Assembly (NCBI GenBank): GCA_027343665.1 | Contig: DAHWKL010000001.1 | Span: forward strand, 313,294 to 377,293 | DNA length: 64,000 nucleotides | Source of the DNA: an archaeon | GTDB lineage: Archaea > Nanobdellota > Nanobdellia > Pacearchaeales > GW2011-AR1 | Reading direction: 5' to 3' | Notes under the pieces: model-generated | The model's database searches: none | What the model was told of the DNA's origin: nothing | The model's input: the letters and a program-made list of their open reading frames with translations, nothing else | Shown here: positions 1 through 64,000 of the stretch, piece after piece | Position numbering within the stretch: the stretch's first letter is position 1 | Layout: every line of letters begins with the position of its first letter | Program-made: the position numbers and the translations under genes

Positions 1-135
1 TTTCAGGCAGTTGCAACAATGAAAGAGATGTTCACAAAGTACAAGAGCAAAAATGACCCGTGGTACCTGCCTGTGAAAAAACTTAACGAAGAGAACTATT
101 ATGAAAAACCTGAGGGGAAGAATAAATCCTGCTGA
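1..135 (+). CDS. C-terminal fragment of an upstream gene (partial at window edge; product unknown)
   Basis: Frame-1 reading frame open from the window edge to TGA at 133-135. Confidence 0.3.
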   Translation, partial: FQAVATMKEMFTKYKSKNDPWYLPVKKLNEENYYEKPEGKNKSC

Positions 136-181
136 AATCACGGACAAAAATACTTAAAAAAGGAGACCTATTTGAATAAAG

Positions 182-910
182 ATGAAACTCAAACTTGAAG
201 ACCCGACACTTTTCACAAAAGCAATAGAACTGATATCAGACCTCGTCCTTGAAGTTAGAATAAAAGTGAATGAGTTCGGCATTTCCATCGTCGCGATAGA
301 TCCGGGAAATATATCTATGGTATCGATGAGGATTCCAAAAAATGCTTTCAAGGAATTTGAGTCAGGAGCTGAAGTTTTAGGCGTGAATCTTGAGAACCTT
401 AAGAAAATCCTGAGAAGAGCATCAAAGACAAGTTCATTGACAATAGAGAAGAAAGAAAATTCCATTGAGATAAAAATAGAGGATAAAATAAACAGGATTT
501 TCACACTGAACCTGATTGAAGTCGAAAGAGAAGACAAAGAATTCCCGGAACATCTTGAATATTCGTCAAAAGTCACTATGAACTCGCAGGACATGATTGA
601 TGCCGTCGAGGATTGCCTTGTCGTTTCTGATGCATGCACTTTGGCAATAAAAGACAAAAAATTTGTGATAGAATCGAAAGAAACAAATTCCGCAAGAACA
701 GAATTCTCGGCAGATGAAGCGGATATAGATGCGGAAGACTGCCGCGCACGTTACAGCCTTGAATACCTGCAGAAATTCATGAAAGCGGGGAAACAGTTTG
801 AAAAAACAACATTGAAATTTGCTGAAGACCATCCGATAAGGGTGGATTTTACTTCTGAACATCTGTCATTGAGTTTTCTTCTGGCGCCGCGAATGGAAAC
901 CGAAGATTAA
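182..910 (+). CDS. pcn: DNA polymerase sliding clamp PCNA
   Basis: 242-aa ORF with archaeal PCNA-like length and sequence character; purine-rich RBS (AGGAGA) upstream of the ATG. Confidence 0.8.
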   Translation: MKLKLEDPTLFTKAIELISDLVLEVRIKVNEFGISIVAIDPGNISMVSMRIPKNAFKEFESGAEVLGVNLENLKKILRRASKTSSLTIEKKENSIEIKIEDKINRIFTLNLIEVEREDKEFPEHLEYSSKVTMNSQDMIDAVEDCLVVSDACTLAIKDKKFVIESKETNSARTEFSADEADIDAEDCRARYSLEYLQKFMKAGKQFEKTTLKFAEDHPIRVDFTSEHLSLSFLLAPRMETED

Positions 911-944
911 GAAAATTTATAAAAATCATTCCCCAGATTAATCT

Positions 945-1883
945 ATGATTCAAAACGGCCTTATTGACTGGATAAATCAAAATCTCAAAAGAGGGATTGA
1001 TACTAAATCTATAGAAGATGAACTTGCGAATTCAGGATGGAAAATAAAAGACATTCGCGACACAATAAAATACGCACAGGAGATAAACCAAAACGAACCT
1101 GAAACAACCTCATTAATGTTCAGTTCAAGAAAAACCTGGGTATATGCTTCACTTCCGGTAATTTTCATTGCTGCAGGAATATTTATCTTCTTTATCCTGA
1201 CAGTCCCCCATGTCCAATATAGTGCAGGCCAGATTTCAAATGGTATCAATGTAAACCTTGCACAGGGGAAAAACACAACTTTTGCGGTGGATAATCAGCA
1301 GCATACAATAGAAGTGAACTCTGTAGGCACGGATTCAGCAATTATTATAATACATAGCAACCCCCTAATTTTAAATCTGACCGTCGGAGAGACACAAGAA
1401 GTGGATCTGAACAGCGATGGGATACCTGATATAATTGTGAAACTTGTCAGCATAAACAATGGAGTGCCAAATATTTACATACAAAAGATCAAAACAGGCT
1501 GTACGGAAAACTGGCAATGCGGCAACTGGAGCGGATGCGAACCCGACGGAAAAGAGATAAGAGAATGCACAGATGTCAATTCATGCGGAACAAACAAGAA
1601 TATCCCCCAAACTGAAAGAATCTGTGGCAGCATCCATACTCAGGCTAATGGGAACTCCGCAATAAACAGGAATTTTTCTTTAAATGCGACGGGGAGCAAT
1701 AAGTCCATTAATTTTTCAGCGAGAGTCAACGCAAGCTTAAACCAAAGCAAGGTTAATATGACAAATTACCTGAACCAAACAGCAAACGTAAACCCTGAAA
1801 AGAGCGCGAATCAAACAAATAATTCCATAAATTCAAAGATGGAAGATAATAATATTTCAAAAAGCGTAAATTCCTCAGGATGA
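945..1883 (+). CDS. membrane-anchored surface protein with cytoplasmic N-domain, single TM, Cys/Trp repeat module and Asn/Ser-rich sequon-dense tail
   Basis: 312-aa ORF; hydrophobic helix around residues 66-88; repeated CxxxWxCxxWSGC...C motifs; C-terminal run of N-x-S/T sequons. Confidence 0.55.
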   Translation: MIQNGLIDWINQNLKRGIDTKSIEDELANSGWKIKDIRDTIKYAQEINQNEPETTSLMFSSRKTWVYASLPVIFIAAGIFIFFILTVPHVQYSAGQISNGINVNLAQGKNTTFAVDNQQHTIEVNSVGTDSAIIIIHSNPLILNLTVGETQEVDLNSDGIPDIIVKLVSINNGVPNIYIQKIKTGCTENWQCGNWSGCEPDGKEIRECTDVNSCGTNKNIPQTERICGSIHTQANGNSAINRNFSLNATGSNKSINFSARVNASLNQSKVNMTNYLNQTANVNPEKSANQTNNSINSKMEDNNISKSVNSSG

Positions 1884-2088
1884 TCATCAGCTCTCAAAAT
1901 TCAACGGATGCAAACGTACTCATCTACGCCCCTGTAAATATCACCTGACCTGTCATAATCAATCTTGAAAAAAGAGAATTCTTTATGATGAAATCAGAAG
2001 ATTAGAATCTCACATCCGTTGAGAATATTCCAATAATATCTTTTCTTTCTATTGAAATATTTATAAATATAAAAATCTTTGAAAAGAA

Positions 2089-2901
2089 ATGAAAGAGGTG
2101 TCCTATAATATTAGCAAAAAGGGCCAGGTGACTATGTTTGTCATAATCGCTCTGGTTATAGTTGTTGCGGGGATCCTCATATATTTCTTTGTTCCCGGGA
2201 TAAAAACAACTTCAATCCAATCACAGGAAGATCCTGTCGCATATTTTCAAAATTGCGTTCAGGGGAATCTGAGTTCAAATGTTCAGACTGTCAGCATGCA
2301 GGGAGGAAGCATGAATCCTTCTTCAAGCATAATGTACTTGGGAAACAGGGTGGCGTATCTTTGCTATAACAGCCAGCCATACGCTGCTTCAGCGACGCAG
2401 ATGTGCATGCCCCAGGTCGCATTTTTAACTTCGCACATAGAACAGGAACTGAAGAAAAGCATGACTTCGACAGTGGAAAATTGCTTTTCAGAGATGCAGC
2501 AGGATTACACCTCAAAAGGATATAATGTAAATCTCCAATTAGGCAACTTCAGTGTTAGTCTCCTTCCTAACAGAATGCTCCTTCACAGCAACACACAACT
2601 TACATTGACGAAAGGCTCTCAGAAATATTACAATTCATTTGATGCGGTTTTGAACAATAATCTTTATGAACTAGCAGGTGTTGCAAGTACAATAGTGGGC
2701 TGGGAGCAGGCTTACGGGGATGCTGACCCTGCTTATTTCATGACATATTATCCGGATCTTGTGATAACGAAGAACATCCAAAGCGACTGGACAAAAGTCT
2801 GGGTGATAAAAGAAGCGAACACAGGAAATGAATTTGAATTCGCAGTAAGGAGCATAAACTGGCCTCTTGGAATCCCAACGCCGTCAAACCAATCATCATG
2901 A
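2089..2901 (+). CDS. pilin-like protein with archaeal class III (prepilin-type) signal peptide
   Basis: N-terminus SKKGQ followed by a ~22-residue hydrophobic helix; 270 aa; stop overlaps the start of the next gene. Confidence 0.5.
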   Translation: MKEVSYNISKKGQVTMFVIIALVIVVAGILIYFFVPGIKTTSIQSQEDPVAYFQNCVQGNLSSNVQTVSMQGGSMNPSSSIMYLGNRVAYLCYNSQPYAASATQMCMPQVAFLTSHIEQELKKSMTSTVENCFSEMQQDYTSKGYNVNLQLGNFSVSLLPNRMLLHSNTQLTLTKGSQKYYNSFDAVLNNNLYELAGVASTIVGWEQAYGDADPAYFMTYYPDLVITKNIQSDWTKVWVIKEANTGNEFEFAVRSINWPLGIPTPSNQSS

Positions 2902-4724
2902 AAAAAAGAGGAATAACAATAATTCTTGCATTTGTCTTAGTCTTTACTTTCCTGATCCTTAATATCCATAACGCTGCAGCCGCAGGTAATGTCTGCTGTG
3001 AAAAATTGAAGACAAATTCCGACGGAAGTGGAGGACAATTTTGCATGATGGCTCCGCAGAGTTCATGCAATCTGAGTGATGGATACCAGTCTGCTCCGAC
3101 TTCATGCGGGGCCACGCAATTTTGCCAGATAGGGACATGCGTTGGGAGTTCTTCCATACCCAGCCAAACGGGACAATGTACTTCTGGCGTAAGCAGGATA
3201 GTTTGCCAAAATGATGGAGGATATTGGGAGTCTCAATCACCTTCACAATTGCAACAATGTCAACTCGGGTGCTGTTACATAGGAACAACCTCCGCACTTT
3301 TCACAACACAAGTGGCATGTAAACAAGAAGCTTCAACGCAAGGAGTGAGCACAAATTGGGACAGTTCAATCACATCAGAATCAACATGTCTTGCAAGTGC
3401 AGGCGGAGATACAAAAGGCGCATGCGTTTATCAGACAGGCGGAGAAAGGACATGCACCATGACCACAAAGACAGGATGCACAAATCTGCAATCAAACGGA
3501 AGTGTTTCTTCACCGATATTTTATCCAAATGATTTATGCTCAAATGAAAATCTTCATACAAACTGCGGACCTTCAAAACTAACAACCTGTGTTCCGGGAC
3601 AAGATGCAGTTTACTTTGTAGACACGTGCGGAAACATTGCAAATGTATATGATGCAAGCAAAGTGAATGACCTTTCATATTGGCAGACAATAATACCTAA
3701 GAGTGAATCATGCGGAAACACCACAAGCAATGCGAACAGCGTTTCATGCGGAAACTGTGACTTTGGACTCGGAAGCACATGCGCACCTTATCAAAGGGGC
3801 ACGGACCCCGTGCAACCAACATACGGAAATTATATATGCAAAAGCCTTAGTTGTAATTACCAAGGAAAAACTTATCAGCAGGGAGAATCATGGTGTGCTC
3901 TCACACCCGGAACAACAACGATAACTGACCAGAACCAAAACGGAAGTTATACTTTTGGCACTTCAAATTCAGCAATACCCAACGATGCAACAACGAACCT
4001 TCCGGGATCAGTGTATGAAAAACTCACATGCATGAACGGACAGGTTACCCCTACTTTCTGCGGTGATGGCCGCCAACAGATATGTGTTCAAGATAGTGTT
4101 CCAACTGCAAATGGCGGAACTTTCAGCAATGCAGCATGTGAACTGAACAAGTGGCAGGATTGTTACAACCAAACAAGCCAGTCTGCCTGCCTTGACAGAT
4201 CAAAGAGAGATTGCCAATGGTTATCAGGAAACTCTCAGGGACTAAATTACACTTACAATTCTCAAAGCACACAAGGAACAACAAAAGGTGCTTGTGCACC
4301 ATTATTTGCGCCGGGATTCGACTTCTACAATGGAAGCGGAAACGGCGACGGAATAAGTGCACTTGGAACAATTGTATGCCAATACAAAGTAACCAAGAGT
4401 ACAGTTGGGGGACGCAGTATAGACAAAGGGAGCGAGTGCGTTTATCTTGATAATGGAGTGATAAAAATATTACCTTCATGGGTTCAAGCAATGAATACAA
4501 GATGCACATTGATAGGAGATAGCGGGCCAAAAGAGAATTATTTAGGTCTGCCAGGGCAGATGCAAATAATTGCTGAAAAAGTCTTCGGCAACAATGTAAC
4601 TGCAGAATATGTCAAGGCAAATGGAAACGGAACAATATTCGATGTGAATGACAAAGGTGTCGGGGCATCATATTCAAGCTGGACTAATTTCGTCAAGAAC
4701 ATAGTTGGAGCACAGATAAGATGA
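2898..4724 (+). CDS. large secreted cysteine-rich protein (608 aa), candidate adhesin
   Basis: N-terminal KKRG + hydrophobic signal/anchor; dozens of Cys across the length; many N-glycosylation sequons; ATGA overlap with upstream and downstream genes. Confidence 0.6.
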   Translation: MKKRGITIILAFVLVFTFLILNIHNAAAAGNVCCEKLKTNSDGSGGQFCMMAPQSSCNLSDGYQSAPTSCGATQFCQIGTCVGSSSIPSQTGQCTSGVSRIVCQNDGGYWESQSPSQLQQCQLGCCYIGTTSALFTTQVACKQEASTQGVSTNWDSSITSESTCLASAGGDTKGACVYQTGGERTCTMTTKTGCTNLQSNGSVSSPIFYPNDLCSNENLHTNCGPSKLTTCVPGQDAVYFVDTCGNIANVYDASKVNDLSYWQTIIPKSESCGNTTSNANSVSCGNCDFGLGSTCAPYQRGTDPVQPTYGNYICKSLSCNYQGKTYQQGESWCALTPGTTTITDQNQNGSYTFGTSNSAIPNDATTNLPGSVYEKLTCMNGQVTPTFCGDGRQQICVQDSVPTANGGTFSNAACELNKWQDCYNQTSQSACLDRSKRDCQWLSGNSQGLNYTYNSQSTQGTTKGACAPLFAPGFDFYNGSGNGDGISALGTIVCQYKVTKSTVGGRSIDKGSECVYLDNGVIKILPSWVQAMNTRCTLIGDSGPKENYLGLPGQMQIIAEKVFGNNVTAEYVKANGNGTIFDVNDKGVGASYSSWTNFVKNIVGAQIR

Positions 4725-7036
4725 AATCACAAACAAAGAAAATAGCACTCACGGAGATAATAATATTGTTAGTCGGAGTTTTCGCATTTGTGTGGCTGAT
4801 AAATGGCGTACCGAGTGTGAGTGCAAGTGGAGGACCAAGCAGTTCAAAACCCTCTTGTCCAGGATTAGAACCTTACTGTTATAATCCTGCAACACAAACC
4901 TGTGCGGGATCATTTAGTCAGAATGATGTAAATTGCCCTGCCCCTTGGTGCTGCTCAGTACAGCCCAAGGCAATACAAACAGGAGGGACATCAGGAGGGA
5001 CAACTAACTCCCCTTTGTCTCCTGTTGAAGGTATGGGATTCACAGTAGGAGGAAATGTTTTGTCTAATTATATTGGAAAGTTTGTGGTTCCACAAACTGC
5101 CCCTGAAACAGCAAAAGAGATAGCAGCGGAGAAGGCAGCTGAAACACCAAAGGTACCTCAAACTACTACAAATGTGCAGCCCAATAGCCCTCCAAGCTTT
5201 TGGTCAAACTTAGGTTCAACAACTGCAGACGTCGCGGCAGCCGCAACATTTGCATATATAGGACATCTTGCATTTACAGCAGCAGCAAAAGGGCTCAAGG
5301 CAAATCAATACTGGACAAATGGACTCAATGCAATTGGAACCGGTCTGGGAGCTGGAGGCGGACTGGCTTTAGGAATGACTCTTTTACCTTCCTCATGGCT
5401 CACTACAATAAGTGCACCTTTTGCCACGCTTTTAGGAGTTAGTTCAGCATTAGGATTGGGAATTGCTGTTGCGGCAGCAGTCGCTATTACATCTTGGCTT
5501 TTCTCAAGCAGTACAATAGAACAAGGAGCTGTCGTCTATTATTGCAACCAATGGCAGCCTGTCCCGGGCGGACAAAATTGTGATTTGTGCAACCATCAAA
5601 CTGTCCCTTGTTCACTTTACCAATGTAAGAGCTTAGGACAATCATGTGCATTCTCACAGAGCAACGCTTCAAATGGAGGAGCATCATTCTGTTATTACCA
5701 AAACCCACATGACATAAATCCTCCGATAATGACTCCCAATACAAATGCTCTAACGCCAGGATTCATTTATCAAAACTCAACTGCAGCTTCACCTCCTGAC
5801 AGAGAGGTCAAGATAATATATACAAACGATCAGGCAGGATGCGTGCCTGCTTTCAGCACAGTGACTTTTGGGGTTAACACAAATGAATATGCTGCTTGCA
5901 AGATAAGTTTCAACAGAACAGATTCTTATGGAAATATGGCGACTTACATAGGAGGAAGCGGGCTTAATTTAAATCACACCCAAGTTCTCAAAATACCTTA
6001 TATAAATACAAGCATAGGCCAATCGAATGTCATATCTGCATATGTAAGATGCCAGGATGCAAATGGAAATGCCGACGTCGGAAATTTCGTATTCCAGATG
6101 TGCGTGCAGAAAGGACCTGATTTAACTCCTCCTGTCATCGACTCAACAAACATCTTGAACAATACTGCCCTTGTTTCAGGGGTGCAGAATGTCAGTGTAA
6201 ATTTCAATGTAAACAAGCCTTCATATTGCAGGTGGTCTTATGACCCTGGAACTGAATATGACAGCATGCAGAACAATATGAGCTGTGTAAATGATACGAC
6301 TCAGTTGAATGGCGTCCTGGATTATACCTGTGCCGCAAATTTAAGTCTTACAAGCACAACGCCCGGGAAGAAAACTTATTTCTATGCCAAATGCCGTGAC
6401 ATGACTCCCACTCAAAACACAAATACTCAGGATTATGTATATGCACTTTCATCTTCACAGCCACTTGTCATAAAGAGTGTTTCACCTAATGCAACAACGA
6501 TATCTAATTCTGGATCTATAACCCCTGTCACAATAACAGCAACAACAATAGGTGGAGTAAACAACGGAAACGCCTCGTGCACTTATATTGACAACAATAA
6601 TCCTTCAGCGGGAGGTGTACCTTTCGCAAACACCCCTTCATATCAAAGTTCAACAACTGTATATGACAGCACAGGAGCACAAAGCTATAACATAACTTGC
6701 ACAGATGATGCCGGAAATTCAGATACAAAGACAATAAATTTCAATGTCAATCTCGACAACACCCCTCCGGTCGTCACAAGGGTATATTATAATAACGGAC
6801 AGATGGAGATAACCACAAACGAACAGGCAATGTGTGAATACATGACGGGGAATAATTGTGATTATTACTTTGGACAGGGAACTAACATATCAAGCTCCAA
6901 CGGAGGGAAAATACATGAGTTCCCATGGAATACTGCAACAGACCTTTCAGTTAAATGTGAAGACGCTTATGGAAATCTCCCTACTGCCGGAACATGCAGC
7001 ATCGTTGTAAGGGCATACGGAAATCAAAGCAGCTAA
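4721..7036 (+). CDS. large cysteine-rich surface protein (771 aa) with N-terminal anchor, Gly/Ala-rich hydrophobic block and repeated beta-rich extracellular domains
   Basis: N-terminal hydrophobic helix; Cys-rich segment; ~100-aa Gly/Ala-rich multi-helix hydrophobic region; two repeats beginning TPPV... with conserved Cys pairs. Confidence 0.6.
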   Translation: MKSQTKKIALTEIIILLVGVFAFVWLINGVPSVSASGGPSSSKPSCPGLEPYCYNPATQTCAGSFSQNDVNCPAPWCCSVQPKAIQTGGTSGGTTNSPLSPVEGMGFTVGGNVLSNYIGKFVVPQTAPETAKEIAAEKAAETPKVPQTTTNVQPNSPPSFWSNLGSTTADVAAAATFAYIGHLAFTAAAKGLKANQYWTNGLNAIGTGLGAGGGLALGMTLLPSSWLTTISAPFATLLGVSSALGLGIAVAAAVAITSWLFSSSTIEQGAVVYYCNQWQPVPGGQNCDLCNHQTVPCSLYQCKSLGQSCAFSQSNASNGGASFCYYQNPHDINPPIMTPNTNALTPGFIYQNSTAASPPDREVKIIYTNDQAGCVPAFSTVTFGVNTNEYAACKISFNRTDSYGNMATYIGGSGLNLNHTQVLKIPYINTSIGQSNVISAYVRCQDANGNADVGNFVFQMCVQKGPDLTPPVIDSTNILNNTALVSGVQNVSVNFNVNKPSYCRWSYDPGTEYDSMQNNMSCVNDTTQLNGVLDYTCAANLSLTSTTPGKKTYFYAKCRDMTPTQNTNTQDYVYALSSSQPLVIKSVSPNATTISNSGSITPVTITATTIGGVNNGNASCTYIDNNNPSAGGVPFANTPSYQSSTTVYDSTGAQSYNITCTDDAGNSDTKTINFNVNLDNTPPVVTRVYYNNGQMEITTNEQAMCEYMTGNNCDYYFGQGTNISSSNGGKIHEFPWNTATDLSVKCEDAYGNLPTAGTCSIVVRAYGNQSS

Positions 7037-7155
7037 ATTCCTTCTCTCTAAAAGTTGTTATAGATCTTATCTGATTATTTTGGCAAATTCAAAAACATGA
7101 CTTGCCCAGATCAAATTTTCCATAAATTTAAAAATTAAAATACACTGAAGAGGAT

Positions 7156-7578
7156 ATGGATAAAAAAAGAGGGCAGCTGAATCTGTCTTTCGGGATGATA
7201 TTCTCGATAATACTCATCATCGTATTTTTAGGAGCAGCGTTTTATGCAATACAGCAGTTCTTATCTTTCCAAAGCAACCTCCAGACGCAGAAATTCTACA
7301 GCTCACTCCAGTCTGATGTGAACACTGCATGGACAAGCACAGAAGCTTCAACTCCTGCGACTTACATTGTCCCTTCTGGTGTAAAACAAGTATGCTTCAC
7401 AAATAATCAGAACGGAAATGTGTACTTTGTGGAAAAGATCCCTCAACTCGGGCAATACATTGATCACCTGAATATAACGAAAGATTATTGCGAGAATGTA
7501 ACAAATGGAAAAGTGCAATTTTTGATTCAAAAAAATTTCGGCGAACCTCTTGTGAACGTCAGACCGGTGGGAGCTTAA
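7156..7578 (+). CDS. type IV pilin-like protein (class III signal peptide)
   Basis: N-terminus MDKKRGQ followed by a hydrophobic helix, matching the archaeal [KR]G[Q] prepilin pattern; 140 aa. Confidence 0.6.
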   Translation: MDKKRGQLNLSFGMIFSIILIIVFLGAAFYAIQQFLSFQSNLQTQKFYSSLQSDVNTAWTSTEASTPATYIVPSGVKQVCFTNNQNGNVYFVEKIPQLGQYIDHLNITKDYCENVTNGKVQFLIQKNFGEPLVNVRPVGA

Positions 7579-7589
7579 GCTTCTGAAAA

Positions 7590-8537
7590 ATGCCAAAGAA
7601 AAAAACCTATGCAAAAAAAATAAGCTTCAGGAAAAAAGGATTTCTTGATCTGCCGTTTTCATGGATTTTCGCTTTAATCGTCGGAGCGATAATACTTTTT
7701 GGAGCAATATACTTTGCGACAAGAGCATCCAACGTTGCAAGCACAGCTTCATCAGCTCAGGCAGGGGCTTCACTTGTCAATCTCCTTTCCCCACTTGAAA
7801 ACGGGGTCGGATCTGCAAATATGATAACAATAACTCTCCCCTTGAATTCAAGAATAGACCATCAGTGCAGTTCGTTCGGAAACTTCGGAAAAGATACGTT
7901 ATCTGTAGATCAGTTCATAAACGGCAAATGGGGCGGAACCGAAGTGAGCATATCTTCACAAAATAAATATATCTTCTCCCCGGTATTTTTCCAGGGAAAA
8001 ACATTCAATGTATTCTCAGAACCATTTAATCTGCCATTCAATGTGGCAGACCTTATGTATATGACAAATGCACAGACCAAATATTGCTTTGTCAACATGC
8101 CTTTGAGTTCAGAAACAGCACTCATGAATTTGAACCAAAATAATTTTGAGTTCAGCACCTGCTCTGGAAACGCTACAAAGATATGCTTCAACTCAAATTC
8201 AAATTGCGATATCAATGTCAACACAAATGCGGGAACAGTAGAAAAAAGCGGATCCATAATGTATTTCGAAGGAGATGCACTCATGTATGCGGCGATATTT
8301 TCGGACAAAAGCATATATGAATGTGAGCTCGGAAGGCTCATGAAAAGAACCTCTTCCCTGACTGATATATATCTGGAAAAAGCCACAATACTCCAAAAAG
8401 AAGGTTGCACCCCCCAGACGAATTTTGCCGGATTCCAGAATTCACTTAATGGCTACAATAGTTCAGAAGATATATTCACTGTTTCAAATTATGCAAACCA
8501 GCTTGAAAACGGAGGTTATCAGTGCAATTTATGGTAG
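7590..8537 (+). CDS. pilin-like protein (class III signal peptide)
   Basis: Basic N-terminus ending RKKGF then a hydrophobic helix; 315 aa; contiguous with neighbouring pilin-like genes. Confidence 0.5.
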   Translation: MPKKKTYAKKISFRKKGFLDLPFSWIFALIVGAIILFGAIYFATRASNVASTASSAQAGASLVNLLSPLENGVGSANMITITLPLNSRIDHQCSSFGNFGKDTLSVDQFINGKWGGTEVSISSQNKYIFSPVFFQGKTFNVFSEPFNLPFNVADLMYMTNAQTKYCFVNMPLSSETALMNLNQNNFEFSTCSGNATKICFNSNSNCDINVNTNAGTVEKSGSIMYFEGDALMYAAIFSDKSIYECELGRLMKRTSSLTDIYLEKATILQKEGCTPQTNFAGFQNSLNGYNSSEDIFTVSNYANQLENGGYQCNLW

Positions 8538-9046
8538 GAAAAAAAGGACAGATAAAAATACAACAAATGATATTTCTAATACTTGGCCTCACAATATTCT
8601 TTGTTATAGCCGGGCTGTTCATCCTTTCAATGCTGCTTTCAGGGCTGAAATCTTCACAAACGATGACAAGCGAACAGCAGGCGACACTTTTGGTGGAAAG
8701 TCTTGCAAACTCCCCTGAATTCGCCTGCGGAAGCACTTTTGGAACCCAAAGGACAGACTGCATAGACATGGACAAAGCATTTGCGTTAAAAGATCAGGCA
8801 ACAAAATATCAGCAATTCTGGGATGTCCAGGGAGTTGAGATTCAAAGACTTTATCCAGAAACAAACTTCAGCATCGAATGCACAAATGAAACTTATCCCA
8901 ATTGCGGACGTATGACAATACTCAACGGGACAAGCGGAACGGAATATTCCGCATATGTATCTCTTTGCAGGAAATACGAATCGGAAAATTCATCTTACAA
9001 TAAATGTGAACTGGGAGAACTTTCAGTGAGGGTTTCAAATGGATAA
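8522..9046 (+). CDS. type IV pilin-like protein (class III signal peptide)
   Basis: N-terminus MVGKKGQ followed by a hydrophobic helix; 174 aa; overlaps the upstream gene. Confidence 0.6.
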   Translation: MQFMVGKKGQIKIQQMIFLILGLTIFFVIAGLFILSMLLSGLKSSQTMTSEQQATLLVESLANSPEFACGSTFGTQRTDCIDMDKAFALKDQATKYQQFWDVQGVEIQRLYPETNFSIECTNETYPNCGRMTILNGTSGTEYSAYVSLCRKYESENSSYNKCELGELSVRVSNG

Positions 9047-9503
9047 AAAAGCACAATCTGAACTTGTGGGATTTGCAATAATAGTCATAATCGTGTCTCT
9101 TATAATCCTTATATTTGTCGCCATTTCCCTTCAGCAGAAACCTGAGACGGTCCAAAGTTACCAAACAGAGTCTTTTGTGCAGTCGATTCTGCAATACACA
9201 ACAACTTGCCAGGAAAACGGAAATTATGAGTCTTATCTTGACCTTATAGAACTTTGCGGGCAGGGAGGAACATGTGATAATGGAACAAGCGCATGCAGTT
9301 CTTTGAAGTCAATCTCTAAAAGTCTTTTAGACAGCTCATGGCAGACCGGAAGTAAATACCCTGTCAAAGGTTACCAGTTTCTTATAAATTATGCTGGAAA
9401 TTATATAATAAACGAAACCAAAGGGAACCTTACGCTGCAAAGCAAAGGCTCAAACCAAGTTTTCAATGGGAACTTACAGATAACTTTCAAAGCATATTAT
9501 TAA
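9039..9503 (+). CDS. type IV pilin-like protein (class III signal peptide)
   Basis: N-terminus MDKKAQ followed by a hydrophobic helix; 154 aa; overlaps the upstream gene. Confidence 0.55.
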   Translation: MDKKAQSELVGFAIIVIIVSLIILIFVAISLQQKPETVQSYQTESFVQSILQYTTTCQENGNYESYLDLIELCGQGGTCDNGTSACSSLKSISKSLLDSSWQTGSKYPVKGYQFLINYAGNYIINETKGNLTLQSKGSNQVFNGNLQITFKAYY

Positions 9504-9841
9504 ATCTTAAGGTGTATAACAACTTCATCAACAACAATTTTGGGTTTATGCCTCTGGCGATTGTTGACCTTTTCTTTCACTATCTCCAAGAAACCGAATC
9601 TCTCAAGAAGCTTGACATCATCAATCACTGCCTTGAAAGGTCTGTCGAGTATTTTTGTGAGATCATAGATAGATGAGGGTTCCTTATATTTCACAACATC
9701 AAGAAGTTTTGCTTTTTCCCTTGAAAGAAGTTTCCTTAATGAAGAGAGGCTCTCAAAGTCATACTTATCCTTTCCCCTTAAGAACCTGAATGTTCCCTCA
9801 GTGTCTTTTATAGTGACCTCTCTTACCCTTATTTTTACCAT
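9500..9841 (-). CDS. putative winged-helix DNA-binding protein
   Basis: 113-aa ORF; central segment fits a helix-turn-helix plus wing pattern; transcribed divergently from the surface-protein gene. Confidence 0.4.
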   Translation of the reverse strand: MVKIRVREVTIKDTEGTFRFLRGKDKYDFESLSSLRKLLSREKAKLLDVVKYKEPSSIYDLTKILDRPFKAVIDDVKLLERFGFLEIVKEKVNNRQRHKPKIVVDEVVIHLKI

Positions 9842-9946
9842 TTTTCAAGCCAAAAAGGTTTGGTTTATAATATATATTATTTTCAGATATATATAGTTTT
9901 CTGAATTCCTCCTTATAGAGGAAGACTTGTAACTTTCATAAAAAGA

Positions 9947-10030
9947 CACCAAAAGCTTTATAAATAAAACCTTGAAAAAGGGGGTTTCAGGAACGAAAAC
10001 CGAAAGTTTTCCTCCAAAGCTTTTTAAAGA
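9947..10030 (+). promoter_or_regulatory. two tandem BRE/TATA-like promoter elements upstream of the S-layer-like gene
   Basis: cAAAAGCTTTATAAAT at ~9951-9966 and cAAAGCTTTTTAAAG at ~10015-10029, both matching archaeal BRE (A-rich) plus TATA consensus. Confidence 0.35.
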
Positions 10031-10242
10031 AAAATTTGTTCTCTCTATTACACTCAATTGAGGGTGGTCTTATAGGGAATAAGCCCATGCATTTGCAAGA
10101 CACGAATGCGGGCATAATGCTCTATAAGTGCTGGGAAGTTCCCCTATAGCTTTTCAGCAAAGACTTCGATTGCCTTAGGCGGTCGGGAAGGCCAAAAGCT
10201 TTCCAACCAGAGAGGTAAAAAGGAGGATAAAAGAAAAACAAA

Positions 10243-12558
10243 ATGAAATTAAGTTTCAAAAAGATCTCAGCAGTTCTTGGCTCAGTAATAATGGCCGGAG
10301 CGACTTTGGGACTTGCTGCTGCAGCAAATTACCCACAACCTTTCGTAACAACGAATGGTGTGGCAAATGTAGCTGTAGTATATGGTGCTAATTCACCAGG
10401 GGGAGCAGGCGGAAACGATGCTGTCCAGGCAGGTATGGTTGCAAACTCCTTAGGAACATATGTTAAGGGAGGAACAACAAATATCTCAGGTGAAAATGTT
10501 CTTCTCCAAATGCCTTCATCCTACCTACACGTAGGTAACGGAATAGATCAGGTTTTTGGAAGATCTGTAACAAAGAGCGATATGCCAACTTTGTTAGCTG
10601 ATGGCACTTACCAAGACTCTCAAAACAGTGACCACACATACACTCAAAAGATTGATGTGGCTAACTTGACTCTCCAGCAATTTGACCTTGAACAGTTTGA
10701 CTCTAATGTAACTTCAACTACTCCTTCAATAGGATTCCCATTGAGCTCTGGAGCTAATGTATTGAATTATACATTAACTTTCACAAGCCCAGTTAATGCA
10801 AGTTTGATGCAGTACACTAACCTTAACCTTATGGGTTCAAGTTATTACGTGCTTTCAGCTACTACCAGTTCATTGACACTTTTAGACTCTGCAGCAACTG
10901 CAAGTCTTAGCAATGTCGGAAGTTCAACTACATTAAATGTGGGAGGAACAACTTATGCTGTAAGTGTTGCTTATGTAGATTCAAGCAACGTAAAGCTTAC
11001 AATCAATGGTCAAACAACAGACACATTGCAAAAAGGAAGCACTTACAAATTAAATGACGGCTCTTATGTCGGTATAAAAGACATATTAGCTCAAAACTAT
11101 CAAGGCGGAGCAAGTGAAGTGGACTTTAGCATTGGTGCAGGAAAGATTATCCTGACCAGTGGACAGAATGTCCAAGTGGGCACAAATTCCGTTAGCGGAG
11201 TTACATCCACTATAGGAGTTACTAGCAACAAGATATCAAACATATCTATCCAATGGGATACAGGAGACACAGGCGCAATCACACAGAGTATGCCTTTGGC
11301 TATGCCAGCATTTGACGGTGTTAAATTAACATTTGGTGGGATGACCTATCCAAAGAGTGAAAACACAACAGTAACAAATGATGGGAATACAGCAGTCAAA
11401 GTATCAACAACTTTGGAAGGCGGTTCTGTTTCATTAGATGTCCTTGGAATAGACAAGACAACTGGGAACTTCACTACAATCGGACAAGATTCAAACAACT
11501 TGTTAGTCACGAACAATTCAGTGTACCTGAATAAGGTCCACCAGAATAGTGAGTTTGTGATTTCGGGAAACAGCGGTAAAGTCGCTGAGTCACATGTATA
11601 TAAAGTGACAAGTTTCTCAAACACAACAGAGAATGGGCTTCAAGTTATATTGACTGATGAGGCTAACACTGCAAACCAGGTTACATTGACTAACAACCAA
11701 GCTAGTTCAGTAGGAGTTAACACAGGAATAACCTTGACTCCATCTATCGACTATGCCGCAAAGAATGTAAGCTTCACAGCAGGCGGAACCGGAGCAAATT
11801 TCGCTACCCTTTACACAAATGATGGGTTAAAGATGGCTCTTCCAACTTCTGTGCATGTTAATGGTAATTCGAGCAAACCTACAGTCCAATCTTACAACCT
11901 TCAGTTCACTGAAGCTGATAAGAACGGAAATATTGCATCTGGAAACAAATTCAATATAACCGTAGGAAGTGTTGGATCAACAACAAAGCAGACTTCTGTA
12001 ACAGGAGTCAGCGGTGCAGGTAACGCAGTAGAGGTAGGGAACACAAACGTGTATGATTACACAGTAGCTTCTCCACTTGCAACTGCTATATCCTACAACC
12101 AGGGACCAACACAGGAAACTGCTGCATTGGTATACCACGGCGGTGAATCTTATGGCCAGCTTTACTTAGCATCTCCAAGTGCAACCATCTCAGGTGGTAG
12201 CGCATTAGGAAATGTTTTAGTAACTGACAGTGAAGTTTCATCCGTTTCAGGAAAAGACTTAGTGATTGTTGGTGGTAGCTGTATTAACTCAGCTGCTGCA
12301 ACTGCATTAGGTGTTCCTTACGGAACTTGTGGCGATGCTTTCACAGCTGCTACAGGTGTTGGATCAGGACAATTCCTTATAAAGGGAGTTAGCGGAGTAC
12401 TAAGTGCTCCATTAGCTTTAGTTGTCGCTGGTTATGATGCTGCTGACACAGTTAACGCTGTAACTTACTTGACTCATAACACTGTTGATACTTCAAGTAC
12501 CTACAAAGGAACTTCAGGTACACAGGCAACGATGCAAGTAGCTAACAGCTCTGCTTAA
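10243..12558 (+). CDS. putative S-layer / major cell-surface protein
   Basis: 771 aa; typical signal peptide (hydrophobic stretch then AAAA); Thr/Ser/Gly/Asn/Val-rich and Cys-poor; strong SD (AAGGAGGAT); followed by a poly-T terminator. Confidence 0.6.
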   Translation: MKLSFKKISAVLGSVIMAGATLGLAAAANYPQPFVTTNGVANVAVVYGANSPGGAGGNDAVQAGMVANSLGTYVKGGTTNISGENVLLQMPSSYLHVGNGIDQVFGRSVTKSDMPTLLADGTYQDSQNSDHTYTQKIDVANLTLQQFDLEQFDSNVTSTTPSIGFPLSSGANVLNYTLTFTSPVNASLMQYTNLNLMGSSYYVLSATTSSLTLLDSAATASLSNVGSSTTLNVGGTTYAVSVAYVDSSNVKLTINGQTTDTLQKGSTYKLNDGSYVGIKDILAQNYQGGASEVDFSIGAGKIILTSGQNVQVGTNSVSGVTSTIGVTSNKISNISIQWDTGDTGAITQSMPLAMPAFDGVKLTFGGMTYPKSENTTVTNDGNTAVKVSTTLEGGSVSLDVLGIDKTTGNFTTIGQDSNNLLVTNNSVYLNKVHQNSEFVISGNSGKVAESHVYKVTSFSNTTENGLQVILTDEANTANQVTLTNNQASSVGVNTGITLTPSIDYAAKNVSFTAGGTGANFATLYTNDGLKMALPTSVHVNGNSSKPTVQSYNLQFTEADKNGNIASGNKFNITVGSVGSTTKQTSVTGVSGAGNAVEVGNTNVYDYTVASPLATAISYNQGPTQETAALVYHGGESYGQLYLASPSATISGGSALGNVLVTDSEVSSVSGKDLVIVGGSCINSAAATALGVPYGTCGDAFTAATGVGSGQFLIKGVSGVLSAPLALVVAGYDAADTVNAVTYLTHNTVDTSSTYKGTSGTQATMQVANSSA

Positions 12559-12565
12559 AGCCAAA

Positions 12566-12603
12566 AAGTTTATTTTTTATTTTTTTCTTTTTCTTTTTTT
12601 CTT
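12566..12603 (+). terminator. poly-T intrinsic terminator
   Basis: ~35 nt of near-continuous T tracts immediately after the stop of the surface-protein gene. Confidence 0.4.
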
Positions 12604-12658
12604 CAGGTCTGGTCGGAAGACTAGATTACAAGAGATTTGCTCTTTGTATAGTTGGACA

Positions 12659-12679
12659 GATTTTTCCGACGGAAAAATC
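12659..12679. promoter_or_regulatory. palindromic candidate operator GATTTTTCCGACGGAAAAATC
   Basis: 10-bp arms with a 1-nt centre; core TTCCGACGGAA recurs at 41544-41554 and, as a 10/11 match, at 16805-16815; lies ~55 bp upstream of the 12729 start. Confidence 0.4.
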
Positions 12680-12728
12680 AAACGGGAAATCCGCAACACT
12701 TTTATACCCGATTTCCTCTCTATAAAGC

Positions 12729-13331
12729 ATGATAAAAAAAATAGAATCAAAAGCTGACAAGGAAAAAAAGGAGAAAAGAAACCAGCTAGTTCTTGCAGGA
12801 ATCCTTATAGTAGTAATGCTTTTTTCGATATTCGGAATAGTATTTCAGTATATAGGGGGATCAGGCGGAACAACAAGCTCACAGAATCCGACAATAAATT
12901 ATAAAGGACTGACTTTCCAGGAATCCAACGGTTATTATGTCCTGCAGTCCGGAAGTTCATCTTTTTATTTTTCAGTAAATCCGCAGTTCGCCGGGAATGC
13001 CACAGATAATATATTCATAAACAAAACACTTGCGGATTATTCTGGGCAGGTCGTTTATGTCTCCTCCCCTTATGATTATAATTCATACAACGAGATATAT
13101 AATGACTTATCTAACTATACTTTAAGGGTGCAGGGAGCATGCGCTGTGAATGAAACCTGCCTCGATAAAACACTCCCGACAAAAGACTGCACAAGTAATT
13201 TGATAGTAATCAAGAATGCAACGATGAACCAAATTTATCAAAAAGGAAATTGCATTTACATAGAAGGAAACACCAATGACCTGCTTAATCTCACTGATGA
13301 GTTCCTTCTTCATATATTAGGGATAAACTAA
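12729..13331 (+). CDS. membrane-anchored extracellular protein (hypothetical)
   Basis: 200 aa; Lys/Glu-rich N-terminus then one TM helix; paralogous in architecture to the next gene. Confidence 0.5.
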   Translation: MIKKIESKADKEKKEKRNQLVLAGILIVVMLFSIFGIVFQYIGGSGGTTSSQNPTINYKGLTFQESNGYYVLQSGSSSFYFSVNPQFAGNATDNIFINKTLADYSGQVVYVSSPYDYNSYNEIYNDLSNYTLRVQGACAVNETCLDKTLPTKDCTSNLIVIKNATMNQIYQKGNCIYIEGNTNDLLNLTDEFLLHILGIN

Positions 13332-13343
13332 AAAACAAGAAAA

Positions 13344-13985
13344 ATGCCAAAAGAAGAGAAAGAGGATAATGGAAAAAAAGTAAGGGAAGAATCCAAAAGA
13401 GAAAATAAAATCTTGATGATAACCTTAATAGTGATAGGTATAATCATTGTTGCAGGGATAGTCTATTTCATATCAGCAGGCAAGGAACAGACAAGTTTCA
13501 ATTATGAAGGGATCAATTTTACAATAGAAAAAATCGGAAACCTGACTTTTTATGACACTGCAACACTTGCAACCTCTGCGGCCGGAACACCCTTCGGATT
13601 CAGGATAAGAACAAATCCTAATGAACTCAAAAATGTCCCCTTCTATGGCTCTGAAAATTTCAATTTTACCGCCTTCAACCTTTATAAGTTTGATAATGGA
13701 ACATTCAGCTGCAAAGGATATGGTGCTATATCAATTGCGAATCTTTACAGGACAATCACAGAGATGGGAATGCAATTCGTGAATGATCAGAATGCGACAT
13801 GCGATTCGCAAGGAAAGTACAATTTCTTCCTTCTCAAATACGGAAACGAAACGCAAGTCAAGCAGATAGGATACAATTGTTATGAACTCGAAATAAAAGG
13901 AAATGATTCTGAATGTGAGATACTTCCTGCGACTGAAAAGTTAATGGTGGATATGTATGCAAAATACATAAATTTATCAAGATAA
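13344..13985 (+). CDS. membrane-anchored extracellular protein (hypothetical; paralog-like to 12729-13331)
   Basis: 213 aa; same Lys/Glu-rich N-terminus plus single-TM layout. Confidence 0.5.
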   Translation: MPKEEKEDNGKKVREESKRENKILMITLIVIGIIIVAGIVYFISAGKEQTSFNYEGINFTIEKIGNLTFYDTATLATSAAGTPFGFRIRTNPNELKNVPFYGSENFNFTAFNLYKFDNGTFSCKGYGAISIANLYRTITEMGMQFVNDQNATCDSQGKYNFFLLKYGNETQVKQIGYNCYELEIKGNDSECEILPATEKLMVDMYAKYINLSR

Positions 13986-13986
13986 A

Positions 13987-14463
13987 ATGAACCCCCTTGT
14001 ACTTGCGATAATACTCACAATAGTCCCGGTGATTGAACTAAGAGGAGGTCTGCCTGTTGCTTTAATCAACGCTTCAAAAGAGGGAGTCTCGCAGGGATTG
14101 GTCTTTCTGATAATAGTATCTTTAAATATTCTTATGATTTTTGCAGCTTTTTTCTTTCTTGATTATCTTCACAAATTTTTCCTCAACCTGAAAACATACA
14201 AAAAATTCTATGAGTTCACATTAAGGAAAATGCAGAAAAAGATTGACCATTTTGAAAAATCACATGACTCAATAGGCCTTTGGGCATTGTTTCTTTTTGT
14301 TGCAGTTCCACTTCCACTTACTGGAGCCTATTCGGGTGTCCTTTTATCATGGCTCTTCAATCTTCCGCGAAAAAAGAGCATAATTGCAATAGCCTGTGGA
14401 GTCCTTGTGGCAGGAATAATCGTCTATATCGGAACAATAGGGGTTACTTCTTTTTTAGGCTAG
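13987..14463 (+). CDS. small multidrug-export-like membrane protein
   Basis: 158 aa; 4 TM; VIELRGGLP and PLTGAYSG motifs as in the PF06695-type family. Confidence 0.45.
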   Translation: MNPLVLAIILTIVPVIELRGGLPVALINASKEGVSQGLVFLIIVSLNILMIFAAFFFLDYLHKFFLNLKTYKKFYEFTLRKMQKKIDHFEKSHDSIGLWALFLFVAVPLPLTGAYSGVLLSWLFNLPRKKSIIAIACGVLVAGIIVYIGTIGVTSFLG

Positions 14464-14980
14464 ACTTGCCATATATATATTTTATATCCGAATAAACAGG
14501 AATAGATCTTATCTTGAAAGCGACGACTTCATAGAACCAGATTCCTACAACAAGAATTGTGCTTCCTGCATACCAAAGGATTTCATGTGTAAGCTCAAAA
14601 AGAGAAGAATTGTTAACAAACATAATACCAAGTATCACAATCCTAATTATGTTTACAACAAGGAAGATCAGGAAGGAAAGGATTATCATTTTAACCCTTT
14701 TATACAATTTTATATCCGGCGTGGACAGATTAAGGATAAGCAAAAGGTAATATGCAGAACCTGCAACACAAGCACCGATTATATCAAGGTTCTTCGCCCC
14801 GATGAAGATTGTATTTCCGGAAACTATCGGATTGAAGAAGATTTCCAAAATATAAAGAACGGGATATTTCGTCAAAGGAAGAAAAAGATCATAAAAAAGT
14901 GCAAGACCGGGAATTACGACAGCAATGAGGATTATATATCTCAAAAATATGCCCAGAACTTTTTTTGAGTCATCTTTCAT
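14444..14980 (-). CDS. archaeosortase/exosortase-family transpeptidase
   Basis: 178-aa polytopic membrane protein with the conserved Cys (IGACVAGS) and Arg (NIIRI) context typical of exosortase/archaeosortase; lies next to a protein with a C-terminal sorting signal. Confidence 0.5.
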   Translation of the reverse strand: MKDDSKKVLGIFLRYIILIAVVIPGLALFYDLFLPLTKYPVLYILEIFFNPIVSGNTIFIGAKNLDIIGACVAGSAYYLLLILNLSTPDIKLYKRVKMIILSFLIFLVVNIIRIVILGIMFVNNSSLFELTHEILWYAGSTILVVGIWFYEVVAFKIRSIPVYSDIKYIYGKSSLKKK

Positions 14981-15030
14981 AATTATATATGAAAAAGGTC
15001 ATTTATATAATTTAAGTTCCTGGGAAAAAT

Positions 15031-16674
15031 TTACCTTCTTCTTAAAATCTTTACCGCAACAAAGATTATTGCCACAAGGAGTATTATATTAAGAGCAACT
15101 ATTCCGACTAACTCCCAATTCACATTTGAACCTAAATTATTCCAGAAAGACCCCTGAGCAACATTTAATGAAACTTGTTTTTGAGAAACAATTTGCCCGT
15201 TAGATGTTATTATAAGATTAAAATTCTGTGCTCCCTGCACACTTGGATTTATAGCAAAGGTCATATAAAGATCTTTGGTAGATGATGGACTCAAGGTAAA
15301 TGTGCTGTCACTCATGTTTACAAGATTAGCCCATGAATTATACCCATTAGGAGCAAGAACAAAAGTTGCAGTTTGAGTGTCATTGTTTGTTACATAAGCT
15401 TGGATAGTAACTTCTTTACCAGCTTGTGCTTCACCAGATACTATTGTTGCACCGACGATAGGTGGGTTTATTGAACAACCTCCTGAAACATTCAGATAAA
15501 CTGTTTTCACAGCCTGATCGTTGTTGCTGCTCTCATAAAGATTGTTGTTATCATCATAAACGCTAAGCTGTATTCCGTAAATCTGCTGGTGAGCGTTTTT
15601 TGGAATCACGAAATTAGCTGAGAAATCCTGAGAACTAAAAGCACTTATGCTTCCAAGTTTTATAATCTGATTCAAACCTAATTTCTGATTATAAATAACA
15701 ACATAAGAACCACTTGGCTGATCATTACTCCCAATATTATAGATAGTTCCTGCAAGATTCACATTTGAACTGCATGAAACAGATCCATTTAGGGTATCTC
15801 CATTTTGAAGAATATTTCCATTCATAGTCACCTCGGAAGGCACCATGAAATCATCGCCAGTTTCAACATAGCCATCTCCGCTAACTGAAGAACATGTCTG
15901 ATTGCCATCATAGATTGAATTGACAGAGGTATCCCTTATTGTTCCGGTTGCTTTGACATAAAGCACAACATTTCCTCCCGAATTATCAATCCTATTCATC
16001 CCGTTATTGAGTGGGAAGTTTATGCTTACAGTTTTATCATTCCCTGAATTAAGGCTGAAAGTGTTCAGAGTTCCGCTATCTATTTTATTGCCATCAGTAG
16101 TATAAAGAGCCCACTGAACTTTTACATTTCTCAGATCATAATTTCCATTATTTTCAATATCTACCTTTGCAGTTATATTGTCTAAAAGGTACCATGTACT
16201 TGAATCCCCATAGCCACTTGTTATACTGAAATCCGGAGAATCAACACGAAGAATATTAACAACATTAGGTGTTCCTTGGCAGAAATTCGTGTTCTTGAAA
16301 TAGATTGTTCCGTAACTTACCCCATTCACCTTCAATGTTGTGGAATAAGAACTTGAATCAAGGAAGTTAAAATACCCATTTGGGTCTGAGACGCTATAAT
16401 TTACAGAAACCGACTTTGAAGATTTATTAAGAGAAAATGAATCGTTTGAAACCGTAAAACTGACAACACCAGTAGTGCCTTGTCCAGAAGTTATCTGGGG
16501 GATGGAGAGATTTACACTCTCACTTGTATTGCTTGAAATAGTTATTGTAAATTGCCCGCTTGATCCTGTGATTTGACTTGGAACTCCTGTTACTGTCAGA
16601 GTCGCACTTGCAAAGCTCATTAAAAACAAACTAGCAAAAACGAGCGCAAAGATTATACCTGTCTTCTTTTCCAT
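15031..16674 (-). CDS. secreted surface protein with C-terminal TM plus RRR sorting signal (candidate archaeosortase substrate)
   Basis: 547 aa; N-terminal signal peptide; Ser/Thr/Asn/Gly-rich; C-terminus ...LVGIVALNIILLVAIIFVAVKILRRR. Confidence 0.6.
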   Translation of the reverse strand: MEKKTGIIFALVFASLFLMSFASATLTVTGVPSQITGSSGQFTITISSNTSESVNLSIPQITSGQGTTGVVSFTVSNDSFSLNKSSKSVSVNYSVSDPNGYFNFLDSSSYSTTLKVNGVSYGTIYFKNTNFCQGTPNVVNILRVDSPDFSITSGYGDSSTWYLLDNITAKVDIENNGNYDLRNVKVQWALYTTDGNKIDSGTLNTFSLNSGNDKTVSINFPLNNGMNRIDNSGGNVVLYVKATGTIRDTSVNSIYDGNQTCSSVSGDGYVETGDDFMVPSEVTMNGNILQNGDTLNGSVSCSSNVNLAGTIYNIGSNDQPSGSYVVIYNQKLGLNQIIKLGSISAFSSQDFSANFVIPKNAHQQIYGIQLSVYDDNNNLYESSNNDQAVKTVYLNVSGGCSINPPIVGATIVSGEAQAGKEVTIQAYVTNNDTQTATFVLAPNGYNSWANLVNMSDSTFTLSPSSTKDLYMTFAINPSVQGAQNFNLIITSNGQIVSQKQVSLNVAQGSFWNNLGSNVNWELVGIVALNIILLVAIIFVAVKILRRR

Positions 16675-16781
16675 TTTACCATTTCAGAGTTACGTCCCTT
16701 TATAAATTTTTGTATTTTCAAAAACATGCATTCTTCCGGCTCCCTGAAAAAATTTATAAATTTTTCGCACCCTATTGTTAT

Positions 16782-17174
16782 ATGGTGTTAAAATCAAAGG
16801 AAAATTCCGTCGGAGCATGGCTATTCCTTCTTGGAGTTGTTATTGCAATATCTATAGGCGTCGTTACCACCTTCTTCCTGCCTCTTGCAAGAATAAACCA
16901 ATACAGTTCTTCAATTTACGGCTTATTGGTCCTCCTCGGGCTTATAGTCGGATTTAGTCTAAACGTGTCAGGCAAAGATTCACAGACATTTTTGCTGATA
17001 GGTGCAGTCCTTGTGATAGTAAGCAGATTCGGTATGGAAAGTGTAACCGGCTCACTTATAGGAATAGGTATAGGAGATGCAGTCGCATCAACATTCTCAG
17101 CACTTCTCACTTTATTTGTCCCGGCAACAATAGTCGTTGCAATAAAAACAGTTTTTTCAATGACAAGAGTCTAA
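16782..17174 (+). CDS. small polytopic membrane protein (hypothetical)
   Basis: ATG at 16782 lies ~22 bp after a TTTATAAA box (possibly leaderless); 3-4 TM helices; the longer 16710 ORF start is less plausible. Confidence 0.4.
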   Translation: MVLKSKENSVGAWLFLLGVVIAISIGVVTTFFLPLARINQYSSSIYGLLVLLGLIVGFSLNVSGKDSQTFLLIGAVLVIVSRFGMESVTGSLIGIGIGDAVASTFSALLTLFVPATIVVAIKTVFSMTRV

Positions 17175-17810
17175 ATCAGTATTCCCTTTTTGAATCCTTT
17201 CAAGAATTTCAAGATTGAGTATACTTCCATCTGTCAAGTCCATCCTTGGACAAGCCGTATTGATCCAGCAATCAATCTGAAAATTTTCAAATTCGTTTAT
17301 ATTAAGATCATTTGCTATAAACAGATAACTCTTCTTATTTTTCAGCATCCTGTGAAAATCAATCGCACTCTTCAGCCTTTGCTGACCGGGTTTATTCGTT
17401 ACAAGAATCCCTACTTTTTTTGATTTTAGGAATTTCATATACATAGCATATTCTTTTTTCTCCATCGCTTCAACATCTTTTTGAGAGATCTTCTCTATTG
17501 AACCGTCCTCTAAGATATAAGTAGGAAGTTTTGATTCATAAGCGAGGGAAACCGAATGGAACTTTCCCTGCCCGACAATAAGTATGGCTTCGACTTCTTT
17601 AGGAAATTTTGGTCTTGAACAGCCAAGGACTTGGCTTCTATGTACCACTCTTTTGCCTAAAATGCCCTCAAGTTTTTTTGCGATATCAATAAACTGGTTT
17701 GAATAACATATGGACAGATTTCTTTCCGGAATCTTCTCATTCACAAGATCCTTTACTTCTTCATAATCAGGTTCTTTCTTTATTTTAGCTGATACAAAAA
17801 TAGTTTTCAT
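17157..17810 (-). CDS. dph2: Dph2-like diphthamide synthesis protein lacking the first domain
   Basis: VLGCSRP and WINTACPRMDLTDG segments match the second and third Cys-containing domains of archaeal Dph2; only 217 aa against the usual ~340. Confidence 0.55.
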   Translation of the reverse strand: MKTIFVSAKIKKEPDYEEVKDLVNEKIPERNLSICYSNQFIDIAKKLEGILGKRVVHRSQVLGCSRPKFPKEVEAILIVGQGKFHSVSLAYESKLPTYILEDGSIEKISQKDVEAMEKKEYAMYMKFLKSKKVGILVTNKPGQQRLKSAIDFHRMLKNKKSYLFIANDLNINEFENFQIDCWINTACPRMDLTDGSILNLEILERIQKGNTDLDSCH

Positions 17811-17854
17811 ATTCCAACAAGAAAATCATGTTTTAAAAAGATTGGCAATTAAGC

Positions 17855-18250
17855 TTAAAAATCTTCAAGACCTTTTTTCTCTTCAGGCTTACCTGACTTC
17901 CCAACGTGCTTTTCTATTTTTGCAAATGAAGGAGTCACAACAACAATATTCTCACCAAAGCCTGCAATTGTACCTTCAAGGGCATCAGCGGTCTTTTTTA
18001 TCTTTGAAATTGCCCTTTTGAGTTCTATTGGATCTTTCTTTTTCAAAATTCTGATATCTATAACTGCAATTGTATAACCCTCTCTCAATGCATTAAGAAC
18101 ATTGGTTGAATCATCATAATCATTCAGGTTGAAAAGTTTTACAACGACCTTATTCTCTTTTTTTTCCTGACTCAAATCAATCTCAAGATACTCATCACCA
18201 ACAGAATCGTCGCTTCCCTTGAAAGCTTTTTTGAATTTTTCGAACACCAT
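17855..18250 (-). CDS. sepF: cell division protein SepF
   Basis: 131 aa with a SepF-like core (VVVKLFNL...VIDIRIL...TIAGFGENIVVVTP); near ftsZ. Confidence 0.55.
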   Translation of the reverse strand: MVFEKFKKAFKGSDDSVGDEYLEIDLSQEKKENKVVVKLFNLNDYDDSTNVLNALREGYTIAVIDIRILKKKDPIELKRAISKIKKTADALEGTIAGFGENIVVVTPSFAKIEKHVGKSGKPEEKKGLEDF

Positions 18251-18326
18251 GATAAATTTAGATTTAATCTGTTTATAAAGATTTCGGGGTTTTGCTGTAA
18301 TGATTTTTATGAATACAAAAAAAATT

Positions 18327-18650
18327 TTATTTTTTGTTTTTTGATTCTTTTATTAGTTCGTCCCTTGCTTTTTTGAATTCAATGGACATTTTCTCCTCTT
18401 CAGCCTCGAGCCTTTCAAGACTCGAATTGATTATCTTCTGCTTATTCGCAAGCTCTTCTTTTATCTTCTCTCTCTTCACTTTTATCATTAATTGCCCAAC
18501 AAGCTTGTAAACATCATCTTTAGAATTTTCAATCTCTTTCAATGCAGAAAGAGTTTCATCCATCTCCATCTGGAAAGCCTGTTTTTGCATCAGAATAGAC
18601 TGAAGATTTTCCTGAAGAATCTGCATTTTTTGTATTTTATCTTTTTCCAT
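18327..18650 (-). CDS. pfdB: prefoldin beta subunit
   Basis: 107-aa coiled-coil protein with a prefoldin-beta pattern; conserved neighbour of rpoP and rpl37ae in archaea. Confidence 0.7.
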   Translation of the reverse strand: MEKDKIQKMQILQENLQSILMQKQAFQMEMDETLSALKEIENSKDDVYKLVGQLMIKVKREKIKEELANKQKIINSSLERLEAEEEKMSIEFKKARDELIKESKNKK

Positions 18651-18672
18651 CTTGAAAATTGTCAGACCAGGC

Positions 18673-18810
18673 TCACTCAGCCTTGATGACTTTCACTTTT
18701 CTTCGCGGTTTGAAAAAAATCTTTGAATCACAGTGAGGACACTTGAACCTTTTTTTCAATTCATCGCTTTTTATCTCATTCCCGCATTTGAAACATTTAT
18801 AATCTGCCAT
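18673..18810 (-). CDS. rpoP: DNA-directed RNA polymerase subunit P (RpoP/Rpb12)
   Basis: 45-aa ORF translated by hand: MADYKCFKCGNEIKSDELKKRFKCPHCDSKIFFKPRRKVKVIKAE; CxxC...CxxC zinc ribbon typical of RpoP; below the ORF-caller cutoff. Confidence 0.65.
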   Translation of the reverse strand: MADYKCFKCGNEIKSDELKKRFKCPHCDSKIFFKPRRKVKVIKAE

Positions 18811-18815
18811 TTTGA

Positions 18816-19034
18816 TTAATCAAGGTAATAAGTATTGGAGGCAAACTTTTTTTTGCACCTTGGACATTCCCATACTCCTTTTGATATTCTTTTCACTCCG
18901 AGCTTTTCGCAAAAAGGGCATTTCTGCTTTAAGTTCTGCTTTGATTCTACCTCAACAAGTTTATCCTTGACTGTCTTTCCATACCTTGCTCCGAATCTTC
19001 CTGCTGATTTTGTTTTTTTTGATTTTGTTGTCAT
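18816..19034 (-). CDS. rpl37ae: ribosomal protein L37ae (eL43)
   Basis: Start taken at MTTKSKK; GRFGARYG and C4 zinc ribbon (CPFC...CPRC) as in L37ae; the longer ORF would run through tRNA-Pro. Confidence 0.75.
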   Translation of the reverse strand: MTTKSKKTKSAGRFGARYGKTVKDKLVEVESKQNLKQKCPFCEKLGVKRISKGVWECPRCKKKFASNTYYLD

Positions 19035-19043
19035 TGTTTTAGA

Positions 19044-19116
19044 TGGGGCTGCCCGGATTTGAACCGGGGTCGAGAGGTCCCAAACCTCTAAGGCTACCAG
19101 GCTACCCCACAGCCCC
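19044..19116 (-). tRNA. tRNA-Pro (anticodon UGG)
   Basis: 73-nt cloverleaf; 7-bp acceptor stem; anticodon loop UUUGGGA; T-arm CCCGGUUCAAAUCCGGG. Confidence 0.8.
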
Positions 19117-19148
19117 ATAAGTTAAGGGGAATTGTTTAATTTATAAAC

Positions 19149-19832
19149 TTATTTTTTGGCTGGCTTGGCCGGCACTTTCTCAGCCACTTTTGCCGTCGTT
19201 GTTGCAGCTGGCGTGGCGGCTGGTGCTGCTGCTGCCGCGGCTGCCGCTGCAGCTTCTTTTTGCTCAGCTTCTACCTTAAGCTGTTTATCTTGTGCTGATT
19301 TTAAGTTTTCAAAAAATTCTTTTATTTGTTTTTTCTTATCTGCAGAAACTTCAGTTTTTTCTTCTTTTATCTCTTTATCAAACTTACCTTCATCGACCAT
19401 TTTTTCAACCTCAACGGGATTCATATTTTCAACCAGGATTCCAAGACTGACACAACTTCCGATAACAGTTTTGACTGCAGTCTTCAAATCATTACAAAGA
19501 AGATTAGGCATCTTTGATTTTGCAACAGAAATTATCTGTTCGATTGAGAGATTTCCAACTTTAATCTTTTTCTGAAGGCCTGACCCGACTTGTATCCCTG
19601 CTTCTTTTTTCAATAAACCTGACACGGGAGGCGAAGATACATTAACCTCGAAAGTCTTCGTTTTCAGGTCTACCACAATATCAACCGGAACCTGCATTCC
19701 CTTGAAAGCCTGAGTTGAAACATTTACTTGATCTATAACTTTATTAATAGGTATTCCTGCAGGACCCAGTTTCTGGCTAAGAGCTGGGCCTGGTTTCATT
19801 GCCCCACCATCAACCAACAGTTTTATGTTCAT
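19149..19832 (-). CDS. rpl11: ribosomal protein L11 (uL11) with ~70-aa Ala/Lys-rich C-terminal extension
   Basis: N-terminal ~155 aa is typical L11 (KPGPALSQKLGPAGI...); C-terminal EAAAAAAAAAAPAATPAATTTAKVAEKVPAKPAKK tail. Confidence 0.85.
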   Translation of the reverse strand: MNIKLLVDGGAMKPGPALSQKLGPAGIPINKVIDQVNVSTQAFKGMQVPVDIVVDLKTKTFEVNVSSPPVSGLLKKEAGIQVGSGLQKKIKVGNLSIEQIISVAKSKMPNLLCNDLKTAVKTVIGSCVSLGILVENMNPVEVEKMVDEGKFDKEIKEEKTEVSADKKKQIKEFFENLKSAQDKQLKVEAEQKEAAAAAAAAAAPAATPAATTTAKVAEKVPAKPAKK

Positions 19833-20281
19833 TTTTCTTCTTCTCCTTCTCTCCTTATAACCTTAACATTATCAAGTTTTATTGTGACTGGCAAGGGTAC
19901 AACTGCACCAAGTAAGCTCACAACTACTTCTTCCTTCTGTTTGTCTATTCTTAAAACTTTTGCTTTTTCCCCTTTAAGAGTAGAACCAATAATCTCAACA
20001 ATATCTCCTTCTTCAATTGAAACCGTCGCTGCACTTGTCTCAAGCATATTCTTTATCTCATCGTAAGAGATAGTTTTTCCGACGATGCCTTTTATGTAGG
20101 GAAGATTATAAACAGCCTCTTCAGCTGATTCTCTGTCTTCGGACTCGAGGATTATGTATCCCCTTAAACCATGTGGTCTCAAAACAGAATAGACATTAAG
20201 ATTTTTCTTCTTACCTCTATCGGCAATCATCTCAATCGCCGAATCTTCCTTGTTTGTCTGAACTTTTACTATAAATATCAT
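19829..20281 (-). CDS. spt5: transcription elongation factor Spt5 (NusG)
   Basis: 150 aa with NGN domain plus KOW motif; conserved secE-nusG-rpl11 order. Confidence 0.85.
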   Translation of the reverse strand: MIFIVKVQTNKEDSAIEMIADRGKKKNLNVYSVLRPHGLRGYIILESEDRESAEEAVYNLPYIKGIVGKTISYDEIKNMLETSAATVSIEEGDIVEIIGSTLKGEKAKVLRIDKQKEEVVVSLLGAVVPLPVTIKLDNVKVIRREGEEEK

Positions 20282-20357
20282 TTCTCAAACTACCTCAAAA
20301 CTTTAGAAGTAGTAATATTAATTAAAAGAGATGCTTTATAAAAGTTTTTATTAAGAT

Positions 20358-20543
20358 TTATTGGAAAAATCCAATGATAATCGAAATTATAAACCCAATA
20401 AATCCAAGTATCACGATACCTATTGCTGAAATCTTAGCAGTCATTGTAAACTCTTTTTTTGACGGCTTTTTCAAGGTCTTCCATACTCTTATGCATTTAT
20501 GATAAAAAGTTTTCAAATTTTCCATATAAAAAAATGACTTCAA
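20358..20543 (-). CDS. secE: protein translocase subunit SecE (Sec61 gamma)
   Basis: 61 aa with a basic N-terminus and single C-terminal TM; position upstream of nusG (true start may be the internal MENLK). Confidence 0.6.
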   Translation of the reverse strand: MKSFFYMENLKTFYHKCIRVWKTLKKPSKKEFTMTAKISAIGIVILGFIGFIISIIIGFFQ

Positions 20544-20555
20544 GAGTTTTTAAAA

Positions 20556-21653
20556 TTATTCCAAAAACTCAATCCCTAATTCTTCTTCCATCTCACGGTG
20601 CTTTAAAGATTCAAAGTCTTCACCACGGCCTAAAACTTGTGAACTTCTCACACCTGTAACAATCAAAAGGACCCTTATCGATTTGTCCATATCAGGAGAT
20701 ATCTTTGCACCCCAAATCATTTTCGCATCTGGGGAAAGCTTTCCGCCAACTTCATGTATTATATCTTTACATTCTTCAAGGCTCATGTCAGGCCCACCAA
20801 TTATATTCACAAGAGCTCCTTTGGCTCCCGAGATGTCAACATCAAGAAGAGGATTGCGTATCGCTTTTGTGACTGCATCAAGGGCCCTTTTCTCAGTATC
20901 ACTTTCCCCCATGCCAATCAATGAAACTCCTCCTTCGACCATAACTGCTCTTATGTCGGCAAAGTCCAAATTGACAAGGCCTGAAGTCGTGACAAGTTCA
21001 GTCACGCCTTTCACAGCATTTGTCAAAATCTCATCGGCAATTTTGAAAGCAGTATGAAGAGGAAGTTCCGGAGCGAGCTCAAGAAGTTTATCGTTAGGAA
21101 TCACTATCAAAGTGTCCGTGAGCGCTTCCATCCTCTCAAGTCCATAAACAGCATTTTCAATTCTTTTCGCACCTTCTATCGTGAAAGGCATAGTCACAAC
21201 TCCAATAGTCAAAGCACCAAGTTTTTTTGCAATTGAAGAAACAACTGGAGCAGCACCCGTACCTGTTCCACCACCCATACCGCATGTGATGAAAACCATA
21301 TCACTTCCAGAAAGTTTCTTTTTGATTTCAGATTCCGATTCTTTAGCAGCTTCTTCACCTACCTTTGGGTTGCTTCCTGCGCCAAGCCCCTGAGTAAGCT
21401 CTTTTCCAAGAAGAATTTTTTGATCAGCATCCGTATAAAGAAGATCCTGCGCATCAGTGTTCATAGCTATAAGTTCCCCACCTTTGATGCCAATTTCTTT
21501 CATACGGTTGAGAGAATTCCCTCCCCCTCCTCCAATCCCAACAACCTTGATTCTCGTCGCCTGTTTTTTTATAATCTCTTCAAGCTCCTTATCAACCTCT
21601 TTCACGTTTGAAGAACTCAGCGCAACATCCAGTTCAGAATAATCTTCTTCCAT
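20556..21653 (-). CDS. ftsZ: cell division GTPase FtsZ
   Basis: GGGGNSLNRM and GMGGGTGTGAAPVV tubulin/FtsZ signature motifs; 365 aa. Confidence 0.9.
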   Translation of the reverse strand: MEEDYSELDVALSSSNVKEVDKELEEIIKKQATRIKVVGIGGGGGNSLNRMKEIGIKGGELIAMNTDAQDLLYTDADQKILLGKELTQGLGAGSNPKVGEEAAKESESEIKKKLSGSDMVFITCGMGGGTGTGAAPVVSSIAKKLGALTIGVVTMPFTIEGAKRIENAVYGLERMEALTDTLIVIPNDKLLELAPELPLHTAFKIADEILTNAVKGVTELVTTSGLVNLDFADIRAVMVEGGVSLIGMGESDTEKRALDAVTKAIRNPLLDVDISGAKGALVNIIGGPDMSLEECKDIIHEVGGKLSPDAKMIWGAKISPDMDKSIRVLLIVTGVRSSQVLGRGEDFESLKHREMEEELGIEFLE

Positions 21654-21763
21654 TAATAAACATGATTAAATCCATTTATAAAAATTGTTGTGGTTTCAAG
21701 CCAGATGAACCGCTTAAGATAATTAAGTGGATTATACTTAGAAAAATTAATAATCAAGATTTC

Positions 21764-22435
21764 TTATTTTGAATTATCTTTTTCAGATTTTACCGACTCA
21801 GTTAATTTCATCTCCACATCCATACCAAGCATTTCCTTGTATTTGTCTTTGAAAAGTTCGGCGAAACTTGAAAGCTCTTGGGGTATTTCAATCGAAATTT
21901 TTTTTCCGCTCACATTGAATTTAAGCTCCTGCGAGCCCAAGAAAAATTCATTTAAGGACTTAATCTTCTCATCCAGACTGTCAATTTTCTTTAAAATTTT
22001 AATTTTATACTCTACACCCTTTCCGGCAAGTGGATTATTAAAATCTATTATAACCCTTCCACTTGTAACTGTGAGAACCTTAGCAATTCTCCCGTCGAAA
22101 TTAAAAACGCTGCCCGGAATTGGATTTAGATTGCTGTCTTTGAAAGTTTTCAGAGGAACCATCTGGATAAGTTTTGGGTCTCTTTTTCCGAAAGCGTCCT
22201 CCGGATTGAGAGAGAGGTCATATTCGCCGATATCTTTCCCAATTAAAAATTTATCAACACCCTTAAGAAACATTCCTTCTCCCAGGCAAAAAATAAATGG
22301 TTTTGTCTCGACAGGGTGATTGTGCCCTGAATGAAGTTTTTCTAGATGTTCTTTCACATTTGAGTCAAAAACCTCTCCGCCTTTGACACGCCCCGTAAAC
22401 TCAATTGCTATAAAATCTTTTTTTTGAAGAGCCAT
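21764..22435 (-). CDS. FKBP-type peptidyl-prolyl cis-trans isomerase (SlyD-like with insert domain)
   Basis: N-terminal FTGRVKGGEVFDSN FKBP motif; 223 aa. Confidence 0.75.
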   Translation of the reverse strand: MALQKKDFIAIEFTGRVKGGEVFDSNVKEHLEKLHSGHNHPVETKPFIFCLGEGMFLKGVDKFLIGKDIGEYDLSLNPEDAFGKRDPKLIQMVPLKTFKDSNLNPIPGSVFNFDGRIAKVLTVTSGRVIIDFNNPLAGKGVEYKIKILKKIDSLDEKIKSLNEFFLGSQELKFNVSGKKISIEIPQELSSFAELFKDKYKEMLGMDVEMKLTESVKSEKDNSK

Positions 22436-22496
22436 GATAAACGATGATTGAATGAATAGTTTATAAAATTTGTTGGTGCAGGGAAGTGGGGAAAAT

Positions 22497-23201
22497 TCAT
22501 TCGAATAATCTGTCTGAAAGCTCTTTTAGTTTGGCGTTCCTTTCGGCAGAAATTTCGCCAAACTTCGGAAAATTTCTTTCAAGCCCGTATGCAATCGGCT
22601 TGAAAGCACCGTAAATAAGTTTGCATTCTGATACAATCATATCGGAATATAACTCGGGACGGGAGGAAACATCTATCATGTTCAGGCCATTTACTGGCCA
22701 GTCGTAATTGAATTCTCTTTTTATAGTCATCAGATGTTTTTGAAAGAATGATGCCTCAAGACTACCAAAATCGTGAGCAAAATCTCGATTAAGTTCATTA
22801 TTCAATCTCGAAATATCCAATTTCGAGCTTTTCAACCTTGAGAGAATCGCTGAGGAGATAAATTTTTTATCCACTTTGTGATTGTCTTTACTTGGATAAT
22901 CCAAATTAAATGAATACCCGAAACAGCCCTCATACCATTTTATACGAGGGTTAGAAGAACGATGCATGTGCAAAGAGATAAATTTATTCCCATCTATCTG
23001 ATAAATTAGTTGAAAATTCCCAGGCTCAGAAGGAAATTCTGTTTCTTGGACATGATTTAAATTAAGCTCTCCTGTAAAAAACCCATTTGCTCCCTTAGCC
23101 ACAATTTGGTAAAAAAAATCAACATATTCATCTTTACAGACTTTTTTATGATATTCTTCCAACTTTTTATCAATGAATTGGTCTATCTCCTCCTTGTTCA
23201 T
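22497..23201 (-). CDS. hypothetical protein (third gene of unknown operon)
   Basis: 234-aa ORF; 4-nt overlap with the upstream gene; no recognisable motifs. Confidence 0.5.
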   Translation of the reverse strand: MNKEEIDQFIDKKLEEYHKKVCKDEYVDFFYQIVAKGANGFFTGELNLNHVQETEFPSEPGNFQLIYQIDGNKFISLHMHRSSNPRIKWYEGCFGYSFNLDYPSKDNHKVDKKFISSAILSRLKSSKLDISRLNNELNRDFAHDFGSLEASFFQKHLMTIKREFNYDWPVNGLNMIDVSSRPELYSDMIVSECKLIYGAFKPIAYGLERNFPKFGEISAERNAKLKELSDRLFE

Positions 23202-23695
23202 CCTCTCTCTCCCCTAAGTGCCTCGACAATTTTTTTATAATCCTCATTGTCAGAAGTTATCGGGATGACCTTTTCAGGGATGCAATTTCCGAAGATAAGA
23301 TCGGCACCTCTACGATACCTATATCTAAAAATTCCTTCTACGTTTCTTTTGGCCCCGTGCAACTTCTCCCAAAAACCTGGAATCTTCACTCTTTCGCCAT
23401 AATCTTTCAGCAGCCAAAGGTTATCCACCACATACACTCCAAAGTATGGCCCAATCACCAAATGGTCCGGGAGAGGAATTGGAAGAATTGAAATGAGATC
23501 ATAACTCCCGAAAGAACCTTCCCCAAATCTGAATTTTTCTTTCTCAGCTATTGCTTCAAGAGCATTCATATCAAGATCATTAAAATTAATTTCTTCAAGC
23601 CTGAAGAGAGAATCAATATAAGGGAATAAATTTTCATTATCTATACTTTGTGTCATAGATTCAACTCCCCTGGAATAATATTGTTCTGTTTTCAT
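23198..23695 (-). CDS. hypothetical protein (second gene of unknown operon)
   Basis: 165-aa ORF; tight spacing with neighbours. Confidence 0.5.
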   Translation of the reverse strand: MKTEQYYSRGVESMTQSIDNENLFPYIDSLFRLEEINFNDLDMNALEAIAEKEKFRFGEGSFGSYDLISILPIPLPDHLVIGPYFGVYVVDNLWLLKDYGERVKIPGFWEKLHGAKRNVEGIFRYRYRRGADLIFGNCIPEKVIPITSDNEDYKKIVEALRGERG

Positions 23696-23724
23696 TTTTA
23701 AATCACTTTATTTTTGTCCTCCCA

Positions 23725-24309
23725 TTAATCATATAACGCTATCACTTCATCCGTTGGGCTGAACAGCTTTGATTGAAATGACTCTGGATTTGATATCTTT
23801 CCCACATAAAAGTAATTATCGTGAAATTCATCTTTAATCGTTTTGTAGGTCATTTGCGTCTTTAAGTCATCTTTCATTTTTTTCATGAGATAATCCCTAG
23901 CCAAAGAGATAGAACGATCTGCATGAATATCTATTACAAAGAGGTATTTCTTCATTAATTTTCCTAAAAGTCCCCCTTTCCCTTTCCTTATCTCTTCCTT
24001 ATACACATCAGTTTTCATTGCGTCATCTTCATTTATTGCAAATGAACTGAACATTCTATGCATAGTTATCCCTTGAACCAAATAAAGACCCCAATCAGTT
24101 TTCTCAATGAAATCTTTACTCTGGATTGCTTGTATATACCCCATCCAGTCAAGGCGGGACCTAGGGGTATCAGCAACATAATACGTATCAAGCTTTGGAG
24201 GGATAATTATCCCATATGTGCTTTTTCTGGTGTCCTGTATTTGTACCCTTTCTGATTTTTCCAACGCTTTTATCAAATCCGATTTATTTTCAATTCTTAA
24301 GTTTTTCAT
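23725..24309 (-). CDS. hypothetical protein (first gene of unknown operon)
   Basis: Start taken at MKNLRIENK (ATG 24307-24309); the longer ORF begins with an unlikely hydrophobic leader; AT-rich divergent promoter region upstream. Confidence 0.45.
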   Translation of the reverse strand: MKNLRIENKSDLIKALEKSERVQIQDTRKSTYGIIIPPKLDTYYVADTPRSRLDWMGYIQAIQSKDFIEKTDWGLYLVQGITMHRMFSSFAINEDDAMKTDVYKEEIRKGKGGLLGKLMKKYLFVIDIHADRSISLARDYLMKKMKDDLKTQMTYKTIKDEFHDNYFYVGKISNPESFQSKLFSPTDEVIALYD

Positions 24310-24438
24310 TTTCCTATTTCCTTCAGTTGTGTTTTTCACAACTTGATAGTAGTATGCAATTACACATATATAAAGGTTTTTTCTCCAAAAGATTATTTTC
24401 AAGTAAAATTTATAAATATATTACTTATAATTTAACTT

Positions 24439-25407
24439 ATGATAAAAATTGATGTAAAAGACAAAAAAATCCTCTCGCTACTTGATGAGAACGCACGTTA
24501 CACCAATTCCCAGATTGCAAAAAGAGTGCACTTGAGCAAACCTGCCGTTGAATATAGAATCCAAGGGCTCGTAAAAAAAGGTGCTATATTCTCGCATTAC
24601 ACAGTTATAAATTTTACAAAACTCGGTTACTCACAGTATAAAATCTATTTCAAATTTCAGAACACTTCAATGGATGAAGAAAAGAAAATGATTAATTATT
24701 GGATTAATGATAAAAACTCAATCTGGGTCGGTGAGATGCGCGGGCGCTGGGATCTTGCGGTTTCAGTCCTGTCAAAATCCAACTTCGAATTCGGAAGAAT
24801 ACTTGGAAAATTCATGAACCATTTTTCAAAATTTATCTTAGAGAAAGATATCCTTCTGACGGAATATTCCCCAGTTTATTCCAGAGAATATTTGGCTCAA
24901 GGCAAAGAAAGGAAAAAGTTCGAATTTATTTACGGGGTTCCCGAGAGAATCTACGAACTTGATGAAATAGACAGGAGAATATTAAAAGAAATTTCTAATA
25001 ACACACGCGCAACAATCATCGAAATCTCTGGTAAATTGAATCTTTCAAGAGATGTGATAAATTACAGGATGAAAAAACTCCTTAAAGATAAGATCATCAT
25101 CCAATTTAGGACTTTTCCGAACCTTGAGAACTTAGGGATAAAATTTTACAAGATAATTGTCCGGACAAAGAACTTCAATGAGACTGAAGAAGAAAAGATG
25201 AAAGATTACGTAAGGAATAACAAAAAGGTAACGCAGTTACTGAAATTAATCGGCTCATGGGATCTGGAACTTGAAATTGAATCCGAGAATGAAGATGAAC
25301 TTTACGGAATTATTTCCGACATAAGGAAAAATTTCTCCGAAGTAATAAGAGACTTTGACATATTAAGAATAACAAAGACTCATAAATACAATTACTTCCC
25401 CTTCTAG
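24439..25407 (+). CDS. tandem-domain Lrp/AsnC-family transcriptional regulator
   Basis: 322 aa; two repeats of HTH (e.g. ARYTNSQIAKRVHLSKPAVEYRIQGL) plus RAM-like domain; divergent from the unknown operon. Confidence 0.6.
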   Translation: MIKIDVKDKKILSLLDENARYTNSQIAKRVHLSKPAVEYRIQGLVKKGAIFSHYTVINFTKLGYSQYKIYFKFQNTSMDEEKKMINYWINDKNSIWVGEMRGRWDLAVSVLSKSNFEFGRILGKFMNHFSKFILEKDILLTEYSPVYSREYLAQGKERKKFEFIYGVPERIYELDEIDRRILKEISNNTRATIIEISGKLNLSRDVINYRMKKLLKDKIIIQFRTFPNLENLGIKFYKIIVRTKNFNETEEEKMKDYVRNNKKVTQLLKLIGSWDLELEIESENEDELYGIISDIRKNFSEVIRDFDILRITKTHKYNYFPF

Positions 25408-25451
25408 AAAAATACACAAACTTTTATAAATGAAATTTTTTTATTCATATA

Positions 25452-25841
25452 ATGGTATTGAAAATAATTGATGCAACAGAGGCGAGGGTTGGAACGAACC
25501 TGACTCTCGAAGGTGAATTCTACACTATAAAAAAGATGGATATTTCAAAGACAGGTAAACACGGGCACGCTAAATGCCGTATTGAAGCAGAAAATATGGT
25601 CACAGGATCCAAGAAAGTGTTTGTTGTCCCAGGCCATGAAAGATTTGAAGTTCCTCTTGTAAACAAAAATAAAGGTCAGGTACTGTCTTTATCCGGAGAT
25701 CATGCAAGTATAATGGACCTTGAATCTTTTGAGACAATAGAAGTATCTGTTCCTGAAGAGTTAAAAGACCAGATTCAGGCAAATGATAACGTCGAATATT
25801 GGAATGTCGAAGGGACGCTTATATTGAAAAGGAAGATGTAA
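25452..25841 (+). CDS. eif5a: translation initiation factor 5A (aIF5A)
   Basis: Hypusination loop SKTGKHGHAK; 129 aa. Confidence 0.85.
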   Translation: MVLKIIDATEARVGTNLTLEGEFYTIKKMDISKTGKHGHAKCRIEAENMVTGSKKVFVVPGHERFEVPLVNKNKGQVLSLSGDHASIMDLESFETIEVSVPEELKDQIQANDNVEYWNVEGTLILKRKM

Positions 25842-25895
25842 TTCTTAGAAACCCCAATTAAAAAACTTTTTAAACCATTTATTTCTGTATCAATT

Positions 25896-26060
25896 ATGGC
25901 AACAAAGATTAAAGAAGCACAGGACAGACTTTTCAAAAATATGTTCGTATGCCAGAGATGCGAAACAAAGATGAGAGCTGACCCGCAGAAAATATTGAAG
26001 GGCAAAGTCAAATGCAGAAAATGCGGACGAAGCCAATTCAGAGTTTTGAAGAAGAAATAA
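25896..26060 (+). CDS. rpl40e: ribosomal protein L40e
   Basis: 54-aa hand-translated ORF MATKIKEAQDRLFKNMFVCQRCETKMRADPQKILKGKVKCRKCGRSQFRVLKKK; CxxC...CxxC; below the ORF-caller cutoff. Confidence 0.6.
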   Translation: MATKIKEAQDRLFKNMFVCQRCETKMRADPQKILKGKVKCRKCGRSQFRVLKKK

Positions 26061-26119
26061 ATCCATTTGGAACCGCCACCCTTATAAACTTCTTTTCCAA
26101 ACTAGATTAAGGTGATAAA

Positions 26120-27526
26120 ATGGATGTAATGTTTTGGGACCTGACTCTTATGGCGATTTTTGTCATTGCTATTTCAGTTTTCCTTTATGCAAGAAGGGAG
26201 AGGATAAAAAGGGAAGGATTACTTCTTTTATACCATACCAAGTGGGGCGTAAAATTTATAGACAGATTCGGGAAGAAGCACAAAAAATTTCTAAAAGTCT
26301 TGAGTTATATTTCAGTTATACTTGGTTACATCCTGATGATTTTGATGATCTACCTTTTTGTGCAGATATTATGGGTTTACATTTTCGAAGCAAATATTGT
26401 AAAAACAATAAAACTCCCTCCAATTACTCCACTTATACCTTACCTTCCGCAAATTTTCCAATTGAACTTCCTTCCACCATTTTATTTTTCATATTGGATA
26501 ATAATACTCGCAATTGTTGCCATCACGCATGAATTCTTCCACGGGATTTTCGCTAGGAGCTTTGACGTCAAGACAAAAACAACCGGGTTCGGGTTTTTCC
26601 CATTCTTTTTCCCAGTATTCCTGGCAGCTTTTGTGAACTTAGATGAGAAAACAATGGAGAAAAGAAAAAATTTCCAGCAGATGTCTGTCCTTTCGGCAGG
26701 CACCTTCGCGAATATAATAACAGCGATAATAGGCGGACTTTTGATGATCTTATTCTTTACAGCTTCTTTTGCACCATCAGGTGTCATTTACAATGACTAC
26801 GCTTTTGGGTATGTGAATATGAGCTCGATAACTTCTGTAAATGGCGTCCCTGTACACAATATCTCTTACGGACTTCTGAGCAATATGACCCTACAAGGAA
26901 GGCTCAACAAAATTATTGCAGGAAATGAGACATTTGCAGCAATAAAAGGAATAGTCCCAAATTCAGATCAGATAGCACTTTATTATGATTCTCCCGCCTT
27001 AAAAGATAATCTTAGCGGGGCCATAATCTCTCTTGACGGAAAAAAAGTCGCAAGTCTTGATGGACTTGGTTCACTTATACAAAACCATTCAGCAGGAGAC
27101 AAGATAATCCTCACTCTTTTCAATGGAAGCGCAACATCAAACAAAACAATAACCCTTGAGAACTCACCTGATGGCAAACCATGGATAGGAATCACTTTTG
27201 AAAGCCAGAGCTCATCCGGAATAATAAGCGGAATTACGAATTGGTTAGCTTCATATAAAGACCCGCATATTTATTACACTGAAAGATTCACAGGAGCAGA
27301 TTTCATATATAACTTACTTTGGTGGCTTGTACTTGTTTCATTCAGCATAGCTCTTGTAAACATGCTTCCTGTTGGAATTTTTGACGGCGGAAGATTCTTC
27401 TACCTCACAGTTTTATCAATAACAAAATCAAAAAAAATAGCTGAAAAAACTTTCAAGTTCGTGACTTACCTTTTCCTTGTACTGCTTCTTGTCCTGATGA
27501 TATTCTGGGCAAAGAATTTCTTCTGA
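26120..27526 (+). CDS. site-2 protease (M50 family zinc metalloprotease) with PDZ-like insert
   Basis: HEFFHG (HExxH) within a TM helix and LPVGIFDGG (LDG) motif; polytopic; 468 aa. Confidence 0.7.
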   Translation: MDVMFWDLTLMAIFVIAISVFLYARRERIKREGLLLLYHTKWGVKFIDRFGKKHKKFLKVLSYISVILGYILMILMIYLFVQILWVYIFEANIVKTIKLPPITPLIPYLPQIFQLNFLPPFYFSYWIIILAIVAITHEFFHGIFARSFDVKTKTTGFGFFPFFFPVFLAAFVNLDEKTMEKRKNFQQMSVLSAGTFANIITAIIGGLLMILFFTASFAPSGVIYNDYAFGYVNMSSITSVNGVPVHNISYGLLSNMTLQGRLNKIIAGNETFAAIKGIVPNSDQIALYYDSPALKDNLSGAIISLDGKKVASLDGLGSLIQNHSAGDKIILTLFNGSATSNKTITLENSPDGKPWIGITFESQSSSGIISGITNWLASYKDPHIYYTERFTGADFIYNLLWWLVLVSFSIALVNMLPVGIFDGGRFFYLTVLSITKSKKIAEKTFKFVTYLFLVLLLVLMIFWAKNFF

Positions 27527-27599
27527 AACTTTATCTCACAGAAAAAGATTTCATAATATTCTCCATAATTCTTTTAAACGCATGAAATTTTCCTCATGA

Positions 27600-28658
27600 A
27601 TGACATTACAAGAATTGTCAAAAGAAAGGCAAGAACAGCTTAACGAATTGCAGAAAAAGATCCTCATAAGGCAAGGCTACAGACTTGTCGGAAATCATTC
27701 TGCTGTGAAGATATGTGAATGGACAAAGAAATCTCTCCGTGGAGAGGGAAACTGTTACAAATGCACTTTTTACGGAATAAGATCACACCAATGCATGCAA
27801 ATGACAACCTCTATGTTTTGCGCTTCACGCTGCAAATTCTGCTGGAGGGGGCAAAAAGCCCCTGTCGGAAAGGAATGGTACGGTCCGATCGATTCACCTG
27901 AACACATAATCGAACACTCAATTGAAGAACATCTGAAACTTCTTGCAGGTTTTGGGAGCAACAAAAAAATGAATGATAAAAAAAGGGAAGAACATAAAGA
28001 TGTAAGACATGTCGCACTTTCGCTCACCGGTGAACCTATAACTTACCCGCTGATAGATGAGATACTTGAACAATTCCACCAAAGGAGAATATCAACTTTT
28101 TTGGTCACAAATGCACAATTTCCGGAAGCTATAGAAAAAATAAGAAACGTGACCCAACTTTACCTGAGTATAGACGCCCCTTCAAAAGAAAAATTGAAAG
28201 AAATTGACAGGCCACTTTTCTCTGATTACTGGGAAAGAATGAACAAATGCCTTGATCTTCTTGCAACTCGAAGGTACAGAACATGCATAAGGCTCACGAT
28301 GGTAAAAAAAGAAAACATGGACAATTACGAAGAATATGCAAAGCTGATAAACCGCGGCTCACCTGACTTTATAGAACTGAAGTCTTATGTGTGGGTAGGT
28401 GAAAGCCAAAAATATTATCATGTTCCAAACATGCCTTATATGGAAGACATGAAAGAATTCACCAAGAAACTCCTTGAATTCCTGCCTGAATATGAATACT
28501 TATCAAGACACGAACCGTCACGTGCAATTCTTTTGGGAAAAAAGTCCCTCAATAAAAAACATTGGATAAATTTCCCTAAATTTTTTGACCTTGTCGCATC
28601 AGGAACAGATTATACCGCTGAAGATTATTGTTCCGAAAAGATGGAGGATAACAAATGA
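27600..28658 (+). CDS. taw1: tRNA 4-demethylwyosine synthase Taw1 (TYW1), radical SAM
   Basis: CASRCKFCWR radical-SAM cluster motif preceded by the CYKCTFYGIRSHQCMQMT segment typical of Taw1. Confidence 0.75.
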   Translation: MTLQELSKERQEQLNELQKKILIRQGYRLVGNHSAVKICEWTKKSLRGEGNCYKCTFYGIRSHQCMQMTTSMFCASRCKFCWRGQKAPVGKEWYGPIDSPEHIIEHSIEEHLKLLAGFGSNKKMNDKKREEHKDVRHVALSLTGEPITYPLIDEILEQFHQRRISTFLVTNAQFPEAIEKIRNVTQLYLSIDAPSKEKLKEIDRPLFSDYWERMNKCLDLLATRRYRTCIRLTMVKKENMDNYEEYAKLINRGSPDFIELKSYVWVGESQKYYHVPNMPYMEDMKEFTKKLLEFLPEYEYLSRHEPSRAILLGKKSLNKKHWINFPKFFDLVASGTDYTAEDYCSEKMEDNK

Positions 28659-28861
28659 AAGATTTGACAGCCCTGTTCAAAAATGCGAATGAAAGTGTAT
28701 TAAGAGGATTTGCATCAGCCCAACTTGAGATTAATGAAAAAGGCAAAGACCCAGAAAATTATTTCATATCTAACAGGCCAGAGAAAGCCTATGAATTCCT
28801 CTTCTATGGGATAGGATATTTGGCTCAGAGATATAACTTTCTTTGGAACAGAGGAACTTAA
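28655..28861 (+). CDS. small hypothetical protein
   Basis: 68-aa ORF overlapping the taw1 stop by 4 nt; no motif support. Confidence 0.25.
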   Translation: MKDLTALFKNANESVLRGFASAQLEINEKGKDPENYFISNRPEKAYEFLFYGIGYLAQRYNFLWNRGT

Positions 28862-29008
28862 ATAAATTCGAATCAGCCCCCATTTTTTTCGTCTCATACC
28901 TATACCGAGTTTGTTCGGTCAGAATCAAACAGCATGAAATAAGATTCTTCCGCAAAAAAAAGAGTTTAATAGTTTTATCTAAATTTAGGAAAATTTGCGA
29001 ATAGATTA

Positions 29009-30154
29009 TTAAAGAAAATTTAGCAAACTTTGCATTGGAAAAATATTTTTTGATGGTTTTTCTTCTTGAATCACATCACCAAAAGTAACTCTCATCTTTT
29101 CTGAATTATTCAGGATGCGTAAAAACAATTTATTCCCATATCTAGACCTGACAAGATTTGCGATTTGGGAATACCCTTTATAAAATTCTTCCCTTTTGCG
29201 CACGAGTTTCTCTTGATAATCTTTAAGTGAATCTCCGCCTTCCTTAAAGCCCAATAAAGCTTTTCCAGCAAGATACCCTGATTCAAGAGCAGGCCCGATT
29301 CCTTCTGCAGTCAGGTCATATGCGCAGTTTATATTCTCACCAACCAAGATGACTCTGCTCCCGTAATTAAGAGCATTCCTCATTCCAATTCTTATAGGGG
29401 CACCTTTAGGTTCTGTAAGATTTCCGGAATTTCCAATAATCATTTTTTTGTCTTGTAAAAAATTCTCCAATTTGGACTTCAATTTTGCGTCCTTTCCTCT
29501 TGTACCGACACCCACATTCAAAATGTTTCCGGGGGATGGGAATGCCCAAGCATAACCAAGAAGATTTGTTTCTGATCTAAAAAGCCAAAAATAATTTGAA
29601 TTGAGTTTATTCACATTTTCTATATAAGTTCTCAGGGCAAATACAGGATTGTCTGAATATTCAAAACCCAAAGAACGTGCTAAAGAAACATTGGCTCCTG
29701 TGGCTAAAACAACAAAGTCCCCTTCATAGTTCAAACCTGATGAATCTGTAATTTCAACACCTTCATCGGAGATTTTTATCCCTTTTATATTAACACCATA
29801 ATCAACCTTTCCGCCTCGAGATTCTAATTCATCTCTCAAAAATTGATCAAAAACCGATCTTTGCAAGGTCATCATAGGAGTTCTTATCTCAACCCTTTCT
29901 CCAGAGAATCCATGTATCAATGCTGAATCAACTAAAAACGATCTTTTCTTGACACCTTCGATCAAACCAAGATTTGCCAAAGTCTTTTGGTTTGCAGGAA
30001 TCGTATCTCCGCATGTTTTATCTCGGTAAGGGTTTCCTTTTTCGAAAACTATCGTTTCAAGACCTCCTCTTGCACAAGTAATGCCACAAGAAGAACCGGA
30101 AGGTCCACCTCCCACAATAAGAACGCGCTTCAGTTTCATCTTACAAATAAACAA
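29009..30154 (-). CDS. geranylgeranyl reductase family FAD-dependent oxidoreductase
   Basis: VLIVGGGPSGSSCGITCARGG dinucleotide-binding motif with the GGR-type Cys; 381 aa. Confidence 0.8.
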   Translation of the reverse strand: MFICKMKLKRVLIVGGGPSGSSCGITCARGGLETIVFEKGNPYRDKTCGDTIPANQKTLANLGLIEGVKKRSFLVDSALIHGFSGERVEIRTPMMTLQRSVFDQFLRDELESRGGKVDYGVNIKGIKISDEGVEITDSSGLNYEGDFVVLATGANVSLARSLGFEYSDNPVFALRTYIENVNKLNSNYFWLFRSETNLLGYAWAFPSPGNILNVGVGTRGKDAKLKSKLENFLQDKKMIIGNSGNLTEPKGAPIRIGMRNALNYGSRVILVGENINCAYDLTAEGIGPALESGYLAGKALLGFKEGGDSLKDYQEKLVRKREEFYKGYSQIANLVRSRYGNKLFLRILNNSEKMRVTFGDVIQEEKPSKNIFPMQSLLNFL

Positions 30155-30497
30155 TCCCTTCTTTTGTCAGGGCACAGAATCTTATACCTACAGGCACATT
30201 TATTAGGGCAGAAACAAGTGCCATATGCTCCTTGCCGTCTCCGGATGCGATGGAACATGCAACTTCCATCCCTTCAAATTTATCCTTAAGTTTCTTTGAA
30301 AGCTCATCCTTAAGTTCAACCAATTTTTTATCCAAATCGACTTTCACAAATTCAAACTTTTTCTCGTGCTTGAAATCTTTTGCAAAATCCCCACCGATCA
30401 GAACTATTTTATCCCACTCTCCGTATTTCATAAGACCAGAAACCTGGGCCCATGTCCCTTCACCTTTAGATAATAATGCGACTAATTCCATTTTCAA
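30141..30497 (-). CDS. hypothetical protein
   Basis: 118-aa ORF overlapping the start of the reductase gene. Confidence 0.45.
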   Translation of the reverse strand: MKMELVALLSKGEGTWAQVSGLMKYGEWDKIVLIGGDFAKDFKHEKKFEFVKVDLDKKLVELKDELSKKLKDKFEGMEVACSIASGDGKEHMALVSALINVPVGIRFCALTKEGIVYL

Positions 30498-30763
30498 TTA
30501 CTGCCTGTCCAAGCATATTGAAGGTTCCAATTTTTTTCTCCTTCTCTTTGCTTTTCTGCATCCGATTCGGTTATTTCACGGAACGAATAATTTTCACTGA
30601 CAGAGTCAATCCATCTCCCAGAAGGATTAATTGATATTCCAAAAACGGAGATATCAGACTTGCCGGTTATGGATTCTAATTTTCCCCGTTTCAATTCTAC
30701 GACGGAACCATGACTATCCGGCAAAGTCACTTCTTTGATATTATAATACCTTCCTTCAGACAT
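30494..30763 (-). CDS. hypothetical protein
   Basis: 89-aa ORF with a 4-nt overlap with the downstream gene. Confidence 0.4.
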   Translation of the reverse strand: MSEGRYYNIKEVTLPDSHGSVVELKRGKLESITGKSDISVFGISINPSGRWIDSVSENYSFREITESDAEKQREGEKNWNLQYAWTGSN

Positions 30764-30828
30764 GCCAGAAAAAATAAGTCTCAGTTTTTAAGGATTATTG
30801 CTATGGAAAAATATTTTTGAAAAAAGAT

Positions 30829-31137
30829 TCAGAGGTTTATTCTCTCTCCGGGTTTTGGATGTATAACCTCAATATCCTTATCAGGTTTATCTATTCCTAA
30901 CTTTCTTAACAGGCTTTTCGGGATTTTCTCAAAACAGTCAGAAAGAGCTTTTTCGATTTCACTTCTTTTCATAAGAAACACATCAGACACTTGGTCTTCA
31001 GATTCATGACCATACAACTTCAGCAGATCAATGCCATATTTCACAAGTTCTACAGATTTCATCTCTTTTACATACCGATCATATGCTTCAAACATTTCTT
31101 TTATTTCATCAATTGAATAAGATTTTTTTTCTTCCAT
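30829..31137 (-). CDS. hypothetical protein
   Basis: 102-aa ORF ending just before the 23S 3' flank. Confidence 0.4.
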   Translation of the reverse strand: MEEKKSYSIDEIKEMFEAYDRYVKEMKSVELVKYGIDLLKLYGHESEDQVSDVFLMKRSEIEKALSDCFEKIPKSLLRKLGIDKPDKDIEVIHPKPGERINL

Positions 31138-31214
31138 GTATCAGAGTGTAGGAAAGAATAAATAAAGGTTTCGGAAGGAATCAACCGATAAGTAGTGGAA
31201 CACGACATAAGAAA

Positions 31215-34020
<2,806 letters not shown>

Positions 34021-34174
34021 TAATAAGATATAATTTTCTTATGCCTAATGTGTTCCACTACTTATCTCATTGAACATAATTGCGAACAATTGCGTTCTCA
34101 ATCTGATCCCGAAAATTTTTCGGAACCATTCCGGTTTCCCGGTTTTTCACGTGATGTGAATATGATTTGTGATC

Positions 34175-34411
34175 TTAGTTTAGGTATTTTATATTATTTG
34201 AAACCCTTATCTTTTCTCCTTCTCGTGGGTTCTTGAACTTTTCTTCAGATTCCACAGTCCTACCTTTGTAATCTATTCTTATATTACGAAAATATTCTTC
34301 AGGGGTCCTTAACTGCTCAAGTGCCAGCATATCCATTATGGTCTCGCCTTCCCTGACTTGTTTGTATCTAACTAAGTCATTGACAGTTACTTTTGCTTTT
34401 TCTTCTAACAT
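34175..34411 (-). CDS. 78-aa ORF within the tRNA-Ala/23S spacer of the rRNA operon (hypothetical)
   Basis: Uninterrupted frame in an AT-rich region; AGGAG 8-9 nt upstream of the ATG; balanced, non-repetitive composition; co-oriented with the rRNA operon. Confidence 0.35.
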   Translation of the reverse strand: MLEEKAKVTVNDLVRYKQVREGETIMDMLALEQLRTPEEYFRNIRIDYKGRTVESEEKFKNPREGEKIRVSNNIKYLN

Positions 34412-34457
34412 TTTCTTTTCTCCTGAATTTATTAACGATCATCCGCTTAAGCACAAA

Positions 34458-34528
34458 TGGACCTGCCGTGAATTGAACACGGATCTCATGCGTGCAAGGC
34501 AAGTATTCTACCGTTGGACTACAGGCCC
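34458..34528 (-). tRNA. tRNA-Ala (anticodon UGC) in the 16S-23S spacer
   Basis: 71-nt cloverleaf; anticodon loop CUUGCAC; G3:U70 acceptor pair (alanine identity element). Confidence 0.8.
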
Positions 34529-34595
34529 ACAAAACGGATGAGTGTATGTAAAAGCTGTCCGTGATTATAAGTAAACTTTTTCTTTTGAAAAATTA

Positions 34596-36045
34596 AGGAG
34601 GTGATCCATCTGCAGGTTCCCCTACAGATACCTTGTGACGACTTAACCTACCTTGTCATATTAAGGTTCTCCCCCGAAGGGTTTCACCCTAACATAACTC
34701 GGTTGATTTGACGGGCAGTGTGTGCAAGAGACCGTGACATATTCACCGGACATTGATAATATCCGATTACTACGAATTCCAGCGTCATGAGGCTGAGTTG
34801 CAAACCTCAATCTGAACTAAGGTAAATTTTAAGGGATTAGCTTCTCCTTTCGGAGTTGCATCCAATTGTATTCACCATTGACGCGCGCGTGTCGCCCAGG
34901 GGATTTGAGCTGTGCTACCTAACGTAGCCCGCACTTTCATCCATGTTTCCACGGCAATCTCTTTATTGTACACTTGGTAAATAAAGATGCGGGTCTTGCC
35001 TGTTACCTGATTTAACAGGTCACCTCACGGCACAGGCTGACGTCGGCTATGTAACCTCTCTCAGCGTGTCAGGTAAGCCCTTCAGACTGACCTTCATTCT
35101 GCTGTCGCTCCTGGTGAGGTTCACGGTGTAGAATCTAATTGAACCGCACGCGTCACTCGTTGTAGTGTCTCCCCGCCAATTCCTTTAAGTTTCGGCCTTG
35201 CGACTATACTTCCCAGGTAGTACACTCTTCGCCTTCGCTTCAGCACCAATACCTCTCGAGGAGGTACTAATGTTTAGTGTACAGTGTTTACTGCCAGGAC
35301 TACACGGGTATCTAATCCGTTTTGCGCCCCTGGCCTTCATCCCTTACTGTCAGAACTGTCCTCGTGAGATGCCTTCGCTGTTGTGAGTCCGTTCGAGATT
35401 AACGCATTTAACCGCTACTTCGAACGTACTTCTCACGTCTTCCAGTCTCTAGCTTAATAGTATTCCCTGCGCGCCCTATATTTAAGATATAGGATTTCAC
35501 AAGGAACTTAGAAAGCAAGCTACGGATGTTTTAGACCCAATAAAAATGGCTGCGACTTGGACCGCGGGTATTACCGCGGCGGCTGGCACCCGTCTTACCC
35601 AGTCCTTATTCGCCGAACTTTTTGAATTCGGCAAAAGCATTCCAAATTGGAACGCACTCTGACTCAAACTATCACGCTTGCGCGCATTGTAGATGATTCC
35701 TAACTGCTGCACCCCGTAGGGCTGGGAATAGTGTCTCAGATTCCCTCTCAGGGCCTCTCCGCTAAGAGCCCTTACGGATCACAGGCTTGGTGGGCATTTA
35801 CCCCGCCAACAACCTAATCCGCCGCAGCCCCTTCCTTAGGCTCTAGTTTCTGGGATAAATCTTTCCAGGGTATATCCCATATTAAGTGTTAACCTCAGTT
35901 TCCCGAGGGTATCCTTAACCTAAGGGTAGGTTAGCTACGTGTTACTGAGCAGTTTGCCTTTCAATTTCTGTGAAGAAACAAAAAAGACTTGCATGTCTAA
36001 GTGCAAGTCAGAGAGCCGCAGCCGCCAGCAGGATCAACTGGAATT
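34596..36045 (-). rRNA. 16S ribosomal RNA
   Basis: Reverse complement carries the 5' end AATTCCAGTTGATCCTGCTGG and the 3' end ...GTCGTCACAAGGTATCTGTAGGGGAACCTGCAGATGGATCACCTCCTT (anti-SD). Confidence 0.85.
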
Positions 36046-36390
36046 AACAACTTGATATTTTACCGACGACGATAAAACAAAATTGCGCAATTTCTTTGTA
36101 AGAAAAGAAATCACTTCACACATACTCCTACTATTGGCTTAAAGATCACAAACATTGTGACAACATATTATAATTTCACTTTAAGAAGATAAAACTTATT
36201 AATCGATTATAAAATGAGCACTGCTTTTACATACATCATACCTTATGTGTTAAACATTTTACTAAGGCACTCATCATCGTTAATGAAGTTTGGAGAAAAA
36301 ATGTGTTTATAAATCTTTCGAGAATGCTTCCAAAAAAATCAATGGAAAATTATTTTTATTAAAATTTAAAAGCAGAAGTAATTTCAATTA
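36046..36390 (-). promoter_or_regulatory. rRNA operon upstream region with multiple TATA-like boxes
   Basis: AT-rich 345-nt non-coding stretch immediately 5' of 16S with several TTTATAAA/TTATAAAAT elements. Confidence 0.3.
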
Positions 36391-36393
36391 GCG

Positions 36394-36627
36394 ATGGACG
36401 AAAGTGATGCGAACAATATTCAGATGAGAATGCAGGAGATACAGTCAAATGAATCATTCTCCGACGCTCTCGGAAAAATACTTTCAGGTAGGAAAGGCTA
36501 CAAACCGGTGATTGAGAAAAGGAAGGAGGTCTTGATATGCAAAAAATGCATGACCCCCTATCTGATCCAAAAGCAGAAATTCTGCCATGAGTGTGGGACA
36601 AAAAATGAAGATGCTGCCAAGAACTGA
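36394..36627 (+). CDS. small zinc-ribbon protein (hypothetical)
   Basis: 77 aa with C-terminal CKKC...CHEC. Confidence 0.4.
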   Translation: MDESDANNIQMRMQEIQSNESFSDALGKILSGRKGYKPVIEKRKEVLICKKCMTPYLIQKQKFCHECGTKNEDAAKN

Positions 36628-36703
36628 GAAGAATTCAGATTTTGTTCCGCAAAATTTATAAGAATTCTTTCCAATTTATGAAAATAGATATGAAAAATTT
36701 TTC

Positions 36704-37639
36704 ATGAAAACTTTAAGAATAAAACTCGGGAATAATTCCGATTTGAGATTGCCAGCGAGTATCCTGAGAAAAGGCGGTCTCGTCGCGTTCCCGACTGAGA
36801 CTGTTTATGGGCTTGGGGCAAATGCACTCGATGAAAACGCAGTCAAAAAAATTTTTGAAGCAAAGGGAAGACCGAGTGACAATCCACTTATTGTTCATGT
36901 CTCGGATAAAGAAGAACTTTTTGCGTTGGTAAGCAAAGTTCCTGAAAAAGCCCAGAAGCTTATGGATAAGTTCTGGCCTGGACCATTAACATTAGTCTTA
37001 AACAAAAGCAAGTCTGTTCCAAGGGCAGTCACCGCAGGACAGGAAACAGTCGCGATAAGAATGCCAAATAATAAAATTGCCCTTGAGTTGATAAAACAAT
37101 CCGGAATTCCTGTTGCTGCTCCTTCTGCAAATGTTTCAACACGTCCAAGTCCGACTGAAGCAAAGCACGTTCTTGAAGATCTCGATGGAAAAATCGATGC
37201 AATTATCGATGGTGGAAGAACAGATATCGGCTTAGAATCGACAGTAATTGATCTGACCTCAGAAACTCCTACAATACTTAGACCCGGGAAGATAACAAAA
37301 GAAGAATTGGAAAAAGTTATAGGAAAAATAGAGACAAAAGCAAAAGCAGGAAAAGTTGCAAAAGCTCCAGGAATGAAATATAAACATTACTCTCCTAAAG
37401 CAAAAGTTATCCTCGTTACAAAAAAAGAAATCCCCTCATTAAAAAGAAAACTTGGTACAAAAAAGATAGGGATAATCTTGAAAGAAGGCACCTTTGAAGA
37501 ATTTGCAAAAAGTCTTTTCTCGAAATTCAGGGAGATGGACAAAAAAGGTATTGAGGTGATCCTTGTAGAGAAAATAAAAGAGAAAGGACTTGGCGTTGCG
37601 ATAATGAACAGGCTGAAAAAAGCTGCAGGTGAAATATGA
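36704..37639 (+). CDS. sua5: L-threonylcarbamoyladenylate synthase Sua5/TsaC (YrdC domain plus Sua5 domain)
   Basis: FPTETVYGLGANA motif; 311 aa with C-terminal Sua5-like extension. Confidence 0.8.
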   Translation: MKTLRIKLGNNSDLRLPASILRKGGLVAFPTETVYGLGANALDENAVKKIFEAKGRPSDNPLIVHVSDKEELFALVSKVPEKAQKLMDKFWPGPLTLVLNKSKSVPRAVTAGQETVAIRMPNNKIALELIKQSGIPVAAPSANVSTRPSPTEAKHVLEDLDGKIDAIIDGGRTDIGLESTVIDLTSETPTILRPGKITKEELEKVIGKIETKAKAGKVAKAPGMKYKHYSPKAKVILVTKKEIPSLKRKLGTKKIGIILKEGTFEEFAKSLFSKFREMDKKGIEVILVEKIKEKGLGVAIMNRLKKAAGEI

Positions 37640-37672
37640 AAAATATTTAACCATACGGGAATTATATAATTT

Positions 37673-38050
37673 ATGTCTTCAGAAAAAATTTATGTAATCC
37701 ATGAACATCATGCATCTCATCTGCATTGGGATCTGCGTCTTGAATTTGACGGCGTTCTGAAATCTTGGGCAATTCCAAAAGAACCCCCCATATCAAAAGG
37801 AATCAAACGTCTTGCAGTCCAAGTTCCGGATCATGAGAAAAGTTATGCAAAATTCGAGGGGGAAATTCCTGAAGGTCAATATGGTGCAGGCAAAGTCAAA
37901 ATATGGGATAAAGGAACCTACGAACTTGTCGAAAAAGACGAAAAGAAAATCATCATCAACATTGATGGTAAAAAACTGAAAGGAAGATATGTATTGCTTA
38001 ACTCAAAACTTGGCGGAAAAAAAGAAAATTGGCTTTTTTTCAAAGAATAA
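37673..38050 (+). CDS. stand-alone DNA ligase D 3'-phosphoesterase (LigD-PE) domain protein
   Basis: HEHHASHLHWDLRLE...VLKSWAIPKEP...KRLAVQVPDH...FEGEIPEGQYGAGKVKIWDKG closely follows the LigD PE motif order; 125 aa. Confidence 0.8.
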   Translation: MSSEKIYVIHEHHASHLHWDLRLEFDGVLKSWAIPKEPPISKGIKRLAVQVPDHEKSYAKFEGEIPEGQYGAGKVKIWDKGTYELVEKDEKKIIINIDGKKLKGRYVLLNSKLGGKKENWLFFKE

Positions 38051-38051
38051 A

Positions 38052-41000
38052 TTAATTTTTGTAAATAATAATCTTATTACCTACTTTTTCCTCAAGACTT
38101 TTCACCCTTTTGTTAGATTTTTCAACTAAGAAGTTCAGCTTCCTTGCTTCTCTTACTATTGAATCATCATAAGCAGATTCTTCAATCAAAGATCTTGCTT
38201 TCGATAGGACCCCTGCTTTGTAATCCCATCCCGAAAGCTCATCAATTACAGGGTTGAGGAAATATCTTGATGCCAGAATCGGTTCATTATTTTTTCCATA
38301 TCCTCCAACGATAGTTCCATTGACTGAAGCAGACTTTCCTATCATCTTTGCATAAGGTATCGTAAGCTGTTTCCCTGCATCAAGTACTCCCATCTTTCCA
38401 CCCTGAGCCATTGCACCGGGATGATGCCTGTCACCCACCCAATAATATTTCGCCGAACTCCTTGTCCTTATCGCCTGAATCGGCATCATATCAATTTCAG
38501 TCTGACCATGCCACATTTTGTGAGCAAAAACTGAATCTATCCCTTTTCCGTCGACACTTGGCAATTTTATATAATCATAATTGAAACTCTGACCGGAAAC
38601 ACTTTGACCAGTCATCAAAACCCTTTGATCCTGGTATTTTCTGTCGAACTGACCCGCTATAACACTGCCCTCTGATTGGCTCTCTTTCTTACCCATCCAG
38701 TGATTGCCCGTACCAACAAAGAAAGGAACACCATTTTCCATAAGTTCTGTATTTATTGGGACTAGAAGTTCATTAAAAGCATTGAGCTGATCTTCAGGTT
38801 TGAATGCAGGAATTCCATCTAAAAATTCCTGAGTGTAAAAATTGACTGCTTCAACTACATCTTTATCGCTTGCATTGTCTTTCCTCATTCTGGCTTCAAG
38901 AATTTTTAATCGGCTCATAAAAGTCACAGGATCTGTGGAATGTGTCAGGTCATCATTTGTAGCAGCTTCTCTCTTTGAGTCGTAACTTCTGAAACCAAGT
39001 TCACCATGAAGACCCTCACTCATAAGGTTTATATCAAATCCCCTGACTCCATAAGCTTGTACTGCCGCGAGTTGTGACGAAGTTATGGTATCCGGATTTG
39101 ACGGCCTTCCGGGAGTTGAATATGATCCGACGTGAAGGTCATTCTGAAGGAAAACTCTTCCGATAATAGGTCTTGCTTTGTCCAACAAATCAGATCTTTC
39201 TTTTTCCAGTTCAATCTTCTCGGATTTATCTTTTGACTCAGCAAGTTTCTTCTCAAGTTCATTGTATCTTTCTCCCAAAGTTGTGGGATTCCCATTATTG
39301 TCTTTAATCGGCATATTAGCAACTCTCTTGAAATACCTGTCATCAAAAAAGATCTCTTCAGGGGATCTGTCAGGATGCTCTATATAAAGAACACTTCCCG
39401 ATATGGTTCCTCCTTTTGCAAGCCTCTTTCCAGCCCAAGTTCCTTTGTTCCCTTTAATCAAAAGTGCACCAAGCTTGGAAAGGTCATGCCTTGTCGGAAC
39501 TTTAATATAAGCAGTTATATGTGCGTCCTTTGCGTATTCCCCCTGAACTGTCGTCGGATCAACAGTGAACTTCCTTTGGGATAAATAACCGTCAGCCCCC
39601 CAGCTCGATAAATAAGCATCAGTATGAGCAAAATCTCTTTTGTCAAATTCTCCCAAAATTTTAGGTCTCTCCCTTCCAGAAAGAACCGCATTTGATATTT
39701 CACCTTCATGAAAAGACTGAACTTTTGCAAAGCTGTTTACTAAAGGTTCATTAGACCATTGTGCATTTGTCCTTGGATGTGAAGTGAAGATTGTTCCGAC
39801 AGGTCTGCTCTTTAAATCCTTCTTTCCTTCAATAGAATGCTGAGGGTCAGGAACTTCGACACTGATTATATCATCCGTATGAAGGAAGACTTTCAGATCT
39901 TCCCTTCCAGAATATTTCTTTATTGCCGGGATGAGGACATCTTCGTAAATCCCTTTGTAAATCTCTTTCTTTATAGTCTCAAGACCTTTTGCCTCTGTAG
40001 GCGTAATTGCAATCTTCTTCGTGAACCAAGCATGGCCTTCCATTTCCTCTACAAGATGACTGCTCGCAAAAGACTCTGCTTCTTTGAGATCATTCTGAGT
40101 CCTCTTCAAATTCTGTTCTGTTTTGTCAAAAGTCCTGTTAACACTTTCTCGATAAGCACTCACTTGCTTCATGCTAGTATTGATATTGTAAAACCTGTTC
40201 CACTCATCTTCAAAAAGAGAATCAAAAGTTTCAAAGTCTCTTCCCAACCTTCCCCTAGCTTTTGCCTTAAGATTTTCTCTTAAAGTTTTATCGAGAGCAT
40301 GTTTTCTTTTTCCATCTTTAGTCTCAAAGAACTCTTTTGTATAAGATTTGAACTCTTTACCATTTTCCGCGAAATCTTTCCCGTTAGCATGCGCCCTCTT
40401 ATCCATAAGAAAATCATAATACTTGTTGACAAGAGCGGATTTTATCTCAGATTTTACAATTAACTCTTTCTGGTCTTCAAGCATTCCTTTGAGCTCAGGG
40501 ATACTCTCTTCCGCATCTTTCATCTTTTGATGAATTTCTCTTAATATAGCAATATTCTTGTCTTCAATTTCACTCTGATTATACTCGTCATTATAACTCC
40601 AGTAAAGATGAAGCTCTCCAAATTGTGGAAGGTTCTTAACCTGGTCAGAAAGCTCAAAGCCCACACTTTCAGCAGCCTCTTCCATAGAATCAATTGTGTT
40701 GACGACGTATTTTTCAAGATTTTTTATCGCTTTTTTGGACAAGTGGGGTCTTCCCAATTCATCATTAAGAAGATTCAACTTTTGTTTTATCATCTCAAAT
40801 TCAACATCATCAATATCAGGATCGGCTTTATTAAGCCCGGTCATTATCGCTCTTTTGTTCTTATTCTTTCCAAAAAGTGTCACTATATCAGGCATTATTC
40901 CACCCTGCATGTGGTAGCTCACAAGATAATCATCAACACCCATTGCCTGCCTTACAATTTTCTCCCCTAAGAAAGCATCATTGTTTGTAAAAAGAGTTCC

Positions 41001-41399
41001 AGTTCCCATCTCACCGCTGAGCCAGTGCATCTTAGTCACCCTATAATCTCCAAAGTTTTTATCCCATCTCAGTTTATTCTGGTTCACCAATGCATTCACA
41101 AGAGATTCATCTTTGGAATAATAACCATTGTTCGTTGGAAGAGAATCTGTTGGAACACCCCATATTCGGGCCACTTTCTCGAAACTTTTTTTCACTTCAT
41201 TGGAAGTTTTTCCTGTTTTCTGTGCAATTGCCTCAAAGCTCGGGACAAAATTATCAAAGATGGAGGAGGTTACAAGAAATCTTCCGACATTGTGAGGTGA
41301 AAGTTCGGCAGCAGCCTTAAGAAAAGCCCTGTCGTCGGAGTTTACAAGAAGGCGTTCCTCAAGAATTTTTGGAACTTTACTGCCCCTTTTTACTTCCAT
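38052..41399 (-). CDS. large hypothetical protein (1115 aa) with coiled-coil middle region and C-terminal metallophosphoesterase-like motif pattern
   Basis: Single uninterrupted ORF; no signal peptide; C-terminal third contains NDLHVG, GTGNHW and GDRHHPG in the order of calcineurin/Mre11-type motifs I, III and V (weak). Confidence 0.5.
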   Translation of the reverse strand: MEVKRGSKVPKILEERLLVNSDDRAFLKAAAELSPHNVGRFLVTSSIFDNFVPSFEAIAQKTGKTSNEVKKSFEKVARIWGVPTDSLPTNNGYYSKDESLVNALVNQNKLRWDKNFGDYRVTKMHWLSGEMGTGTLFTNNDAFLGEKIVRQAMGVDDYLVSYHMQGGIMPDIVTLFGKNKNKRAIMTGLNKADPDIDDVEFEMIKQKLNLLNDELGRPHLSKKAIKNLEKYVVNTIDSMEEAAESVGFELSDQVKNLPQFGELHLYWSYNDEYNQSEIEDKNIAILREIHQKMKDAEESIPELKGMLEDQKELIVKSEIKSALVNKYYDFLMDKRAHANGKDFAENGKEFKSYTKEFFETKDGKRKHALDKTLRENLKAKARGRLGRDFETFDSLFEDEWNRFYNINTSMKQVSAYRESVNRTFDKTEQNLKRTQNDLKEAESFASSHLVEEMEGHAWFTKKIAITPTEAKGLETIKKEIYKGIYEDVLIPAIKKYSGREDLKVFLHTDDIISVEVPDPQHSIEGKKDLKSRPVGTIFTSHPRTNAQWSNEPLVNSFAKVQSFHEGEISNAVLSGRERPKILGEFDKRDFAHTDAYLSSWGADGYLSQRKFTVDPTTVQGEYAKDAHITAYIKVPTRHDLSKLGALLIKGNKGTWAGKRLAKGGTISGSVLYIEHPDRSPEEIFFDDRYFKRVANMPIKDNNGNPTTLGERYNELEKKLAESKDKSEKIELEKERSDLLDKARPIIGRVFLQNDLHVGSYSTPGRPSNPDTITSSQLAAVQAYGVRGFDINLMSEGLHGELGFRSYDSKREAATNDDLTHSTDPVTFMSRLKILEARMRKDNASDKDVVEAVNFYTQEFLDGIPAFKPEDQLNAFNELLVPINTELMENGVPFFVGTGNHWMGKKESQSEGSVIAGQFDRKYQDQRVLMTGQSVSGQSFNYDYIKLPSVDGKGIDSVFAHKMWHGQTEIDMMPIQAIRTRSSAKYYWVGDRHHPGAMAQGGKMGVLDAGKQLTIPYAKMIGKSASVNGTIVGGYGKNNEPILASRYFLNPVIDELSGWDYKAGVLSKARSLIEESAYDDSIVREARKLNFLVEKSNKRVKSLEEKVGNKIIIYKN

Positions 41400-41542
41400 G
41401 AAAACTAAAAATGATTTTGGTTTTTAAATTAATCTGTAATTCAAAATATAATTCGAAAAATCTTTAACTCTTTTTGAATAAAAAGTAAGTTTTATAAAAT
41501 TGCAACTCCTATAAATTTAAACTCCCAAAAATTTCTTTAGCT

Positions 41543-41559
41543 TTTCCGACGGAAGAATC
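41543..41559. promoter_or_regulatory. second copy of the TTTTCCGACGGAAGAATC palindromic motif
   Basis: Core TTCCGACGGAA identical to 12664-12674; ~145 bp upstream of the 1115-aa gene start. Confidence 0.35.
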
Positions 41560-41653
41560 ACCTTATGATTTGCAAAGAAAAATATTTATTATTTAATCGT
41601 CGAGATAAAGTAAAAACAATCTTTTAGAGAATAAATTAAATAGAATATAATGA

Positions 41654-42469
41654 TTAATCTTCGTCGCCGATCCACCAGTCCATATCAGGAAGAGCTGATA
41701 TATCCTGTCCTCTTGATTTCAAATATCCTCTTGCAAGAAGGTAGAATATCAATCCCAAGCTCTTTCCGCTTTTGTTGTTTCCGATTATCACATAATCTGC
41801 ACCCTGAGAAAAATTATTAGTTCCGCATATCATAAGAACTTTTTTCTTCACATCAAGGGTGTCTTTCAGAGCATTTTTATCAAGCCAATGGTCGGAGATT
41901 ATTGTAAGTTCAGTCTCAAAGAAGTCTTTTAAATTTGTATTAGTCATAATTCCTGCAGGATATTTTTTGGTGAAAACCCTTATTCCGGTGACTTCACTGA
42001 ATTTCATTGCTGCTCTCCATCCAGATTGCCTTTTGCACACAAGAATTACATCTTCAGGATTGAATTTTGAAAGGTATTCAATTCCACCTTTTAACTTTTC
42101 ATCAATCAAATCCGTGTTAAAAATTGCAAGTCCATCAGCTCTTCTTCTGTAAACGTAAGGTTTCATTTCGGGGGTTACTATTCTTGTTCCAAGGTAAATG
42201 CCTGTCTTGACATAATCTTCAAGATCAATGAGCATATCAGCCTTTTTCTTGGCTTTAATCTCCTCTTTCAAAGATTCTGTATCAAGCTTCTCTACTTTTT
42301 CTTCCATAAGCTTTGCAGCTTTCTCTTTAAGTTCTTTGAGTTTGTCTTCTTTCGACTTTGAAGATTTCTCATGTTTCTCTGTCTCTAGTGATTCCGCTTC
42401 AGCTGCTTTGGCGAGCTCTTCGCCTGAAAGCTCTTCAATATCTTCTTTTTCAGTTTTTTTCCTTGCCAT
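41654..42469 (-). CDS. rps2: ribosomal protein S2 (uS2) with ~80-aa Lys/Glu-rich N-terminal extension
   Basis: S2 core (GIYLGTRIVTPEMKPYVYRRRADGLAIFN...); N-terminal charged extension. Confidence 0.8.
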   Translation of the reverse strand: MARKKTEKEDIEELSGEELAKAAEAESLETEKHEKSSKSKEDKLKELKEKAAKLMEEKVEKLDTESLKEEIKAKKKADMLIDLEDYVKTGIYLGTRIVTPEMKPYVYRRRADGLAIFNTDLIDEKLKGGIEYLSKFNPEDVILVCKRQSGWRAAMKFSEVTGIRVFTKKYPAGIMTNTNLKDFFETELTIISDHWLDKNALKDTLDVKKKVLMICGTNNFSQGADYVIIGNNKSGKSLGLIFYLLARGYLKSRGQDISALPDMDWWIGDED

Positions 42470-42530
42470 AAGAGTTTAGATTAAATTTGATTTATAAAGA
42501 TTGCTGTTAAGATTTCAAGAAAATAATGGA

Positions 42531-42782
42531 TTACTCTTCAGAGCTTTCCCTTGGCTTTCTCCATTTTGTCAAAATTATCTTGAAACCTATTATTTTCGCA
42601 GTATAGTTTGGCCCCAGAAATCTGAGCATCTCTTCCGAAAGTTTTACCAGTTCCCCTTTATCCCCTCTTGCCGATTTTAGGACAGTGACCTTAACAATCC
42701 TGCATGTGGCAAAATGAACTTTCAGCATTCCCAAAAAATTTTCAGTTATGCCGTTCTTTCCGAGCTGAACTTCTCTTATCAT
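42531..42782 (-). CDS. YhbY/CRS1 (CRM-domain) RNA-binding protein
   Basis: Start at MIREVQLGKNGITENFLG...; matches the YhbY pattern GxNGLTE...IKVK; the longer ORF would overlap tRNA-Gly. Confidence 0.6.
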   Translation of the reverse strand: MIREVQLGKNGITENFLGMLKVHFATCRIVKVTVLKSARGDKGELVKLSEEMLRFLGPNYTAKIIGFKIILTKWRKPRESSEE

Positions 42783-42835
42783 GATATAATCAAGGAGAAT
42801 TACTTTTATAAATTTATAATTGCTCGGTTTTTGAT

Positions 42836-42906
42836 GCGCTAGTGGTCTAATGGTAGAATGCAAGCTTCCCAAGCTTGCGATCCGGGTCCGATTCCCGGCT
42901 GGCGCA
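42836..42906 (+). tRNA. tRNA-Gly (anticodon CCC)
   Basis: 71-nt cloverleaf; anticodon loop UUCCCAA; TATA-like TTTATAAATTTATAA ~25 bp upstream. Confidence 0.8.
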
Positions 42907-42911
42907 TTTCT

Positions 42912-43286
42912 TTACTTTTGCAATAATTTTAGAATATCCTTTTTTTTGATAACAATCTCACGAGGTTCATTTTTCAGTTTCCATGAACCCTCCTTCATCC
43001 AAAAATGCTTTTTGACATCGCGACCGCTGAAAACATGGAGAGGAATATCTCTTTTGTGATCACGCCAATCCTGAGACTTTGAAGCACAGTAAACCCCTGC
43101 CTCATAAATTTCTTCCTCTGCCGGACTGTCCTTGCCAATCACGCAAAAAGGGCTTCCGGAAGCAACAGTGTGAAGGATTATATTTTCTTTACCCTTGAAA
43201 GAATTCACAAGTTCATCATTTCCTTCCGAATTTTTACCGAGCAAAATCTTGGCGCCTGTTGACAAAGTAAATTCACGAGGGTTCAT
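42912..43286 (-). CDS. NFACT-R (DUF814-like) RNA-binding domain protein
   Basis: FTLSTGAKILLGKNSEGNDELV...ILHTVASGSP matches the NFACT-R/DUF814 pattern; 124 aa. Confidence 0.5.
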   Translation of the reverse strand: MNPREFTLSTGAKILLGKNSEGNDELVNSFKGKENIILHTVASGSPFCVIGKDSPAEEEIYEAGVYCASKSQDWRDHKRDIPLHVFSGRDVKKHFWMKEGSWKLKNEPREIVIKKKDILKLLQK

Positions 43287-43306
43287 TTTTTAAGAAAGAG
43301 AAAAGA

Positions 43307-43753
43307 TTATTTAAGCCTTGATGTTATCCAATTATTTACAATTTTCAAGGACTCTTTCTGGTCTTTCCATGTGAGTTTTTTAGATGCCTCAGGAAATAAC
43401 AACCACTTGTAATCTTTATCTTCTGTTCTGTCAATATGAACTTTCCCTGCTTTCACTTCAACGGAATAAAGAGAAAAGGTCTGACCAATAATTCCGGGAC
43501 GATCTTTCAAAGGTTTTGGATAAAGATATTTTCCTGCATAATTGTGTCTTTTTATCTTCAGAGGCTTGAGACCTGTTTCTTCCTTAAGCTCTCTTCTGAC
43601 GGCCATCTTTCTTGTCTCAAATTTCTCAACGCCTCCCTTGGGCAACTCCCAACCTGACCAATGAAGATTCCTTTTCAGAATCAGATATAATAATTTCCCA
43701 TTTTCAATCTTATGAACTACGATAAAAACTCCCTTCCTGAATCGGGGTTTCAT
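43307..43753 (-). CDS. NUDIX hydrolase
   Basis: Nudix box GGVEKFETRKMAVRRELKEETGL; 148 aa. Confidence 0.75.
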   Translation of the reverse strand: MKPRFRKGVFIVVHKIENGKLLYLILKRNLHWSGWELPKGGVEKFETRKMAVRRELKEETGLKPLKIKRHNYAGKYLYPKPLKDRPGIIGQTFSLYSVEVKAGKVHIDRTEDKDYKWLLFPEASKKLTWKDQKESLKIVNNWITSRLK

Positions 43754-44004
43754 TTCTTTTTTTCCTCTTCCTTCTTAGCAAAAATTCTTGAAGCTATGAC
43801 AATTCCGACCACACATATAAGCGTAACAATAATCGTCGAAAACAACTGGCCCTGAAGAGGTGAATAAGAAGAGACTTTATTGACATATTGAGTAATGAGA
43901 GTATTCCATGAAAGAGCTATTAAAAGGCTAAATGCAGCAATAATAGCAGTGTTCATAGATGAATAAAACTGTTTCTTGAAATCCGAAATAACTCTTTTTA
44001 CCAT
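43750..44004 (-). CDS. small membrane protein (hypothetical)
   Basis: 84 aa; two hydrophobic helices and a Lys/Glu-rich C-terminus; 4-nt overlap with the Nudix gene. Confidence 0.4.
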   Translation of the reverse strand: MVKRVISDFKKQFYSSMNTAIIAAFSLLIALSWNTLITQYVNKVSSYSPLQGQLFSTIIVTLICVVGIVIASRIFAKKEEEKKK

Positions 44005-44432
44005 ATCTTTTTAATCCTCTCGACTTCTTTAATCAAGCTTCCCTCATTTAAAAATTTTCTTAAAGGAGTCTCGTTAGGCCTGCTACCCCTCTTTTTTGGA
44101 ACTAGGTGGAAATGAAGATGCGGAATAGACTTCCCTGAAATATTCATATCTCCTTCCCTATAATCAACATCAACTGCAGGATATTTTTTTCTCAGAACTT
44201 TAATACCTGAAATCAGCAAATTGAATATATCCTTCTCCTCAACATTTTTTAGAGAATTCAGCATAACCACATGGCGTTTTGGAATCACAAGGAGATGATC
44301 TTTAAGATAAGGTGCCCTTGCAGGTGTTAGATAAGCTGATTTGTTTTCGGTTATTATGAAATCTTTCTGCGGACTGCAAAAAGGACATTCATCTTTTTTC
44401 ATAAACCTGCTGAGGAATTTTCCGTAGTTCAT
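43998..44432 (-). CDS. HIT-family (histidine triad) hydrolase
   Basis: HLHFHLVP histidine triad motif; 144 aa. Confidence 0.75.
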   Translation of the reverse strand: MNYGKFLSRFMKKDECPFCSPQKDFIITENKSAYLTPARAPYLKDHLLVIPKRHVVMLNSLKNVEEKDIFNLLISGIKVLRKKYPAVDVDYREGDMNISGKSIPHLHFHLVPKKRGSRPNETPLRKFLNEGSLIKEVERIKKIW

Positions 44433-44512
44433 CTCTGGAAAAAGCGGAAGGAATTTTTAAATTTATTTTCCAGAGCAATTAAATTAATAAATTAAAAAAA
44501 CCGATTTTTTAT

Positions 44513-45034
44513 ATGTATCTCGGAATTGATGAGTCAAATCACGGTCGTAGACCCGAGATATTTGTCGGATGCATCACACCTTATGATGGAAATATAAGGG
44601 AGGCAGTTATTCCGAAAAGAAGAGACAAATCCGAATCAAAGAGGTGGAAAGAACTTCTCGGACTACCTTATAAACATATAATTTTCGATGATGAATTCAA
44701 AGATATGGATTTGGGGAATTACAAGACTATAGCCATAGGAGAATTCGCGAAATTTTATTCACAACAATTTGAAATAACCAAGATTTTCATGGATGGGAAT
44801 ATGAGAGGACCAAGACTTGAAAAAATCCTTGAGATGCTAGATGAAATTAATTCGCATATAAAACTTGTCTATGGGAAAGACCTTGACAGAAGGACCAAAC
44901 TTGTGAATGAAGCGGACAATATTGCCAATCTGCTGTTCAGGGAATATGTTCTAAAAAACGGAAGGAACAAAGATAAATACGAAAGCTTCCTGCTCCATCC
45001 AAATTTAAAGAAATATGAGAGATTTCTTCTTTAA
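44513..45034 (+). CDS. hypothetical protein
   Basis: 173-aa ORF; no confident motif. Confidence 0.45.
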   Translation: MYLGIDESNHGRRPEIFVGCITPYDGNIREAVIPKRRDKSESKRWKELLGLPYKHIIFDDEFKDMDLGNYKTIAIGEFAKFYSQQFEITKIFMDGNMRGPRLEKILEMLDEINSHIKLVYGKDLDRRTKLVNEADNIANLLFREYVLKNGRNKDKYESFLLHPNLKKYERFLL

Positions 45035-46362
45035 AATTTCTTAATCTCCCAACCATCTTTGCCGTCAAGAATTTCATATCCGAGAGATTTTATCTTATTT
45101 CTCAATTCATCAGCTTTTTTCCAATCTTTATTTTTCCTGCATATCTCACGCTCATCGGCGAGCTCTTTTAGTTCTTGAGGGAGTTCAATTTTAGTTTTCT
45201 CAAGAATTTTAAAACCGAATATTTCATCTATTTTTTTTATCACCTGATATTTCCCTTTTGCCTTATCATCCCGAACAAGTTTCCACAAAACCTGAAGAGC
45301 TTTGGGAGTATTGAAATCGTCATCCATGGCTTCCTCAAAATCTCCAAGAGATTCTTCATTTAATTTCCCATCATCGTCCAAGTTTTCACAGATATTTTTC
45401 AGTCTTTCATATGAGTTTTTTGCATTCTCAAGGGATTCAGGAGAAAAATCAAGAGGTTTTCTGTAGTGAGTTGAGGCAAAGAGATATCTCAAAATCCCGA
45501 GGTCATAAGACTTAAGAGCTTCCCTTATTGTAGAAAAATTTCCTTTAGATTTGCTCATTTTTTCTTTGTTTATATTCAAAAAGCCTGTATGCATCCAGTA
45601 TCTTACAAGAGGTTCCTTTCCTGAAATGGATTCCATCTGGGCAATCTCTGCTTCATGATGCGGGAAAATCAAATCGAGTCCCCCGCCATGAATATCATAC
45701 TGCGAGCCAAACTCTTTCTCAGTGATAGCGGTGTCTTCAATATGCCAGCCAGGCCTTCCTTCTCCAATATCTGTTTTCCATGATGGCTCACCCTCTTTCT
45801 TGAATTTCCAAAGACAAAAATCTCCTGGATTTTTTTTCTCATCATTTTCATCTATCCTTGATACAGAATCTTCAGCATTGAGTGTTGTCCTTTTTGCAAG
45901 CTTCCCATAATCTTCATCTTTTGAAAGATCAAAGTAATAACCATCAGATATTTTGTACGCAAATCCTTTTTCAAGAAGTCTTTTGACCTGCGAGATAATT
46001 TCTTTTATATAATCAGTAGCGCTGGCATATTTTGTGACTGAATCCACCCCAAGACTGTTCATATCTTCAAAATAGAACTCTTTGTATTTTTTTGAAAGCT
46101 CCTTCCAGTCTTCGCCCGTTTCATGGGATTTCTTTATTATCTTATCATCTATGTCGGTTATATTTTGAAGATAAAAAACATCATAACCCAAGTGTCTTAA
46201 ATATTTCACAATGATGTCAAACTGCACGTAAGTCTTGGCATGACCCAGATGGGAAAAATCATAAACTGTCGGACCGCAGACAAAGACGTTCACTTTTCCT
46301 TTTTTCAGGGGCTTGAAACTCTCTTTTTTTCTTGACAAAGTGCTATAAATTTTCAGAGACAT
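45031..46362 (-). CDS. cysS: cysteinyl-tRNA synthetase
   Basis: CGPTVYDFSHLGHA (HIGH) and KMSKSKGN (KMSKS) motifs; 443 aa. Confidence 0.9.
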   Translation of the reverse strand: MSLKIYSTLSRKKESFKPLKKGKVNVFVCGPTVYDFSHLGHAKTYVQFDIIVKYLRHLGYDVFYLQNITDIDDKIIKKSHETGEDWKELSKKYKEFYFEDMNSLGVDSVTKYASATDYIKEIISQVKRLLEKGFAYKISDGYYFDLSKDEDYGKLAKRTTLNAEDSVSRIDENDEKKNPGDFCLWKFKKEGEPSWKTDIGEGRPGWHIEDTAITEKEFGSQYDIHGGGLDLIFPHHEAEIAQMESISGKEPLVRYWMHTGFLNINKEKMSKSKGNFSTIREALKSYDLGILRYLFASTHYRKPLDFSPESLENAKNSYERLKNICENLDDDGKLNEESLGDFEEAMDDDFNTPKALQVLWKLVRDDKAKGKYQVIKKIDEIFGFKILEKTKIELPQELKELADEREICRKNKDWKKADELRNKIKSLGYEILDGKDGWEIKKF

Positions 46363-46392
46363 GAAGAATCCAGGTGCTAGAAGTTTAAAAAA

Positions 46393-46962
46393 TTAAGTTA
46401 TCTGCAAATCCAGAGGAATCGTAGAAACATACTGCTGCCCATCCGCATCAATGTTTAGGCCATATCTTATATCACATAAGGAAGCGCTGTTTGGGATACT
46501 GAATCTTACAGGAATGGCCTGATTGAGACTGCTTCCTGAAGGAATTACATAGTTACTTCCTGATCCGCCAAGTATGATTAAATTCTGAGCCTGAGATGCC
46601 GACATCTGGCAACCATTAGCAATCTGGATAACGCTCACATTATACGAGAAAGTATGCTGTACAGTGTCAGTATTCCTTATCGAAAAACCAAAAGCTCCTT
46701 CATTACCCTTTGAAATCTGAAGCTGTCCCGTCTGAGGATAAATAACAACCTGCGTGGAAGTGTCCTGAGAAAATAATTGGTTAATTTGATCAGTCAATTG
46801 CTGATTTGTCAGATCGACCGCACTAGTAGCTCCTCCAAAAATATTTTTTATTAAAATCAGGCCCAAAACAAGAACGCTCACGAGAAGGACAATAGTCACA
46901 ATTGTTCCTACGGACATTTCCATCGCACCTTTCGAACTCTTTTTTATCATCTTAAGCCGCAC
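46393..46962 (-). CDS. pilin-like secreted protein (possible class III signal peptide)
   Basis: N-terminus ...KKSSKGAMEMSVGTIVTIVLLVSVLVLGL; 189 aa. Confidence 0.4.
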   Translation of the reverse strand: MRLKMIKKSSKGAMEMSVGTIVTIVLLVSVLVLGLILIKNIFGGATSAVDLTNQQLTDQINQLFSQDTSTQVVIYPQTGQLQISKGNEGAFGFSIRNTDTVQHTFSYNVSVIQIANGCQMSASQAQNLIILGGSGSNYVIPSGSSLNQAIPVRFSIPNSASLCDIRYGLNIDADGQQYVSTIPLDLQIT

Positions 46963-47278
46963 TTGTTAAGTTTAGTTGCGATCCGTAATAAAGGACTGCA
47001 AAGAAAGATATTGTGAGTATTATTATTGCAAGGAAAATTCCTACAAGATTAAGGACAAAAGCCCATGTGCTTGATCTCCTTGGAACTCTCCCTTTTTCAA
47101 CATAAGCAAAAATTATCCCCAAAACTCCTGTTATTGCGACAAAATAAGGAGCAAATACCGAAAGGAGAACAGAAAGAACACCCAAGATTATAGAAACATT
47201 GTTTTTCACACTCTGCTTCTCCGATTTTTGAGATAATTCTCTTACGGAATCTTTTTTAGAAAGTTTTTTCATCGCCAT
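46952..47278 (-). CDS. small membrane protein (hypothetical)
   Basis: 108 aa; two hydrophobic hairpins after a Lys/Ser-rich N-terminus. Confidence 0.45.
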   Translation of the reverse strand: MAMKKLSKKDSVRELSQKSEKQSVKNNVSIILGVLSVLLSVFAPYFVAITGVLGIIFAYVEKGRVPRRSSTWAFVLNLVGIFLAIIILTISFFAVLYYGSQLNLTSAA

Positions 47279-47340
47279 CTTCTTATCCTAAAGAAGGATT
47301 AACCATTTATAAAAGTTATTGTAAAATGATTCTGCAAATA

Positions 47341-47412
47341 TGGGAATGGGGGGAGTCGAACCCCCGACACCATGATCTTCAGTCATGTGCTCTCCCGCTG
47401 AGCTACATTCCC
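47341..47412 (-). tRNA. tRNA-Phe (anticodon GAA)
   Basis: 72-nt cloverleaf; perfect 7-bp acceptor stem; anticodon loop CUGAAGA. Confidence 0.8.
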
Positions 47413-47492
47413 ATTCTCAAAACAAGTTTGGATTCTTTTTTAAAGTTTGTCAATATACAAATCCATAAATAGCTGCAGACCTCTAAATTTTC

Positions 47493-49292
47493 ATGTGCGG
47501 AATCATAGGATATGTAGGAGATAAAAAGATAGTTCCACTACTTATAGAGGGGCTGAAAAAACTCGAATATCGCGGTTATGATAGCGCGGGAATTTGTGTT
47601 CTTGATGGCGGAATGCTTAAGTCTATTAAAGACAAAGGAAGAATCTCAGAACTCGAAAAAGAGGAACCTTTGAAGTGGATATCCGGAAACGCGGGGATTG
47701 CTCACACCCGCTGGGCAACACACGGAAAACCTGATGAGATAAATGCCCACCCCCATTTTGACTGCAAAAAAGAAATCGCGATAGTTCACAATGGAATAAT
47801 TGAAAATTATCAATCATTAAAGAAGTTGCTTATAAAAGAAGGGCATATGATAAGCTCCGAAACAGACTCAGAGATAATAGCACACCTGATTGAAAAATTT
47901 TATGAAGGTGATCTTGAGGAAGCAGTAACAAGAGTCCTTAAGCTTTTAGAAGGGACATATGGGCTGGCTGTGCTTTCAAACAAAGAAGAAAAAATAATTG
48001 TGGCAAAAAAAGGATCTCCCCTGGTGATCGGAGTCGGGGATGGGGAGATGTTTATCGCTTCAGATATTTCCCCAATAATAGAACATACCAATAAAATAAT
48101 CTATCTTTCAGACGGAGAGGTAGGAATTATAACAAAAGACAGATATATCATAAAAAATATTGACGGAAATGGGGTCGACAAAAAAGTTCACGAAGTGAAA
48201 TGGTCGATAGATCAGATAGAAAAAGGAAACTTCAAACATTTCATGCTCAAGGAGATTTTTGAACAGCCAGAAGTTATAAGGAATACCTTCAGAGGAAGAA
48301 TAAAAGATGGGAAAATAAAGCTCAGCTTGAATATTGATTTCAAAAAAATAAAGAGAATAATCTTGACTGCATGCGGGACAAGCTGGCATTCAGCAGTTAT
48401 AGGAAAATACCTCATAGAAGAATACGCAAAAATCCCATGTGAAGTCGATTATGCTTCTGAATTCAGGTACAGAAACCCAATGGTAAACACAGATGACCTT
48501 TTGATTGCAATATCCCAATCAGGAGAAACTGCAGATACAATAGCTGCATTAAAAGAAGCAAAAGGTAAAGGGGCTAAAACTCTGGGAATTGTGAATGTTG
48601 TTGGCTCGACAATCTCGCGCGAGGTGGATTCGGGAATTTATCTTCACGCAGGACCCGAGACGGGAGTAGCTTCAACAAAAGCTTTTACATCACAGATTGC
48701 CGCACTTACATTATTTTCACTTTATCTCGGGCAGGAAAGCGGAATGGATATTGACAATGAGATATTAAAAGAGATGGAAATCATTCCTGAAAAGATAGAG
48801 AAAGTCCTCGAAAACTCCGAAAGGATAAGAAACATTGCTTCGAGATTCAAAGACAAAAACAATTTTTTATATTTTGGCAGAGGTATAAATTTTCCCGTCG
48901 CTCTCGAAGGAGCGTTAAAACTAAAAGAGATCTCTTATATCCATGCAGAAGGCTATCCTGCAGCAGAAATGAAACATGGACCAATAGCATTGATAGACAA
49001 AAACATGCCCATTGTTTTCCTTGCGACAAAAAGTTCAATTTCATCCAAAATTTTAAGCAATATTGAGGAAGTTTATGCGAGAGATGGGAAAATAATTTCA
49101 GTCGTAAATGAGAAAACACCTGAAGTTGAAAAATTTTCGGAAGAATTGATAATTGTCCCGGAAACTATCGAAGAACTGTCCCCAATAATAAATGTAATCT
49201 CACTTCAGCTTCTCGCTTATCATATCGCTGACCTGAAAGGACTTGATGTGGACAAGCCAAGGAACCTTGCCAAATCTGTGACTGTTGAATAA
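47493..49292 (+). CDS. glmS: glutamine--fructose-6-phosphate aminotransferase
   Basis: N-terminal MCGIIGY nucleophile and two SIS domains; 599 aa. Confidence 0.9.
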   Translation: MCGIIGYVGDKKIVPLLIEGLKKLEYRGYDSAGICVLDGGMLKSIKDKGRISELEKEEPLKWISGNAGIAHTRWATHGKPDEINAHPHFDCKKEIAIVHNGIIENYQSLKKLLIKEGHMISSETDSEIIAHLIEKFYEGDLEEAVTRVLKLLEGTYGLAVLSNKEEKIIVAKKGSPLVIGVGDGEMFIASDISPIIEHTNKIIYLSDGEVGIITKDRYIIKNIDGNGVDKKVHEVKWSIDQIEKGNFKHFMLKEIFEQPEVIRNTFRGRIKDGKIKLSLNIDFKKIKRIILTACGTSWHSAVIGKYLIEEYAKIPCEVDYASEFRYRNPMVNTDDLLIAISQSGETADTIAALKEAKGKGAKTLGIVNVVGSTISREVDSGIYLHAGPETGVASTKAFTSQIAALTLFSLYLGQESGMDIDNEILKEMEIIPEKIEKVLENSERIRNIASRFKDKNNFLYFGRGINFPVALEGALKLKEISYIHAEGYPAAEMKHGPIALIDKNMPIVFLATKSSISSKILSNIEEVYARDGKIISVVNEKTPEVEKFSEELIIVPETIEELSPIINVISLQLLAYHIADLKGLDVDKPRNLAKSVTVE

Positions 49293-49293
49293 A

Positions 49294-49612
49294 GTAAGTC
49301 AGGGATAGGCCACCTTCTGTCGTTCGCTGATATCAGACCAAACGTGCTGGCATTCGACTATGCAGGCATGCTTAAGCTACCCTTGCATTAACCAAGTTGC
49401 CCGTTTCATCATATCCGTTTTTTCTCAGCTTCCCTCACGGTTCATCGCTCAAAAACGGCTGTGTCGTTTCTGTTGCAGAGCTTTCCCTCACAGGAATATC
49501 GTTTTCACGAGATGGTTTTTCATAATGGGCGGACCTTCCTCAGAATCCAGAAATCATAATTCATTTCTCGACAATTTAATGCCAGGACCCCGAAGCCAGC
49601 TCCCCGACTTAC
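49294..49612 (-). ncRNA. rnpB: RNase P RNA
   Basis: 12-bp terminal helix P1 (GUAAGUCGGGGA with UCCCUGACUUAC); P2 GCUGGC/GCCAGC; CR-I-like GAGGAAGGUCCGCCC and CR-V-like ACAGAAGGUGGCCUAUC forming P4 with a bulged U; UGCAACAGAAAC and AGGGAAAG internal conserved-region-like segments. Confidence 0.6.
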
Positions 49613-49759
49613 AGATATTGATGAAACAAAGGGGATTATAAAACTTGCGGCAGAGGCACAAAAAAGTTTTTAAACCACCTACTCTTGCAAAAGTCATCCA
49701 AACTACATCGCCGAACTCCATTTTTCTGGAATCAGGCGCATACTGTAGAAGGAAATAAA

Positions 49760-50389
49760 ATGGAAATCAATGAGCAACTAAAAGCAGCACTCGCTGAATT
49801 GAGGAAAAGTGAGCCAAGAAAGTTCAAACAGACAATAGATTTAATTGTGAATCTCCAGAAGTTCGAAGTAAAGAAAACTCCCGTTAATATTTTTATAAAA
49901 ATACCTCACAAATCGAAGGACAAAAAAATTGCGGGATTCTTCGAGGCGAAAAGCGATTTAATAGATACAATCACAGAGATGGACTTCAAAAAGTACAATG
50001 ATAAAAAAAAGCTCAAATCTCTTGTGAACAAATATGATTTTTTCATCGCCCAAGCAAAGTTAATGCCAAAAGTGGCTACAGTCTTTGGAAGGGTGCTCGG
50101 ACCTGCAGGGAAGATGCCTTCACCTCAGATGGGAATAGTCCTGAATGCAGACCAGAAATCCATAGATGAACTAAGGGAAAAGATAAACTCAAGCATGAGA
50201 ATAAGAACAAAAGAGGCATCCATAAAAATTGCCATCGGAAAAGAAGACATGGAAGATGAGGAAATAATAGAGAATGCGATGGCAGTCTATAATGAACTCC
50301 TTAAAGCCCTGCCAAGAGACAAAGAGAACATAAAGAATGTTGAAGTGAAGTTCACCATGACTAAACCTATAAAAATAAAGATAAGATGA
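49760..50389 (+). CDS. rpl1: ribosomal protein L1 (uL1)
   Basis: Start at MEINEQLKAAL (the ORF caller extended to an upstream TTG); L1 family sequence; begins the L1-L10-L12 operon. Confidence 0.85.
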   Translation: MEINEQLKAALAELRKSEPRKFKQTIDLIVNLQKFEVKKTPVNIFIKIPHKSKDKKIAGFFEAKSDLIDTITEMDFKKYNDKKKLKSLVNKYDFFIAQAKLMPKVATVFGRVLGPAGKMPSPQMGIVLNADQKSIDELREKINSSMRIRTKEASIKIAIGKEDMEDEEIIENAMAVYNELLKALPRDKENIKNVEVKFTMTKPIKIKIR

Positions 50390-51267
50390 AAAAGCAAATC
50401 AAAACGCATGTTTCGAAAGAGAAAGTAAGCGCAGTGAAAGTAATGACTGAACTTTTGAAAACAAAAAAAACGATAATGGTCGCTGATATCTCCTCAATTC
50501 CCAACTCGCAATATGAAGCGATAAAAAAGAAACTAAGGGGAAAATCTGTGGTGAAAGTTCCAAAGAAAAACCTTTTTTTCAGGGCAGTAGATGACTCGAA
50601 AAATGAGGCACTCTCTAAGATAAAAGATTTCTTCAATAAACCCATAGCAATAATGTTTTCAGATATGGATTCATATGAACTTGCTGGGGAACTCATAAAA
50701 AACAAAAGTCCCGCTAAAGCAAAGCCGGGGCAAATCGCTCCTAATGATCTTGAAGTTCCCGCGGGACCAACAGATCTTGTTCCTGGGCCGGCAATATCAG
50801 AGCTTGGAGCACTTGGGATAAAAATACAGATACAGGGTGGAAAAATTGAGATAAAAGAACCGAAGGTTCTCACAAAAAAGGGCGACAAAATCTCAGATGG
50901 CGCTTCAGCAATTCTGGCAAAACTTGGGATAATGCCTTTCACGATAGGGTTTATACCTGTCTGCGCTTATGATGCGAAAGAAAACAAGATTTATACCGAT
51001 TTAAAGATCGACTCGGAAGGAGCAGTGAGAGAACTCAAGGAGCTTTTCGCAAGAGCTCTCGGACTTGCTGTTAACATAAGTTATTTCACAGGCGAGACTC
51101 TCCCCTTGATGATACAAAAAGCCGGGGCACATGAGAAGAGGATGATAAAAATCATAACAGGAGAGCCTGACGAAGTGGCTGCTCCAACAACAGATGAAGT
51201 TCCTCAACCAAAAAAGGAGGAAGTCAAAGTGAATCCTGCTGAAGGGCTTGCAAGCCTTTTCGGTTAG
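50386..51267 (+). CDS. rpl10: ribosomal protein L10 / P0 (uL10)
   Basis: 293 aa; C-terminal stalk tail ...AEGLASLFG; 4-nt overlap with rpl1. Confidence 0.85.
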   Translation: MKKQIKTHVSKEKVSAVKVMTELLKTKKTIMVADISSIPNSQYEAIKKKLRGKSVVKVPKKNLFFRAVDDSKNEALSKIKDFFNKPIAIMFSDMDSYELAGELIKNKSPAKAKPGQIAPNDLEVPAGPTDLVPGPAISELGALGIKIQIQGGKIEIKEPKVLTKKGDKISDGASAILAKLGIMPFTIGFIPVCAYDAKENKIYTDLKIDSEGAVRELKELFARALGLAVNISYFTGETLPLMIQKAGAHEKRMIKIITGEPDEVAAPTTDEVPQPKKEEVKVNPAEGLASLFG

Positions 51268-51278
51268 GCACTAATTAA

Positions 51279-51578
51279 ATGAAGGTAACGAAAATGGAAT
51301 ACGTATATGCGGCACTTTTGTTGCACAAACTTGGAAAAGAAGTTAGCGAAAACGGCGTGAAAGCAGTCGTTGCAGCAACAGGCGCAAGTGTTGATGACTC
51401 GAAAGTCAAAAGCCTTGTCGCTAGCCTTAAAGGTGTGGATATAGACGCTGAACTTGCAAACGCAAGCGTGGCATCTGCAGCTCCGGCTCCGACAGCTGAA
51501 GCAAAAAAAGAAGAAGCACCTAAGAAAGAAGAGAAGAAGGCATCTGCAGCAGAAGGATTGGCTTCATTGTTTGGATAA
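51279..51578 (+). CDS. rpl12: ribosomal stalk protein L12 / P1
   Basis: 99 aa; Ala-rich hinge; C-terminal EEKKASAAEGLASLFG. Confidence 0.8.
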   Translation: MKVTKMEYVYAALLLHKLGKEVSENGVKAVVAATGASVDDSKVKSLVASLKGVDIDAELANASVASAAPAPTAEAKKEEAPKKEEKKASAAEGLASLFG

Positions 51579-51670
51579 TTCTTGTAATTTTATCCATAAG
51601 CCAATCCCAACTTCTTTAGTCGGGACCTTCAGGGCAAGTTTTATAATTCTGTATTTTCTACCTGAGCCAT

Positions 51671-51763
51671 GCCTGCATAGCTCAGTTGGCAGAGCGATTG
51701 CTTCGTAAGTGATATTTTCACAGGAAGAGCAATAGGTCGGGAGTTCGACTCTCCCTGCAGGCT
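51671..51763 (+). tRNA. tRNA-Thr (anticodon CGU) with ~20-nt intron 3' of the anticodon
   Basis: Acceptor GCCUGCA/UGCAGGC, D-arm GCUC..GAGC, anticodon stem AUUGC/GCAAU interrupted after UUCGUA by AGUGAUAUUUUCACAGGAAG; T-arm GGGAGUUCGACUCUCCC; TATA-like box ~25 bp upstream. Confidence 0.65.
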
Positions 51764-51810
51764 TTTACAATTCCCTAAATATTTATAACTCAGTTCCAAT
51801 TTTTTAACGG

Positions 51811-53754
51811 ATGGCATGGAACCTCTATGACAAGGGAAAATTTCTGAAACCACTTTGTTTCTCCAATGGTAAAAGCCAGGAAGATGTTGTCGAGGAAGTT
51901 TTGAAACTTATAGATGGGGGAAAACGCGTGATATTCATACACGGAGTGTGCGGGACGGGAAAATCCGCGATCGCACTCAATCTTGCAAGTAAGATAGGAA
52001 AAACTTCTATAGTTGTCCCTGGAAAAACTCTCCAGGCACAGTACAAAAAAGACTATGAAGGCGAGAAATACCTTCTAAAACAAGATGGGAAAAAACTTAA
52101 GATAAGTGTAATAACCGGCAGGAATAACCATCCCTGCAAGTTCCTTCAGGATAACAAAGACGCGATCCCAAAAATAAAAAGAGAGATAAACGCAAAACTT
52201 AATGATATCTTCTCCGGTGTCATGAGAGAGAGAAAAGAAAATGAAAAAGAAAATATGTCAGCAGCAAATCCTGAACTCCCGTGTGATATCGACATAAGGG
52301 AAAAAAACTGGCTCAAAATAAAAGAATACCTTAAACAGAACAAAAAAATCGACATAAGAAATTTCTCATCGGTGAAAGATGTGAAAAGATTAAGCATCGC
52401 GCCGGTATGCCCTTATTGGAGCCCCGTCCTTCCTGAAAGGTATGAGATAAAAAATATGGCGGATTCAAAACAAAGGAAATATGAAGGACTCGACGGAATG
52501 GTTTTCATCCAGTATAAAAGAAAACCGGGCTGCCCATTCTACGAGCAATTTGATTCTTATATAGATTCTGATGTGATAGTGTTCAACTCATTAAAATACA
52601 AACTTGAGACAGCTCTTTTGAGAAAGCCCAGGACAGAAGTCGAAATCATAGATGAATGCGATGAATTCCTAGACAGTTTTTCTAACGAAAGAACAATAAA
52701 TTTTGACAGGTTGCAAAGCGCGCTCATACATGCATTGGGTGCTGGTGAAGGCGAGCAGGATATGATCGAGGAATTATTAGAACTAATCACACATCTTGGT
52801 AGAGATGAGAGAATCGGAGACGCAATAAGAGCAGGGGAGATAATCCCCCTGAAGTCAACCGGGATATATGACATAATCAAGATATTCATAAAAGAGGAAT
52901 GGTTAAAATCCATAGACGATGAAAGCTACATTTTTGACGTCTTAGAAACCTCAAAGATGTTCATGGAATTTTTGGATGAAAGCTATGTGCTCTTCACAAA
53001 AAAGGAGAGAGGAATAAATGCGGAAATCGTGACGACAAATCTTGCAAAAAAATTCAAACAGTTAGTCGAGAAAAATAAAGTTATAGTTCTCATGTCAGGA
53101 ACACTCCATTCGGATGAAGTTCTGAAAAATATCTTCGGACTTACTAATTTTGATAAAGTCGATGCAGAAACGCAAAGCCAGGGGAAAGTTATTGTGAAAA
53201 GCACAGGTCTTGAGATGGATTGTAAATATTCCAATTTCTCTTCCGAAAAATTCACCCGGGAGGATTACTTAAAAGCACTTGATAAATGTATAAAGGAAGC
53301 TCCAAGACCAACTCTCGTCCATGTGAATGCATTTTTGGATCTTCCGTCTGAAAGTGAGATAAGAGAATTCGAAATTGAAAACTTACCATCAAGAGATAAG
53401 ATAAAAGAAATCCAGGAAGAGGACAAAAAAGGCAGACTTACACAGGAGTTTAAGGATGGAAAAAGAGAAATACTTTTCTCGACACGTGATTCACGGGGGG
53501 TTGATTTTCCGGGAGAACAATGCAGAGGAATAGTCTTCACAAAATATCCAAACCCAAATGTTCAGGATCCATTTTGGAAAATCCTCATGAAAACAAAACC
53601 TGAAAGCTATTGGAATTTCTATCGCGACAAAGCCAAGAGGGAATTTCTTCAGAAAATATACAGAGGAATCAGATTCAAGGAAGATTATATAACTTTGATG
53701 AGCCCTGATACAAGAGTCTTGGAGATGGCAGAGAGAGAATTTGGAGAGAGATAA
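51811..53754 (+). CDS. XPD/Rad3-like Fe-S cluster DNA helicase
   Basis: Walker A GVCGTGKSA; four Cys between motifs I and II (HPC, LPC, VCPYW, GCPFY); DECD box; C-terminal ILFSTRDSRGVDFPGEQCRGIVF Rad3-type helicase C domain. Confidence 0.65.
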   Translation: MAWNLYDKGKFLKPLCFSNGKSQEDVVEEVLKLIDGGKRVIFIHGVCGTGKSAIALNLASKIGKTSIVVPGKTLQAQYKKDYEGEKYLLKQDGKKLKISVITGRNNHPCKFLQDNKDAIPKIKREINAKLNDIFSGVMRERKENEKENMSAANPELPCDIDIREKNWLKIKEYLKQNKKIDIRNFSSVKDVKRLSIAPVCPYWSPVLPERYEIKNMADSKQRKYEGLDGMVFIQYKRKPGCPFYEQFDSYIDSDVIVFNSLKYKLETALLRKPRTEVEIIDECDEFLDSFSNERTINFDRLQSALIHALGAGEGEQDMIEELLELITHLGRDERIGDAIRAGEIIPLKSTGIYDIIKIFIKEEWLKSIDDESYIFDVLETSKMFMEFLDESYVLFTKKERGINAEIVTTNLAKKFKQLVEKNKVIVLMSGTLHSDEVLKNIFGLTNFDKVDAETQSQGKVIVKSTGLEMDCKYSNFSSEKFTREDYLKALDKCIKEAPRPTLVHVNAFLDLPSESEIREFEIENLPSRDKIKEIQEEDKKGRLTQEFKDGKREILFSTRDSRGVDFPGEQCRGIVFTKYPNPNVQDPFWKILMKTKPESYWNFYRDKAKREFLQKIYRGIRFKEDYITLMSPDTRVLEMAEREFGER

Positions 53755-53755
53755 A

Positions 53756-53835
53756 CGCCCCCGCCAGGAATCGAACCTGGAAGCCCAAAGGGCCCGGATC
53801 TCAAGTCCGGTGCAATACCATTATGCGACGGAGGC
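53756..53835 (-). tRNA. tRNA-Ser (anticodon UGA)
   Basis: 80 nt; anticodon loop CUUGAGA; long variable arm GCCCUUUGGGC; starts 2 nt after the helicase stop. Confidence 0.8.
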
Positions 53836-53888
53836 TTTATTTAAATAATAAGTACCAAGAACTGTTTTAAAGATTTCTGTTTGCCAGT

Positions 53889-55262
53889 TCAGACTCTTTT
53901 TGCCCCAATGCCCTGCTGCATTTCTCTTGAAACAAGCCCAGTGAAAAATGCCCTTATCTCCTCTTTCCTGAAATCCGAAACTTTTTCTTTAGTTTCCTTT
54001 AATTTTCCGACAAAGGATTGAACAATCATAAACCTTAAAATTGCGCTCAGGAAGAAAACTATTAGAAATGCAGAAAATCCGAGTATGAATCCTTCTTCGG
54101 AGATAAATCCCCCTATAAGAGCTCCGAAAAATGATCCGATTGAGACCAATATACTCATATATGAACTGCAAAGTGCAAGCCTTTCCTTTGTCACAGCATA
54201 ATATGCAAAAGTTCCGGTGGACAGATCAAAACCCGCCCATATAAACCCGGAAAAGAATTCCACCATAAAGAGATATACAACAAGGATGAATTTCGAATAC
54301 GAAAACAAGGGTGAAAAAACCCATAAAAGAGGCACTAAAAAGATGAAAAATCCACAAAGCTTTATTGTATTTATACTACCAAACTTATCGGCAAACCTTC
54401 CCCAAAAGGGCTGAAAGAGCATATTTGAGATTATTGAACTTGCTATTATCAAAGTGTATGCAATATAACCAAAATGAAGCCCTTCGAGCATATAAACCGC
54501 AAAAAATGGCGATGCAACTGCGGTAGCAAAAGTGACAAGAGATGAGAAAATCACAAATTTCCCAAAATTATTTTTTGGCATTTCCCTCACAAATTCAAAA
54601 AAACTGAAATAATACCCTTCCTTTACATTGAACTTCGGTTCATAATGCTTTGAAAGGAAATAAGCTGAAAATCCCCTTCCCAAAAAAGCTATAAGGAAGA
54701 GTATAGAAAATCCGAAAAAGAGATTCCCCGTGCTTCCGTTCAGAATTTCTCCTGCAATTAGAAGGCTCATGAGGCTTACAACCCCGACAATGCCGTTTCT
54801 TTTACCAAAATATGAAGCAGAATTCTTGGGAATTAATTCCCTCATCCATGAGACCCATGCGGGACCCGCAAATGATCCTGCAGAAACAAGGATTGTATAA
54901 GAAATTATTACAAGAACCGATGAGAAAAAGAGATTCAACCCTGAAAAAAGGTATAATGCGCTAACGCCTATAAGCGGGATCCACATAAATGCTTGTATGA
55001 TTACACCCTGGAGGACAATCTTCTTTCTGCTCTTCTTCTCCATCAGTTTTAAGCTTTTTATCTGAAGAAGACTTCCTACGAGAGCAGGTACAGAACTTAA
55101 GATCCCTATGAAAACATCCGGAAGATTCATGAAAACAGCATAAGGGGTGATATACCTTGAACCGAACCCGTCCATAAAACTGTAAGAAGCTCCATCAAGA
55201 ATACTGTATTTCAAAGATTTTTCCTTAAGAGCATTTATTTGAGAATCAACCATCTCTTCCAT
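53889..55262 (-). CDS. major facilitator superfamily transporter
   Basis: 457 aa with ~12 predicted TM helices arranged as two halves. Confidence 0.7.
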   Translation of the reverse strand: MEEMVDSQINALKEKSLKYSILDGASYSFMDGFGSRYITPYAVFMNLPDVFIGILSSVPALVGSLLQIKSLKLMEKKSRKKIVLQGVIIQAFMWIPLIGVSALYLFSGLNLFFSSVLVIISYTILVSAGSFAGPAWVSWMRELIPKNSASYFGKRNGIVGVVSLMSLLIAGEILNGSTGNLFFGFSILFLIAFLGRGFSAYFLSKHYEPKFNVKEGYYFSFFEFVREMPKNNFGKFVIFSSLVTFATAVASPFFAVYMLEGLHFGYIAYTLIIASSIISNMLFQPFWGRFADKFGSINTIKLCGFFIFLVPLLWVFSPLFSYSKFILVVYLFMVEFFSGFIWAGFDLSTGTFAYYAVTKERLALCSSYMSILVSIGSFFGALIGGFISEEGFILGFSAFLIVFFLSAILRFMIVQSFVGKLKETKEKVSDFRKEEIRAFFTGLVSREMQQGIGAKRV

Positions 55263-55306
55263 AAGAAGATGAAATCACTCAATTAATAAAGATTATCTAA
55301 TTGATT

Positions 55307-55600
55307 TCAAAGTCTCTTCCCCTTGAAGAAGAATTTTACCTTTTCCCAAAAGGTCATCGGCTTGAGCTTGATGGGCTCGTTGTTTTCATTGAATAATTCG
55401 TATTTTATGACGGGCTTTTCCTTAAGAATTGGCGCAGTTTTTGCTATCTCTTTATGCGCTTCAATCAAAGCCTGATCAATTGCCGCCCTTGAGTAACCCT
55501 GGTTCATCAAAGCAAATTTCAGAGAATCCTCCGTATAATTCTTGGAAAGGTTTTTCAGGAAGTAATCCACAAGTTCACGTTTATGATCAAGTCTTCTCAT
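55307..55600 (-). CDS. hypothetical protein
   Basis: 97-aa ORF. Confidence 0.4.
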   Translation of the reverse strand: MRRLDHKRELVDYFLKNLSKNYTEDSLKFALMNQGYSRAAIDQALIEAHKEIAKTAPILKEKPVIKYELFNENNEPIKLKPMTFWEKVKFFFKGKRL

Positions 55601-55685
55601 ATCTTTCAGAAAGTAAATGAAGTTTAAAAATTTTCTTGAAGAAGCAGTACAAGAAAAGATTTATAAGATAAATTAATTTTTTGAA

Positions 55686-56390
55686 GTGATGAATTTCATA
55701 GAGAAGATTGTACAAAAAAAAGTCGATGATCCTGTGCATCTTCAGTTCCAAAAATTCAGCAAAGGAATTTTCAAAAATCGCGCCCTGATAAACGCAAAAA
55801 AATCAAAAGATAAATACACAATCACAACGGGCCCTGAATTTGCCAATGAGCTAGTAAAAGCTATTGCTGAGAAGCTCGGAAATGAAAAGACAAATGTCAC
55901 GGGAGCAATTGTCTCGACCTCAGATCTCACGGGAAAGGTCGAGTTTAAAGAGAAAAAACAATTCCAGGGAGTTAAACGCTATTTAGTAGATACAGAAATG
56001 TCTGGTGAAGAGATAATAAGACTTTTAGAAGAGTTTCCAAGGGTATTTTTTGCGCTTACTTTCAGCGCAGGAGATAATAATTCCATCAAGATAAAAGCCA
56101 AAGCCCCAAAATCCGGGAAACCTGGAAAAGGTGATGAAGAACCAAAAGCTGACTTTTGCAAGTTGGTTACAAATGATCCAAAACTGGGAGCGGGATTTGT
56201 TTTCGAGAAGAATGAATTTAAGTCGGCAGAGATAAAACATGATTTTGTCATTGAAAAAATAATTATCCCAGAGAACGGAGAAAAAGACTTTGCCAAACTC
56301 AGAGAGATCGCAAAAAGGTCAGGCAAAATTGTCAGATACTCGGACATTGACGGCACAAAAACGACAAAAGAGTATCCTTTTGAAGCCTGA
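55686..56390 (+). CDS. hypothetical protein
   Basis: 234-aa ORF upstream of, and co-oriented with, the ribosomal-protein operon. Confidence 0.45.
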   Translation: MMNFIEKIVQKKVDDPVHLQFQKFSKGIFKNRALINAKKSKDKYTITTGPEFANELVKAIAEKLGNEKTNVTGAIVSTSDLTGKVEFKEKKQFQGVKRYLVDTEMSGEEIIRLLEEFPRVFFALTFSAGDNNSIKIKAKAPKSGKPGKGDEEPKADFCKLVTNDPKLGAGFVFEKNEFKSAEIKHDFVIEKIIIPENGEKDFAKLREIAKRSGKIVRYSDIDGTKTTKEYPFEA

Positions 56391-56443
56391 AACATCTTTT
56401 CCAGATTGATAAAATTAATAAATGATTTTTTTAGCTAAGAGAT

Positions 56444-56782
56444 ATGCTATTTGTGGGGGAAAAACGAAGCAAACTGGCCAAGAAGATGAAAGTGACCTGG
56501 AAAGACGGGAGACTTGCCGCAAAACAGCTTTTTGATGCATTAAAATATTGCGGGATAGATCCGAAAGATGTTGAGTTCAGGAATTATTTCGAAAAAGACG
56601 GGCCTACTTTTGTTAAAAGTTACAACGGGCCAATAATTGCCATGGGAGATAAAGTTAGCAAGGCTCTTAGAATGGCAGGGATAGAACATTATTTTATATA
56701 TCATCCTGCAGCAAGAGGTACGATAAGGAAGAAAGAGATTTATTGTGAGCATGTGAAAACAAATCTCGCTGACCTTTTGTAA
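56444..56782 (+). CDS. hypothetical protein
   Basis: 112-aa ORF immediately upstream of rpl3. Confidence 0.4.
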   Translation: MLFVGEKRSKLAKKMKVTWKDGRLAAKQLFDALKYCGIDPKDVEFRNYFEKDGPTFVKSYNGPIIAMGDKVSKALRMAGIEHYFIYHPAARGTIRKKEIYCEHVKTNLADLL

Positions 56783-56868
56783 CCCCAAAGCTTTATAAAT
56801 CAACTTTTTCTTTAAATTCCATTCCAGGGTAAGTAAAATGATAATCCGCTATTTAGAAATAGAAGAAA

Positions 56869-57807
56869 ATGCCAACGAGAAAATCACCAAGGAAAGGAAG
56901 CTTACAGTTTTGGCCAAGGAAGAGGGCCGAAAAATTCTTACCCAGTGTTAACTGGAGTGCGATAAAATCTGATTCTAAAAAAATTCTCAAGGGGTTCATA
57001 GGTTATAAAGCCGGGATGACTTCTATAACTGTTAAAGACATTACACCAAATTCTCTTACAAAAGACAAAAAAATTGTCCAGCCCGTCACAATAATTGAAT
57101 GCCCTCCAATGAAAATCTTGTCGGTAAGATTTTATAAAAATGGAAAAGTTGCGACTGAAGTTCTTTCTGAAAGCACTGAAAAAGAGCTTAGGAAAAAAGT
57201 AAAACTTCCAAAAAAAACTAAGAAGATTGAGGATGTGAAAAAAGATGATTTTGATGACATAAAGATTATTGCTTATTCAGAAGCAAAAAAGACTGAGATA
57301 AAAAAAACACCTGATATTTCTGAGATAGGGCTTTCAGGAAGTTACGATGAAAAGTTCAATTTCGCAAAAGAGAATGTGGGTAAGGAGATTTCTATTCTTG
57401 GAAACTTCGACAAAGGAGAACTTGTAGATATAAGAGGAATAACAAAAGGAAAAGGGTTCCAAGGACCAGTTAAAAGATTCGGACTTAACTTGAAAGTCCA
57501 CAAGACTGAAAAAGGCGTCAGAAGACCTGGTTCAATAGGACCATGGAATCCTTCAAGAACAACTTTCAGAGCTCCTATGGCCGGGCAAATCGGACTTTTC
57601 ACAAGAGTTGTTTACAACAGCAAGATTATCGACGCGGGGAAGAGTGAAGGAAAATTCTCCAACCTTAAAAATTACGGCAAGGTAAACACAGATTATATTC
57701 TCGTGAGAGGATCTGTACAAGGACCCGCGAAAAGACAACTTCTTTTGACAAGAGCGTTAAGAGAAACAAAAAAACAAAAGAAAAAGGAATATGAACTGTT
57801 AAACTAA
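56869..57807 (+). CDS. rpl3: ribosomal protein L3 (uL3)
   Basis: FIGYKAGMT motif; 312 aa; first gene of the conserved L3-L4-L23-L2 block. Confidence 0.85.
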   Translation: MPTRKSPRKGSLQFWPRKRAEKFLPSVNWSAIKSDSKKILKGFIGYKAGMTSITVKDITPNSLTKDKKIVQPVTIIECPPMKILSVRFYKNGKVATEVLSESTEKELRKKVKLPKKTKKIEDVKKDDFDDIKIIAYSEAKKTEIKKTPDISEIGLSGSYDEKFNFAKENVGKEISILGNFDKGELVDIRGITKGKGFQGPVKRFGLNLKVHKTEKGVRRPGSIGPWNPSRTTFRAPMAGQIGLFTRVVYNSKIIDAGKSEGKFSNLKNYGKVNTDYILVRGSVQGPAKRQLLLTRALRETKKQKKKEYELLN

Positions 57808-57808
57808 G

Positions 57809-58678
57809 ATGAAAACAACATTGTATTCAACAGATGGAAAGAAGCTTAAGCAGATTGAAGCTCCTGAATTTTTCAGCGCAAATGTAAGGACAGACCTTAT
57901 ACAAAAAATAACAGAATCTCTGAAAAAAAGACAGCCATATGCTCCAAATCCTCTTGCGGGGAACAATTACTCTGCAAGCGGGAAACTAAAACACCACAGA
58001 CATGTGTGGAAAAGCCAGTATGGAAGAGGGATATCCAGAGTCCCAAGAAAGATTATGTCAAGAAAAGGTTCACAGTTTGACTGGGTGGCTGCGACAGTTC
58101 CAAATGCAAGAGGCGGAAGAAGAGCGCATCCTCCTAAGATAATCTCTATGATAGAATCTGGCAAGATAAACAAGAAAGAACTCAAGCTTGCGGAAATGTC
58201 TGCTTTGAGCGCGACAGCATCAGAGAAATGGATAACAAAAAGATACAGCTCACTGGCAGGTGAGAAGATAGACCAGCTTCCTTTCATTATAGAGTCAAAA
58301 GTTTCGGGGATCAAGGCAAAAGAACTTCTTAATGGAATTAAAACAATTTTTGGAGAGAAAATCTTCACAGTGGCCATTCAAAAGAAAGACCTAAGGAATG
58401 GAAAAGGGAAACTCAGAGGAAGAAGATACAAAAAAAGTGCGGGGCTTTTGATAGTCCTCGGAAAAGATGAGAAATTAAAAACGACAGCATTCGACACTGC
58501 AGAGGCAAGGACTCTTTCGGTTACTGACCTTGCAAGCGGCGGTCCTGGAAGGCTAACTTTATACACAGAAAAAGCGATGGAGGATCTGGGAAAAAGGTTT
58601 GATGAAAGGGAAGAAAACAAAGGGGATGATAAATCAAATATAAAAAAGCAGGCAAGAACCAAGGAGAATAAGAAATGA
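57809..58678 (+). CDS. rpl4: ribosomal protein L4 (uL4)
   Basis: 289 aa; position and L4-like sequence. Confidence 0.8.
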   Translation: MKTTLYSTDGKKLKQIEAPEFFSANVRTDLIQKITESLKKRQPYAPNPLAGNNYSASGKLKHHRHVWKSQYGRGISRVPRKIMSRKGSQFDWVAATVPNARGGRRAHPPKIISMIESGKINKKELKLAEMSALSATASEKWITKRYSSLAGEKIDQLPFIIESKVSGIKAKELLNGIKTIFGEKIFTVAIQKKDLRNGKGKLRGRRYKKSAGLLIVLGKDEKLKTTAFDTAEARTLSVTDLASGGPGRLTLYTEKAMEDLGKRFDEREENKGDDKSNIKKQARTKENKK

Positions 58679-58950
58679 AAGACAAAAAACAAGTAACACT
58701 GAACGGAACAACATTAAGACCAGTCATGACTGAAAAAGCAGTGATGATGATTGAAAGGGATAATCTTCTAGTCTTTCAGGATTCAATGAAAAAAACAAAA
58801 GATGAAATAAAAAAAGATATAGAGGAAGTATTTGATATAAAAGTACAAGGTATAAGAACCCTTATCAGGAAAAATAAAAAATATGCTTATGTTAAACTTA
58901 AAGGAGATGCTCTTGCAATAGATGTTGCAACGAAACTTGGATTGATGTAA
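58675..58950 (+). CDS. rpl23: ribosomal protein L23 (uL23)
   Basis: 91 aa; conserved position. Confidence 0.8.
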   Translation: MKDKKQVTLNGTTLRPVMTEKAVMMIERDNLLVFQDSMKKTKDEIKKDIEEVFDIKVQGIRTLIRKNKKYAYVKLKGDALAIDVATKLGLM

Positions 58951-58951
58951 A

Positions 58952-59647
58952 ATGGGAAAAACAATAATACAACAGGCTAGAGGGAAGGGAAGTTCAACTT
59001 ACAGAGTCAGCAGGGCTGTTTTCAGGTACCAACTCAAAATTCCTAAAAATCTCGAGGGGGAAGGAAAGGTTATAAGATTTATTGACTCAGGGGCGCACAC
59101 ATGCCCAGTTGCAAAGATACTTTGGGGAAATGAAGTTTTTTATATCCCAGCATTCAAAAACATGATAGAAGGACAGAAAATTTCTTTTGGTAATGAAGTA
59201 AAAGACGGAAATATTTTAAAACTAAAAGACCTGCCTGTGAAAACAAAAGTTTACCTTGTAGAGTCAAAACCTGGAGACGGCGGAAAATACATAAGAAGCG
59301 GCGGGACTTACGCAACAGTCTCAAGGAACTCGGAGAATGAAGTTGTTCTTCTCATGCCCTCAAAAGAAGATAAAAAATTCAACCCAAATGTGAGGGCTGT
59401 CGTGGGGATTATTGCCGGTGCCGGAAGAAAAGAAAAACCGATACTCAAGGCCGGGAAAATGTTCCACATAAAAAAGACGAAGAGTAAACTCTGGCCAAGA
59501 ACATCAGCAATCAAAGTCAATGCAATAGATCACCCTTTCGGTTCAGGTAGAGGAAAGAATCCTAAATCAAAGATTGCGAAGAGAAACGCGCCACCCGGAG
59601 CTAAGGTCGGTCTTCTCAGACCTAAGAGAACGGGGAAGAGGAAATAA
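58952..59647 (+). CDS. rpl2: ribosomal protein L2 (uL2)
   Basis: 231 aa; L2-like C-terminus ...DHPFGSGRGKNPKSK. Confidence 0.85.
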   Translation: MGKTIIQQARGKGSSTYRVSRAVFRYQLKIPKNLEGEGKVIRFIDSGAHTCPVAKILWGNEVFYIPAFKNMIEGQKISFGNEVKDGNILKLKDLPVKTKVYLVESKPGDGGKYIRSGGTYATVSRNSENEVVLLMPSKEDKKFNPNVRAVVGIIAGAGRKEKPILKAGKMFHIKKTKSKLWPRTSAIKVNAIDHPFGSGRGKNPKSKIAKRNAPPGAKVGLLRPKRTGKRK

Positions 59648-59649
59648 AA

Positions 59650-60069
59650 ATGGCAAAAGAAAACGAAACAAGTGAAATCGACTTAAGAAAGAAGGAACAG
59701 ACCTTCAGAGGAAAAACTCTTGAAGAGCTGAAAGCCCTCGATGCCAGAGAATTTGCAAAACTGCTTTCATCAAATAGGAAAAGAAATGTGCTTAGAAATT
59801 TCCAGATGCACGAGAAGTTCCTCAGTATTGTAAAGAAGAAAGGAAAAAAAGCAATAAAGACGCACAAAAGGGAGATGGTTATTCTTCCGGGGCTTGTCGG
59901 GCTAAGGATAAATGTGTATAACGGAAGGGAGTTCGTCCCTGTTGAGGTCAGCTTTGATATGCTTGGTCATAAACTTGGAGAGTTTTCTATGACACGTTTG
60001 AAAGCAAGACACTCAAAAGATGAAAAAGGACAACCAAAAGTAGGACAACCTGCACCGGATAAGAAATAA
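59650..60069 (+). CDS. rps19: ribosomal protein S19 (uS19)
   Basis: 139 aa; NVYNGREFVPVEV motif. Confidence 0.85.
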   Translation: MAKENETSEIDLRKKEQTFRGKTLEELKALDAREFAKLLSSNRKRNVLRNFQMHEKFLSIVKKKGKKAIKTHKREMVILPGLVGLRINVYNGREFVPVEVSFDMLGHKLGEFSMTRLKARHSKDEKGQPKVGQPAPDKK

Positions 60070-60070
60070 A

Positions 60071-60703
60071 ATGGCAAAAACAAACACTGAAAAACCAACG
60101 GGAAAAAATGAAATGAAAAAAACGGTTCCAAAAGCGCCAAAGGGAAAAGCAGCACCTGAAATGAAAAATATGCTTATTCAAAAAGAAGATGAAAAATTAT
60201 CAAACGAGGAAGCCAAAGACGATGCACCAACACAGATTCAAGAGAACAAAGGTATCCAAAAGGAAGAGGTAAGGAAAGAAAAAGTCAAGACAAAGAAAGT
60301 CAAGATGACAGAAACCTCTGTAAGGACAGAAGATGCTTCACTTTCAACAAAAGTTTCCATTGCAATATGCAAGTTCATTGTCGGAAAAAAGATAGAAAAT
60401 GCAATAAAAGATCTCGAAGAGGTCACTAAGCTTAAAAAGGCAGTTCCTATGAAGGGGGAATATGCGCACAGAGAAGGTAAGATGATGTCGGGAGCTTATC
60501 CGGTAAGGGCATCCAAGGAATTTATAATCCTTTTAAAAAGCCTGAAAGCAAACGCGAACAACCATGATCTTGAGAACCCGGTGATAAGTGTAGCTTATGC
60601 AAATAAAGGTTCAAAAGTTTACGCATCGGGTGGAAGGATAAAGAAAAGAACACATGTGACAATAATAGCAAAAGAAAAAAGATTGTTTATGGAGAAAAAA
60701 TAA
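60071..60703 (+). CDS. rpl22: ribosomal protein L22 (uL22) with ~55-aa Lys/Glu-rich N-terminal extension
   Basis: L22 core starts near VSIAICKFIVGKKIENAIKDLEEV; 210 aa. Confidence 0.8.
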   Translation: MAKTNTEKPTGKNEMKKTVPKAPKGKAAPEMKNMLIQKEDEKLSNEEAKDDAPTQIQENKGIQKEEVRKEKVKTKKVKMTETSVRTEDASLSTKVSIAICKFIVGKKIENAIKDLEEVTKLKKAVPMKGEYAHREGKMMSGAYPVRASKEFIILLKSLKANANNHDLENPVISVAYANKGSKVYASGGRIKKRTHVTIIAKEKRLFMEKK

Positions 60704-60704
60704 A

Positions 60705-61394
60705 ATGGAAGAAAAAAGCACGGTAAAATTCAAGAAAGAAGAATTTGAAATGAGGGAAAAGATAAAAGAAGAAATCGGAAAAGGAAAAGTTTCGAAGGTA
60801 AGAATAGAGTATGCCCCAATAGGAGAAAGGATAATCATCTCAACAAACAAACCCGGACTCATAATCGGAAGGGGCGGAGAGAAAATAGGAGAACTCACGG
60901 AGATGGTAAGGAAAAATTTCAAACTTGAAAATCCCCATATAGAGATAGACGAAATAAAAGATTCTGATATTGATGCACAACTCGTCGCAGATGACTTAGC
61001 CTTAGGACTCGAAAGATTCGGTCCGTTAAAATTCAAAGTCCTGGCTTACAGAGCTCTCCAGAGAATAATGAAAGCTGGCGCTCTTGGATCCGAAATAAGA
61101 CTTACTGGAAAACTTCCAAGCGCAAGAGCGAAATCTTGGAGATTTGCGCAGGGTTATCTTAAAAAAACAGGGGACAGTGCAAATGTCGTTGACAGAGCAA
61201 AAGCATTAGCGTTTACAAAACCAGGGGTTGTCGGAGTGAAAGTCAGTATCTTGCCGCCGAATGCTGTATTGAAAGACAGGATAAAAGTCGATGATAAACT
61301 GATAAATAAACTCATGGAAAATTCGAAAAAAGCTGAAAAAACAGATAAAAAACAAAAGATCAAAGTAAAATCAAAAAATTTAAAGGAAGAATAA
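60705..61394 (+). CDS. rps3: ribosomal protein S3 (uS3)
   Basis: KH domain GLIIGRGGEKIGELTEM; 229 aa. Confidence 0.85.
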   Translation: MEEKSTVKFKKEEFEMREKIKEEIGKGKVSKVRIEYAPIGERIIISTNKPGLIIGRGGEKIGELTEMVRKNFKLENPHIEIDEIKDSDIDAQLVADDLALGLERFGPLKFKVLAYRALQRIMKAGALGSEIRLTGKLPSARAKSWRFAQGYLKKTGDSANVVDRAKALAFTKPGVVGVKVSILPPNAVLKDRIKVDDKLINKLMENSKKAEKTDKKQKIKVKSKNLKEE

Positions 61395-61395
61395 A

Positions 61396-61569
61396 ATGGC
61401 AGTATTAAAAGTAAAAGAAATAAAAACAATGAGCAAAGAAGACAGAGAGAATAAGTTGAAAGAGCTCAAGCTTGAGCTTGTAAAGTCAAGAGGTAAAGCT
61501 GCACAGGGCGGTAGCCTTAAGACAAGAGAGATAAAGAAAACAATAGCGAGGTTATTAACAATAAAATAA
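61396..61569 (+). CDS. rpl29: ribosomal protein L29 (uL29)
   Basis: 57-aa hand-translated ORF MAVLKVKEIKTMSKEDRENKLKELKLELVKSRGKAAQGGSLKTREIKKTIARLLTIK; below the ORF-caller cutoff. Confidence 0.7.
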   Translation: MAVLKVKEIKTMSKEDRENKLKELKLELVKSRGKAAQGGSLKTREIKKTIARLLTIK

Positions 61570-61571
61570 AT

Positions 61572-61868
61572 ATGGAGATATGTCCAAAATGTGGATTGCC
61601 AATGCCTGCGTGCATCTGCGACCAGATACAAAAAAGTTCGCAGAGAATAAAAGTCACGAGCGACAAGAAACGATACGGAAAAATCGTCACGATTGTTTCG
61701 GGCTTTGACAATTCAATAGACATAAAAAAAATAGCAAAAGAACTAAAAAGTGAACTTGCCTGCGGCGGAACGATAAAGAACAAGGAAATCGAACTCCAGG
61801 GCGATCACACAAAAAAAGTCAAACCTCTCCTCGTCAAACTCGGCTTTGACGAAGAATCAATAGAATAA
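61572..61868 (+). CDS. sui1: translation initiation factor SUI1 (aIF1)
   Basis: N-terminal Zn-ribbon CPKC...CIC and LACGGT...ELQGDH motifs; 98 aa. Confidence 0.75.
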   Translation: MEICPKCGLPMPACICDQIQKSSQRIKVTSDKKRYGKIVTIVSGFDNSIDIKKIAKELKSELACGGTIKNKEIELQGDHTKKVKPLLVKLGFDEESIE

Positions 61869-61869
61869 G

Positions 61870-62235
61870 ATGGCAAAACAAAAAACGAAAAAAATGCAAG
61901 GGAAGAAAACGGATGAGACAGTTAGCGTGAACTGCACTGACATAGATTGCCCTGTTCACGGAAACTTAAAACTTAGAGGAAGAACTTTCAAAGGCCATGT
62001 AATCTCAAAACATGAGAAAAGAATAGCAATAGAATTTGAAAGGATGATTTACTTAAGAAAATACGAAAGGTACGGAAAAACAAAGACAAAATTACATGCA
62101 AGACTTCCGAAATGCATGGATAAAGAAGTAAATGTCGGCGACCTCGTGAGGATTAAAGAATGCAGACCCCTTTCAAAAATAATCCACTTCACATTTTTGG
62201 AGAAAGTGAACGGTTCAGAGGAGGGAAAAAAATGA
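61870..62235 (+). CDS. rps17: ribosomal protein S17 (uS17)
   Basis: 121 aa; conserved position before rpl14. Confidence 0.8.
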   Translation: MAKQKTKKMQGKKTDETVSVNCTDIDCPVHGNLKLRGRTFKGHVISKHEKRIAIEFERMIYLRKYERYGKTKTKLHARLPKCMDKEVNVGDLVRIKECRPLSKIIHFTFLEKVNGSEEGKK

Positions 62236-62633
62236 AAGCGATAAGCGCGAAAGGAACAGCAGGATGCAACATAGGGACTTATTTGGTAGCTTCAGACAAC
62301 AGCGGTGCAAAGATGGTAAAAATCGTTTCAGTCGTAAGGGGGAAAGGGACAAAAGGCAGGCAGATGAGAGCAAAGATAGCAGATTGGGTCAAAGTTTCAG
62401 TTAAGTCGGGTGATCCCGAAATGAAAGGAAAAGTTTTCGACGCTGTGGTAATAAGGCAGAAAAAACCTTTCAGAAGACTCACAGGTGAAAGAATAGCTTT
62501 CGAAGATAATGCTGTAGCGCTTTTGAAAGATGACAAGGGAAACCCTAAGGGAACTCAAATCAAAGGACCAATCGCAAAGGAGATCATGGAGCGTTGGGCA
62601 CAGGTTGCCAAAATCGCTTCCATAGTTTACTAA
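62232..62633 (+). CDS. rpl14: ribosomal protein L14 (uL14)
   Basis: Start at MKAISAKGTAG (ATG 62232 overlapping the rps17 stop); the ORF-caller start is upstream within rps17. Confidence 0.8.
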   Translation: MKAISAKGTAGCNIGTYLVASDNSGAKMVKIVSVVRGKGTKGRQMRAKIADWVKVSVKSGDPEMKGKVFDAVVIRQKKPFRRLTGERIAFEDNAVALLKDDKGNPKGTQIKGPIAKEIMERWAQVAKIASIVY

Positions 62634-62634
62634 A

Positions 62635-62838
62635 ATGGAAACAGAAAATTTAACAGAAAAAATGAGGGTACAATATAAAGGAAGAGAAATATTAGAAATC
62701 GCTCAAAGAAGTAATGGGAACGAGCGGAGTTATATCATATGCAACAGAGGCTATGAAGAGATACTCTGGCAGAGAGACAATCAATTAAATAAAGAAGGGA
62801 GCGAATTTATCGGAAGTTCCCTTGCAGAGAGGATATAA
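62635..62838 (+). CDS. hypothetical small protein inserted in the ribosomal-protein operon
   Basis: 67 aa; starts 2 nt after the rpl14 stop. Confidence 0.45.
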   Translation: METENLTEKMRVQYKGREILEIAQRSNGNERSYIICNRGYEEILWQRDNQLNKEGSEFIGSSLAERI

Positions 62839-62839
62839 A

Positions 62840-63109
62840 ATGAGAGTATATTTCATTCCGGATGAAAAACTTGCAAAAGAAGGAGCTGAAGAGTTAATAA
62901 AGATAAAACTTAATAAGTTGGAAAAATCTATGGATTATCCGAAGTTAACTGATAAGAAAGAGGCTGGGATAGAATTTGCAGGAGCAGTAGCGCTTGCTGA
63001 GTCAATAGGGATGGAAACCAGCAGATACAAAGAGCAGTTTGCAGAAATAACTGGAGAAAATTTTGACAAATATTCCAAAAGAATTATGGGGGAATTTTTA
63101 TACAAGTAA
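62840..63109 (+). CDS. hypothetical small protein inserted in the ribosomal-protein operon
   Basis: 89 aa from ATG 62840 (RBS AGAGAGGA upstream); ends 2 nt before rpl24. Confidence 0.45.
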   Translation: MRVYFIPDEKLAKEGAEELIKIKLNKLEKSMDYPKLTDKKEAGIEFAGAVALAESIGMETSRYKEQFAEITGENFDKYSKRIMGEFLYK

Positions 63110-63110
63110 A

Positions 63111-63539
63111 ATGAAAGAATTTTCAACGCACTGGAAATCAAGCAAGAAGCCAAAGAAGCAGAGAAAATACCGAGCGAAAGCACCAATGCATATAAAAAGA
63201 AAATTTTTAAGCACAACCCTCTCAAAAGAACTCAGAGCTAAATACAAAATAAGGAATATAATAGTAAGGAAAGGAGACACGATTAAAGTAATGAAAGGAA
63301 AATTCAACGGAAAAACTGGAAAAGTCTCCGAAGTGAAGACAAACCTTATGAAGATTTATGTTGAAGGCATCCAGAAGAAAAAACAGGACGGCTCAATGGT
63401 AAATATTCCTTTCAGAGCACCAAACCTTCAAATAATGGACCTTAACACAGATGACAAAAAAAGATTCAAAAAATTGAAGACAGAATCGCAAAAGAAAAAT
63501 GAAGCAAAGAACGAAAAAGGAGAAGAGAAGAAAAAATGA
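63111..63539 (+). CDS. rpl24: ribosomal protein L24 (uL24)
   Basis: Start at MKEFSTHW; KOW motif IVRKGDTIKVMKGKFNGKTGKV; Lys-rich C-terminal tail. Confidence 0.8.
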   Translation: MKEFSTHWKSSKKPKKQRKYRAKAPMHIKRKFLSTTLSKELRAKYKIRNIIVRKGDTIKVMKGKFNGKTGKVSEVKTNLMKIYVEGIQKKKQDGSMVNIPFRAPNLQIMDLNTDDKKRFKKLKTESQKKNEAKNEKGEEKKK

Positions 63540-64000
63540 AAAGACATCTCAAGAGAGAAGCGGTGCCAAAAAACTGGCCAATAACGAGAAAAGGGACAAC
63601 TTTTGTAGTAAAAAATAACTCAAAAGGCATTCCGGTTCTTGTTGCACTTAGGGATCTAATGAAAGTTGCAAAGACAAGGAGTGAAGTGAAAAGTGCTATC
63701 CATAACAAAGACCTGATAATCTCAGGAAAACCGGTCAGGGACGAGAAAAAAAGCCTCGAACTTTTTGATATACTTACAATTGTGCCTTCGAAAAAGAATT
63801 ACAAGCTTGTCCTTTCACAGAATGGCAAATATACAATTGAAGAAACCAATGAGAAGGATTCGAAGACAAAGATCTCAAAGATTATAGGGAAGAAATCCTT
63901 GAAGGGAAAAAAGACCCAGATAAACTTAAGCGATGGAAGGAATTACCTGTCCGAGGTGGAATGCTCAGTTGGAGATTCAGTGATTGTTGATATGGAGAAA
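63536..64000 (+). CDS. rps4e: ribosomal protein S4e (eS4), 3'-truncated by the window edge
   Basis: ATG 63536 overlaps the rpl24 stop; MKRHLKREAVPKNWPI... typical S4e N-terminus. Confidence 0.8.
   Translation, partial: MKRHLKREAVPKNWPITRKGTTFVVKNNSKGIPVLVALRDLMKVAKTRSEVKSAIHNKDLIISGKPVRDEKKSLELFDILTIVPSKKNYKLVLSQNGKYTIEETNEKDSKTKISKIIGKKSLKGKKTQINLSDGRNYLSEVECSVGDSVIVDMEK

Follow-up and report, generated by a model that had tools for sequence, protein, structure and literature searches.

Methanococcus-type pilus loci carry at least five minor pilins, two large PilY-like proteins and EppA (PMC4858521), and this system has been reported in methanogens and DPANN (bioRxiv 10.64898/2026.04.22.720090). 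According to Makarova, Wolf and Koonin (2019; PMC6393860), the predicted pilus components of some DPANN genomes cannot be matched to their counterparts in other archaea by similarity and are recognised only by signal peptides and context; the paper also describes a DPANN-specific secreted family, cls.004306 (NEQ255), often located next to S-layer-like proteins. The annotations of Woesearchaeota and Nanoarchaeota MAGs include homologs of FlaI, FlaJ and FlaK (PMC8407392, PMC11606122). One study reported type IV pilus components to be missing in DPANN genomes (preprint 10.1101/2020.05.14.094862), probably having looked for the bacterial pil genes. Strong attachment to hosts has been reported for Pacearchaeota. 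Archaeal membrane proteins with two to four transmembrane helices and extracellular Ig-like domains are predicted to be associated with the S-layer (PMC5898192), and a "modular pilin" arrangement is known from bacterial type IV pili (PMC8179133).

We analyzed a 64-kb stretch of DNA, here called the window, from a tiny symbiotic archaeon. The description in an earlier note of a DPANN-like organism is correct, the source being a DPANN archaeon of Pacearchaeota type. Seven adjacent genes encode five pilin-like and two large cysteine-rich surface proteins (Table 1), named by their length in amino acids. In the reading we favour, at about even odds, these constitute a conserved, DPANN-specific surface module, in which a divergent type-IV-filament (pilin-based) accessory set is combined with a disulfide-rich surface complex. 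The earlier note had claimed eight co-directional genes with overlapping or nearly abutting ends. The ORF coordinates confirm this (overlaps of 4 nt for w270/w608 and for w608/w771, 16 nt for w315/w174 against an ortholog median of 7 nt, and 8 nt for w174/w154), and six of the eight ORF products are found with identical ends in a public protein collection, so independent gene callers concur. The first ORF, kept in only 4 of 85 related loci, was excluded from the module. What is conserved is a set of seven genes, divided between two sub-operons, w270-w608-w771 (A) and w140-w315-w174-w154 (B). The w771-w140 spacing is the sole consistently long gap (median 130 nt, 43 loci), whereas the median gaps within the sub-operons of the orthologous loci are 2, 22, 1.5, -7 and -7 nt; translational coupling of the genes is likely.

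Table 1. Features of the cluster and its downstream neighbors (a slash marks the predicted cleavage position)
Feature	Position	Strand	Description	N-terminus or basis
ORF 1	945-1883	+	first of eight co-directional ORFs	
TATA-like box	2061..2070	+	tttataaata, ~19 nt upstream of w270 start codon; putative promoter, sub-operon A	direct sequence reading
w270	2089..2901	+	270 aa, prepilin-like (class III signal), 4 conserved Cys	SKKG/QVTMFVIIALVIV
w608	2898..4724	+	608 aa, Sec-exported, beta-rich, 39 Cys	
w771	4721..7036	+	771 aa, membrane-embedded, 27 Cys	alignment, hydropathy, AF2 model
A/T-rich TATA-like element	7122..7137	+	upstream of w140; putative promoter, sub-operon B	sequence reading
w140	7156..7578	+	140 aa, prepilin-like (class III signal)	KKRG/QLNLSFGMIFSIILIIVF
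w315	7590..8537	+	315 aa, class-III-signal-like, 8 conserved Cys	RKKG/FLDLPFSWIFALIVGAIILF
w174	8522..9046	+	174 aa, class-III-signal-like, 6 conserved Cys	GKKG/QIKIQQMIFLILGL
w154	9039..9503	+	154 aa, class-III-signal-like, 4 conserved Cys	DKKA/QSELVGFAIIVIIV
Winged-helix protein	9500..9841	-	113 aa, HVO_A0114 family	convergent with w154
S-layer-like protein	10243..12558	+	771 aa	conserved downstream neighbor

Like the Methanococcus-type loci (clade 1 or "system 1", Epd), which have at least five minor pilins with class III signals, the locus combines several proteins of this signal type with two large exported proteins, and it shares with them Q at +1 of the predicted cleavage site. It departs from them in that the large proteins lack DUF2341 or any other Pfam domain, one of the two is polytopic in the membrane, the five small proteins stay below the thresholds of Class_IIIsignal (UPF0333) and of other pilin models (Pfam, NCBIfam), and no ATPase, platform gene pair or EppA lies in or near the locus. 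The last point had already been made for the window, and profile scans and a motif search agree with it: about 50 window ORFs were scanned with Pfam or NCBIfam without a hit to T2SSE, T2SSF or A24 peptidase, the GxTGSGKT Walker A motif is absent from the window in any frame, and neither the 64-kb window nor the 10 kb around the cluster in 81 loci holds an ATPase, a platform protein or a peptidase. As in the bacterial minor-pilin plus PilY1 priming/tip complexes and the pseudopilin sets of type II secretion and Com, there is a tight four-gene pilin-like block with a fifth such gene; these systems also have in common with the locus a large Sec-dependent partner that is not a prepilin, likely translational coupling and the logic of an adaptor pilin paired with a large non-pilin. 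Members with extra C-terminal domains recall the "modular" pilins of bacteria (PMC8179133). The locus differs from the bacterial sets in that neither sequence nor fold links it to FimU, PilVWX, GspH-K or PilY1, that its cleavage motif is archaeal-type (G/A/S then Q, without a conserved Glu at +5) and that w771 is membrane-embedded. The minor-pilin plus PilY1-like layout proposed earlier is right in so far as it parallels the Methanococcus-type loci (PMC4858521), but the large proteins have no match to PilY1.

The arCOG02884/COG4743/DUF1616 "S-layer" proteins and the SlaB-type anchors resemble w771 in combining few transmembrane helices with an extracellular Ig-like beta-sandwich array, and also in their genomic association with S-layer genes. 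Yet w771 has no sequence match to DUF1616, it has a conserved Cys-rich knob and pilin-like partner genes, and the MoxR ATPase, vWA and arCOG01314 genes of the predicted arCOG02884 system are absent here. The "dark matter" pilins of DPANN offer a parallel in that predicted pilus components are seen there through signals and context, and the secreted family cls.004306 in that it often adjoins S-layer-like proteins; the example loci of that paper have an ATPase and TadC, whereas the present cluster never has either, and its accessible part (PMC6393860) does not describe the seven-gene architecture, the w608 and w771 families or their fusion.

All five small proteins have K-[KR]-[G/A/S], then Q (F/Y in w315), then a strongly hydrophobic helix of about 20 residues. 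The junctions read KKGQ (w270), KRGQ (w140), KKGF (w315), KKGQ (w174) and KKAQ (w154); the K-G-Q, K-G-F or K-A-Q starts listed earlier are present as a pattern in all five, with w140 corrected to R-G-Q. Their assignment to the class III signals is borne out family-wide and is not a one-genome quirk. Counted at positions -3, -2, -1 and +1 over 25-95 distinct orthologs per family, position -1 is G/A/S throughout four families and G/A in 30/34 for w315, position -2 is mostly K/R, and Q occupies +1 in 95/95 (w270), 36/40 (w140), 32/32 (w174) and 25/25 (w154) orthologs. The counts for w174 and w154 are for orthologs carrying the QQM and VGF anchors, respectively, used for aligning; in these, K at +3 of w174 and E at +3 of w154 are likewise invariant. 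The helix sequence is highly conserved within each family and particular to it, and the conserved Cys of each are even in number. Unlike w608, all five lack a signal-peptidase-I site downstream of the hydrophobic stretch. As a chance control, a loose "basic-[GA]-hydrophobic" rule was applied to the window ORFs of at least 100 aa (n=88); eight pass, six of them within this 7.4-kb stretch. The residue at +3 is polar in four of the five, which would presumably fail the strict FlaFind hexamer. Pfam and NCBIfam pilin models and solved pilins gave no match to any of the five families. Q at +1 is the EppA substrate type and would point to an EppA-like peptidase.

The gene for w270 is the invariable partner of those for w608-type proteins: a w608 or fusion gene lies directly 3' of it in 112 of 112 cases, with a median gap of 2 nt. 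The ortholog consensus of w270 is K-[KR]-[GAS]/Q-V-T-I-F, and it has no relative in Pfam, NCBIfam or PDB. The shortest and most conserved of the five is w140, in whose family SFG.IFSI.LI is nearly invariant. This family comprises 1103 representatives at 50% identity and 317 clusters at 90% identity, some labeled "UPF0333 family" by JGI, which we take to be the Methanococcus class III signal-peptide protein family. It is a surface-display module, with enzyme domains in some relatives (a PL14 lyase at the C-terminus, in some cases together with a GDSL esterase). Over its N-terminal 80 residues, w315 (ortholog consensus KKG/[FY]L[QDE]ISF.W.FA) shares homology with w140 (hhalign to the w140 family, probability 96.7%, E 4e-10); w315 has no PDB or Pfam relative. 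In NCBIfam, w154 gave weak, sub-threshold matches to the N-terminal ends of prepilin-type proteins from bacteria (PRK10506, ComGC; E ~0.02-0.07).

The N-terminus of w608 is an ordinary Sec signal peptide, whose RG is not conserved in the orthologs. Its predicted structure has no match among the solved structures (PDB), and neither an adhesin nor a PilY1-like fold was found. The w771 protein starts with a conserved helix (IAL[ST][QE]I.IL). Next come a Cys-rich segment that is variable, a hydrophobic hairpin rich in Gly and Ala (~165-262), a Cys-rich knob that is conserved (275-345) and, in the C-terminal part, four to five Ig-like beta-sandwich domains. The AF2 model is confident over 275-767, and Foldseek returned generic Ig, FN3 and cadherin arrays, adhesin stalks and S-layers only. 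Neither protein matches PilY1, DUF2341, vWA or, significantly, a beta-propeller. That the two have no obvious characterised relatives was upheld by the searches of sequence and fold, which gave no enzyme match either. The earlier description of two large Cys-rich secreted proteins is accurate for the cysteines, but w771 is not simply secreted, as it has further hydrophobic helices at ~165-262. Its role as a free pilus-tip adhesin was therefore rejected: an integral membrane protein with an Ig-like array does not fit, and its three or more hydrophobic helices keep w771 from being extracted from the membrane into a filament, either as a subunit or as the tip. Paralogs of 1200-1400 aa have a w608-like domain between the w771-type N-terminal helix and the hairpin, and such Rosetta-stone fusions of w608-like and w771-like parts number 42 ORFs in many genomes.

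The cluster is near-universal, fixed in order and adjoins an S-layer gene. In 81 non-redundant DPANN loci the seven genes stand in fixed order with PCNA on one side and the S-layer gene on the other, and the whole-cluster order beside the S-layer gene is kept in dozens of species. Relatives of w608 occur in the genomes of 499 species, a spread suggestive of a core function. Its retention beside the S-layer gene across related species makes the cluster a good candidate for building a contact structure. Near-universality, S-layer synteny and the lack of an ATPase nearby fit a core envelope structure equally well as an accessory adhesion pilus.

If the seven genes do specify a pilin-based module, an archaeal prepilin peptidase would cut the five small proteins after G/A/S, and these would assemble through their N-terminal helices into a short fibre or a priming/tip complex, comparable to the minor pilins (four or five) of bacterial type IV pili/type II secretion or to the Epd minor pilins of Methanococcus. 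Assembly would be driven by a FlaI/FlaJ-type ATPase and platform whose genes lie elsewhere in the genome. The w270 protein may serve as an adaptor between the w608/w771 ectodomain complex and the fibre; w608 and, from its model, the Ig array of w771 would form the exposed part, probably ligand- or host-binding, with w771 holding the complex in the membrane. For archaea with reduced genomes that live attached to a host, a likely role would be contact with the host or between cells. Motif conservation, clustering within the window, the w140/w315 N-terminal homology, tight coupling and the fusions speak for this, as does the likeness of the modeled w771 array to adhesin stalks and surface-layer proteins. 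The absence of machinery nearby, the lack of a pilin-model match, the polar +3 residues, the w771 helices, the lack of an adhesin or PilY1-like fold in w608 and the report of missing type IV pilus components in DPANN count against it, as does the fixed S-layer synteny of a cluster present almost everywhere, which would suit a housekeeping part of the envelope better than an accessory pilus. The adhesion pilus with tip adhesin that had been proposed keeps its pilin-like set and loses gene 1 and w771 as the tip adhesin.

The main rival, which we consider somewhat unlikely, is an S-layer-linked envelope complex other than a filament. The N-termini would be processed or unprocessed membrane anchors, and the seven proteins a scaffold attached to the membrane, with a part in anchoring, spacing or assembling the S-layer whose gene lies alongside, with w771 as a stalk in the role of SlaB-type anchors or arCOG02884 Ig-like "S-layer" proteins and the small proteins as bindosome-like accessory subunits. 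Such a scaffold would suit the fixed place of the S-layer gene and of the HVO_A0114-type regulator beside the cluster (36-38 loci), the 499 species genomes, the lack of an assembly ATPase near the cluster in every locus, the envelope-island setting and the build of w771, for solved S-layer proteins are among its many Ig-array matches and archaeal proteins of this build are those predicted to be S-layer-associated (PMC5898192). However, w771 matches neither Pfam DUF1616 (COG4743) nor any S-layer model, and synteny alone is no proof of a physical link to the S-layer. Class III signals do also serve non-pilus surface proteins, such as the Sulfolobus sugar-binding proteins, but an invariant small -1 residue and Q at +1 directly before the helix are the hallmark of peptidase-processed pilin-type subunits, plain anchors give no obvious reason for conserving these residues, and the strongly conserved N-terminal helix of each family is as expected for helix-helix packing in a fibre.

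With five different pilin-like genes, of which four form a tight block, the cluster also mirrors the GspG-K and ComGC-GG sets, which brings in a type-II-secretion-like pseudopilus, a short piston pushing Sec-exported cargo through the S-layer in place of an adhesive fibre. The cargo would be w608, which is Sec-exported and always coupled to a pilin-like gene, or degradative enzymes like the PL14 lyases attached to w140 relatives. We judge this improbable: the secretion ATPase and platform are absent from the locus, w608 has no enzyme signature, the membrane-anchored w771 is left unexplained, and we know of no demonstrated archaeal analogue of type II secretion. Missing machinery in the window, the absence of a match to any pilin family model and the four presumed failures of the FlaFind hexamer would be in keeping with five ordinary single-pass (signal-anchor) membrane proteins, coincidentally prepilin-like, in a cluster of unrelated surface proteins. 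This is very unlikely, given a motif conserved position by position in 25-95 orthologs per family and concentrated in this single cluster, and gene order and translational coupling kept across dozens of species.

The surroundings of the cluster are an envelope island, which includes a pacearchaeosortase and its PACE-CTERM putative S-layer target. The S-layer-like gene downstream is found in 36 loci; its product has a Sec-type signal peptide, and the same-position orthologs carry Pfam S_layer_C. The winged-helix gene is in the same position in 38 loci. Its product is 65% identical to one ortholog (L001), the orthologs have Pfam PF25212 HVO_A0114 on record, and it may possibly regulate the cluster or the S-layer gene.

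Eight ORFs on the + strand occupy the stretch that the earlier note had described as an operon of tandem pilin-like genes with two large cysteine-rich proteins, and an ORF check of the window bore out their boundaries, with overlaps of 4, 4, 16 and 8 nt. Six of the products are present with identical ends in a public protein collection, where the proteins of the region come from a contig of 453,164 bp. The w608 alignment (cluster proteins are named by their length in residues) was scanned against one genome per species and found relatives in 499 stretches; 80 loci were fetched and, together with five loci from exact look-up, gave 81 non-redundant loci, in which ORFs were called and compared with the window proteins by BLAST. 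The recurring order is PCNA - (optional w270-like gene and gene for a 1200-1400-aa protein) - w270 - w608 - w771 - w140 - w315 - w174 - w154 - HVO_A0114-type gene (opposite strand) - S-layer-like gene - w200 - w213. The seven genes from w270 to w154 are uninterrupted in 34 of the 42 loci that extend as far as the cluster's 3' end, the interruptions being mostly toxin-antitoxin or other small genes, and a w608-type gene directly follows a w270-like gene in every case (112/112). The ORF that opens the stretch, which the earlier note had counted as a module gene, recurs in only 4 of 85 loci and was rejected as a member. Median intergenic distances along the cluster are 2, 22, 130, 1.5, -7 and -7 nt, so that the gap between w771 and w140 is the sole regular break. 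Because of this break, and of TATA-like A/T boxes called by eye upstream of w270 and of w140, we infer two tandem transcription units. The insertions inside or beside the cluster in some relatives, among them PemK with an RHH protein and a PIN gene next to a small ORF, show that the two sub-operons tolerate separation.

The five small proteins (w270, w140, w315, w174 and w154) begin largely as the earlier note had read them, with a basic segment leading to KKGQ, KRGQ, KKGF, KKGQ and KKAQ and then a strongly hydrophobic segment. All five conform to the class III pattern of a short basic segment, a charged residue at -2, G or A (or S) at -1 and, immediately after it, a ~20-residue hydrophobic helix. 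To count residues on either side of the predicted cleavage point, the sequences of each family were aligned on an internal landmark; ortholog N-termini came from a simple first-ATG ORF caller, and some sequences were therefore left out of the motif counts. Most ortholog sequences carry K at -3 and K or R at -2. Position -1 is G, A or S in all sequences of four families and G or A in 30 of 34 sequences of w315, while position +1 is Q in 95/95 (w270), 36/40 (w140), 32/32 (w174) and 25/25 (w154) sequences and F, Y or Q in w315. Conservation within the helix is family-specific: QVTIF.IIA in w270, Q.K[LI]SFGMIFSIILII in w140, [FY]L.ISF.W.FA in w315, Q.K[IV]QQMAF in w174 and Q[ES]EMVGF in w154. A signal-peptidase-I site follows the helix in none of the five. 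As a control for chance, a permissive rule ([KR][GA] within 40 residues, followed by 18 residues of mean hydropathy >=2.0) was satisfied by 8 of the 88 window ORFs of >=100 aa, six of these lying inside the cluster stretch. By these sequence features, the N-terminal architecture of the five is that of class III (prepilin-type) signal peptides, with cleavage predicted. The invariant cysteines of the small proteins are even in number (2, 4, 4, 6 and 8), as would be expected of extracellular, disulfide-bonded heads.

The N-terminal 80 residues of w140 and w315 are homologous (hhalign probability 96.7%, E 4e-10), and the remaining pairs align over the signal region alone. Among the five, w270 alone passes the strict FlaFind-type hexamer, which we take to be [KRDE][GA][ALIFQMVED][ILMVTAS]x3, as does the non-conserved N-terminus of w608; the four other small proteins would fail it, having polar N, D, K or E at +3. 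Substrates of the Methanococcus EppA type are also polar at +3 and +5, and Methanococcus pilins that EppA cleaves typically have Q at +1. The naming of a few w140 homologs as 'UPF0333 family' by JGI agrees with this type. When all eight products, along with 30-41 orthologs per family, were scanned against Pfam and NCBIfam, no match rose above noise, and none of the seven families has a model in either collection. At E up to 0.1-1, the five and their orthologs did not match Pfam Class_IIIsignal, archaeal Pilin_N or archaellin, or the NCBIfam archaeal pilin N-terminal models. Sub-threshold matches of w154 are to bacterial prepilin-type N-termini; those to DUF7248, Tag1_N and MASE4, also sub-threshold, lie on the hydrophobic helix and were rejected. 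Profiles of the five families found no meaningful match among all PDB sequences. The products of the two genes downstream of the S-layer-like gene are not prepilin-like, since they lack G/A at -1.

The w140 family is large: at 90% identity it comprises 317 clusters, and at 50% identity 1103 representatives match with E <=0.001. Some relatives are modular: behind the w140 module they carry a polysaccharide lyase 14 domain and, in one case, a GDSL esterase as well. Functional domains grafted onto a pilin module are known from bacterial type IV pili (PMC8179133), and by this analogy the modular members argue that the w140 module is a surface-display unit. Outside the cluster, the window encodes a stand-alone 189-aa protein with the class-III-like N-terminus MIKKSSKG|AMEMSVGTIVTIVLLV, no Pfam or NCBIfam family and an N-terminus weakly similar to that of w140 orthologs (E about 1e-4). 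This protein may represent an additional, possibly major, pilin-like subunit.

The two large proteins contain 39 and 27 cysteines, in keeping with the earlier note. In w608, roughly 35 cysteine columns are invariant across 43 diverse homologs. Its gene lies between pilin-like genes, always preceded by w270, and its signal is of the Sec type, not the prepilin type. The sequence of the N-terminus, h-region included, is unconserved, and its end is a VSA-type site with an invariant CCEK directly behind it, features that together point to an ordinary Sec signal; w608 as a sixth prepilin was rejected, because its RG is unconserved and the orthologs have plain Sec signal peptides. The AF2 model is beta-rich and reasonably confident (pLDDT 78.6, pTM 0.54), and we conclude that w608, as modeled, has no recognizable known fold. 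Fsx1 (fusexin) was the top match in fold searches and was rejected as non-significant; the three-domain beta-rich fold with fusion loop of fusexins and class II fusogens was not found. Matches to beta-propellers, of note since PilY1 has a propeller, were likewise non-significant and rejected, and the PilY1-type features (C-terminal beta-propeller, DUF2341, vWA) were found in neither large protein. None of the tests available identified w608 as an enzyme. Its location and context suggest that it may be a binding protein.

The N-terminal helix of w771 is conserved (..IAL[ST][QE]I.IL..G.FAF.W) and is followed by a VSA-type site, a variable Cys-rich, low-complexity segment and Gly/Ala-rich hydrophobic helices at residues ~165-262. 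K[KR]G stands six residues before a conserved Q/E in about 15 of 39 orthologs; since the small residue is unconserved, prepilin-type cleavage of w771 is doubtful and appears improbable on balance, and the VSA site after the helix and the further membrane helices also count against it. The conserved C-terminal 500 residues gave a confident model with a small Cys-rich knob and four or five beta-sandwich domains, which Foldseek matched only to generic ectodomains of the Ig, FN3 and cadherin kinds, to adhesin stalks and to S-layer proteins. In architecture (TM helices and an Ig-like ectodomain), w771 is similar to the membrane-associated arCOG02884/DUF1616 Ig-like S-layer proteins, which are characterized by 2-4 TM helices; the Pfam scan gave no DUF1616 match in w771, and the likeness is one of kind, not of family. 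Assignment of w771 to the MoxR/vWA/arCOG01314 'novel secretion system' predicted by Makarova et al. was rejected, as the signature genes are all absent. The optional upstream protein is a fusion paralog, represented by 42 ORFs of >1000 aa in 38 of 81 loci, and comprises in order a w771-type N-terminal helix, a w608-like domain, a hydrophobic hairpin and a w771-type C-terminal array. Since both its w608-like and its w771-like ectodomain lie on one side of the membrane in the fusion, the hairpin would have to contain an even number of helices. The fusion is, in addition, classical Rosetta-stone evidence for joint action of w608 and w771.

The statement of the earlier note that the window holds no pilus ATPase, platform or prepilin peptidase stands: about 50 window ORFs were scanned, and neither a pilus ATPase, a platform protein or an A24 peptidase nor any PibD, FlaK or EppA was found within the 64 kb. 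The GxTGSGKT motif is absent from every reading frame of the window, and no T2SSE Walker A motif occurs in the window or in the 10-kb flanks of the related loci (81 non-redundant, 85 searched). Published statements on the pilus machinery of DPANN are divided. A groundwater study described type IV pilus components as missing in DPANN and Pacearchaeota as unusually firmly host-attached (10.1101/2020.05.14.094862), whereas FlaI, FlaJ and FlaK are annotated in Woesearchaeota and Nanoarchaeota MAGs in two comparative studies (PMC8407392, PMC11606122).

With the pacearchaeosortase, its PACE-CTERM putative target and the S-layer-like gene, the first 17 kb of the window form a cell-envelope island (see table). 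Within it, the structured element that precedes the S-layer-like gene has an MFE of -71.6 kcal/mol (z = -5.0 against shuffles) and no Rfam match. Seven related loci have it immediately upstream of their S-layer gene at 77-92% nucleotide identity, whereas the neighboring proteins are only about 50% identical, and 6 of the 33 consensus pairs in the 8-sequence alignment have compensatory changes. A 5' leader structure and an undescribed small RNA are possible identities for this element.

The best-supported reading is that the five prepilin-like subunits would form a divergent accessory set of the type-IV-filament type, coupled to a disulfide-rich w608/w771 surface complex, with the peptidase, the ATPase and the platform encoded elsewhere in the genome. 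Among described systems, the Methanococcus-type pilus locus is the closest parallel; it encodes five or more minor pilins, two large proteins of the PilY-like kind and EppA (PMC4858521), and this type of system is also reported in DPANN (bioRxiv 10.64898/2026.04.22.720090); in bacteria, the analogues are four- or five-gene sets of minor pilins or pseudopilins with PilY1. In contrast to such pilus loci, the cluster is split from any machinery in all 81 loci examined (10-kb flanks), and neither of its large proteins is related to PilY1 or DUF2341. Two further differences, namely that one large protein (w771) is membrane-embedded and that the cluster is a fixed neighbor of the S-layer gene, also favor the main rival, in which the proteins would make up an S-layer-linked envelope complex with prepilin-like N-termini and no fiber. 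This rival gains as well from other archaea, where membrane proteins with few TM helices and Ig-like ectodomains are predicted to be S-layer-associated (PMC5898192). Divergent, unrecognizable DPANN pilins have been anticipated in general terms in one source (PMC6393860). Our search of the literature found no description of the seven-gene architecture, of the w608 or w771 families or of their fusion. Should the five small proteins be true prepilins, they would add a distinct split-locus variant to the archaeal repertoire of type IV filaments, with the two large novel-fold Cys-rich families and their natural fusion as concrete targets; should they not be, the cluster would still define a core complex of the cell envelope in a major archaeal lineage.

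The most widespread uncultured archaea include Pacearchaeota and Woesearchaeota, which have minimal genomes and an apparently host-attached life, and we know of no defined attachment apparatus for them. The cluster, its order kept in dozens of species-level genomes, its signature protein present in 499, all its families unannotated and an S-layer gene adjoining it, is an obvious candidate for this missing surface machinery. A far bolder proposal, to which we give very little credence, sees in it an unrecognized, lineage-defining host-contact organelle. The five pilins would form a short piston resembling a type IV filament that drives or presents the disulfide-locked w608/w771 complex, the Gly/Ala-rich hydrophobic hairpin of which is likened in composition to viral fusion peptides, into the host envelope, and the resulting cell-cell bridge would let these metabolically minimal archaea feed. 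In that case the two large families, instead of being passive adhesins, would constitute a novel class of proteins that engage membranes.

Coordinates of the cluster and of other features of the window and of related loci
Feature	Position	Strand	Observation
ORF upstream of the cluster	945-1883	+	Single-pass membrane protein; extracellular CxxxWxCxxWSxC...C motif; Asn-rich tail, 15 N-glycosylation sequons; no family match
Sub-operon w270-w608-w771	2089-7036	+	
Sub-operon w140-w315-w174-w154	7156-9503	+	
Non-coding element	10040-10225	+	Strongly structured; between HVO_A0114-type and S-layer-like genes
S-layer-like gene	10243-12558		
Two consecutive genes	12729-13331, 13344-13985	+	~200-aa proteins; Lys-rich N-terminus, one TM helix, Cys-containing ectodomain; recur downstream of S-layer gene in 13 and 7 loci; no family match
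Pacearchaeosortase	14444-14980	-	NCBIfam NF033505, 218 bits (cut-off 80)
PACE-CTERM putative S-layer protein, sortase target	15031-16674	-	NF033506, 343 bits; signal peptide and C-terminal TM
Three further consecutive ORFs	22497-24402	-	No Pfam or NCBIfam match
rRNA operon	31212-36044	-	16S-tRNA(Ala)-23S
1115-aa ORF	38052-41399	-	Cytoplasmic-looking; no Pfam or NCBIfam match
189-aa class-III-like protein	46393-46962	-	
108-aa protein	46952-47278	-	Two TM; follows the 189-aa protein
tRNA-Thr(CGU)	51671-51763	+	
Inserts in two related loci	L001 12333-14090, L001 16098-16657, L002 12206-12810		Toxin-antitoxin-type and other small genes inside or beside the cluster

Every protein studied has its closest relatives in MAGs named Pacearchaeota, Woesearchaeota or Nanoarchaeota, and the window is archaeal by its rRNA operon, an RNase P RNA of archaeal type and six tRNAs. 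A 5S rRNA was not detected in any part of the window. The gene for tRNA-Thr(CGU) probably contains an intron, given its span of 93 nt.

What the first reader, a model, noticed from the sequence alone, without database searches (positions are those of the whole stretch)
34175..34411. Protein-coding-looking ORF with an SD inside the tRNA-Ala/23S spacer of the rRNA operon
The spacer between tRNA-Ala(UGC) and the 23S 5' end holds an uninterrupted 78-codon frame (MLEEKAKVTVNDLVRYKQVREGETIMDMLALEQLRTPEEYFRNIRIDYKGRTVESEEKFKNPREGEKIRVSNNIKYLN). It is in the same orientation as the rRNAs. AGGAG lies 8-9 nt upstream, and the composition is non-repetitive and charged, like a small beta-rich RNA-binding or ubiquitin-like protein. 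Spacers of rRNA operons are normally non-coding. An ORF of this length is unlikely by chance in stop-codon-rich AT-rich DNA. If real, it would be co-transcribed with pre-rRNA.
Basis: seen in the sequence. Interest (0 to 1): 0.55.

Follow-up and report, generated by a model that had tools for sequence, protein, structure and literature searches.

The report
Small-protein gene slot in archaeal rRNA spacer
The 78-codon ORF is real and sits in a spot of the ribosomal RNA operon spacer where related tiny (DPANN) archaea also carry small protein genes, but this one is found in a single strain, has no relatives anywhere, and has not been shown to be expressed.

Summary
A 78-codon ATG ORF (34411..34175, minus strand) lies between tRNA-Ala and 23S of an archaeal (Pacearchaeota-like DPANN) rRNA operon, in the operon's orientation, with AGGAG 8 nt upstream.

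The ORF sits on a 260-nt stretch that is missing from a strain of the same species (16S 3/1449 and 23S 1/2824 differences). It has no homolog among about 15 billion predicted proteins.

It is not an isolated oddity. In 30 related spacers, the same site, between two conserved boxes (TCGTTAATAA and AAATCATATTCA), is either empty or holds a sense-strand ORF. Most hold a conserved ~100-aa family ("A": frame kept at 30-55% identity, dN/dS 0.2-0.6, confident AlphaFold model, no known fold, only ever seen in this spacer). Others hold unrelated ORFs.

The window insert shows no RNA structure signal and no Rfam match, and it lies 108 nt upstream of the 23S processing stem. Its codon usage is gene-like, though only modestly above a composition-matched control (p 0.014-0.06).

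Best reading (confidence 0.55): a strain-specific accessory small-protein gene in a variable spacer gene slot, expressed by riding on rRNA transcription. Its function is unknown.

The parts
34175..34411 (-). W78: 78-aa ORF (ATG..TAA), 9.4 kDa, pI 7.95, hydrophilic, no Cys/His/Trp. This is the finding itself.
   Evidence: self-only in protein searches
34169..34428 (-). 260-nt strain-specific segment: a 17-nt leader (ATTCAGGAGAAAAGAAA), the ORF and GATCAC. The same-species strain L001 has only 'TAA' here.
   Evidence: alignment A1; exact junctions
34420..34424 (-). AGGAG Shine-Dalgarno-like motif, 8 nt upstream of the ATG. It is complementary to the CCUCCU at the 16S 3' end.
   Evidence: SD use is rare in this genome
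34429..34438 (-). Box 1 (TCGTTAATAA), the conserved left border of the slot. With the next bases it reads TCGTTAATAAAT, one mismatch from this genome's TATA element (AAGTTTATAAAT).
34157..34168 (-). Box 2 (AAATCATATTCA), the conserved right border of the slot. It overlaps the 5' half of hairpin 1.
34146..34160 (-). Hairpin 1 (TTCAC-ATCAC-GTGAA), present in all related spacers as TTCAAC..GTTGAA or CCCC..GGGG variants.
34105..34127 (-). Conserved hairpin GGUUC..GAUC: a 7-9 bp stem in 13 of 13 unique spacers, with compensatory changes at stem positions 4-6. This is the RNA-constrained part of the spacer.
34034..34066 (-). 5' arm of the 23S processing stem (GATAAGTAGTGGAACAC / AUUA bulge / GGCATAAGAAAA), 108 nt downstream of the ORF stop codon.
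   Evidence: duplex -45.7 kcal/mol
31187..31215 (-). 3' arm of the 23S processing stem.
34457..34529 (-). tRNA-Ala(UGC)
34596..36044 (-). 16S rRNA (archaeal model, 1289 bits)
31212..34035 (-). 23S rRNA (archaeal model, 2168 bits)

Best explanation
W78 is most likely a genuine, strain-specific accessory small-protein gene. It occupies a variable gene slot in the tRNA-Ala/23S spacer of the rRNA operon of a Pacearchaeota-like (DPANN) clade. The slot is bounded by two conserved boxes, TCGTTAATAA and AAATCATATTCA. In relatives it is either empty or holds a sense-strand ORF, most often the conserved ~100-aa family A.

Inferred mechanism:
1. The ORF has no promoter that fits its ATG. The TATA-like box 1 would start transcription 3-5 nt inside the ORF. 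So the ORF is transcribed as part of the pre-rRNA from the rRNA promoter.
2. Cleavage at the tRNA-Ala 3' end and at the 23S processing stem would release or leave a spacer RNA that carries the SD and the ORF. Translation could start from the AGGAG on that RNA or on the nascent transcript.
3. Slot content is gained, lost or swapped by recombination at or near the two boxes. These are flanked by the most conserved DNA in the genome (16S, tRNA-Ala, 23S).

Shown: the anatomy, the strain polymorphism, the recurrent occupancy of the slot, the protein-level constraint on family A, and the lack of an RNA-structure signal in the insert.

Inferred: expression of W78, its route of translation, and the recombination mechanism. 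The biochemical function of the 9.4-kDa hydrophilic protein is unknown.
For: 1. A complete gene unit fills the insert. The 260-nt strain-specific segment is a 17-nt leader with the SD, the 237-nt ORF and 6 nt more. An ORF of this length has p=0.0066 on the operon strand.
2. The codon score is +0.305 per codon in the ORF's frame and negative in the other five frames. That is the median of real gene windows and above all 830 off-frame windows and all 57 shadow ORFs. It also exceeds composition-matched shuffles (p=0.014 with stops removed; 0.06 for open stretches of at least 40 codons).
3. Of 30 related spacers from independent genomes and metagenomes, 23 carry a sense-strand ORF at this site.
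4. Family A is a real protein. Its frame is kept at 29-56% amino-acid identity, pN is below pS in every divergent pair (dN/dS 0.23-0.63), and the AlphaFold model is confident (pLDDT 87, pTM 0.74). Every member that could be placed lies in this spacer.
6. The insert is not structured RNA: fold z=-0.66, no Rfam hit at E<=1, and no overlap with the 23S stem. The spacer just downstream of the slot does show hairpin covariation.
7. There is a second presence/absence pair, identical over the 420 nt of 23S compared: L027 (X68) versus L020/L031.
Against: - There is no homolog in 5.8 billion clusters or in an exhaustive HMMER scan of 1.84 billion representatives, so selection on W78 cannot be measured.
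- It is absent from a same-species strain, so it is dispensable.
- About half of the codon signal comes from purine-rich composition alone.
- SD motifs are rare in this genome, so the AGGAG is nearly uninformative.
- The single-sequence AlphaFold model is unconfident (pLDDT 44).
- W78 is unrelated to family A (hhalign probability 0.07%, hmmsearch E 0.63).
- It is seen on a single contig only, with no expression data.
Confidence: 0.55

Rival explanations
1. Intact but unselected passenger. The 260-nt segment is a recently acquired piece of DNA carrying a complete small gene, possibly from another strain's spacer slot. In this host it is neither expressed usefully nor under selection, and it is simply tolerated because it does not disturb rRNA processing.
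For: It is a strain-level presence/absence polymorphism against nearly identical rRNAs. It is an orphan. The slot is often empty (7 of 30 spacers, spread across all four 23S clades), so slot content is dispensable. Gene-like codon usage would be inherited from any AT-rich donor.
Against: All five ORF types are in the sense orientation and intact. Family A, at the same site, is under purifying selection. The ORF is uninterrupted, with an SD at canonical spacing.
Confidence: 0.25
2. Chance ORF. The segment is a non-coding, A-rich expansion of a hypervariable spacer, and the open frame, ATG and AGGAG are coincidences of a T-poor strand.
For: The spacer just 3' of tRNA-Ala is an indel hotspot. L002/L012 carry an unrelated insertion there, and spacer length ranges from 125 to 541 nt. 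Composition alone gives a codon score of +0.13, and 6% of open shuffled frames reach the observed value. On either strand the ORF-length p is only 0.045.
Against: The ORF spans 237 of the 260 inserted nt, and the remainder supplies the SD. ORF length and codon score together are rare (about 0.0066 x 0.06). G at first codon positions is 33%. The same slot holds proven coding sequences in relatives.
Confidence: 0.12
3. RNA element. The insert is an intron-like or processing-related RNA (a BHB or group I intron, a small RNA, or part of the 23S processing stem), and the ORF is incidental.
For: rRNA genes of DPANN and CPR organisms often carry introns and insertions (PMC6125680, PMC11270868). The neighbouring spacer contains conserved hairpins.
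Against: The fold z-score is -0.66, and 50 of 200 shuffles fold at least as well. There is no Rfam match at E<=1. The 23S stem arms are at 34066..34034 and 31215..31187, clear of the ORF. The insert is in the spacer, not inside a mature rRNA. No pairing of the insert borders was evident.
Confidence: 0.03
4. Assembly artefact. The 260 nt were spliced into the spacer by mis-assembly of a metagenome.
For: The segment is seen on one contig only. Exact look-ups of W78 and of the neighbouring Sua5 found no second contig. rRNA operons are prone to mis-assembly, and L002 may be a chimera.
Against: Both junctions fall exactly at the conserved slot boxes used by ORF-bearing spacers in other lineages. 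The right end restores the extended box ATCACAAATCATATTCA seen in L007, L030 and L037. A random chimera would not deliver a complete SD-plus-ORF unit in the sense orientation.
Confidence: 0.05

Closest known systems
Family A, the spacer-resident ~100-aa protein family of related Pacearchaeota found here (P0125-P0133; for example on PCVV01000018.1, Pacearchaeota archaeon CG11_big_fil_rev_8_21_14_0_20_30_13)
   Same: Same genomic site (between box 1 and box 2 of the tRNA-Ala/23S spacer), same orientation, similar size, a similar A/G-rich leader before the ATG, no Pfam family, and no known fold.
   Different: No sequence relationship (hhalign probability 0.07%, hmmsearch E 0.63; no similarity in any frame). 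Family A is widespread and conserved, whereas W78 is a single-strain orphan.
ORF-bearing intervening sequences (IVS) of bacterial 23S rRNA, for example the Coxiella burnetii IVS encoding S23p (PMC4990558)
   Same: A small ORF embedded in the rRNA operon transcript, removed from the mature rRNA by processing, variably present, and regarded as a selfish or accessory element. Its translation is also doubtful: according to that paper's abstract, S23p appears not to be made.
   Different: The IVS lies inside the 23S gene (helix 45) and is bacterial, and its ORF belongs to a defined family (S23p). W78 lies in the spacer of an archaeal operon and has no family.
Homing-endonuclease genes in rRNA introns and insertions of archaea, DPANN and CPR (PMC6125680, PMC11270868, PMC2602781)
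   Same: Protein genes that ride inside rRNA operons, with patchy strain-level distribution. They are common in ultrasmall, reduced-genome lineages.
   Different: No LAGLIDADG, HNH or GIY-YIG domain and no intron RNA. The insertion is in the spacer rather than in a mature rRNA. At 78 aa the protein is too small for known homing endonucleases (my own knowledge).
Replacement-type variable loci flanked by conserved genes, such as capsule or O-antigen loci exchanged by homologous recombination in the flanks (my own knowledge, not tested here)
   Same: One fixed chromosomal site with conserved borders holds unrelated alternative cargos in close relatives.
   Different: Here the cargo is a single tiny ORF, the flanks are rRNA and tRNA genes, and no recombination tracts were demonstrated.

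Membership tests
Spacer-slot family A (P0125-P0133) | Sequence or profile homology to the family | tested here: not met
   hhalign probability 0.07%; hmmsearch E 0.63; tblastx shows no interior similarity in any frame
Spacer-slot family A (P0125-P0133) | Location between box 1 and box 2 of the tRNA-Ala/23S spacer, on the sense strand | tested here: met
Homing endonuclease gene in an rRNA intron (group I or BHB) | LAGLIDADG, HNH, GIY-YIG or His-Cys box domain | tested here: not met
   No Pfam or NCBIfam match at E<0.01
Homing endonuclease gene in an rRNA intron (group I or BHB) | Interrupts a mature rRNA and has an intron RNA structure | tested here: not met
   Lies in the spacer; no Rfam hit at E<=1; fold z=-0.66
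23S rRNA IVS protein (S23p, PF05635) | PF05635 domain; location in a 23S helix | tested here: not met
   No Pfam hit; located outside the 23S gene
Transposable element (IS or MITE) | Terminal inverted repeats, target-site duplication, multiple copies | tested here: not met
   No TSD or TIR at the junctions and no second copy in the 64-kb window or in any fetched locus. The rest of the genome could not be searched.
tRNA-targeting integrative element | Duplicated tRNA 3' end (att site) flanking the insert; an integrase | tested here: not met
   No tRNA-Ala 3' duplicate in the window spacer. Such a duplicate does exist in L002/L012, but without any ORF.
Phage or defence-system protein | Match to a PHROG or PADLOC model, or a relative on viral contigs | tested here: not met
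Ordinary protein-coding gene of this genome | Host-like codon usage in one frame only; a start with a ribosome-binding signal; conservation in relatives | tested here: inconclusive
   Codon usage is met, but only modestly above the composition control. An SD is present, but SDs are rare in this genome. Conservation is not met: the ORF is absent from L001 and has no homologs.

The most novel reading that the evidence does not exclude
Probability: 0.25. Interest if true: 0.8.

Novelty: new variant of a known kind. Interest (0 to 1): 0.6.

Why it matters
rRNA operon spacers are treated as non-coding and are usually masked or ignored in annotation.

Here one spacer site in a clade of ultrasmall archaea repeatedly carries small protein genes. 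One of them is a conserved family with a confident predicted fold and no known relatives, seen only at this site.

If these ORFs are translated, three things follow:
- The excised pre-rRNA spacer would double as an mRNA driven by the strongest promoter in the cell.
- A highly reduced genome would be keeping accessory genes inside its single rRNA operon.
- rRNA and tRNA flanks would act as universal homology arms for exchanging cargo between strains.

It also has a practical consequence for 16S-ITS-23S amplicon work, because spacer length in this clade varies from 125 to 541 nt depending on cargo.

Tried and rejected
- **Protein homology for W78.** Pfam, NCBIfam, PHROGs and PADLOC gave nothing. 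The word-indexed search found only the sequence itself. The exhaustive HMMER scan returned three long repeat proteins, rejected as summed-repeat artefacts.
- **Structure of W78.** The single-sequence AlphaFold model had pLDDT 44, so no fold search was run on it.
- **W78 as a frameshifted or scrambled family A gene.** Rejected: tblastx and blastn similarity is confined to the two boxes and the leader.
- **Transposon, MITE or integrative element.** No TSD, TIR, tRNA duplicate or extra copies.
- **Viral origin.** No relatives of W78 or family A on IMG/VR contigs, and no spacer motif there.
- **RNA element.** No Rfam hit and no excess folding energy.
- **Box 1 as the ORF's own promoter.** It is one mismatch from this genome's TATA element, but the spacing puts the predicted start 3-5 nt inside W78 and is inconsistent across loci. 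Left unresolved.
- **RNAalifold on the downstream spacer.** It failed because MAFFT mis-registered the hairpin. It was replaced by an anchored stem count.
- **Exact-sequence contig look-ups.** Nothing was returned for W78 or the window's Sua5.
- **Literature.** Six literature searches found no description of protein genes in DPANN rRNA spacers.

Full report
**1. Observation**

The window carries an archaeal rRNA operon on the minus strand: 16S at 36044..34596, tRNA-Ala(UGC) at 34529..34457 and 23S at 34035..31212 (Rfam and ARAGORN). No 5S gene was detected. The 421-nt tRNA-Ala/23S spacer contains the reported ORF at 34411..34175. It has an ATG start, 78 codons and a TAA stop, and it runs in the operon's orientation, with AGGAG 8 nt upstream.

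In dinucleotide-preserving shuffles of the spacer, an ATG ORF this long occurs on the operon strand in 0.66% of trials, and on either strand in 4.5%.

**2. Is it RNA rather than protein?**

The 23S processing stem is strong (-45.7 kcal/mol). Its arms are at 34066..34034 and 31215..31187, so its 5' arm starts 108 nt downstream of the ORF stop. It has a single 4-nt bulge rather than an evident canonical bulge-helix-bulge motif.

The 260-nt ORF-bearing segment folds no better than shuffles (z = -0.66). A permissive Rfam scan of the spacer finds nothing at E<=1.

The part of the spacer between the ORF and the 23S stem is clearly RNA-constrained. A GGUUC..GAUC hairpin keeps a 7-9 bp stem in 13 of 13 distinct related spacers, with compensatory changes at three stem positions.

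**3. Coding signal**

A codon model was trained on 44 long ORFs of the window.
- The ORF scores +0.305 bits per codon in its own frame and -0.34 to -0.99 in the other five frames.
- That equals the median of real gene windows (0.297).
- It exceeds all 830 off-frame windows and all 57 shadow ORFs.

A stricter control tempers this. Dinucleotide shuffles of the ORF itself already score +0.13 on average because the strand is purine-rich. 1.4% of stop-removed shuffles, and 6% of shuffles with open stretches of at least 40 codons, reach the observed value. The codon signal is therefore supportive, not decisive.

The SD adds little, because only 10 of 44 genes have a 4-mer SD motif and only 1 has a 5-mer.

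**4. Homologs**

There is no Pfam, NCBIfam, PHROG or PADLOC match. The 5.8-billion-cluster search returns only the sequence itself, from one 453-kb NCBI/ENA contig. The exhaustive HMMER scan of 1.84 billion representatives adds only three long tandem-repeat proteins, whose scores are sums of weak repeat matches. No relative is encoded on IMG/VR viral contigs. W78 is an orphan.

Folded alone, it gives pLDDT 44. It is 9.4 kDa with pI 7.95, is hydrophilic, and has no Cys, His or Trp.

**5. Close relatives**

The divergent neighbour of the 16S gene is Sua5, and its best homologs place the organism among the DPANN Nanoarchaeia (Pacearchaeota/Woesearchaeota-like).

Contig DAICIJ010000002.1 (GCA_027371415.1, locus L001) has the same gene order across the whole region. 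It differs from the window at:
- 3 of 1449 positions in 16S;
- 1 of 2824 positions in 23S;
- about 2% of positions in the flanking DNA.

It is therefore the same species. Its tRNA-Ala/23S spacer is 164 nt, not 421. The two spacers are identical for the first 28 nt, ending in ...GATCGTTAATAA, and again over the last 85 nt. From AAATCATATTCAC up to those last 85 nt they differ only by two 1-nt indels. In between, L001 has 'TAA' where the window has 260 nt: a 17-nt leader with AGGAG, the ORF, and GATCAC.

There is no target-site duplication, no terminal repeat, and no second copy in the window or in any fetched locus. W78 is not a conserved spacer gene.

The direction of the change is uncertain. 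Parsimony over L001, L012 and L007, all without an ORF, suggests a gain in the window strain. However, the window keeps the extended box ATCACAAATCATATTCA seen in other clades, and L001 lacks it, which would also fit a deletion in L001.

**6. The wider picture**

A 19-mer from the 23S stem arm (TTCAATGAGATAAGTAGTG) was scanned against GTDB genomes and JGI metagenomes. It retrieved 2 plus 23 archaeal spacer loci; the other hits were chance matches.

Together with L001, L007 and three loci reached through family A proteins, 30 spacers could be compared. They share one architecture:
- tRNA-Ala;
- a variable stretch;
- box 1, (T)TCGTTAATAA;
- an A/G-rich leader ending in GGA(R)(R)AAGAAAATG;
- the ORF;
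- box 2, (ATCAC)AAATCATATTCA;
- two hairpins;
- the 23S stem.

In seven spacers the two boxes sit next to each other with no ORF. In the other 23, a sense-strand ORF lies between them.

Most of these ORFs belong to one family, here called A, of 99-117 aa.
- It has at least 9 database clusters.
- Its members share 29-56% pairwise identity with the frame preserved.
- pN is below pS in every divergent pair, giving dN/dS of 0.23-0.63 with saturated dS.
- Its AlphaFold model is confident (pLDDT 87, pTM 0.74) and shows a small beta-sheet plus helices.
- It has no significant match in PDB or BFVD and no Pfam family.
- Every family A member that could be placed lies in this spacer.

Scored with the window's codon model, all the slot ORFs are positive only in their own frame. 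T5+ runs, which are potential archaeal terminators, are almost absent from the operon strand.

Clustering on 420 nt of 23S gives four clades.
- Family A occurs in three of the four, on both sides of the deepest split, so it is probably the ancestral occupant.
- Empty slots occur in every clade.
- Twice, strains identical over the 420 nt of 23S compared differ only by a unique ORF: window versus L001, and L027 versus L020/L031.

**7. Interpretation**

The ORF sits in a spacer position that repeatedly hosts small protein genes in this clade, and its borders coincide with the conserved slot borders. I consider it most likely (0.55) a real accessory gene.

Expression is inferred, not shown. Box 1 resembles this genome's TATA element (AAGTTTATAAAT upstream of the tRNA, RNase P and 16S genes). 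However, its spacing would start transcription 3-5 nt inside W78, so the ORF would have to be read from the pre-rRNA.

In model archaea the sequences flanking 16S and 23S are cut at the processing stems, and the leftover spacers are themselves ligated (PMC7038931, citing Tang et al. 2002). That would leave a spacer RNA that could serve as a message. Exchange of slot content by recombination at the boxes, or in the rRNA and tRNA flanks, is also an inference.

The rivals are:
- an intact but unselected passenger (0.25);
- a chance ORF in an A-rich spacer expansion (0.12);
- an assembly artefact (0.05);
- an RNA element (0.03).

**8. Relation to known systems**

ORFs embedded in rRNA operons are known. 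Examples are the Coxiella 23S intervening sequence encoding S23p (PMC4990558) and homing-endonuclease genes in rRNA introns and insertions of archaea and CPR bacteria (PMC6125680, PMC11270868, PMC2602781).

W78 fails the defining features of each of these. It has no endonuclease or S23p domain and no intron RNA, and it lies in the spacer rather than inside a mature rRNA.

Six literature searches found no description of protein genes in the rRNA spacer of DPANN archaea. That library is incomplete, so this is absence of evidence only.

I rate the finding a new variant of a known kind. W78 itself is an uncharacterisable orphan. The slot and family A are the more interesting result.

Noticed in passing
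L010 878..1231 (-); also L016, L017, L022, L026, L034, L037, L040-L042: Family A is a conserved ~100-aa protein family found only in the tRNA-Ala/23S spacer of related Pacearchaeota. Its AlphaFold model is confident (pLDDT 87), and it has no Pfam family and no significant PDB or BFVD fold match. It deserves study in its own right.
   Followed up: partly
L012 7203..7439 (-) and L002 1..200 (-): This spacer variant has no ORF but contains a 20-nt duplicate of the tRNA-Ala 3' end (AATTCACGGCAGGTCCATTT) 45 nt after the tRNA, like the scar of an element integrated at the tRNA. L022 has a smaller GGTCCA duplicate. L002 has exactly L001's Sua5 protein but an L012-type spacer, so it is either a recombinant or a chimeric contig.
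   Followed up: partly
[not shown]
   Followed up: partly
window 30829..31137 (-): A 102-aa orphan ORF starts about 50 nt after the 3' arm of the 23S processing stem, on the operon strand. It is conserved in L001 (3 synonymous and 6 non-synonymous codon differences) and has no Pfam match. It may also be co-transcribed with the rRNA.
   Followed up: partly
window 36394..36627 (+): A 77-aa ORF lies between the 16S promoter region and Sua5. Between the window and L001 it shows 10 synonymous and 0 non-synonymous codon differences, so it is a strongly constrained small protein of unknown function. Its function was not examined further.
   Followed up: no
window 34429..34440 (-): With the next bases, box 1 reads TCGTTAATAAAT. 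That is one mismatch from the TATA element shared by this genome's tRNA, RNase P and 16S promoters (AAGTTTATAAAT), so it may be an internal promoter upstream of 23S. It is present whether or not the slot holds an ORF.
   Followed up: partly
spacers of L017, L022, L026, L030, L034, L037, L040-L042: An upstream ATG (ATGGARRAAGAAAATG, peptide MEKEN.../MEEEN...) opens a 36-64 codon overlapping frame 13 nt before the family A start. In L027 this upstream ATG is the start of the main ORF (X68). Which ATG is used is unknown.
   Followed up: no
window 34609..34622 (-), 16S 3' end: The 16S reads GTCGTCACAAGG where the near-universal 1492R primer site reads GTCGTAACAAGG (an A-to-C change, by my own knowledge of the consensus). 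L025 and L028 share it, so standard 1492R primers may miss this clade.
   Followed up: no
window 31212..36044 (-) and the whole window: There is no 5S rRNA gene in or near the operon, or anywhere in the 64 kb (Rfam gathering scan). The 16S (1449 nt) and 23S (2824 nt) are shorter than the archaeal models. A T7 run sits at the 23S 3' end, inside the processing stem.
   Followed up: no
window 38052..41399 (-): A 1115-aa ORF with no Pfam domain at E<=0.001. It is conserved next to Sua5/LigD_N in L001 and L003 but absent from that position in L005 and L007.
   Followed up: no
window 51671..51763 (+): tRNA-Thr(CGU) is 93 nt long, so it presumably contains an intron.
   Followed up: no

Follow-up and report, generated by a model that had tools for sequence, protein, structure and literature searches.

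Stand-alone 3'-phosphoesterases (PE) of the LigD type have already been documented in archaea without Ku or LigD (PMC3082917), and two such enzymes, from Methanosarcina barkeri (MbaPE) and from Ca. Korarchaeum (CkoPE), are represented in the PDB as 3P43 and 3P4H, respectively. The binuclear metallophosphoesterases that act on DNA include the PolD small subunit DP1 (5IHE, 9F2A), which combines an OB fold with a calcineurin-like 3'-5' exonuclease, as well as Mre11/SbcD. A further case is the MPE of Pseudomonas putida, which PMC7826289 describes as a Mn-dependent ssDNA endonuclease, encoded in a repair operon and yielding mixed 3'-PO4/3'-OH products.

In the window analysed here (the whole 64-kb stretch of DNA, from a DPANN archaeon of the Pacearchaeota/Woesearchaeota group), two convergent genes lie tail-to-tail, with a single base separating their stop codons. 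An ORF check found both exactly at the positions and lengths first assigned to them:

37673..38050, plus strand: small gene, ORF of 125 aa, stand-alone LigD-type 3'-phosphoesterase (PE)
38052..41399, minus strand: large gene, ORF of 1115 aa

In our reading, to which we assign a probability of about 0.6, the locus encodes two separate phosphoesterases of different folds, namely an ordinary PE and a divergent metallophosphoesterase, whose genes are adjacent as a clade-level feature and which may or may not work together.

The 125-aa protein matches Pfam LigD_N (PF13298, E = 5.7e-39), scores 158 bits against TIGR02777 (cutoff 144) and aligns end to end with both MbaPE (E = 5.7e-48) and CkoPE (E = 2.3e-42). 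With residue equivalences taken from the alignment to 3P43/3P4H and from PMC3082917, all six catalytic residues were found to be kept: H12, H18 and D20 (Mn ligands), R22 and H54 (phosphate binding), and Y58. These data bear out the initial annotation, which had called the protein a textbook LigD-PE module. It is as minimal in size as the two archaeal enzymes, likewise has no fused ligase or polymerase, and shows no substantive difference from them, apart from its origin in a DPANN genome. From this close homology to characterised archaeal enzymes, Mn dependence and the removal of a 3'-phosphate or a 3'-terminal ribonucleoside, which regenerates a 3'-OH, are predicted for the protein. Among 38 ORFs of the 64-kb window scanned with Pfam, no Ku, ligase or polymerase domain was detected, in agreement with what had been claimed for the vicinity of the gene; this had been presented as an oddity, but given the archaeal precedent (PMC3082917) it is not unusual.

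The 1115-aa protein gave no sequence match in Pfam, NCBIfam, PHROG or the PDB, and searches of Pfam, NCBIfam and the PDB stayed negative even when family profiles were used. It has 20 full-length homologues (37-72% identity), and a profile search gathered about 94 relatives (representative clusters), some 50 of which are distant and share mainly the C-terminal ~450 residues. The organism names of the homologues are Pacearchaeota, Woesearchaeota and Nanoarchaeota, while a few records labelled Alphaproteobacteria, Methanosarcinales or Methanococcoides were taken as mis-binned. The protein thus founds a DPANN-restricted family that lacks Pfam or NCBIfam annotation, one distant member of which carries the JGI name 'predicted phosphodiesterase'.

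The C-terminal part of this protein contains the following elements, with conservation figures referring to a family alignment of 66-68 sequences whose overall identity is about 20%:

38265..39164, minus strand: residues 746-1045, calcineurin-like binuclear metallophosphoesterase (AF2, Foldseek, PF00149 in the distant member P0069)
39126..39140, minus strand: motif I, D754-L-H756-V-G758 (DxHxG); D 96%, H 95%, G 96% conserved
39003..39020, minus strand: motif II, S794-E795-G-L-H798-G799, equivalent to G-D-x-x-H-G of distant members
38697..38708, minus strand: motif III, G898-N899-H900-W901; G and H 100%, N 98% conserved
38670-38672, minus strand: invariant E910 after motif III (100% conserved)
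38517..38522, minus strand: motif IV, H960-K961; H960 100% conserved
38421..38432, minus strand: motif V, D990-R-H992-H993, equivalent to G-H-x-H of distant members

The initial annotation had read D-x-H-x-G, G-N-H and G-D-x-H-H elements in that order, and these correspond to D754-L-H-V-G758, G898-N-H-W901 and G989-D-R-H-H993, whose conservation is far from chance. G898, H900, E910, H960 and H992 are invariant, and the conservation of D754, H756 and N899 stands at 95-98%; at position 990, 80% of the sequences have D and most others H. Across the family alignment, these motifs grade into fully canonical metallophosphoesterase motifs: SEGLHG aligns with NGDIVHG (P0069), NGDMVHG (P0065) and AGDMIHG (P0091), and the counterparts of motif V in distant members are GHVHQ, GHWHN and AHNHH. 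Moreover, PF00149 (Pfam Metallophos) exceeded its gathering threshold in three of the ten distant members tested (P0065, P0069 and P0091), the match in P0069 covering profile positions 4-190 of 191 and mapping to residues 750-993 of the window protein.

In the clade to which the window protein belongs, motif II carries E instead of D, and motif V carries D instead of its first H. The Trp that replaces an acidic residue after GNH is also real; it had been counted as a weakness of the assignment, but it represents clade-level variation and not a false motif. Such non-canonical motifs (E in place of D, W in place of D/E, D in place of H), together with the occurrence of B-subunits and Vps29 among the structural matches, might point to a catalytically dead scaffold, as in eukaryotic polymerase B-subunits or Vps29. 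This is highly improbable, since every ligand position keeps a metal-binding side chain and the invariance of G898, H900, H960 and H992 at such overall divergence is not expected of a dead site. Conserved metal-binding residues stand at each of the seven metal-ligand positions and at that of the catalytic His in motif III, so the domain is most likely active, as a Mn/Mg-dependent phosphodiesterase that would act on nucleic-acid ends or single strands.

An AF2 model of residues 575-1115 (pLDDT 93.3, pTM 0.90) added two elements on either side of the phosphoesterase domain:

39279..39617, minus strand: residues 595-707, five-stranded beta domain of OB-like topology (DSSP on the AF2 model)
38082..38228, minus strand: residues 1058-1106, long C-terminal helix (H484-532 in the C-terminal AF2 model)

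In model numbering, DSSP assigned E21-25, E31-37, E54-60, H66-74, E93-100 and E106-112 to the beta domain, with the helix between strands 3 and 4. The domain, which in the model looks like an OB-like barrel, sits directly N-terminal of the phosphoesterase domain; the latter has a helical insert of ~85 residues between motifs II and III. When the model was compared with the PDB by Foldseek, all 25 matches at E<=1e-3 were metallophosphoesterases (DP1, PAP, Mre11, Rv0805, GpdQ and SbcD included), the top one being PolD DP1 (E = 2.3e-6). BFVD returned 33 matches at E<=1e-3, and every named one was a phosphoesterase, a nuclease or DP1-like; target TM-scores reached 0.65, and query-normalised TM-scores were just 0.25-0.35 in both PDB and BFVD because of the inserts. 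The calcineurin/Mre11-type assignment of the C-terminal third, put forward at first as weak, is therefore strengthened by the motif continuum, by PF00149 in homologues and by a pLDDT-93 model whose only matches are metallophosphoesterases. Transitive homology and predicted structure, on which the fold assignment rests, support a view of the C-terminal ~500 residues as a putative OB-like barrel plus a binuclear metallophosphoesterase that, although divergent, belongs structurally with DP1, Mre11 and SbcD.

DP1 and phage 'DNA polymerase II small subunit'-like proteins are the best Foldseek matches. The 1115-aa protein shares the domain order of DP1, in which a beta-barrel precedes the phosphoesterase, and its five-motif di-metal site is intact. 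However, it reaches no DP1 family model threshold, it adds about 570 N-terminal residues (including a helical insert of ~220 residues) as well as the ~85-residue insert and the long C-terminal helix, and no DP2 partner was seen near its gene. If the C-terminal module descended from the PolD small subunit (DP1/B-subunit lineage), the protein might be a replication-associated 3'-5' exonuclease or a polymerase accessory, with an N-terminal extension gained in Woese/Pacearchaeota, for which a bacterial-type B7 PolB has been reported (PMC7544198). The alignments to the OB and PDE domains of DP1 span 524-552 columns, more than the phosphoesterase domain alone, and Pol-alpha B subunits were also matched; several of the top, significant BFVD matches bear the annotation DNA polymerase II small subunit, the strand order of the beta domain is OB-like, and P0091 weakly matches the NCBIfam DP1 model NF003118 (E = 6.7e-4). 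Such a descent nevertheless seems distinctly unlikely to us, as the PF04042/DP1 model was above threshold in no member (with one weak match in 37), the E-values of Mre11, PAP and Rv0805 differ by no more than one to two orders of magnitude, the RMSD of 16-21 Å on the long alignments means a poor global superposition, and no locus with Pfam lists has a DP2-like neighbour.

With Mre11/SbcD, the protein shares the metallophosphoesterase fold (significant Foldseek matches to 5DNY, 3AV0, 4TUG and 4LTY), motif I and, in canonical family members, the G-D-x-x-H of motif II, while its coiled-coil-like helices recall the Mre11-Rad50 partnership. However, models specific to Mre11 or SbcD do not match it, a capping domain was not recognised, its helical region has no ABC-ATPase head, and a Rad50/SbcC ATPase is neither fused nor adjacent in any examined locus.

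Non-nucleases such as purple acid phosphatase, Rv0805 and GpdQ received scores similar to those of DP1 and Mre11, which leaves the substrate class between readings. These matches, along with 5'-nucleotidase, would suit an enzyme that has no role in DNA repair and acts on cyclic nucleotides, 2',3'-cyclic/3'-phosphate RNA ends, nucleotides or phosphoproteins, and the neighbourhood is indeed dominated by translation/RNA genes (uS2, Sua5, NFACT-R, CRS1_YhbY, an rRNA operon and NMD3). We judge a non-DNA substrate unlikely: the top structural matches are nucleases, and a GDxxH motif II with an OB-like barrel ahead of it is typical of nucleic-acid nucleases (Mre11/SbcD motifs). An RNA end, besides, would still be a nucleic acid.

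The N-terminal half of the large protein is organised as follows:

41145..41399, minus strand: residues 1-85, small head made of helices, perhaps of winged-helix type (AF2 helices, pLDDT 85-91)
40590..41114, minus strand: residues 96-270, conserved alpha/beta domain (66-sequence alignment, AF2 secondary structure)
39909..40580, minus strand: residues 274-497, helical/coiled-coil-like insert of ~220 aa (AF2)
39720..39902, minus strand: residues 500-560, beta segment with family-conserved H507, N545 and S549 (AF2, alignment)

The head gave weak profile matches to Z-alpha/Lrp HTH (E = 0.07-0.3) and, in distant members, to DnaD_N (E about 0.01). The alpha/beta domain region has family-wide conserved residues (E130, G134, G145, G166-G167, P170, D271 and N274) and no match in Pfam or the PDB; hhalign related it to the C-terminal MPE domain with a probability below 1%. 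In the insert, AF2 placed helices at 274-336, 347-358, 371-385, 392-405, 410-453 and 467-497, and only weak coiled-coil/SMC-type matches were obtained. The protein has no transmembrane segment and no cysteine, and the early picture of a large soluble protein with a coiled-coil-like middle (helices 274-336, 410-453 and 467-497) holds. A full-length AF2 model reached a mediocre pLDDT of 64.5, and a structure search with it found nothing. Head, alpha/beta domain and insert probably serve in oligomerisation, scaffolding or substrate handling.

Upstream of the large gene, a motif had been singled out in the promoter region:

41544..41554, no strand assigned: palindromic TTCCGACGGAA, 145 bp upstream of the ATG

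The motif is present, with 3 exact copies in the window against 0.07 expected. It is genome-specific and not conserved, being absent from all 31 related loci examined, and the flanks of its copies share no similarity.

In about 11 dereplicated lineages, spanning 40-72% identity, the PE gene is found no more than 1.3 kb away from the large gene, always inside a conserved block (uS2 / large gene / PE). The 3' ends of the two genes overlap by 27 nt in close relatives; one or two genes are inserted at some loci, and in L018, the one rearranged orientation, the PE gene has moved upstream and is divergent, yet still adjacent (158 bp apart). The remaining orthologue lineages, roughly half of the total, do not have the PE gene beside the large gene. 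Clade B (38-43% identity) has in its place a conserved 151-aa protein of unknown kind, PE is likewise absent near the large gene in L005, L026, L027, L028 and L040, and none of the three loci examined in the distant clade has it nearby. Elsewhere the flanking slot is occupied by an Ada Zn-binding gene, by a UDG with RadA nearby, or by a HerA-like DUF87 ATPase. The tail-to-tail adjacency is a clade-level feature of the uS2 block and not a family-wide property. As for the DNA-end-processing pair suggested by the initial annotation, the genes are co-conserved in related genomes, but always together with uS2.

These observations bear on whether the two proteins form a genuine two-enzyme module, in which the large enzyme would incise or resect damaged or blocked ends leaving some 3'-phosphates, and PE would heal these to 3'-OH; the polymerase or ligase that uses the healed ends would come from another locus. 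The persistence of the adjacency over such divergence, through the L018 rearrangement and the gene insertions, argues for it, as do the 3'-end overlap, the repair genes found in the same slot and the precedent of a metallophosphoesterase nuclease yielding 3'-PO4 ends, as described in PMC7826289. Yet the convergent genes are not co-transcribed and hence form no operon; uS2 accompanies the pair just as faithfully wherever it occurs, a pattern that plain block synteny explains; and PE is missing near half of the orthologues and in the distant clade. We regard such a module as possible, if doubtful, and functional pairing of PE and the large protein as unproven.

The adjacency of the two genes would nevertheless fit a scenario in which both enzymes act on DNA ends. 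By its description in PMC7826289, the P. putida MPE is likewise a binuclear metallophosphoesterase, one that works as a nuclease in DNA repair, albeit of an architecture and taxonomic range entirely unlike those of the 1115-aa protein, and the mixed ends reported there give a rationale for pairing a metallophosphoesterase with a 3'-phosphatase. If a metallophosphoesterase left a 3'-phosphate on some of its product ends, the activity of PE is just what it would require.

Two convergent genes are the subject of this part of the analysis:

37673-38050, plus strand, 125-aa stand-alone LigD-type 3'-phosphoesterase (PE)
38052-41399, minus strand, 1115-aa protein (hereafter the large protein)

Both reading frames were found as the initial annotation had described them, with a single base separating their stop codons. 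The smaller product, which had been taken for a LigD-PE module, proved to be one: it scored 133 bits against Pfam PF13298 (LigD_N; E 5.7e-39, cutoff 31.1) and 158.3 bits against TIGR02777 (curated cutoff 144). It could be aligned end to end with the PEs of M. barkeri (3P43, E 5.7e-48) and Ca. Korarchaeum (3P4H, E 2.3e-42), both of which are, like the window PE, stand-alone and archaeal, and have been characterised biochemically and structurally. The PE superfamily fold is an eight-stranded beta-barrel, which the window protein presumably shares, given its full-length homology to these two structures. In the alignment, H12, H18, D20, R22, H54 and Y58 correspond to H9, H15, D17, R19, H51 and Y55 of the Korarchaeum enzyme (CkoPE), and the six equivalent residues are essential by mutagenesis in both CkoPE and the M. 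barkeri enzyme MbaPE (PMC3082917). In the family active site two histidines and an aspartate are Mn ligands, an arginine and a histidine bind the phosphate, and a tyrosine is also present (PMC3082917). Because of the family matches, the full-length alignment and the retention of all six catalytic residues, the window PE can be classed from its sequence as a typical representative of an established family, with its active site intact.

Members of the PE family catalyze Mn-dependent 3'-phosphomonoesterase and 3'-ribonucleoside resection reactions, and the NHEJ module of bacteria and archaea comprises Ku plus the ligase, polymerase and PE of LigD. As already remarked on first reading, no partner of this kind lies near the gene: neither Ku, nor an ATP-dependent ligase, nor a primase-polymerase was detected by Pfam among the 38 window ORFs scanned, or in the Pfam lists of those related loci that carry such lists. 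Archaeal stand-alone PEs lacking a fused ligase or polymerase are already on record (PMC3082917).

The large protein, which contains no cysteine and no predicted membrane segment, matched nothing in Pfam, NCBIfam, PHROGs or the PDB sequences (phmmer). Profile searches of the PDB with three different alignments (full length, 69 sequences, phosphoesterase domain alone) returned only coiled-coil, HTH or chance matches. There are 20 close homologues of similar length (37-72% identity), and searching 1.84 billion representative proteins with a profile gave 94 clusters, about a dozen of them full-length orthologues and some 50 of them 800-1100-aa proteins whose best match fell in the C-terminal ~450 residues. 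Nearly all homologues carry a Pacearchaeota, Woesearchaeota or Nanoarchaeota label. The members of the clusters that bear a name come almost entirely from archaeal MAGs, and one distant member is called a 'predicted phosphodiesterase' by JGI. Further word-indexed searches mostly recovered the known clade again, together with seven distant members labelled 'archaeon' or 'predicted phosphodiesterase'. A few family members bear the deposited labels 'Alphaproteobacteria bacterium', 'Methanosarcinales archaeon' or 'Methanococcoides sp. SA1' (loci L028, DASPMU010000100.1, and L030, and profile-search member P0114); they most probably lie on DPANN contigs that were mis-binned or are contaminants. A phage origin was considered and discarded, as the C-terminal half had no tblastn match in phage genomes.

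The calcineurin-like superfamily is characterized by five ordered metal-ligand motifs (DxH, GD, GNH[DE], H and GHxH). All five are present, in order, within residues 746-1045 of the large protein, in the form NDLHVG / SEGLHG / GNHW / HK / DRHH. The motifs picked out in the initial annotation are real, being the most conserved positions of the entire protein in alignments of 66-68 sequences: G898, H900, E910, H960, H992 and G1028 are 100% conserved, and D754, H756, G758 and N899 are 95-98% conserved. The window substitutions of D by E in motif II and of H by D in motif V leave side chains that can still bind metal. GNH is not followed by an acidic residue, and the tryptophan found there had been counted against the assignment; this reservation can be dropped, since the position is simply variable in the family (W, Y, N, F or G). 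A motif table revealed a continuum, in the same columns, from the window form to canonical metallophosphoesterase motifs in distant members, the set of P0069 being fully canonical (TDVHFG / NGDIVHG / GNHG / H / GHVHQ). While the window protein itself had no match to PF00149 (Metallophos), three of the ten distant members tested exceeded its gathering threshold of 21.5 bits (P0065, 26; P0069, 23.9; P0091, 22). The P0069 match spans profile positions 4-190 of 191, equivalent to window residues 750-993, from motif I to motif V. The motif continuum and the PF00149 matches in distant members thus establish, transitively and at the level of sequence, the homology of the large protein to the calcineurin-like superfamily.

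Structure prediction led to the same fold. A full-length AlphaFold2 model built from 17 sequences had a pLDDT of 64.5, with a poor C-terminal third, and Foldseek found nothing below E 0.29 with it. The model of residues 575-1115, from the 69-sequence alignment, reached a pLDDT of 93.3 and a pTM of 0.90. At E<=1e-3 this model had 25 matches in the PDB, and 25/25 were metallophosphoesterases, in agreement with the calcineurin/Mre11-type fold initially proposed; the superfamily fold is a four-layer alpha/beta sandwich. Among viral models (BFVD) there were 33 matches at the same threshold, all the named ones being phosphoesterase, nuclease or DP1-like, and several of the top ones were annotated 'DNA polymerase II small subunit', with target-normalised TM-scores up to 0.65. 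The query-normalised TM-scores were low (0.25-0.35), because the domain has ~85 extra, helical residues inserted between motif II and motif III, as well as a long C-terminal helix. Homology and predicted fold together identify residues 746-1045 as a putative calcineurin-like binuclear metallophosphoesterase in which every ligand position is conserved.

The closest PDB matches were to the proofreading exonuclease subunit DP1 of PolD (9F2A, 2.3e-6; 5IHE, 8.5e-6), followed by purple acid phosphatase, Mre11, Rv0805, GpdQ and SbcD, with polymerase-alpha B subunits just beneath the 1e-3 cutoff. In the AlphaFold2 model, the ~110 residues N-terminal of the phosphoesterase domain follow the order beta1-beta2-beta3-helix-beta4-beta5, which is the strand order of an OB fold, and the DP1 alignments cover 524-552 columns, longer than the phosphoesterase domain alone, at an RMSD of 16-21 A. 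These features are suggestive of a DP1-like arrangement of OB and phosphodiesterase domains. The large protein could accordingly be imagined as a DP1-derived replication factor, a reading that we find quite unlikely: PF04042 had no match in scans of the family, neither it nor NF003118 was matched above threshold, and the sole DP1 match in 37 distant members was that of P0091 to NF003118 (18.7 bits, E 6.7e-4, cutoff 445). The protein cannot be assigned with confidence to the DP1 family.

Mre11 and SbcD have a partner, Rad50/SbcC, that is usually encoded adjacently. No Mre11- or SbcD-specific model matched the window protein or the 10 + 37 family members scanned; a Rad50/SbcC ABC-ATPase was absent from the scanned window ORFs and from the Pfam lists of related loci; and within the protein chain the NCBIfam scan of 37 distant members gave only weak, coiled-coil-driven SMC/Rad50 matches. 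Since it lacks a family-model match, a Rad50/SbcC partner and an identified capping domain, the large protein is, by these comparisons, not a member of Mre11/SbcD. Literature searches turned up no specific account of such a family, nor of the status of PolD or Mre11 in Pace- and Woesearchaeota. The large protein is a calcineurin-like superfamily member whose architecture is undescribed and which is confined to DPANN archaea.

Its N-terminal half received no family assignment from PDB profile search, Foldseek or Pfam, and a Pfam scan of this half at E<=5 in all 17 orthologues gave noise alone. It consists of a helical head that faintly suggests a winged helix (residues 1-85), an alpha/beta domain (96-270; conserved family-wide are E130, G145, G166-G167, P170, D271 and N274), long helices (274-497, AlphaFold2) and a beta segment (500-560) with conserved H507 and S549. 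We also asked whether the alpha/beta domain and residues 500-560 might be a second, degenerate metallophosphoesterase split by a helical insert, forming a tandem pseudo-dimer; the register looked suggestive, but the hhalign score was insignificant (probability <1%), and the idea was abandoned. The N-terminal half may provide scaffolding or oligomerisation.

The phosphoesterase domain is predicted to be active, because the E-for-D and D-for-H ligands can still bind metal and because invariance of motif residues at ~20% overall identity speaks against a dead site; by the same token, a catalytically dead scaffold appears highly improbable. The G-D-x-x-H form of motif II is typical of Mre11-type nucleases, and the canonical family members have it. 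Together with DP1, Mre11 and SbcD as best structural relatives and the OB-like barrel preceding the domain, this points to nucleic-acid ends as the probable substrate; next to such relatives, action on a non-DNA substrate seems unlikely.

We then compared the neighbourhoods of 55 related loci. Homologues in clade A are 40-72% identical to the window protein, and in ~11 dereplicated lineages of this clade uS2 is followed by the large gene and then by a convergent PE. At one extreme the large gene and PE overlap by 27 nt, and at the other they lie 1.25 kb apart. The overlap occurs in 71%-identity relatives (L001, at 8023-8049; also L002-L004 and L017), where the 3' ends of the two genes lie on opposite strands, so that convergent transcripts would overlap. 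Clade B (38-43% identity) has a conserved neighbourhood of its own, distinct from that of clade A, with a PrmA-like methyltransferase gene divergent upstream of the large gene, and no PE. Departures from the clade A order, the downstream gene of clade B and other neighbours were as follows:

L018 (clade A): PE upstream, divergent, 158 bp away
L009 (clade A): Ada Zn-binding gene between large gene and PE
L022 and L025 (clade A): small membrane ORF between large gene and PE
L024 (clade A): two unknown ORFs between large gene and PE
L013 8412-8867 (minus), L007 12127-12582 (minus), L044-L046 and L054 (clade B): conserved 151-aa protein without Pfam match, convergent downstream, 84-100% identical
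L005: UDG gene directly downstream of the large-gene homologue, same strand, 37-bp gap; RadA 5.5 kb upstream
L005 2690-7372, plus strand: 1560-aa protein without Pfam match, between RadA and the homologue
L026 6726-8096, minus strand: HerA-like ATPase (DUF87, E 5.7e-14), convergent with the homologue, 148 bp away
L027: NMD3 as neighbour of the homologue

HerA is an archaeal end-resection factor, and the varied DNA-repair genes that recur beside the large gene hint mildly at a DNA-related role. Three distant-clade loci had unrelated housekeeping neighbours.

These data bear on the proposal that the two proteins form a DNA-end-processing pair. The pair is co-conserved in other genomes, its adjacency being kept in the ~11 lineages, so the refutation envisaged on first reading does not hold; but it is kept solely within a block of synteny to which uS2 belongs just as much, and not family-wide; moreover, the convergent orientation precludes co-transcription. 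A logic for cooperation does exist, since a metallophosphoesterase nuclease, P. putida MPE, can leave 3'-phosphate ends (PMC7826289). By analogy, the large protein would leave 3'-phosphate ends, which PE would then heal. The functional pairing is unproven, and a true two-enzyme module strikes us as possible, if rather doubtful.

The exact palindrome TTCCGACGGAA occurs three times in the window (0.07 expected), with its central A always on the plus strand:

3017-3027, within ORF 2898-4724
12664-12674, intergenic
41544-41554, intergenic, upstream of the large gene

The copies share no flanks and none was found in 31 related loci, so the palindrome was rejected as a conserved regulatory element of the large gene; it may serve as a site of protein binding specific to this genome.

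An SSU-tRNA(Ala)-LSU rRNA operon and an RNase P RNA, both of archaeal type, show the window to be archaeal, and the labels of the protein homologues place it in a DPANN genome. It also holds the following features:

182-910, plus strand, PCNA gene, followed by nine ORFs on the same strand (182-12558 in all)
15031-16674, minus strand, 547-aa ORF without Pfam match
41654-42469, minus strand, uS2, with a Lys/Glu-rich N-terminal extension of ~100 residues; Pfam covers residues 188-249 only
42531-42872, minus strand, CRS1/YhbY homologue, a 113-aa TTG-start ORF recognized by comparison with L011 and L022
51671-51763, plus strand, tRNA-Thr(CGT), 93 nt
53756-53835, tRNA-Ser, abutting the 3' end of an XPD-like helicase gene (51811-53754)

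The nine ORFs after PCNA encode 312, 270, 608, 771, 140, 315, 174, 154 and 771 aa, and the six of them that were scanned had no Pfam match. Both 771-aa products are rich in S, T, G and N and are probably secreted or on the surface, as is typical of DPANN; by BLASTP they are not paralogues of each other (E 0.035). The uS2 extension is kept in relatives, whose uS2 measures 270-309 aa. The length of tRNA-Thr(CGT) suggests an intron. As called, the CRS1/YhbY ORF overlaps a tRNA-Gly (42835-42907, plus strand); translation probably begins at the internal Met of 'MIREVQLGKNG', and with that start the overlap disappears.

DPANN archaea have tiny genomes, and much of their conserved gene content is without assigned function. 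In the boldest reading, to which we give a probability of roughly 15%, the large-protein family would be a DPANN-specific single-chain nuclease machine, joining a DP1/Mre11-type exonuclease module to its own coiled-coil scaffold and taking the place of a standard factor for end processing or proofreading (Mre11-Rad50 or PolD DP1) lost from these reduced genomes, with one clade pairing it with PE in Ku-independent end healing. Irrespective of the actual function, here is a ~1100-residue protein conserved across Pace-, Woese- and Nanoarchaeota-type genomes, amid housekeeping genes, and invisible to Pfam and NCBIfam. The predicted DP1/Mre11-like di-metal phosphoesterase and OB-like barrel give this conserved 'hypothetical' a testable idea, namely a metal-dependent nuclease acting on DNA or RNA ends, and the value of PE is that of a putative partner, which could be assayed for 3'-phosphatase activity with the products of the large enzyme as substrate. 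The large protein thereby points to a way of processing ends or of proofreading that may be specific to this lineage.
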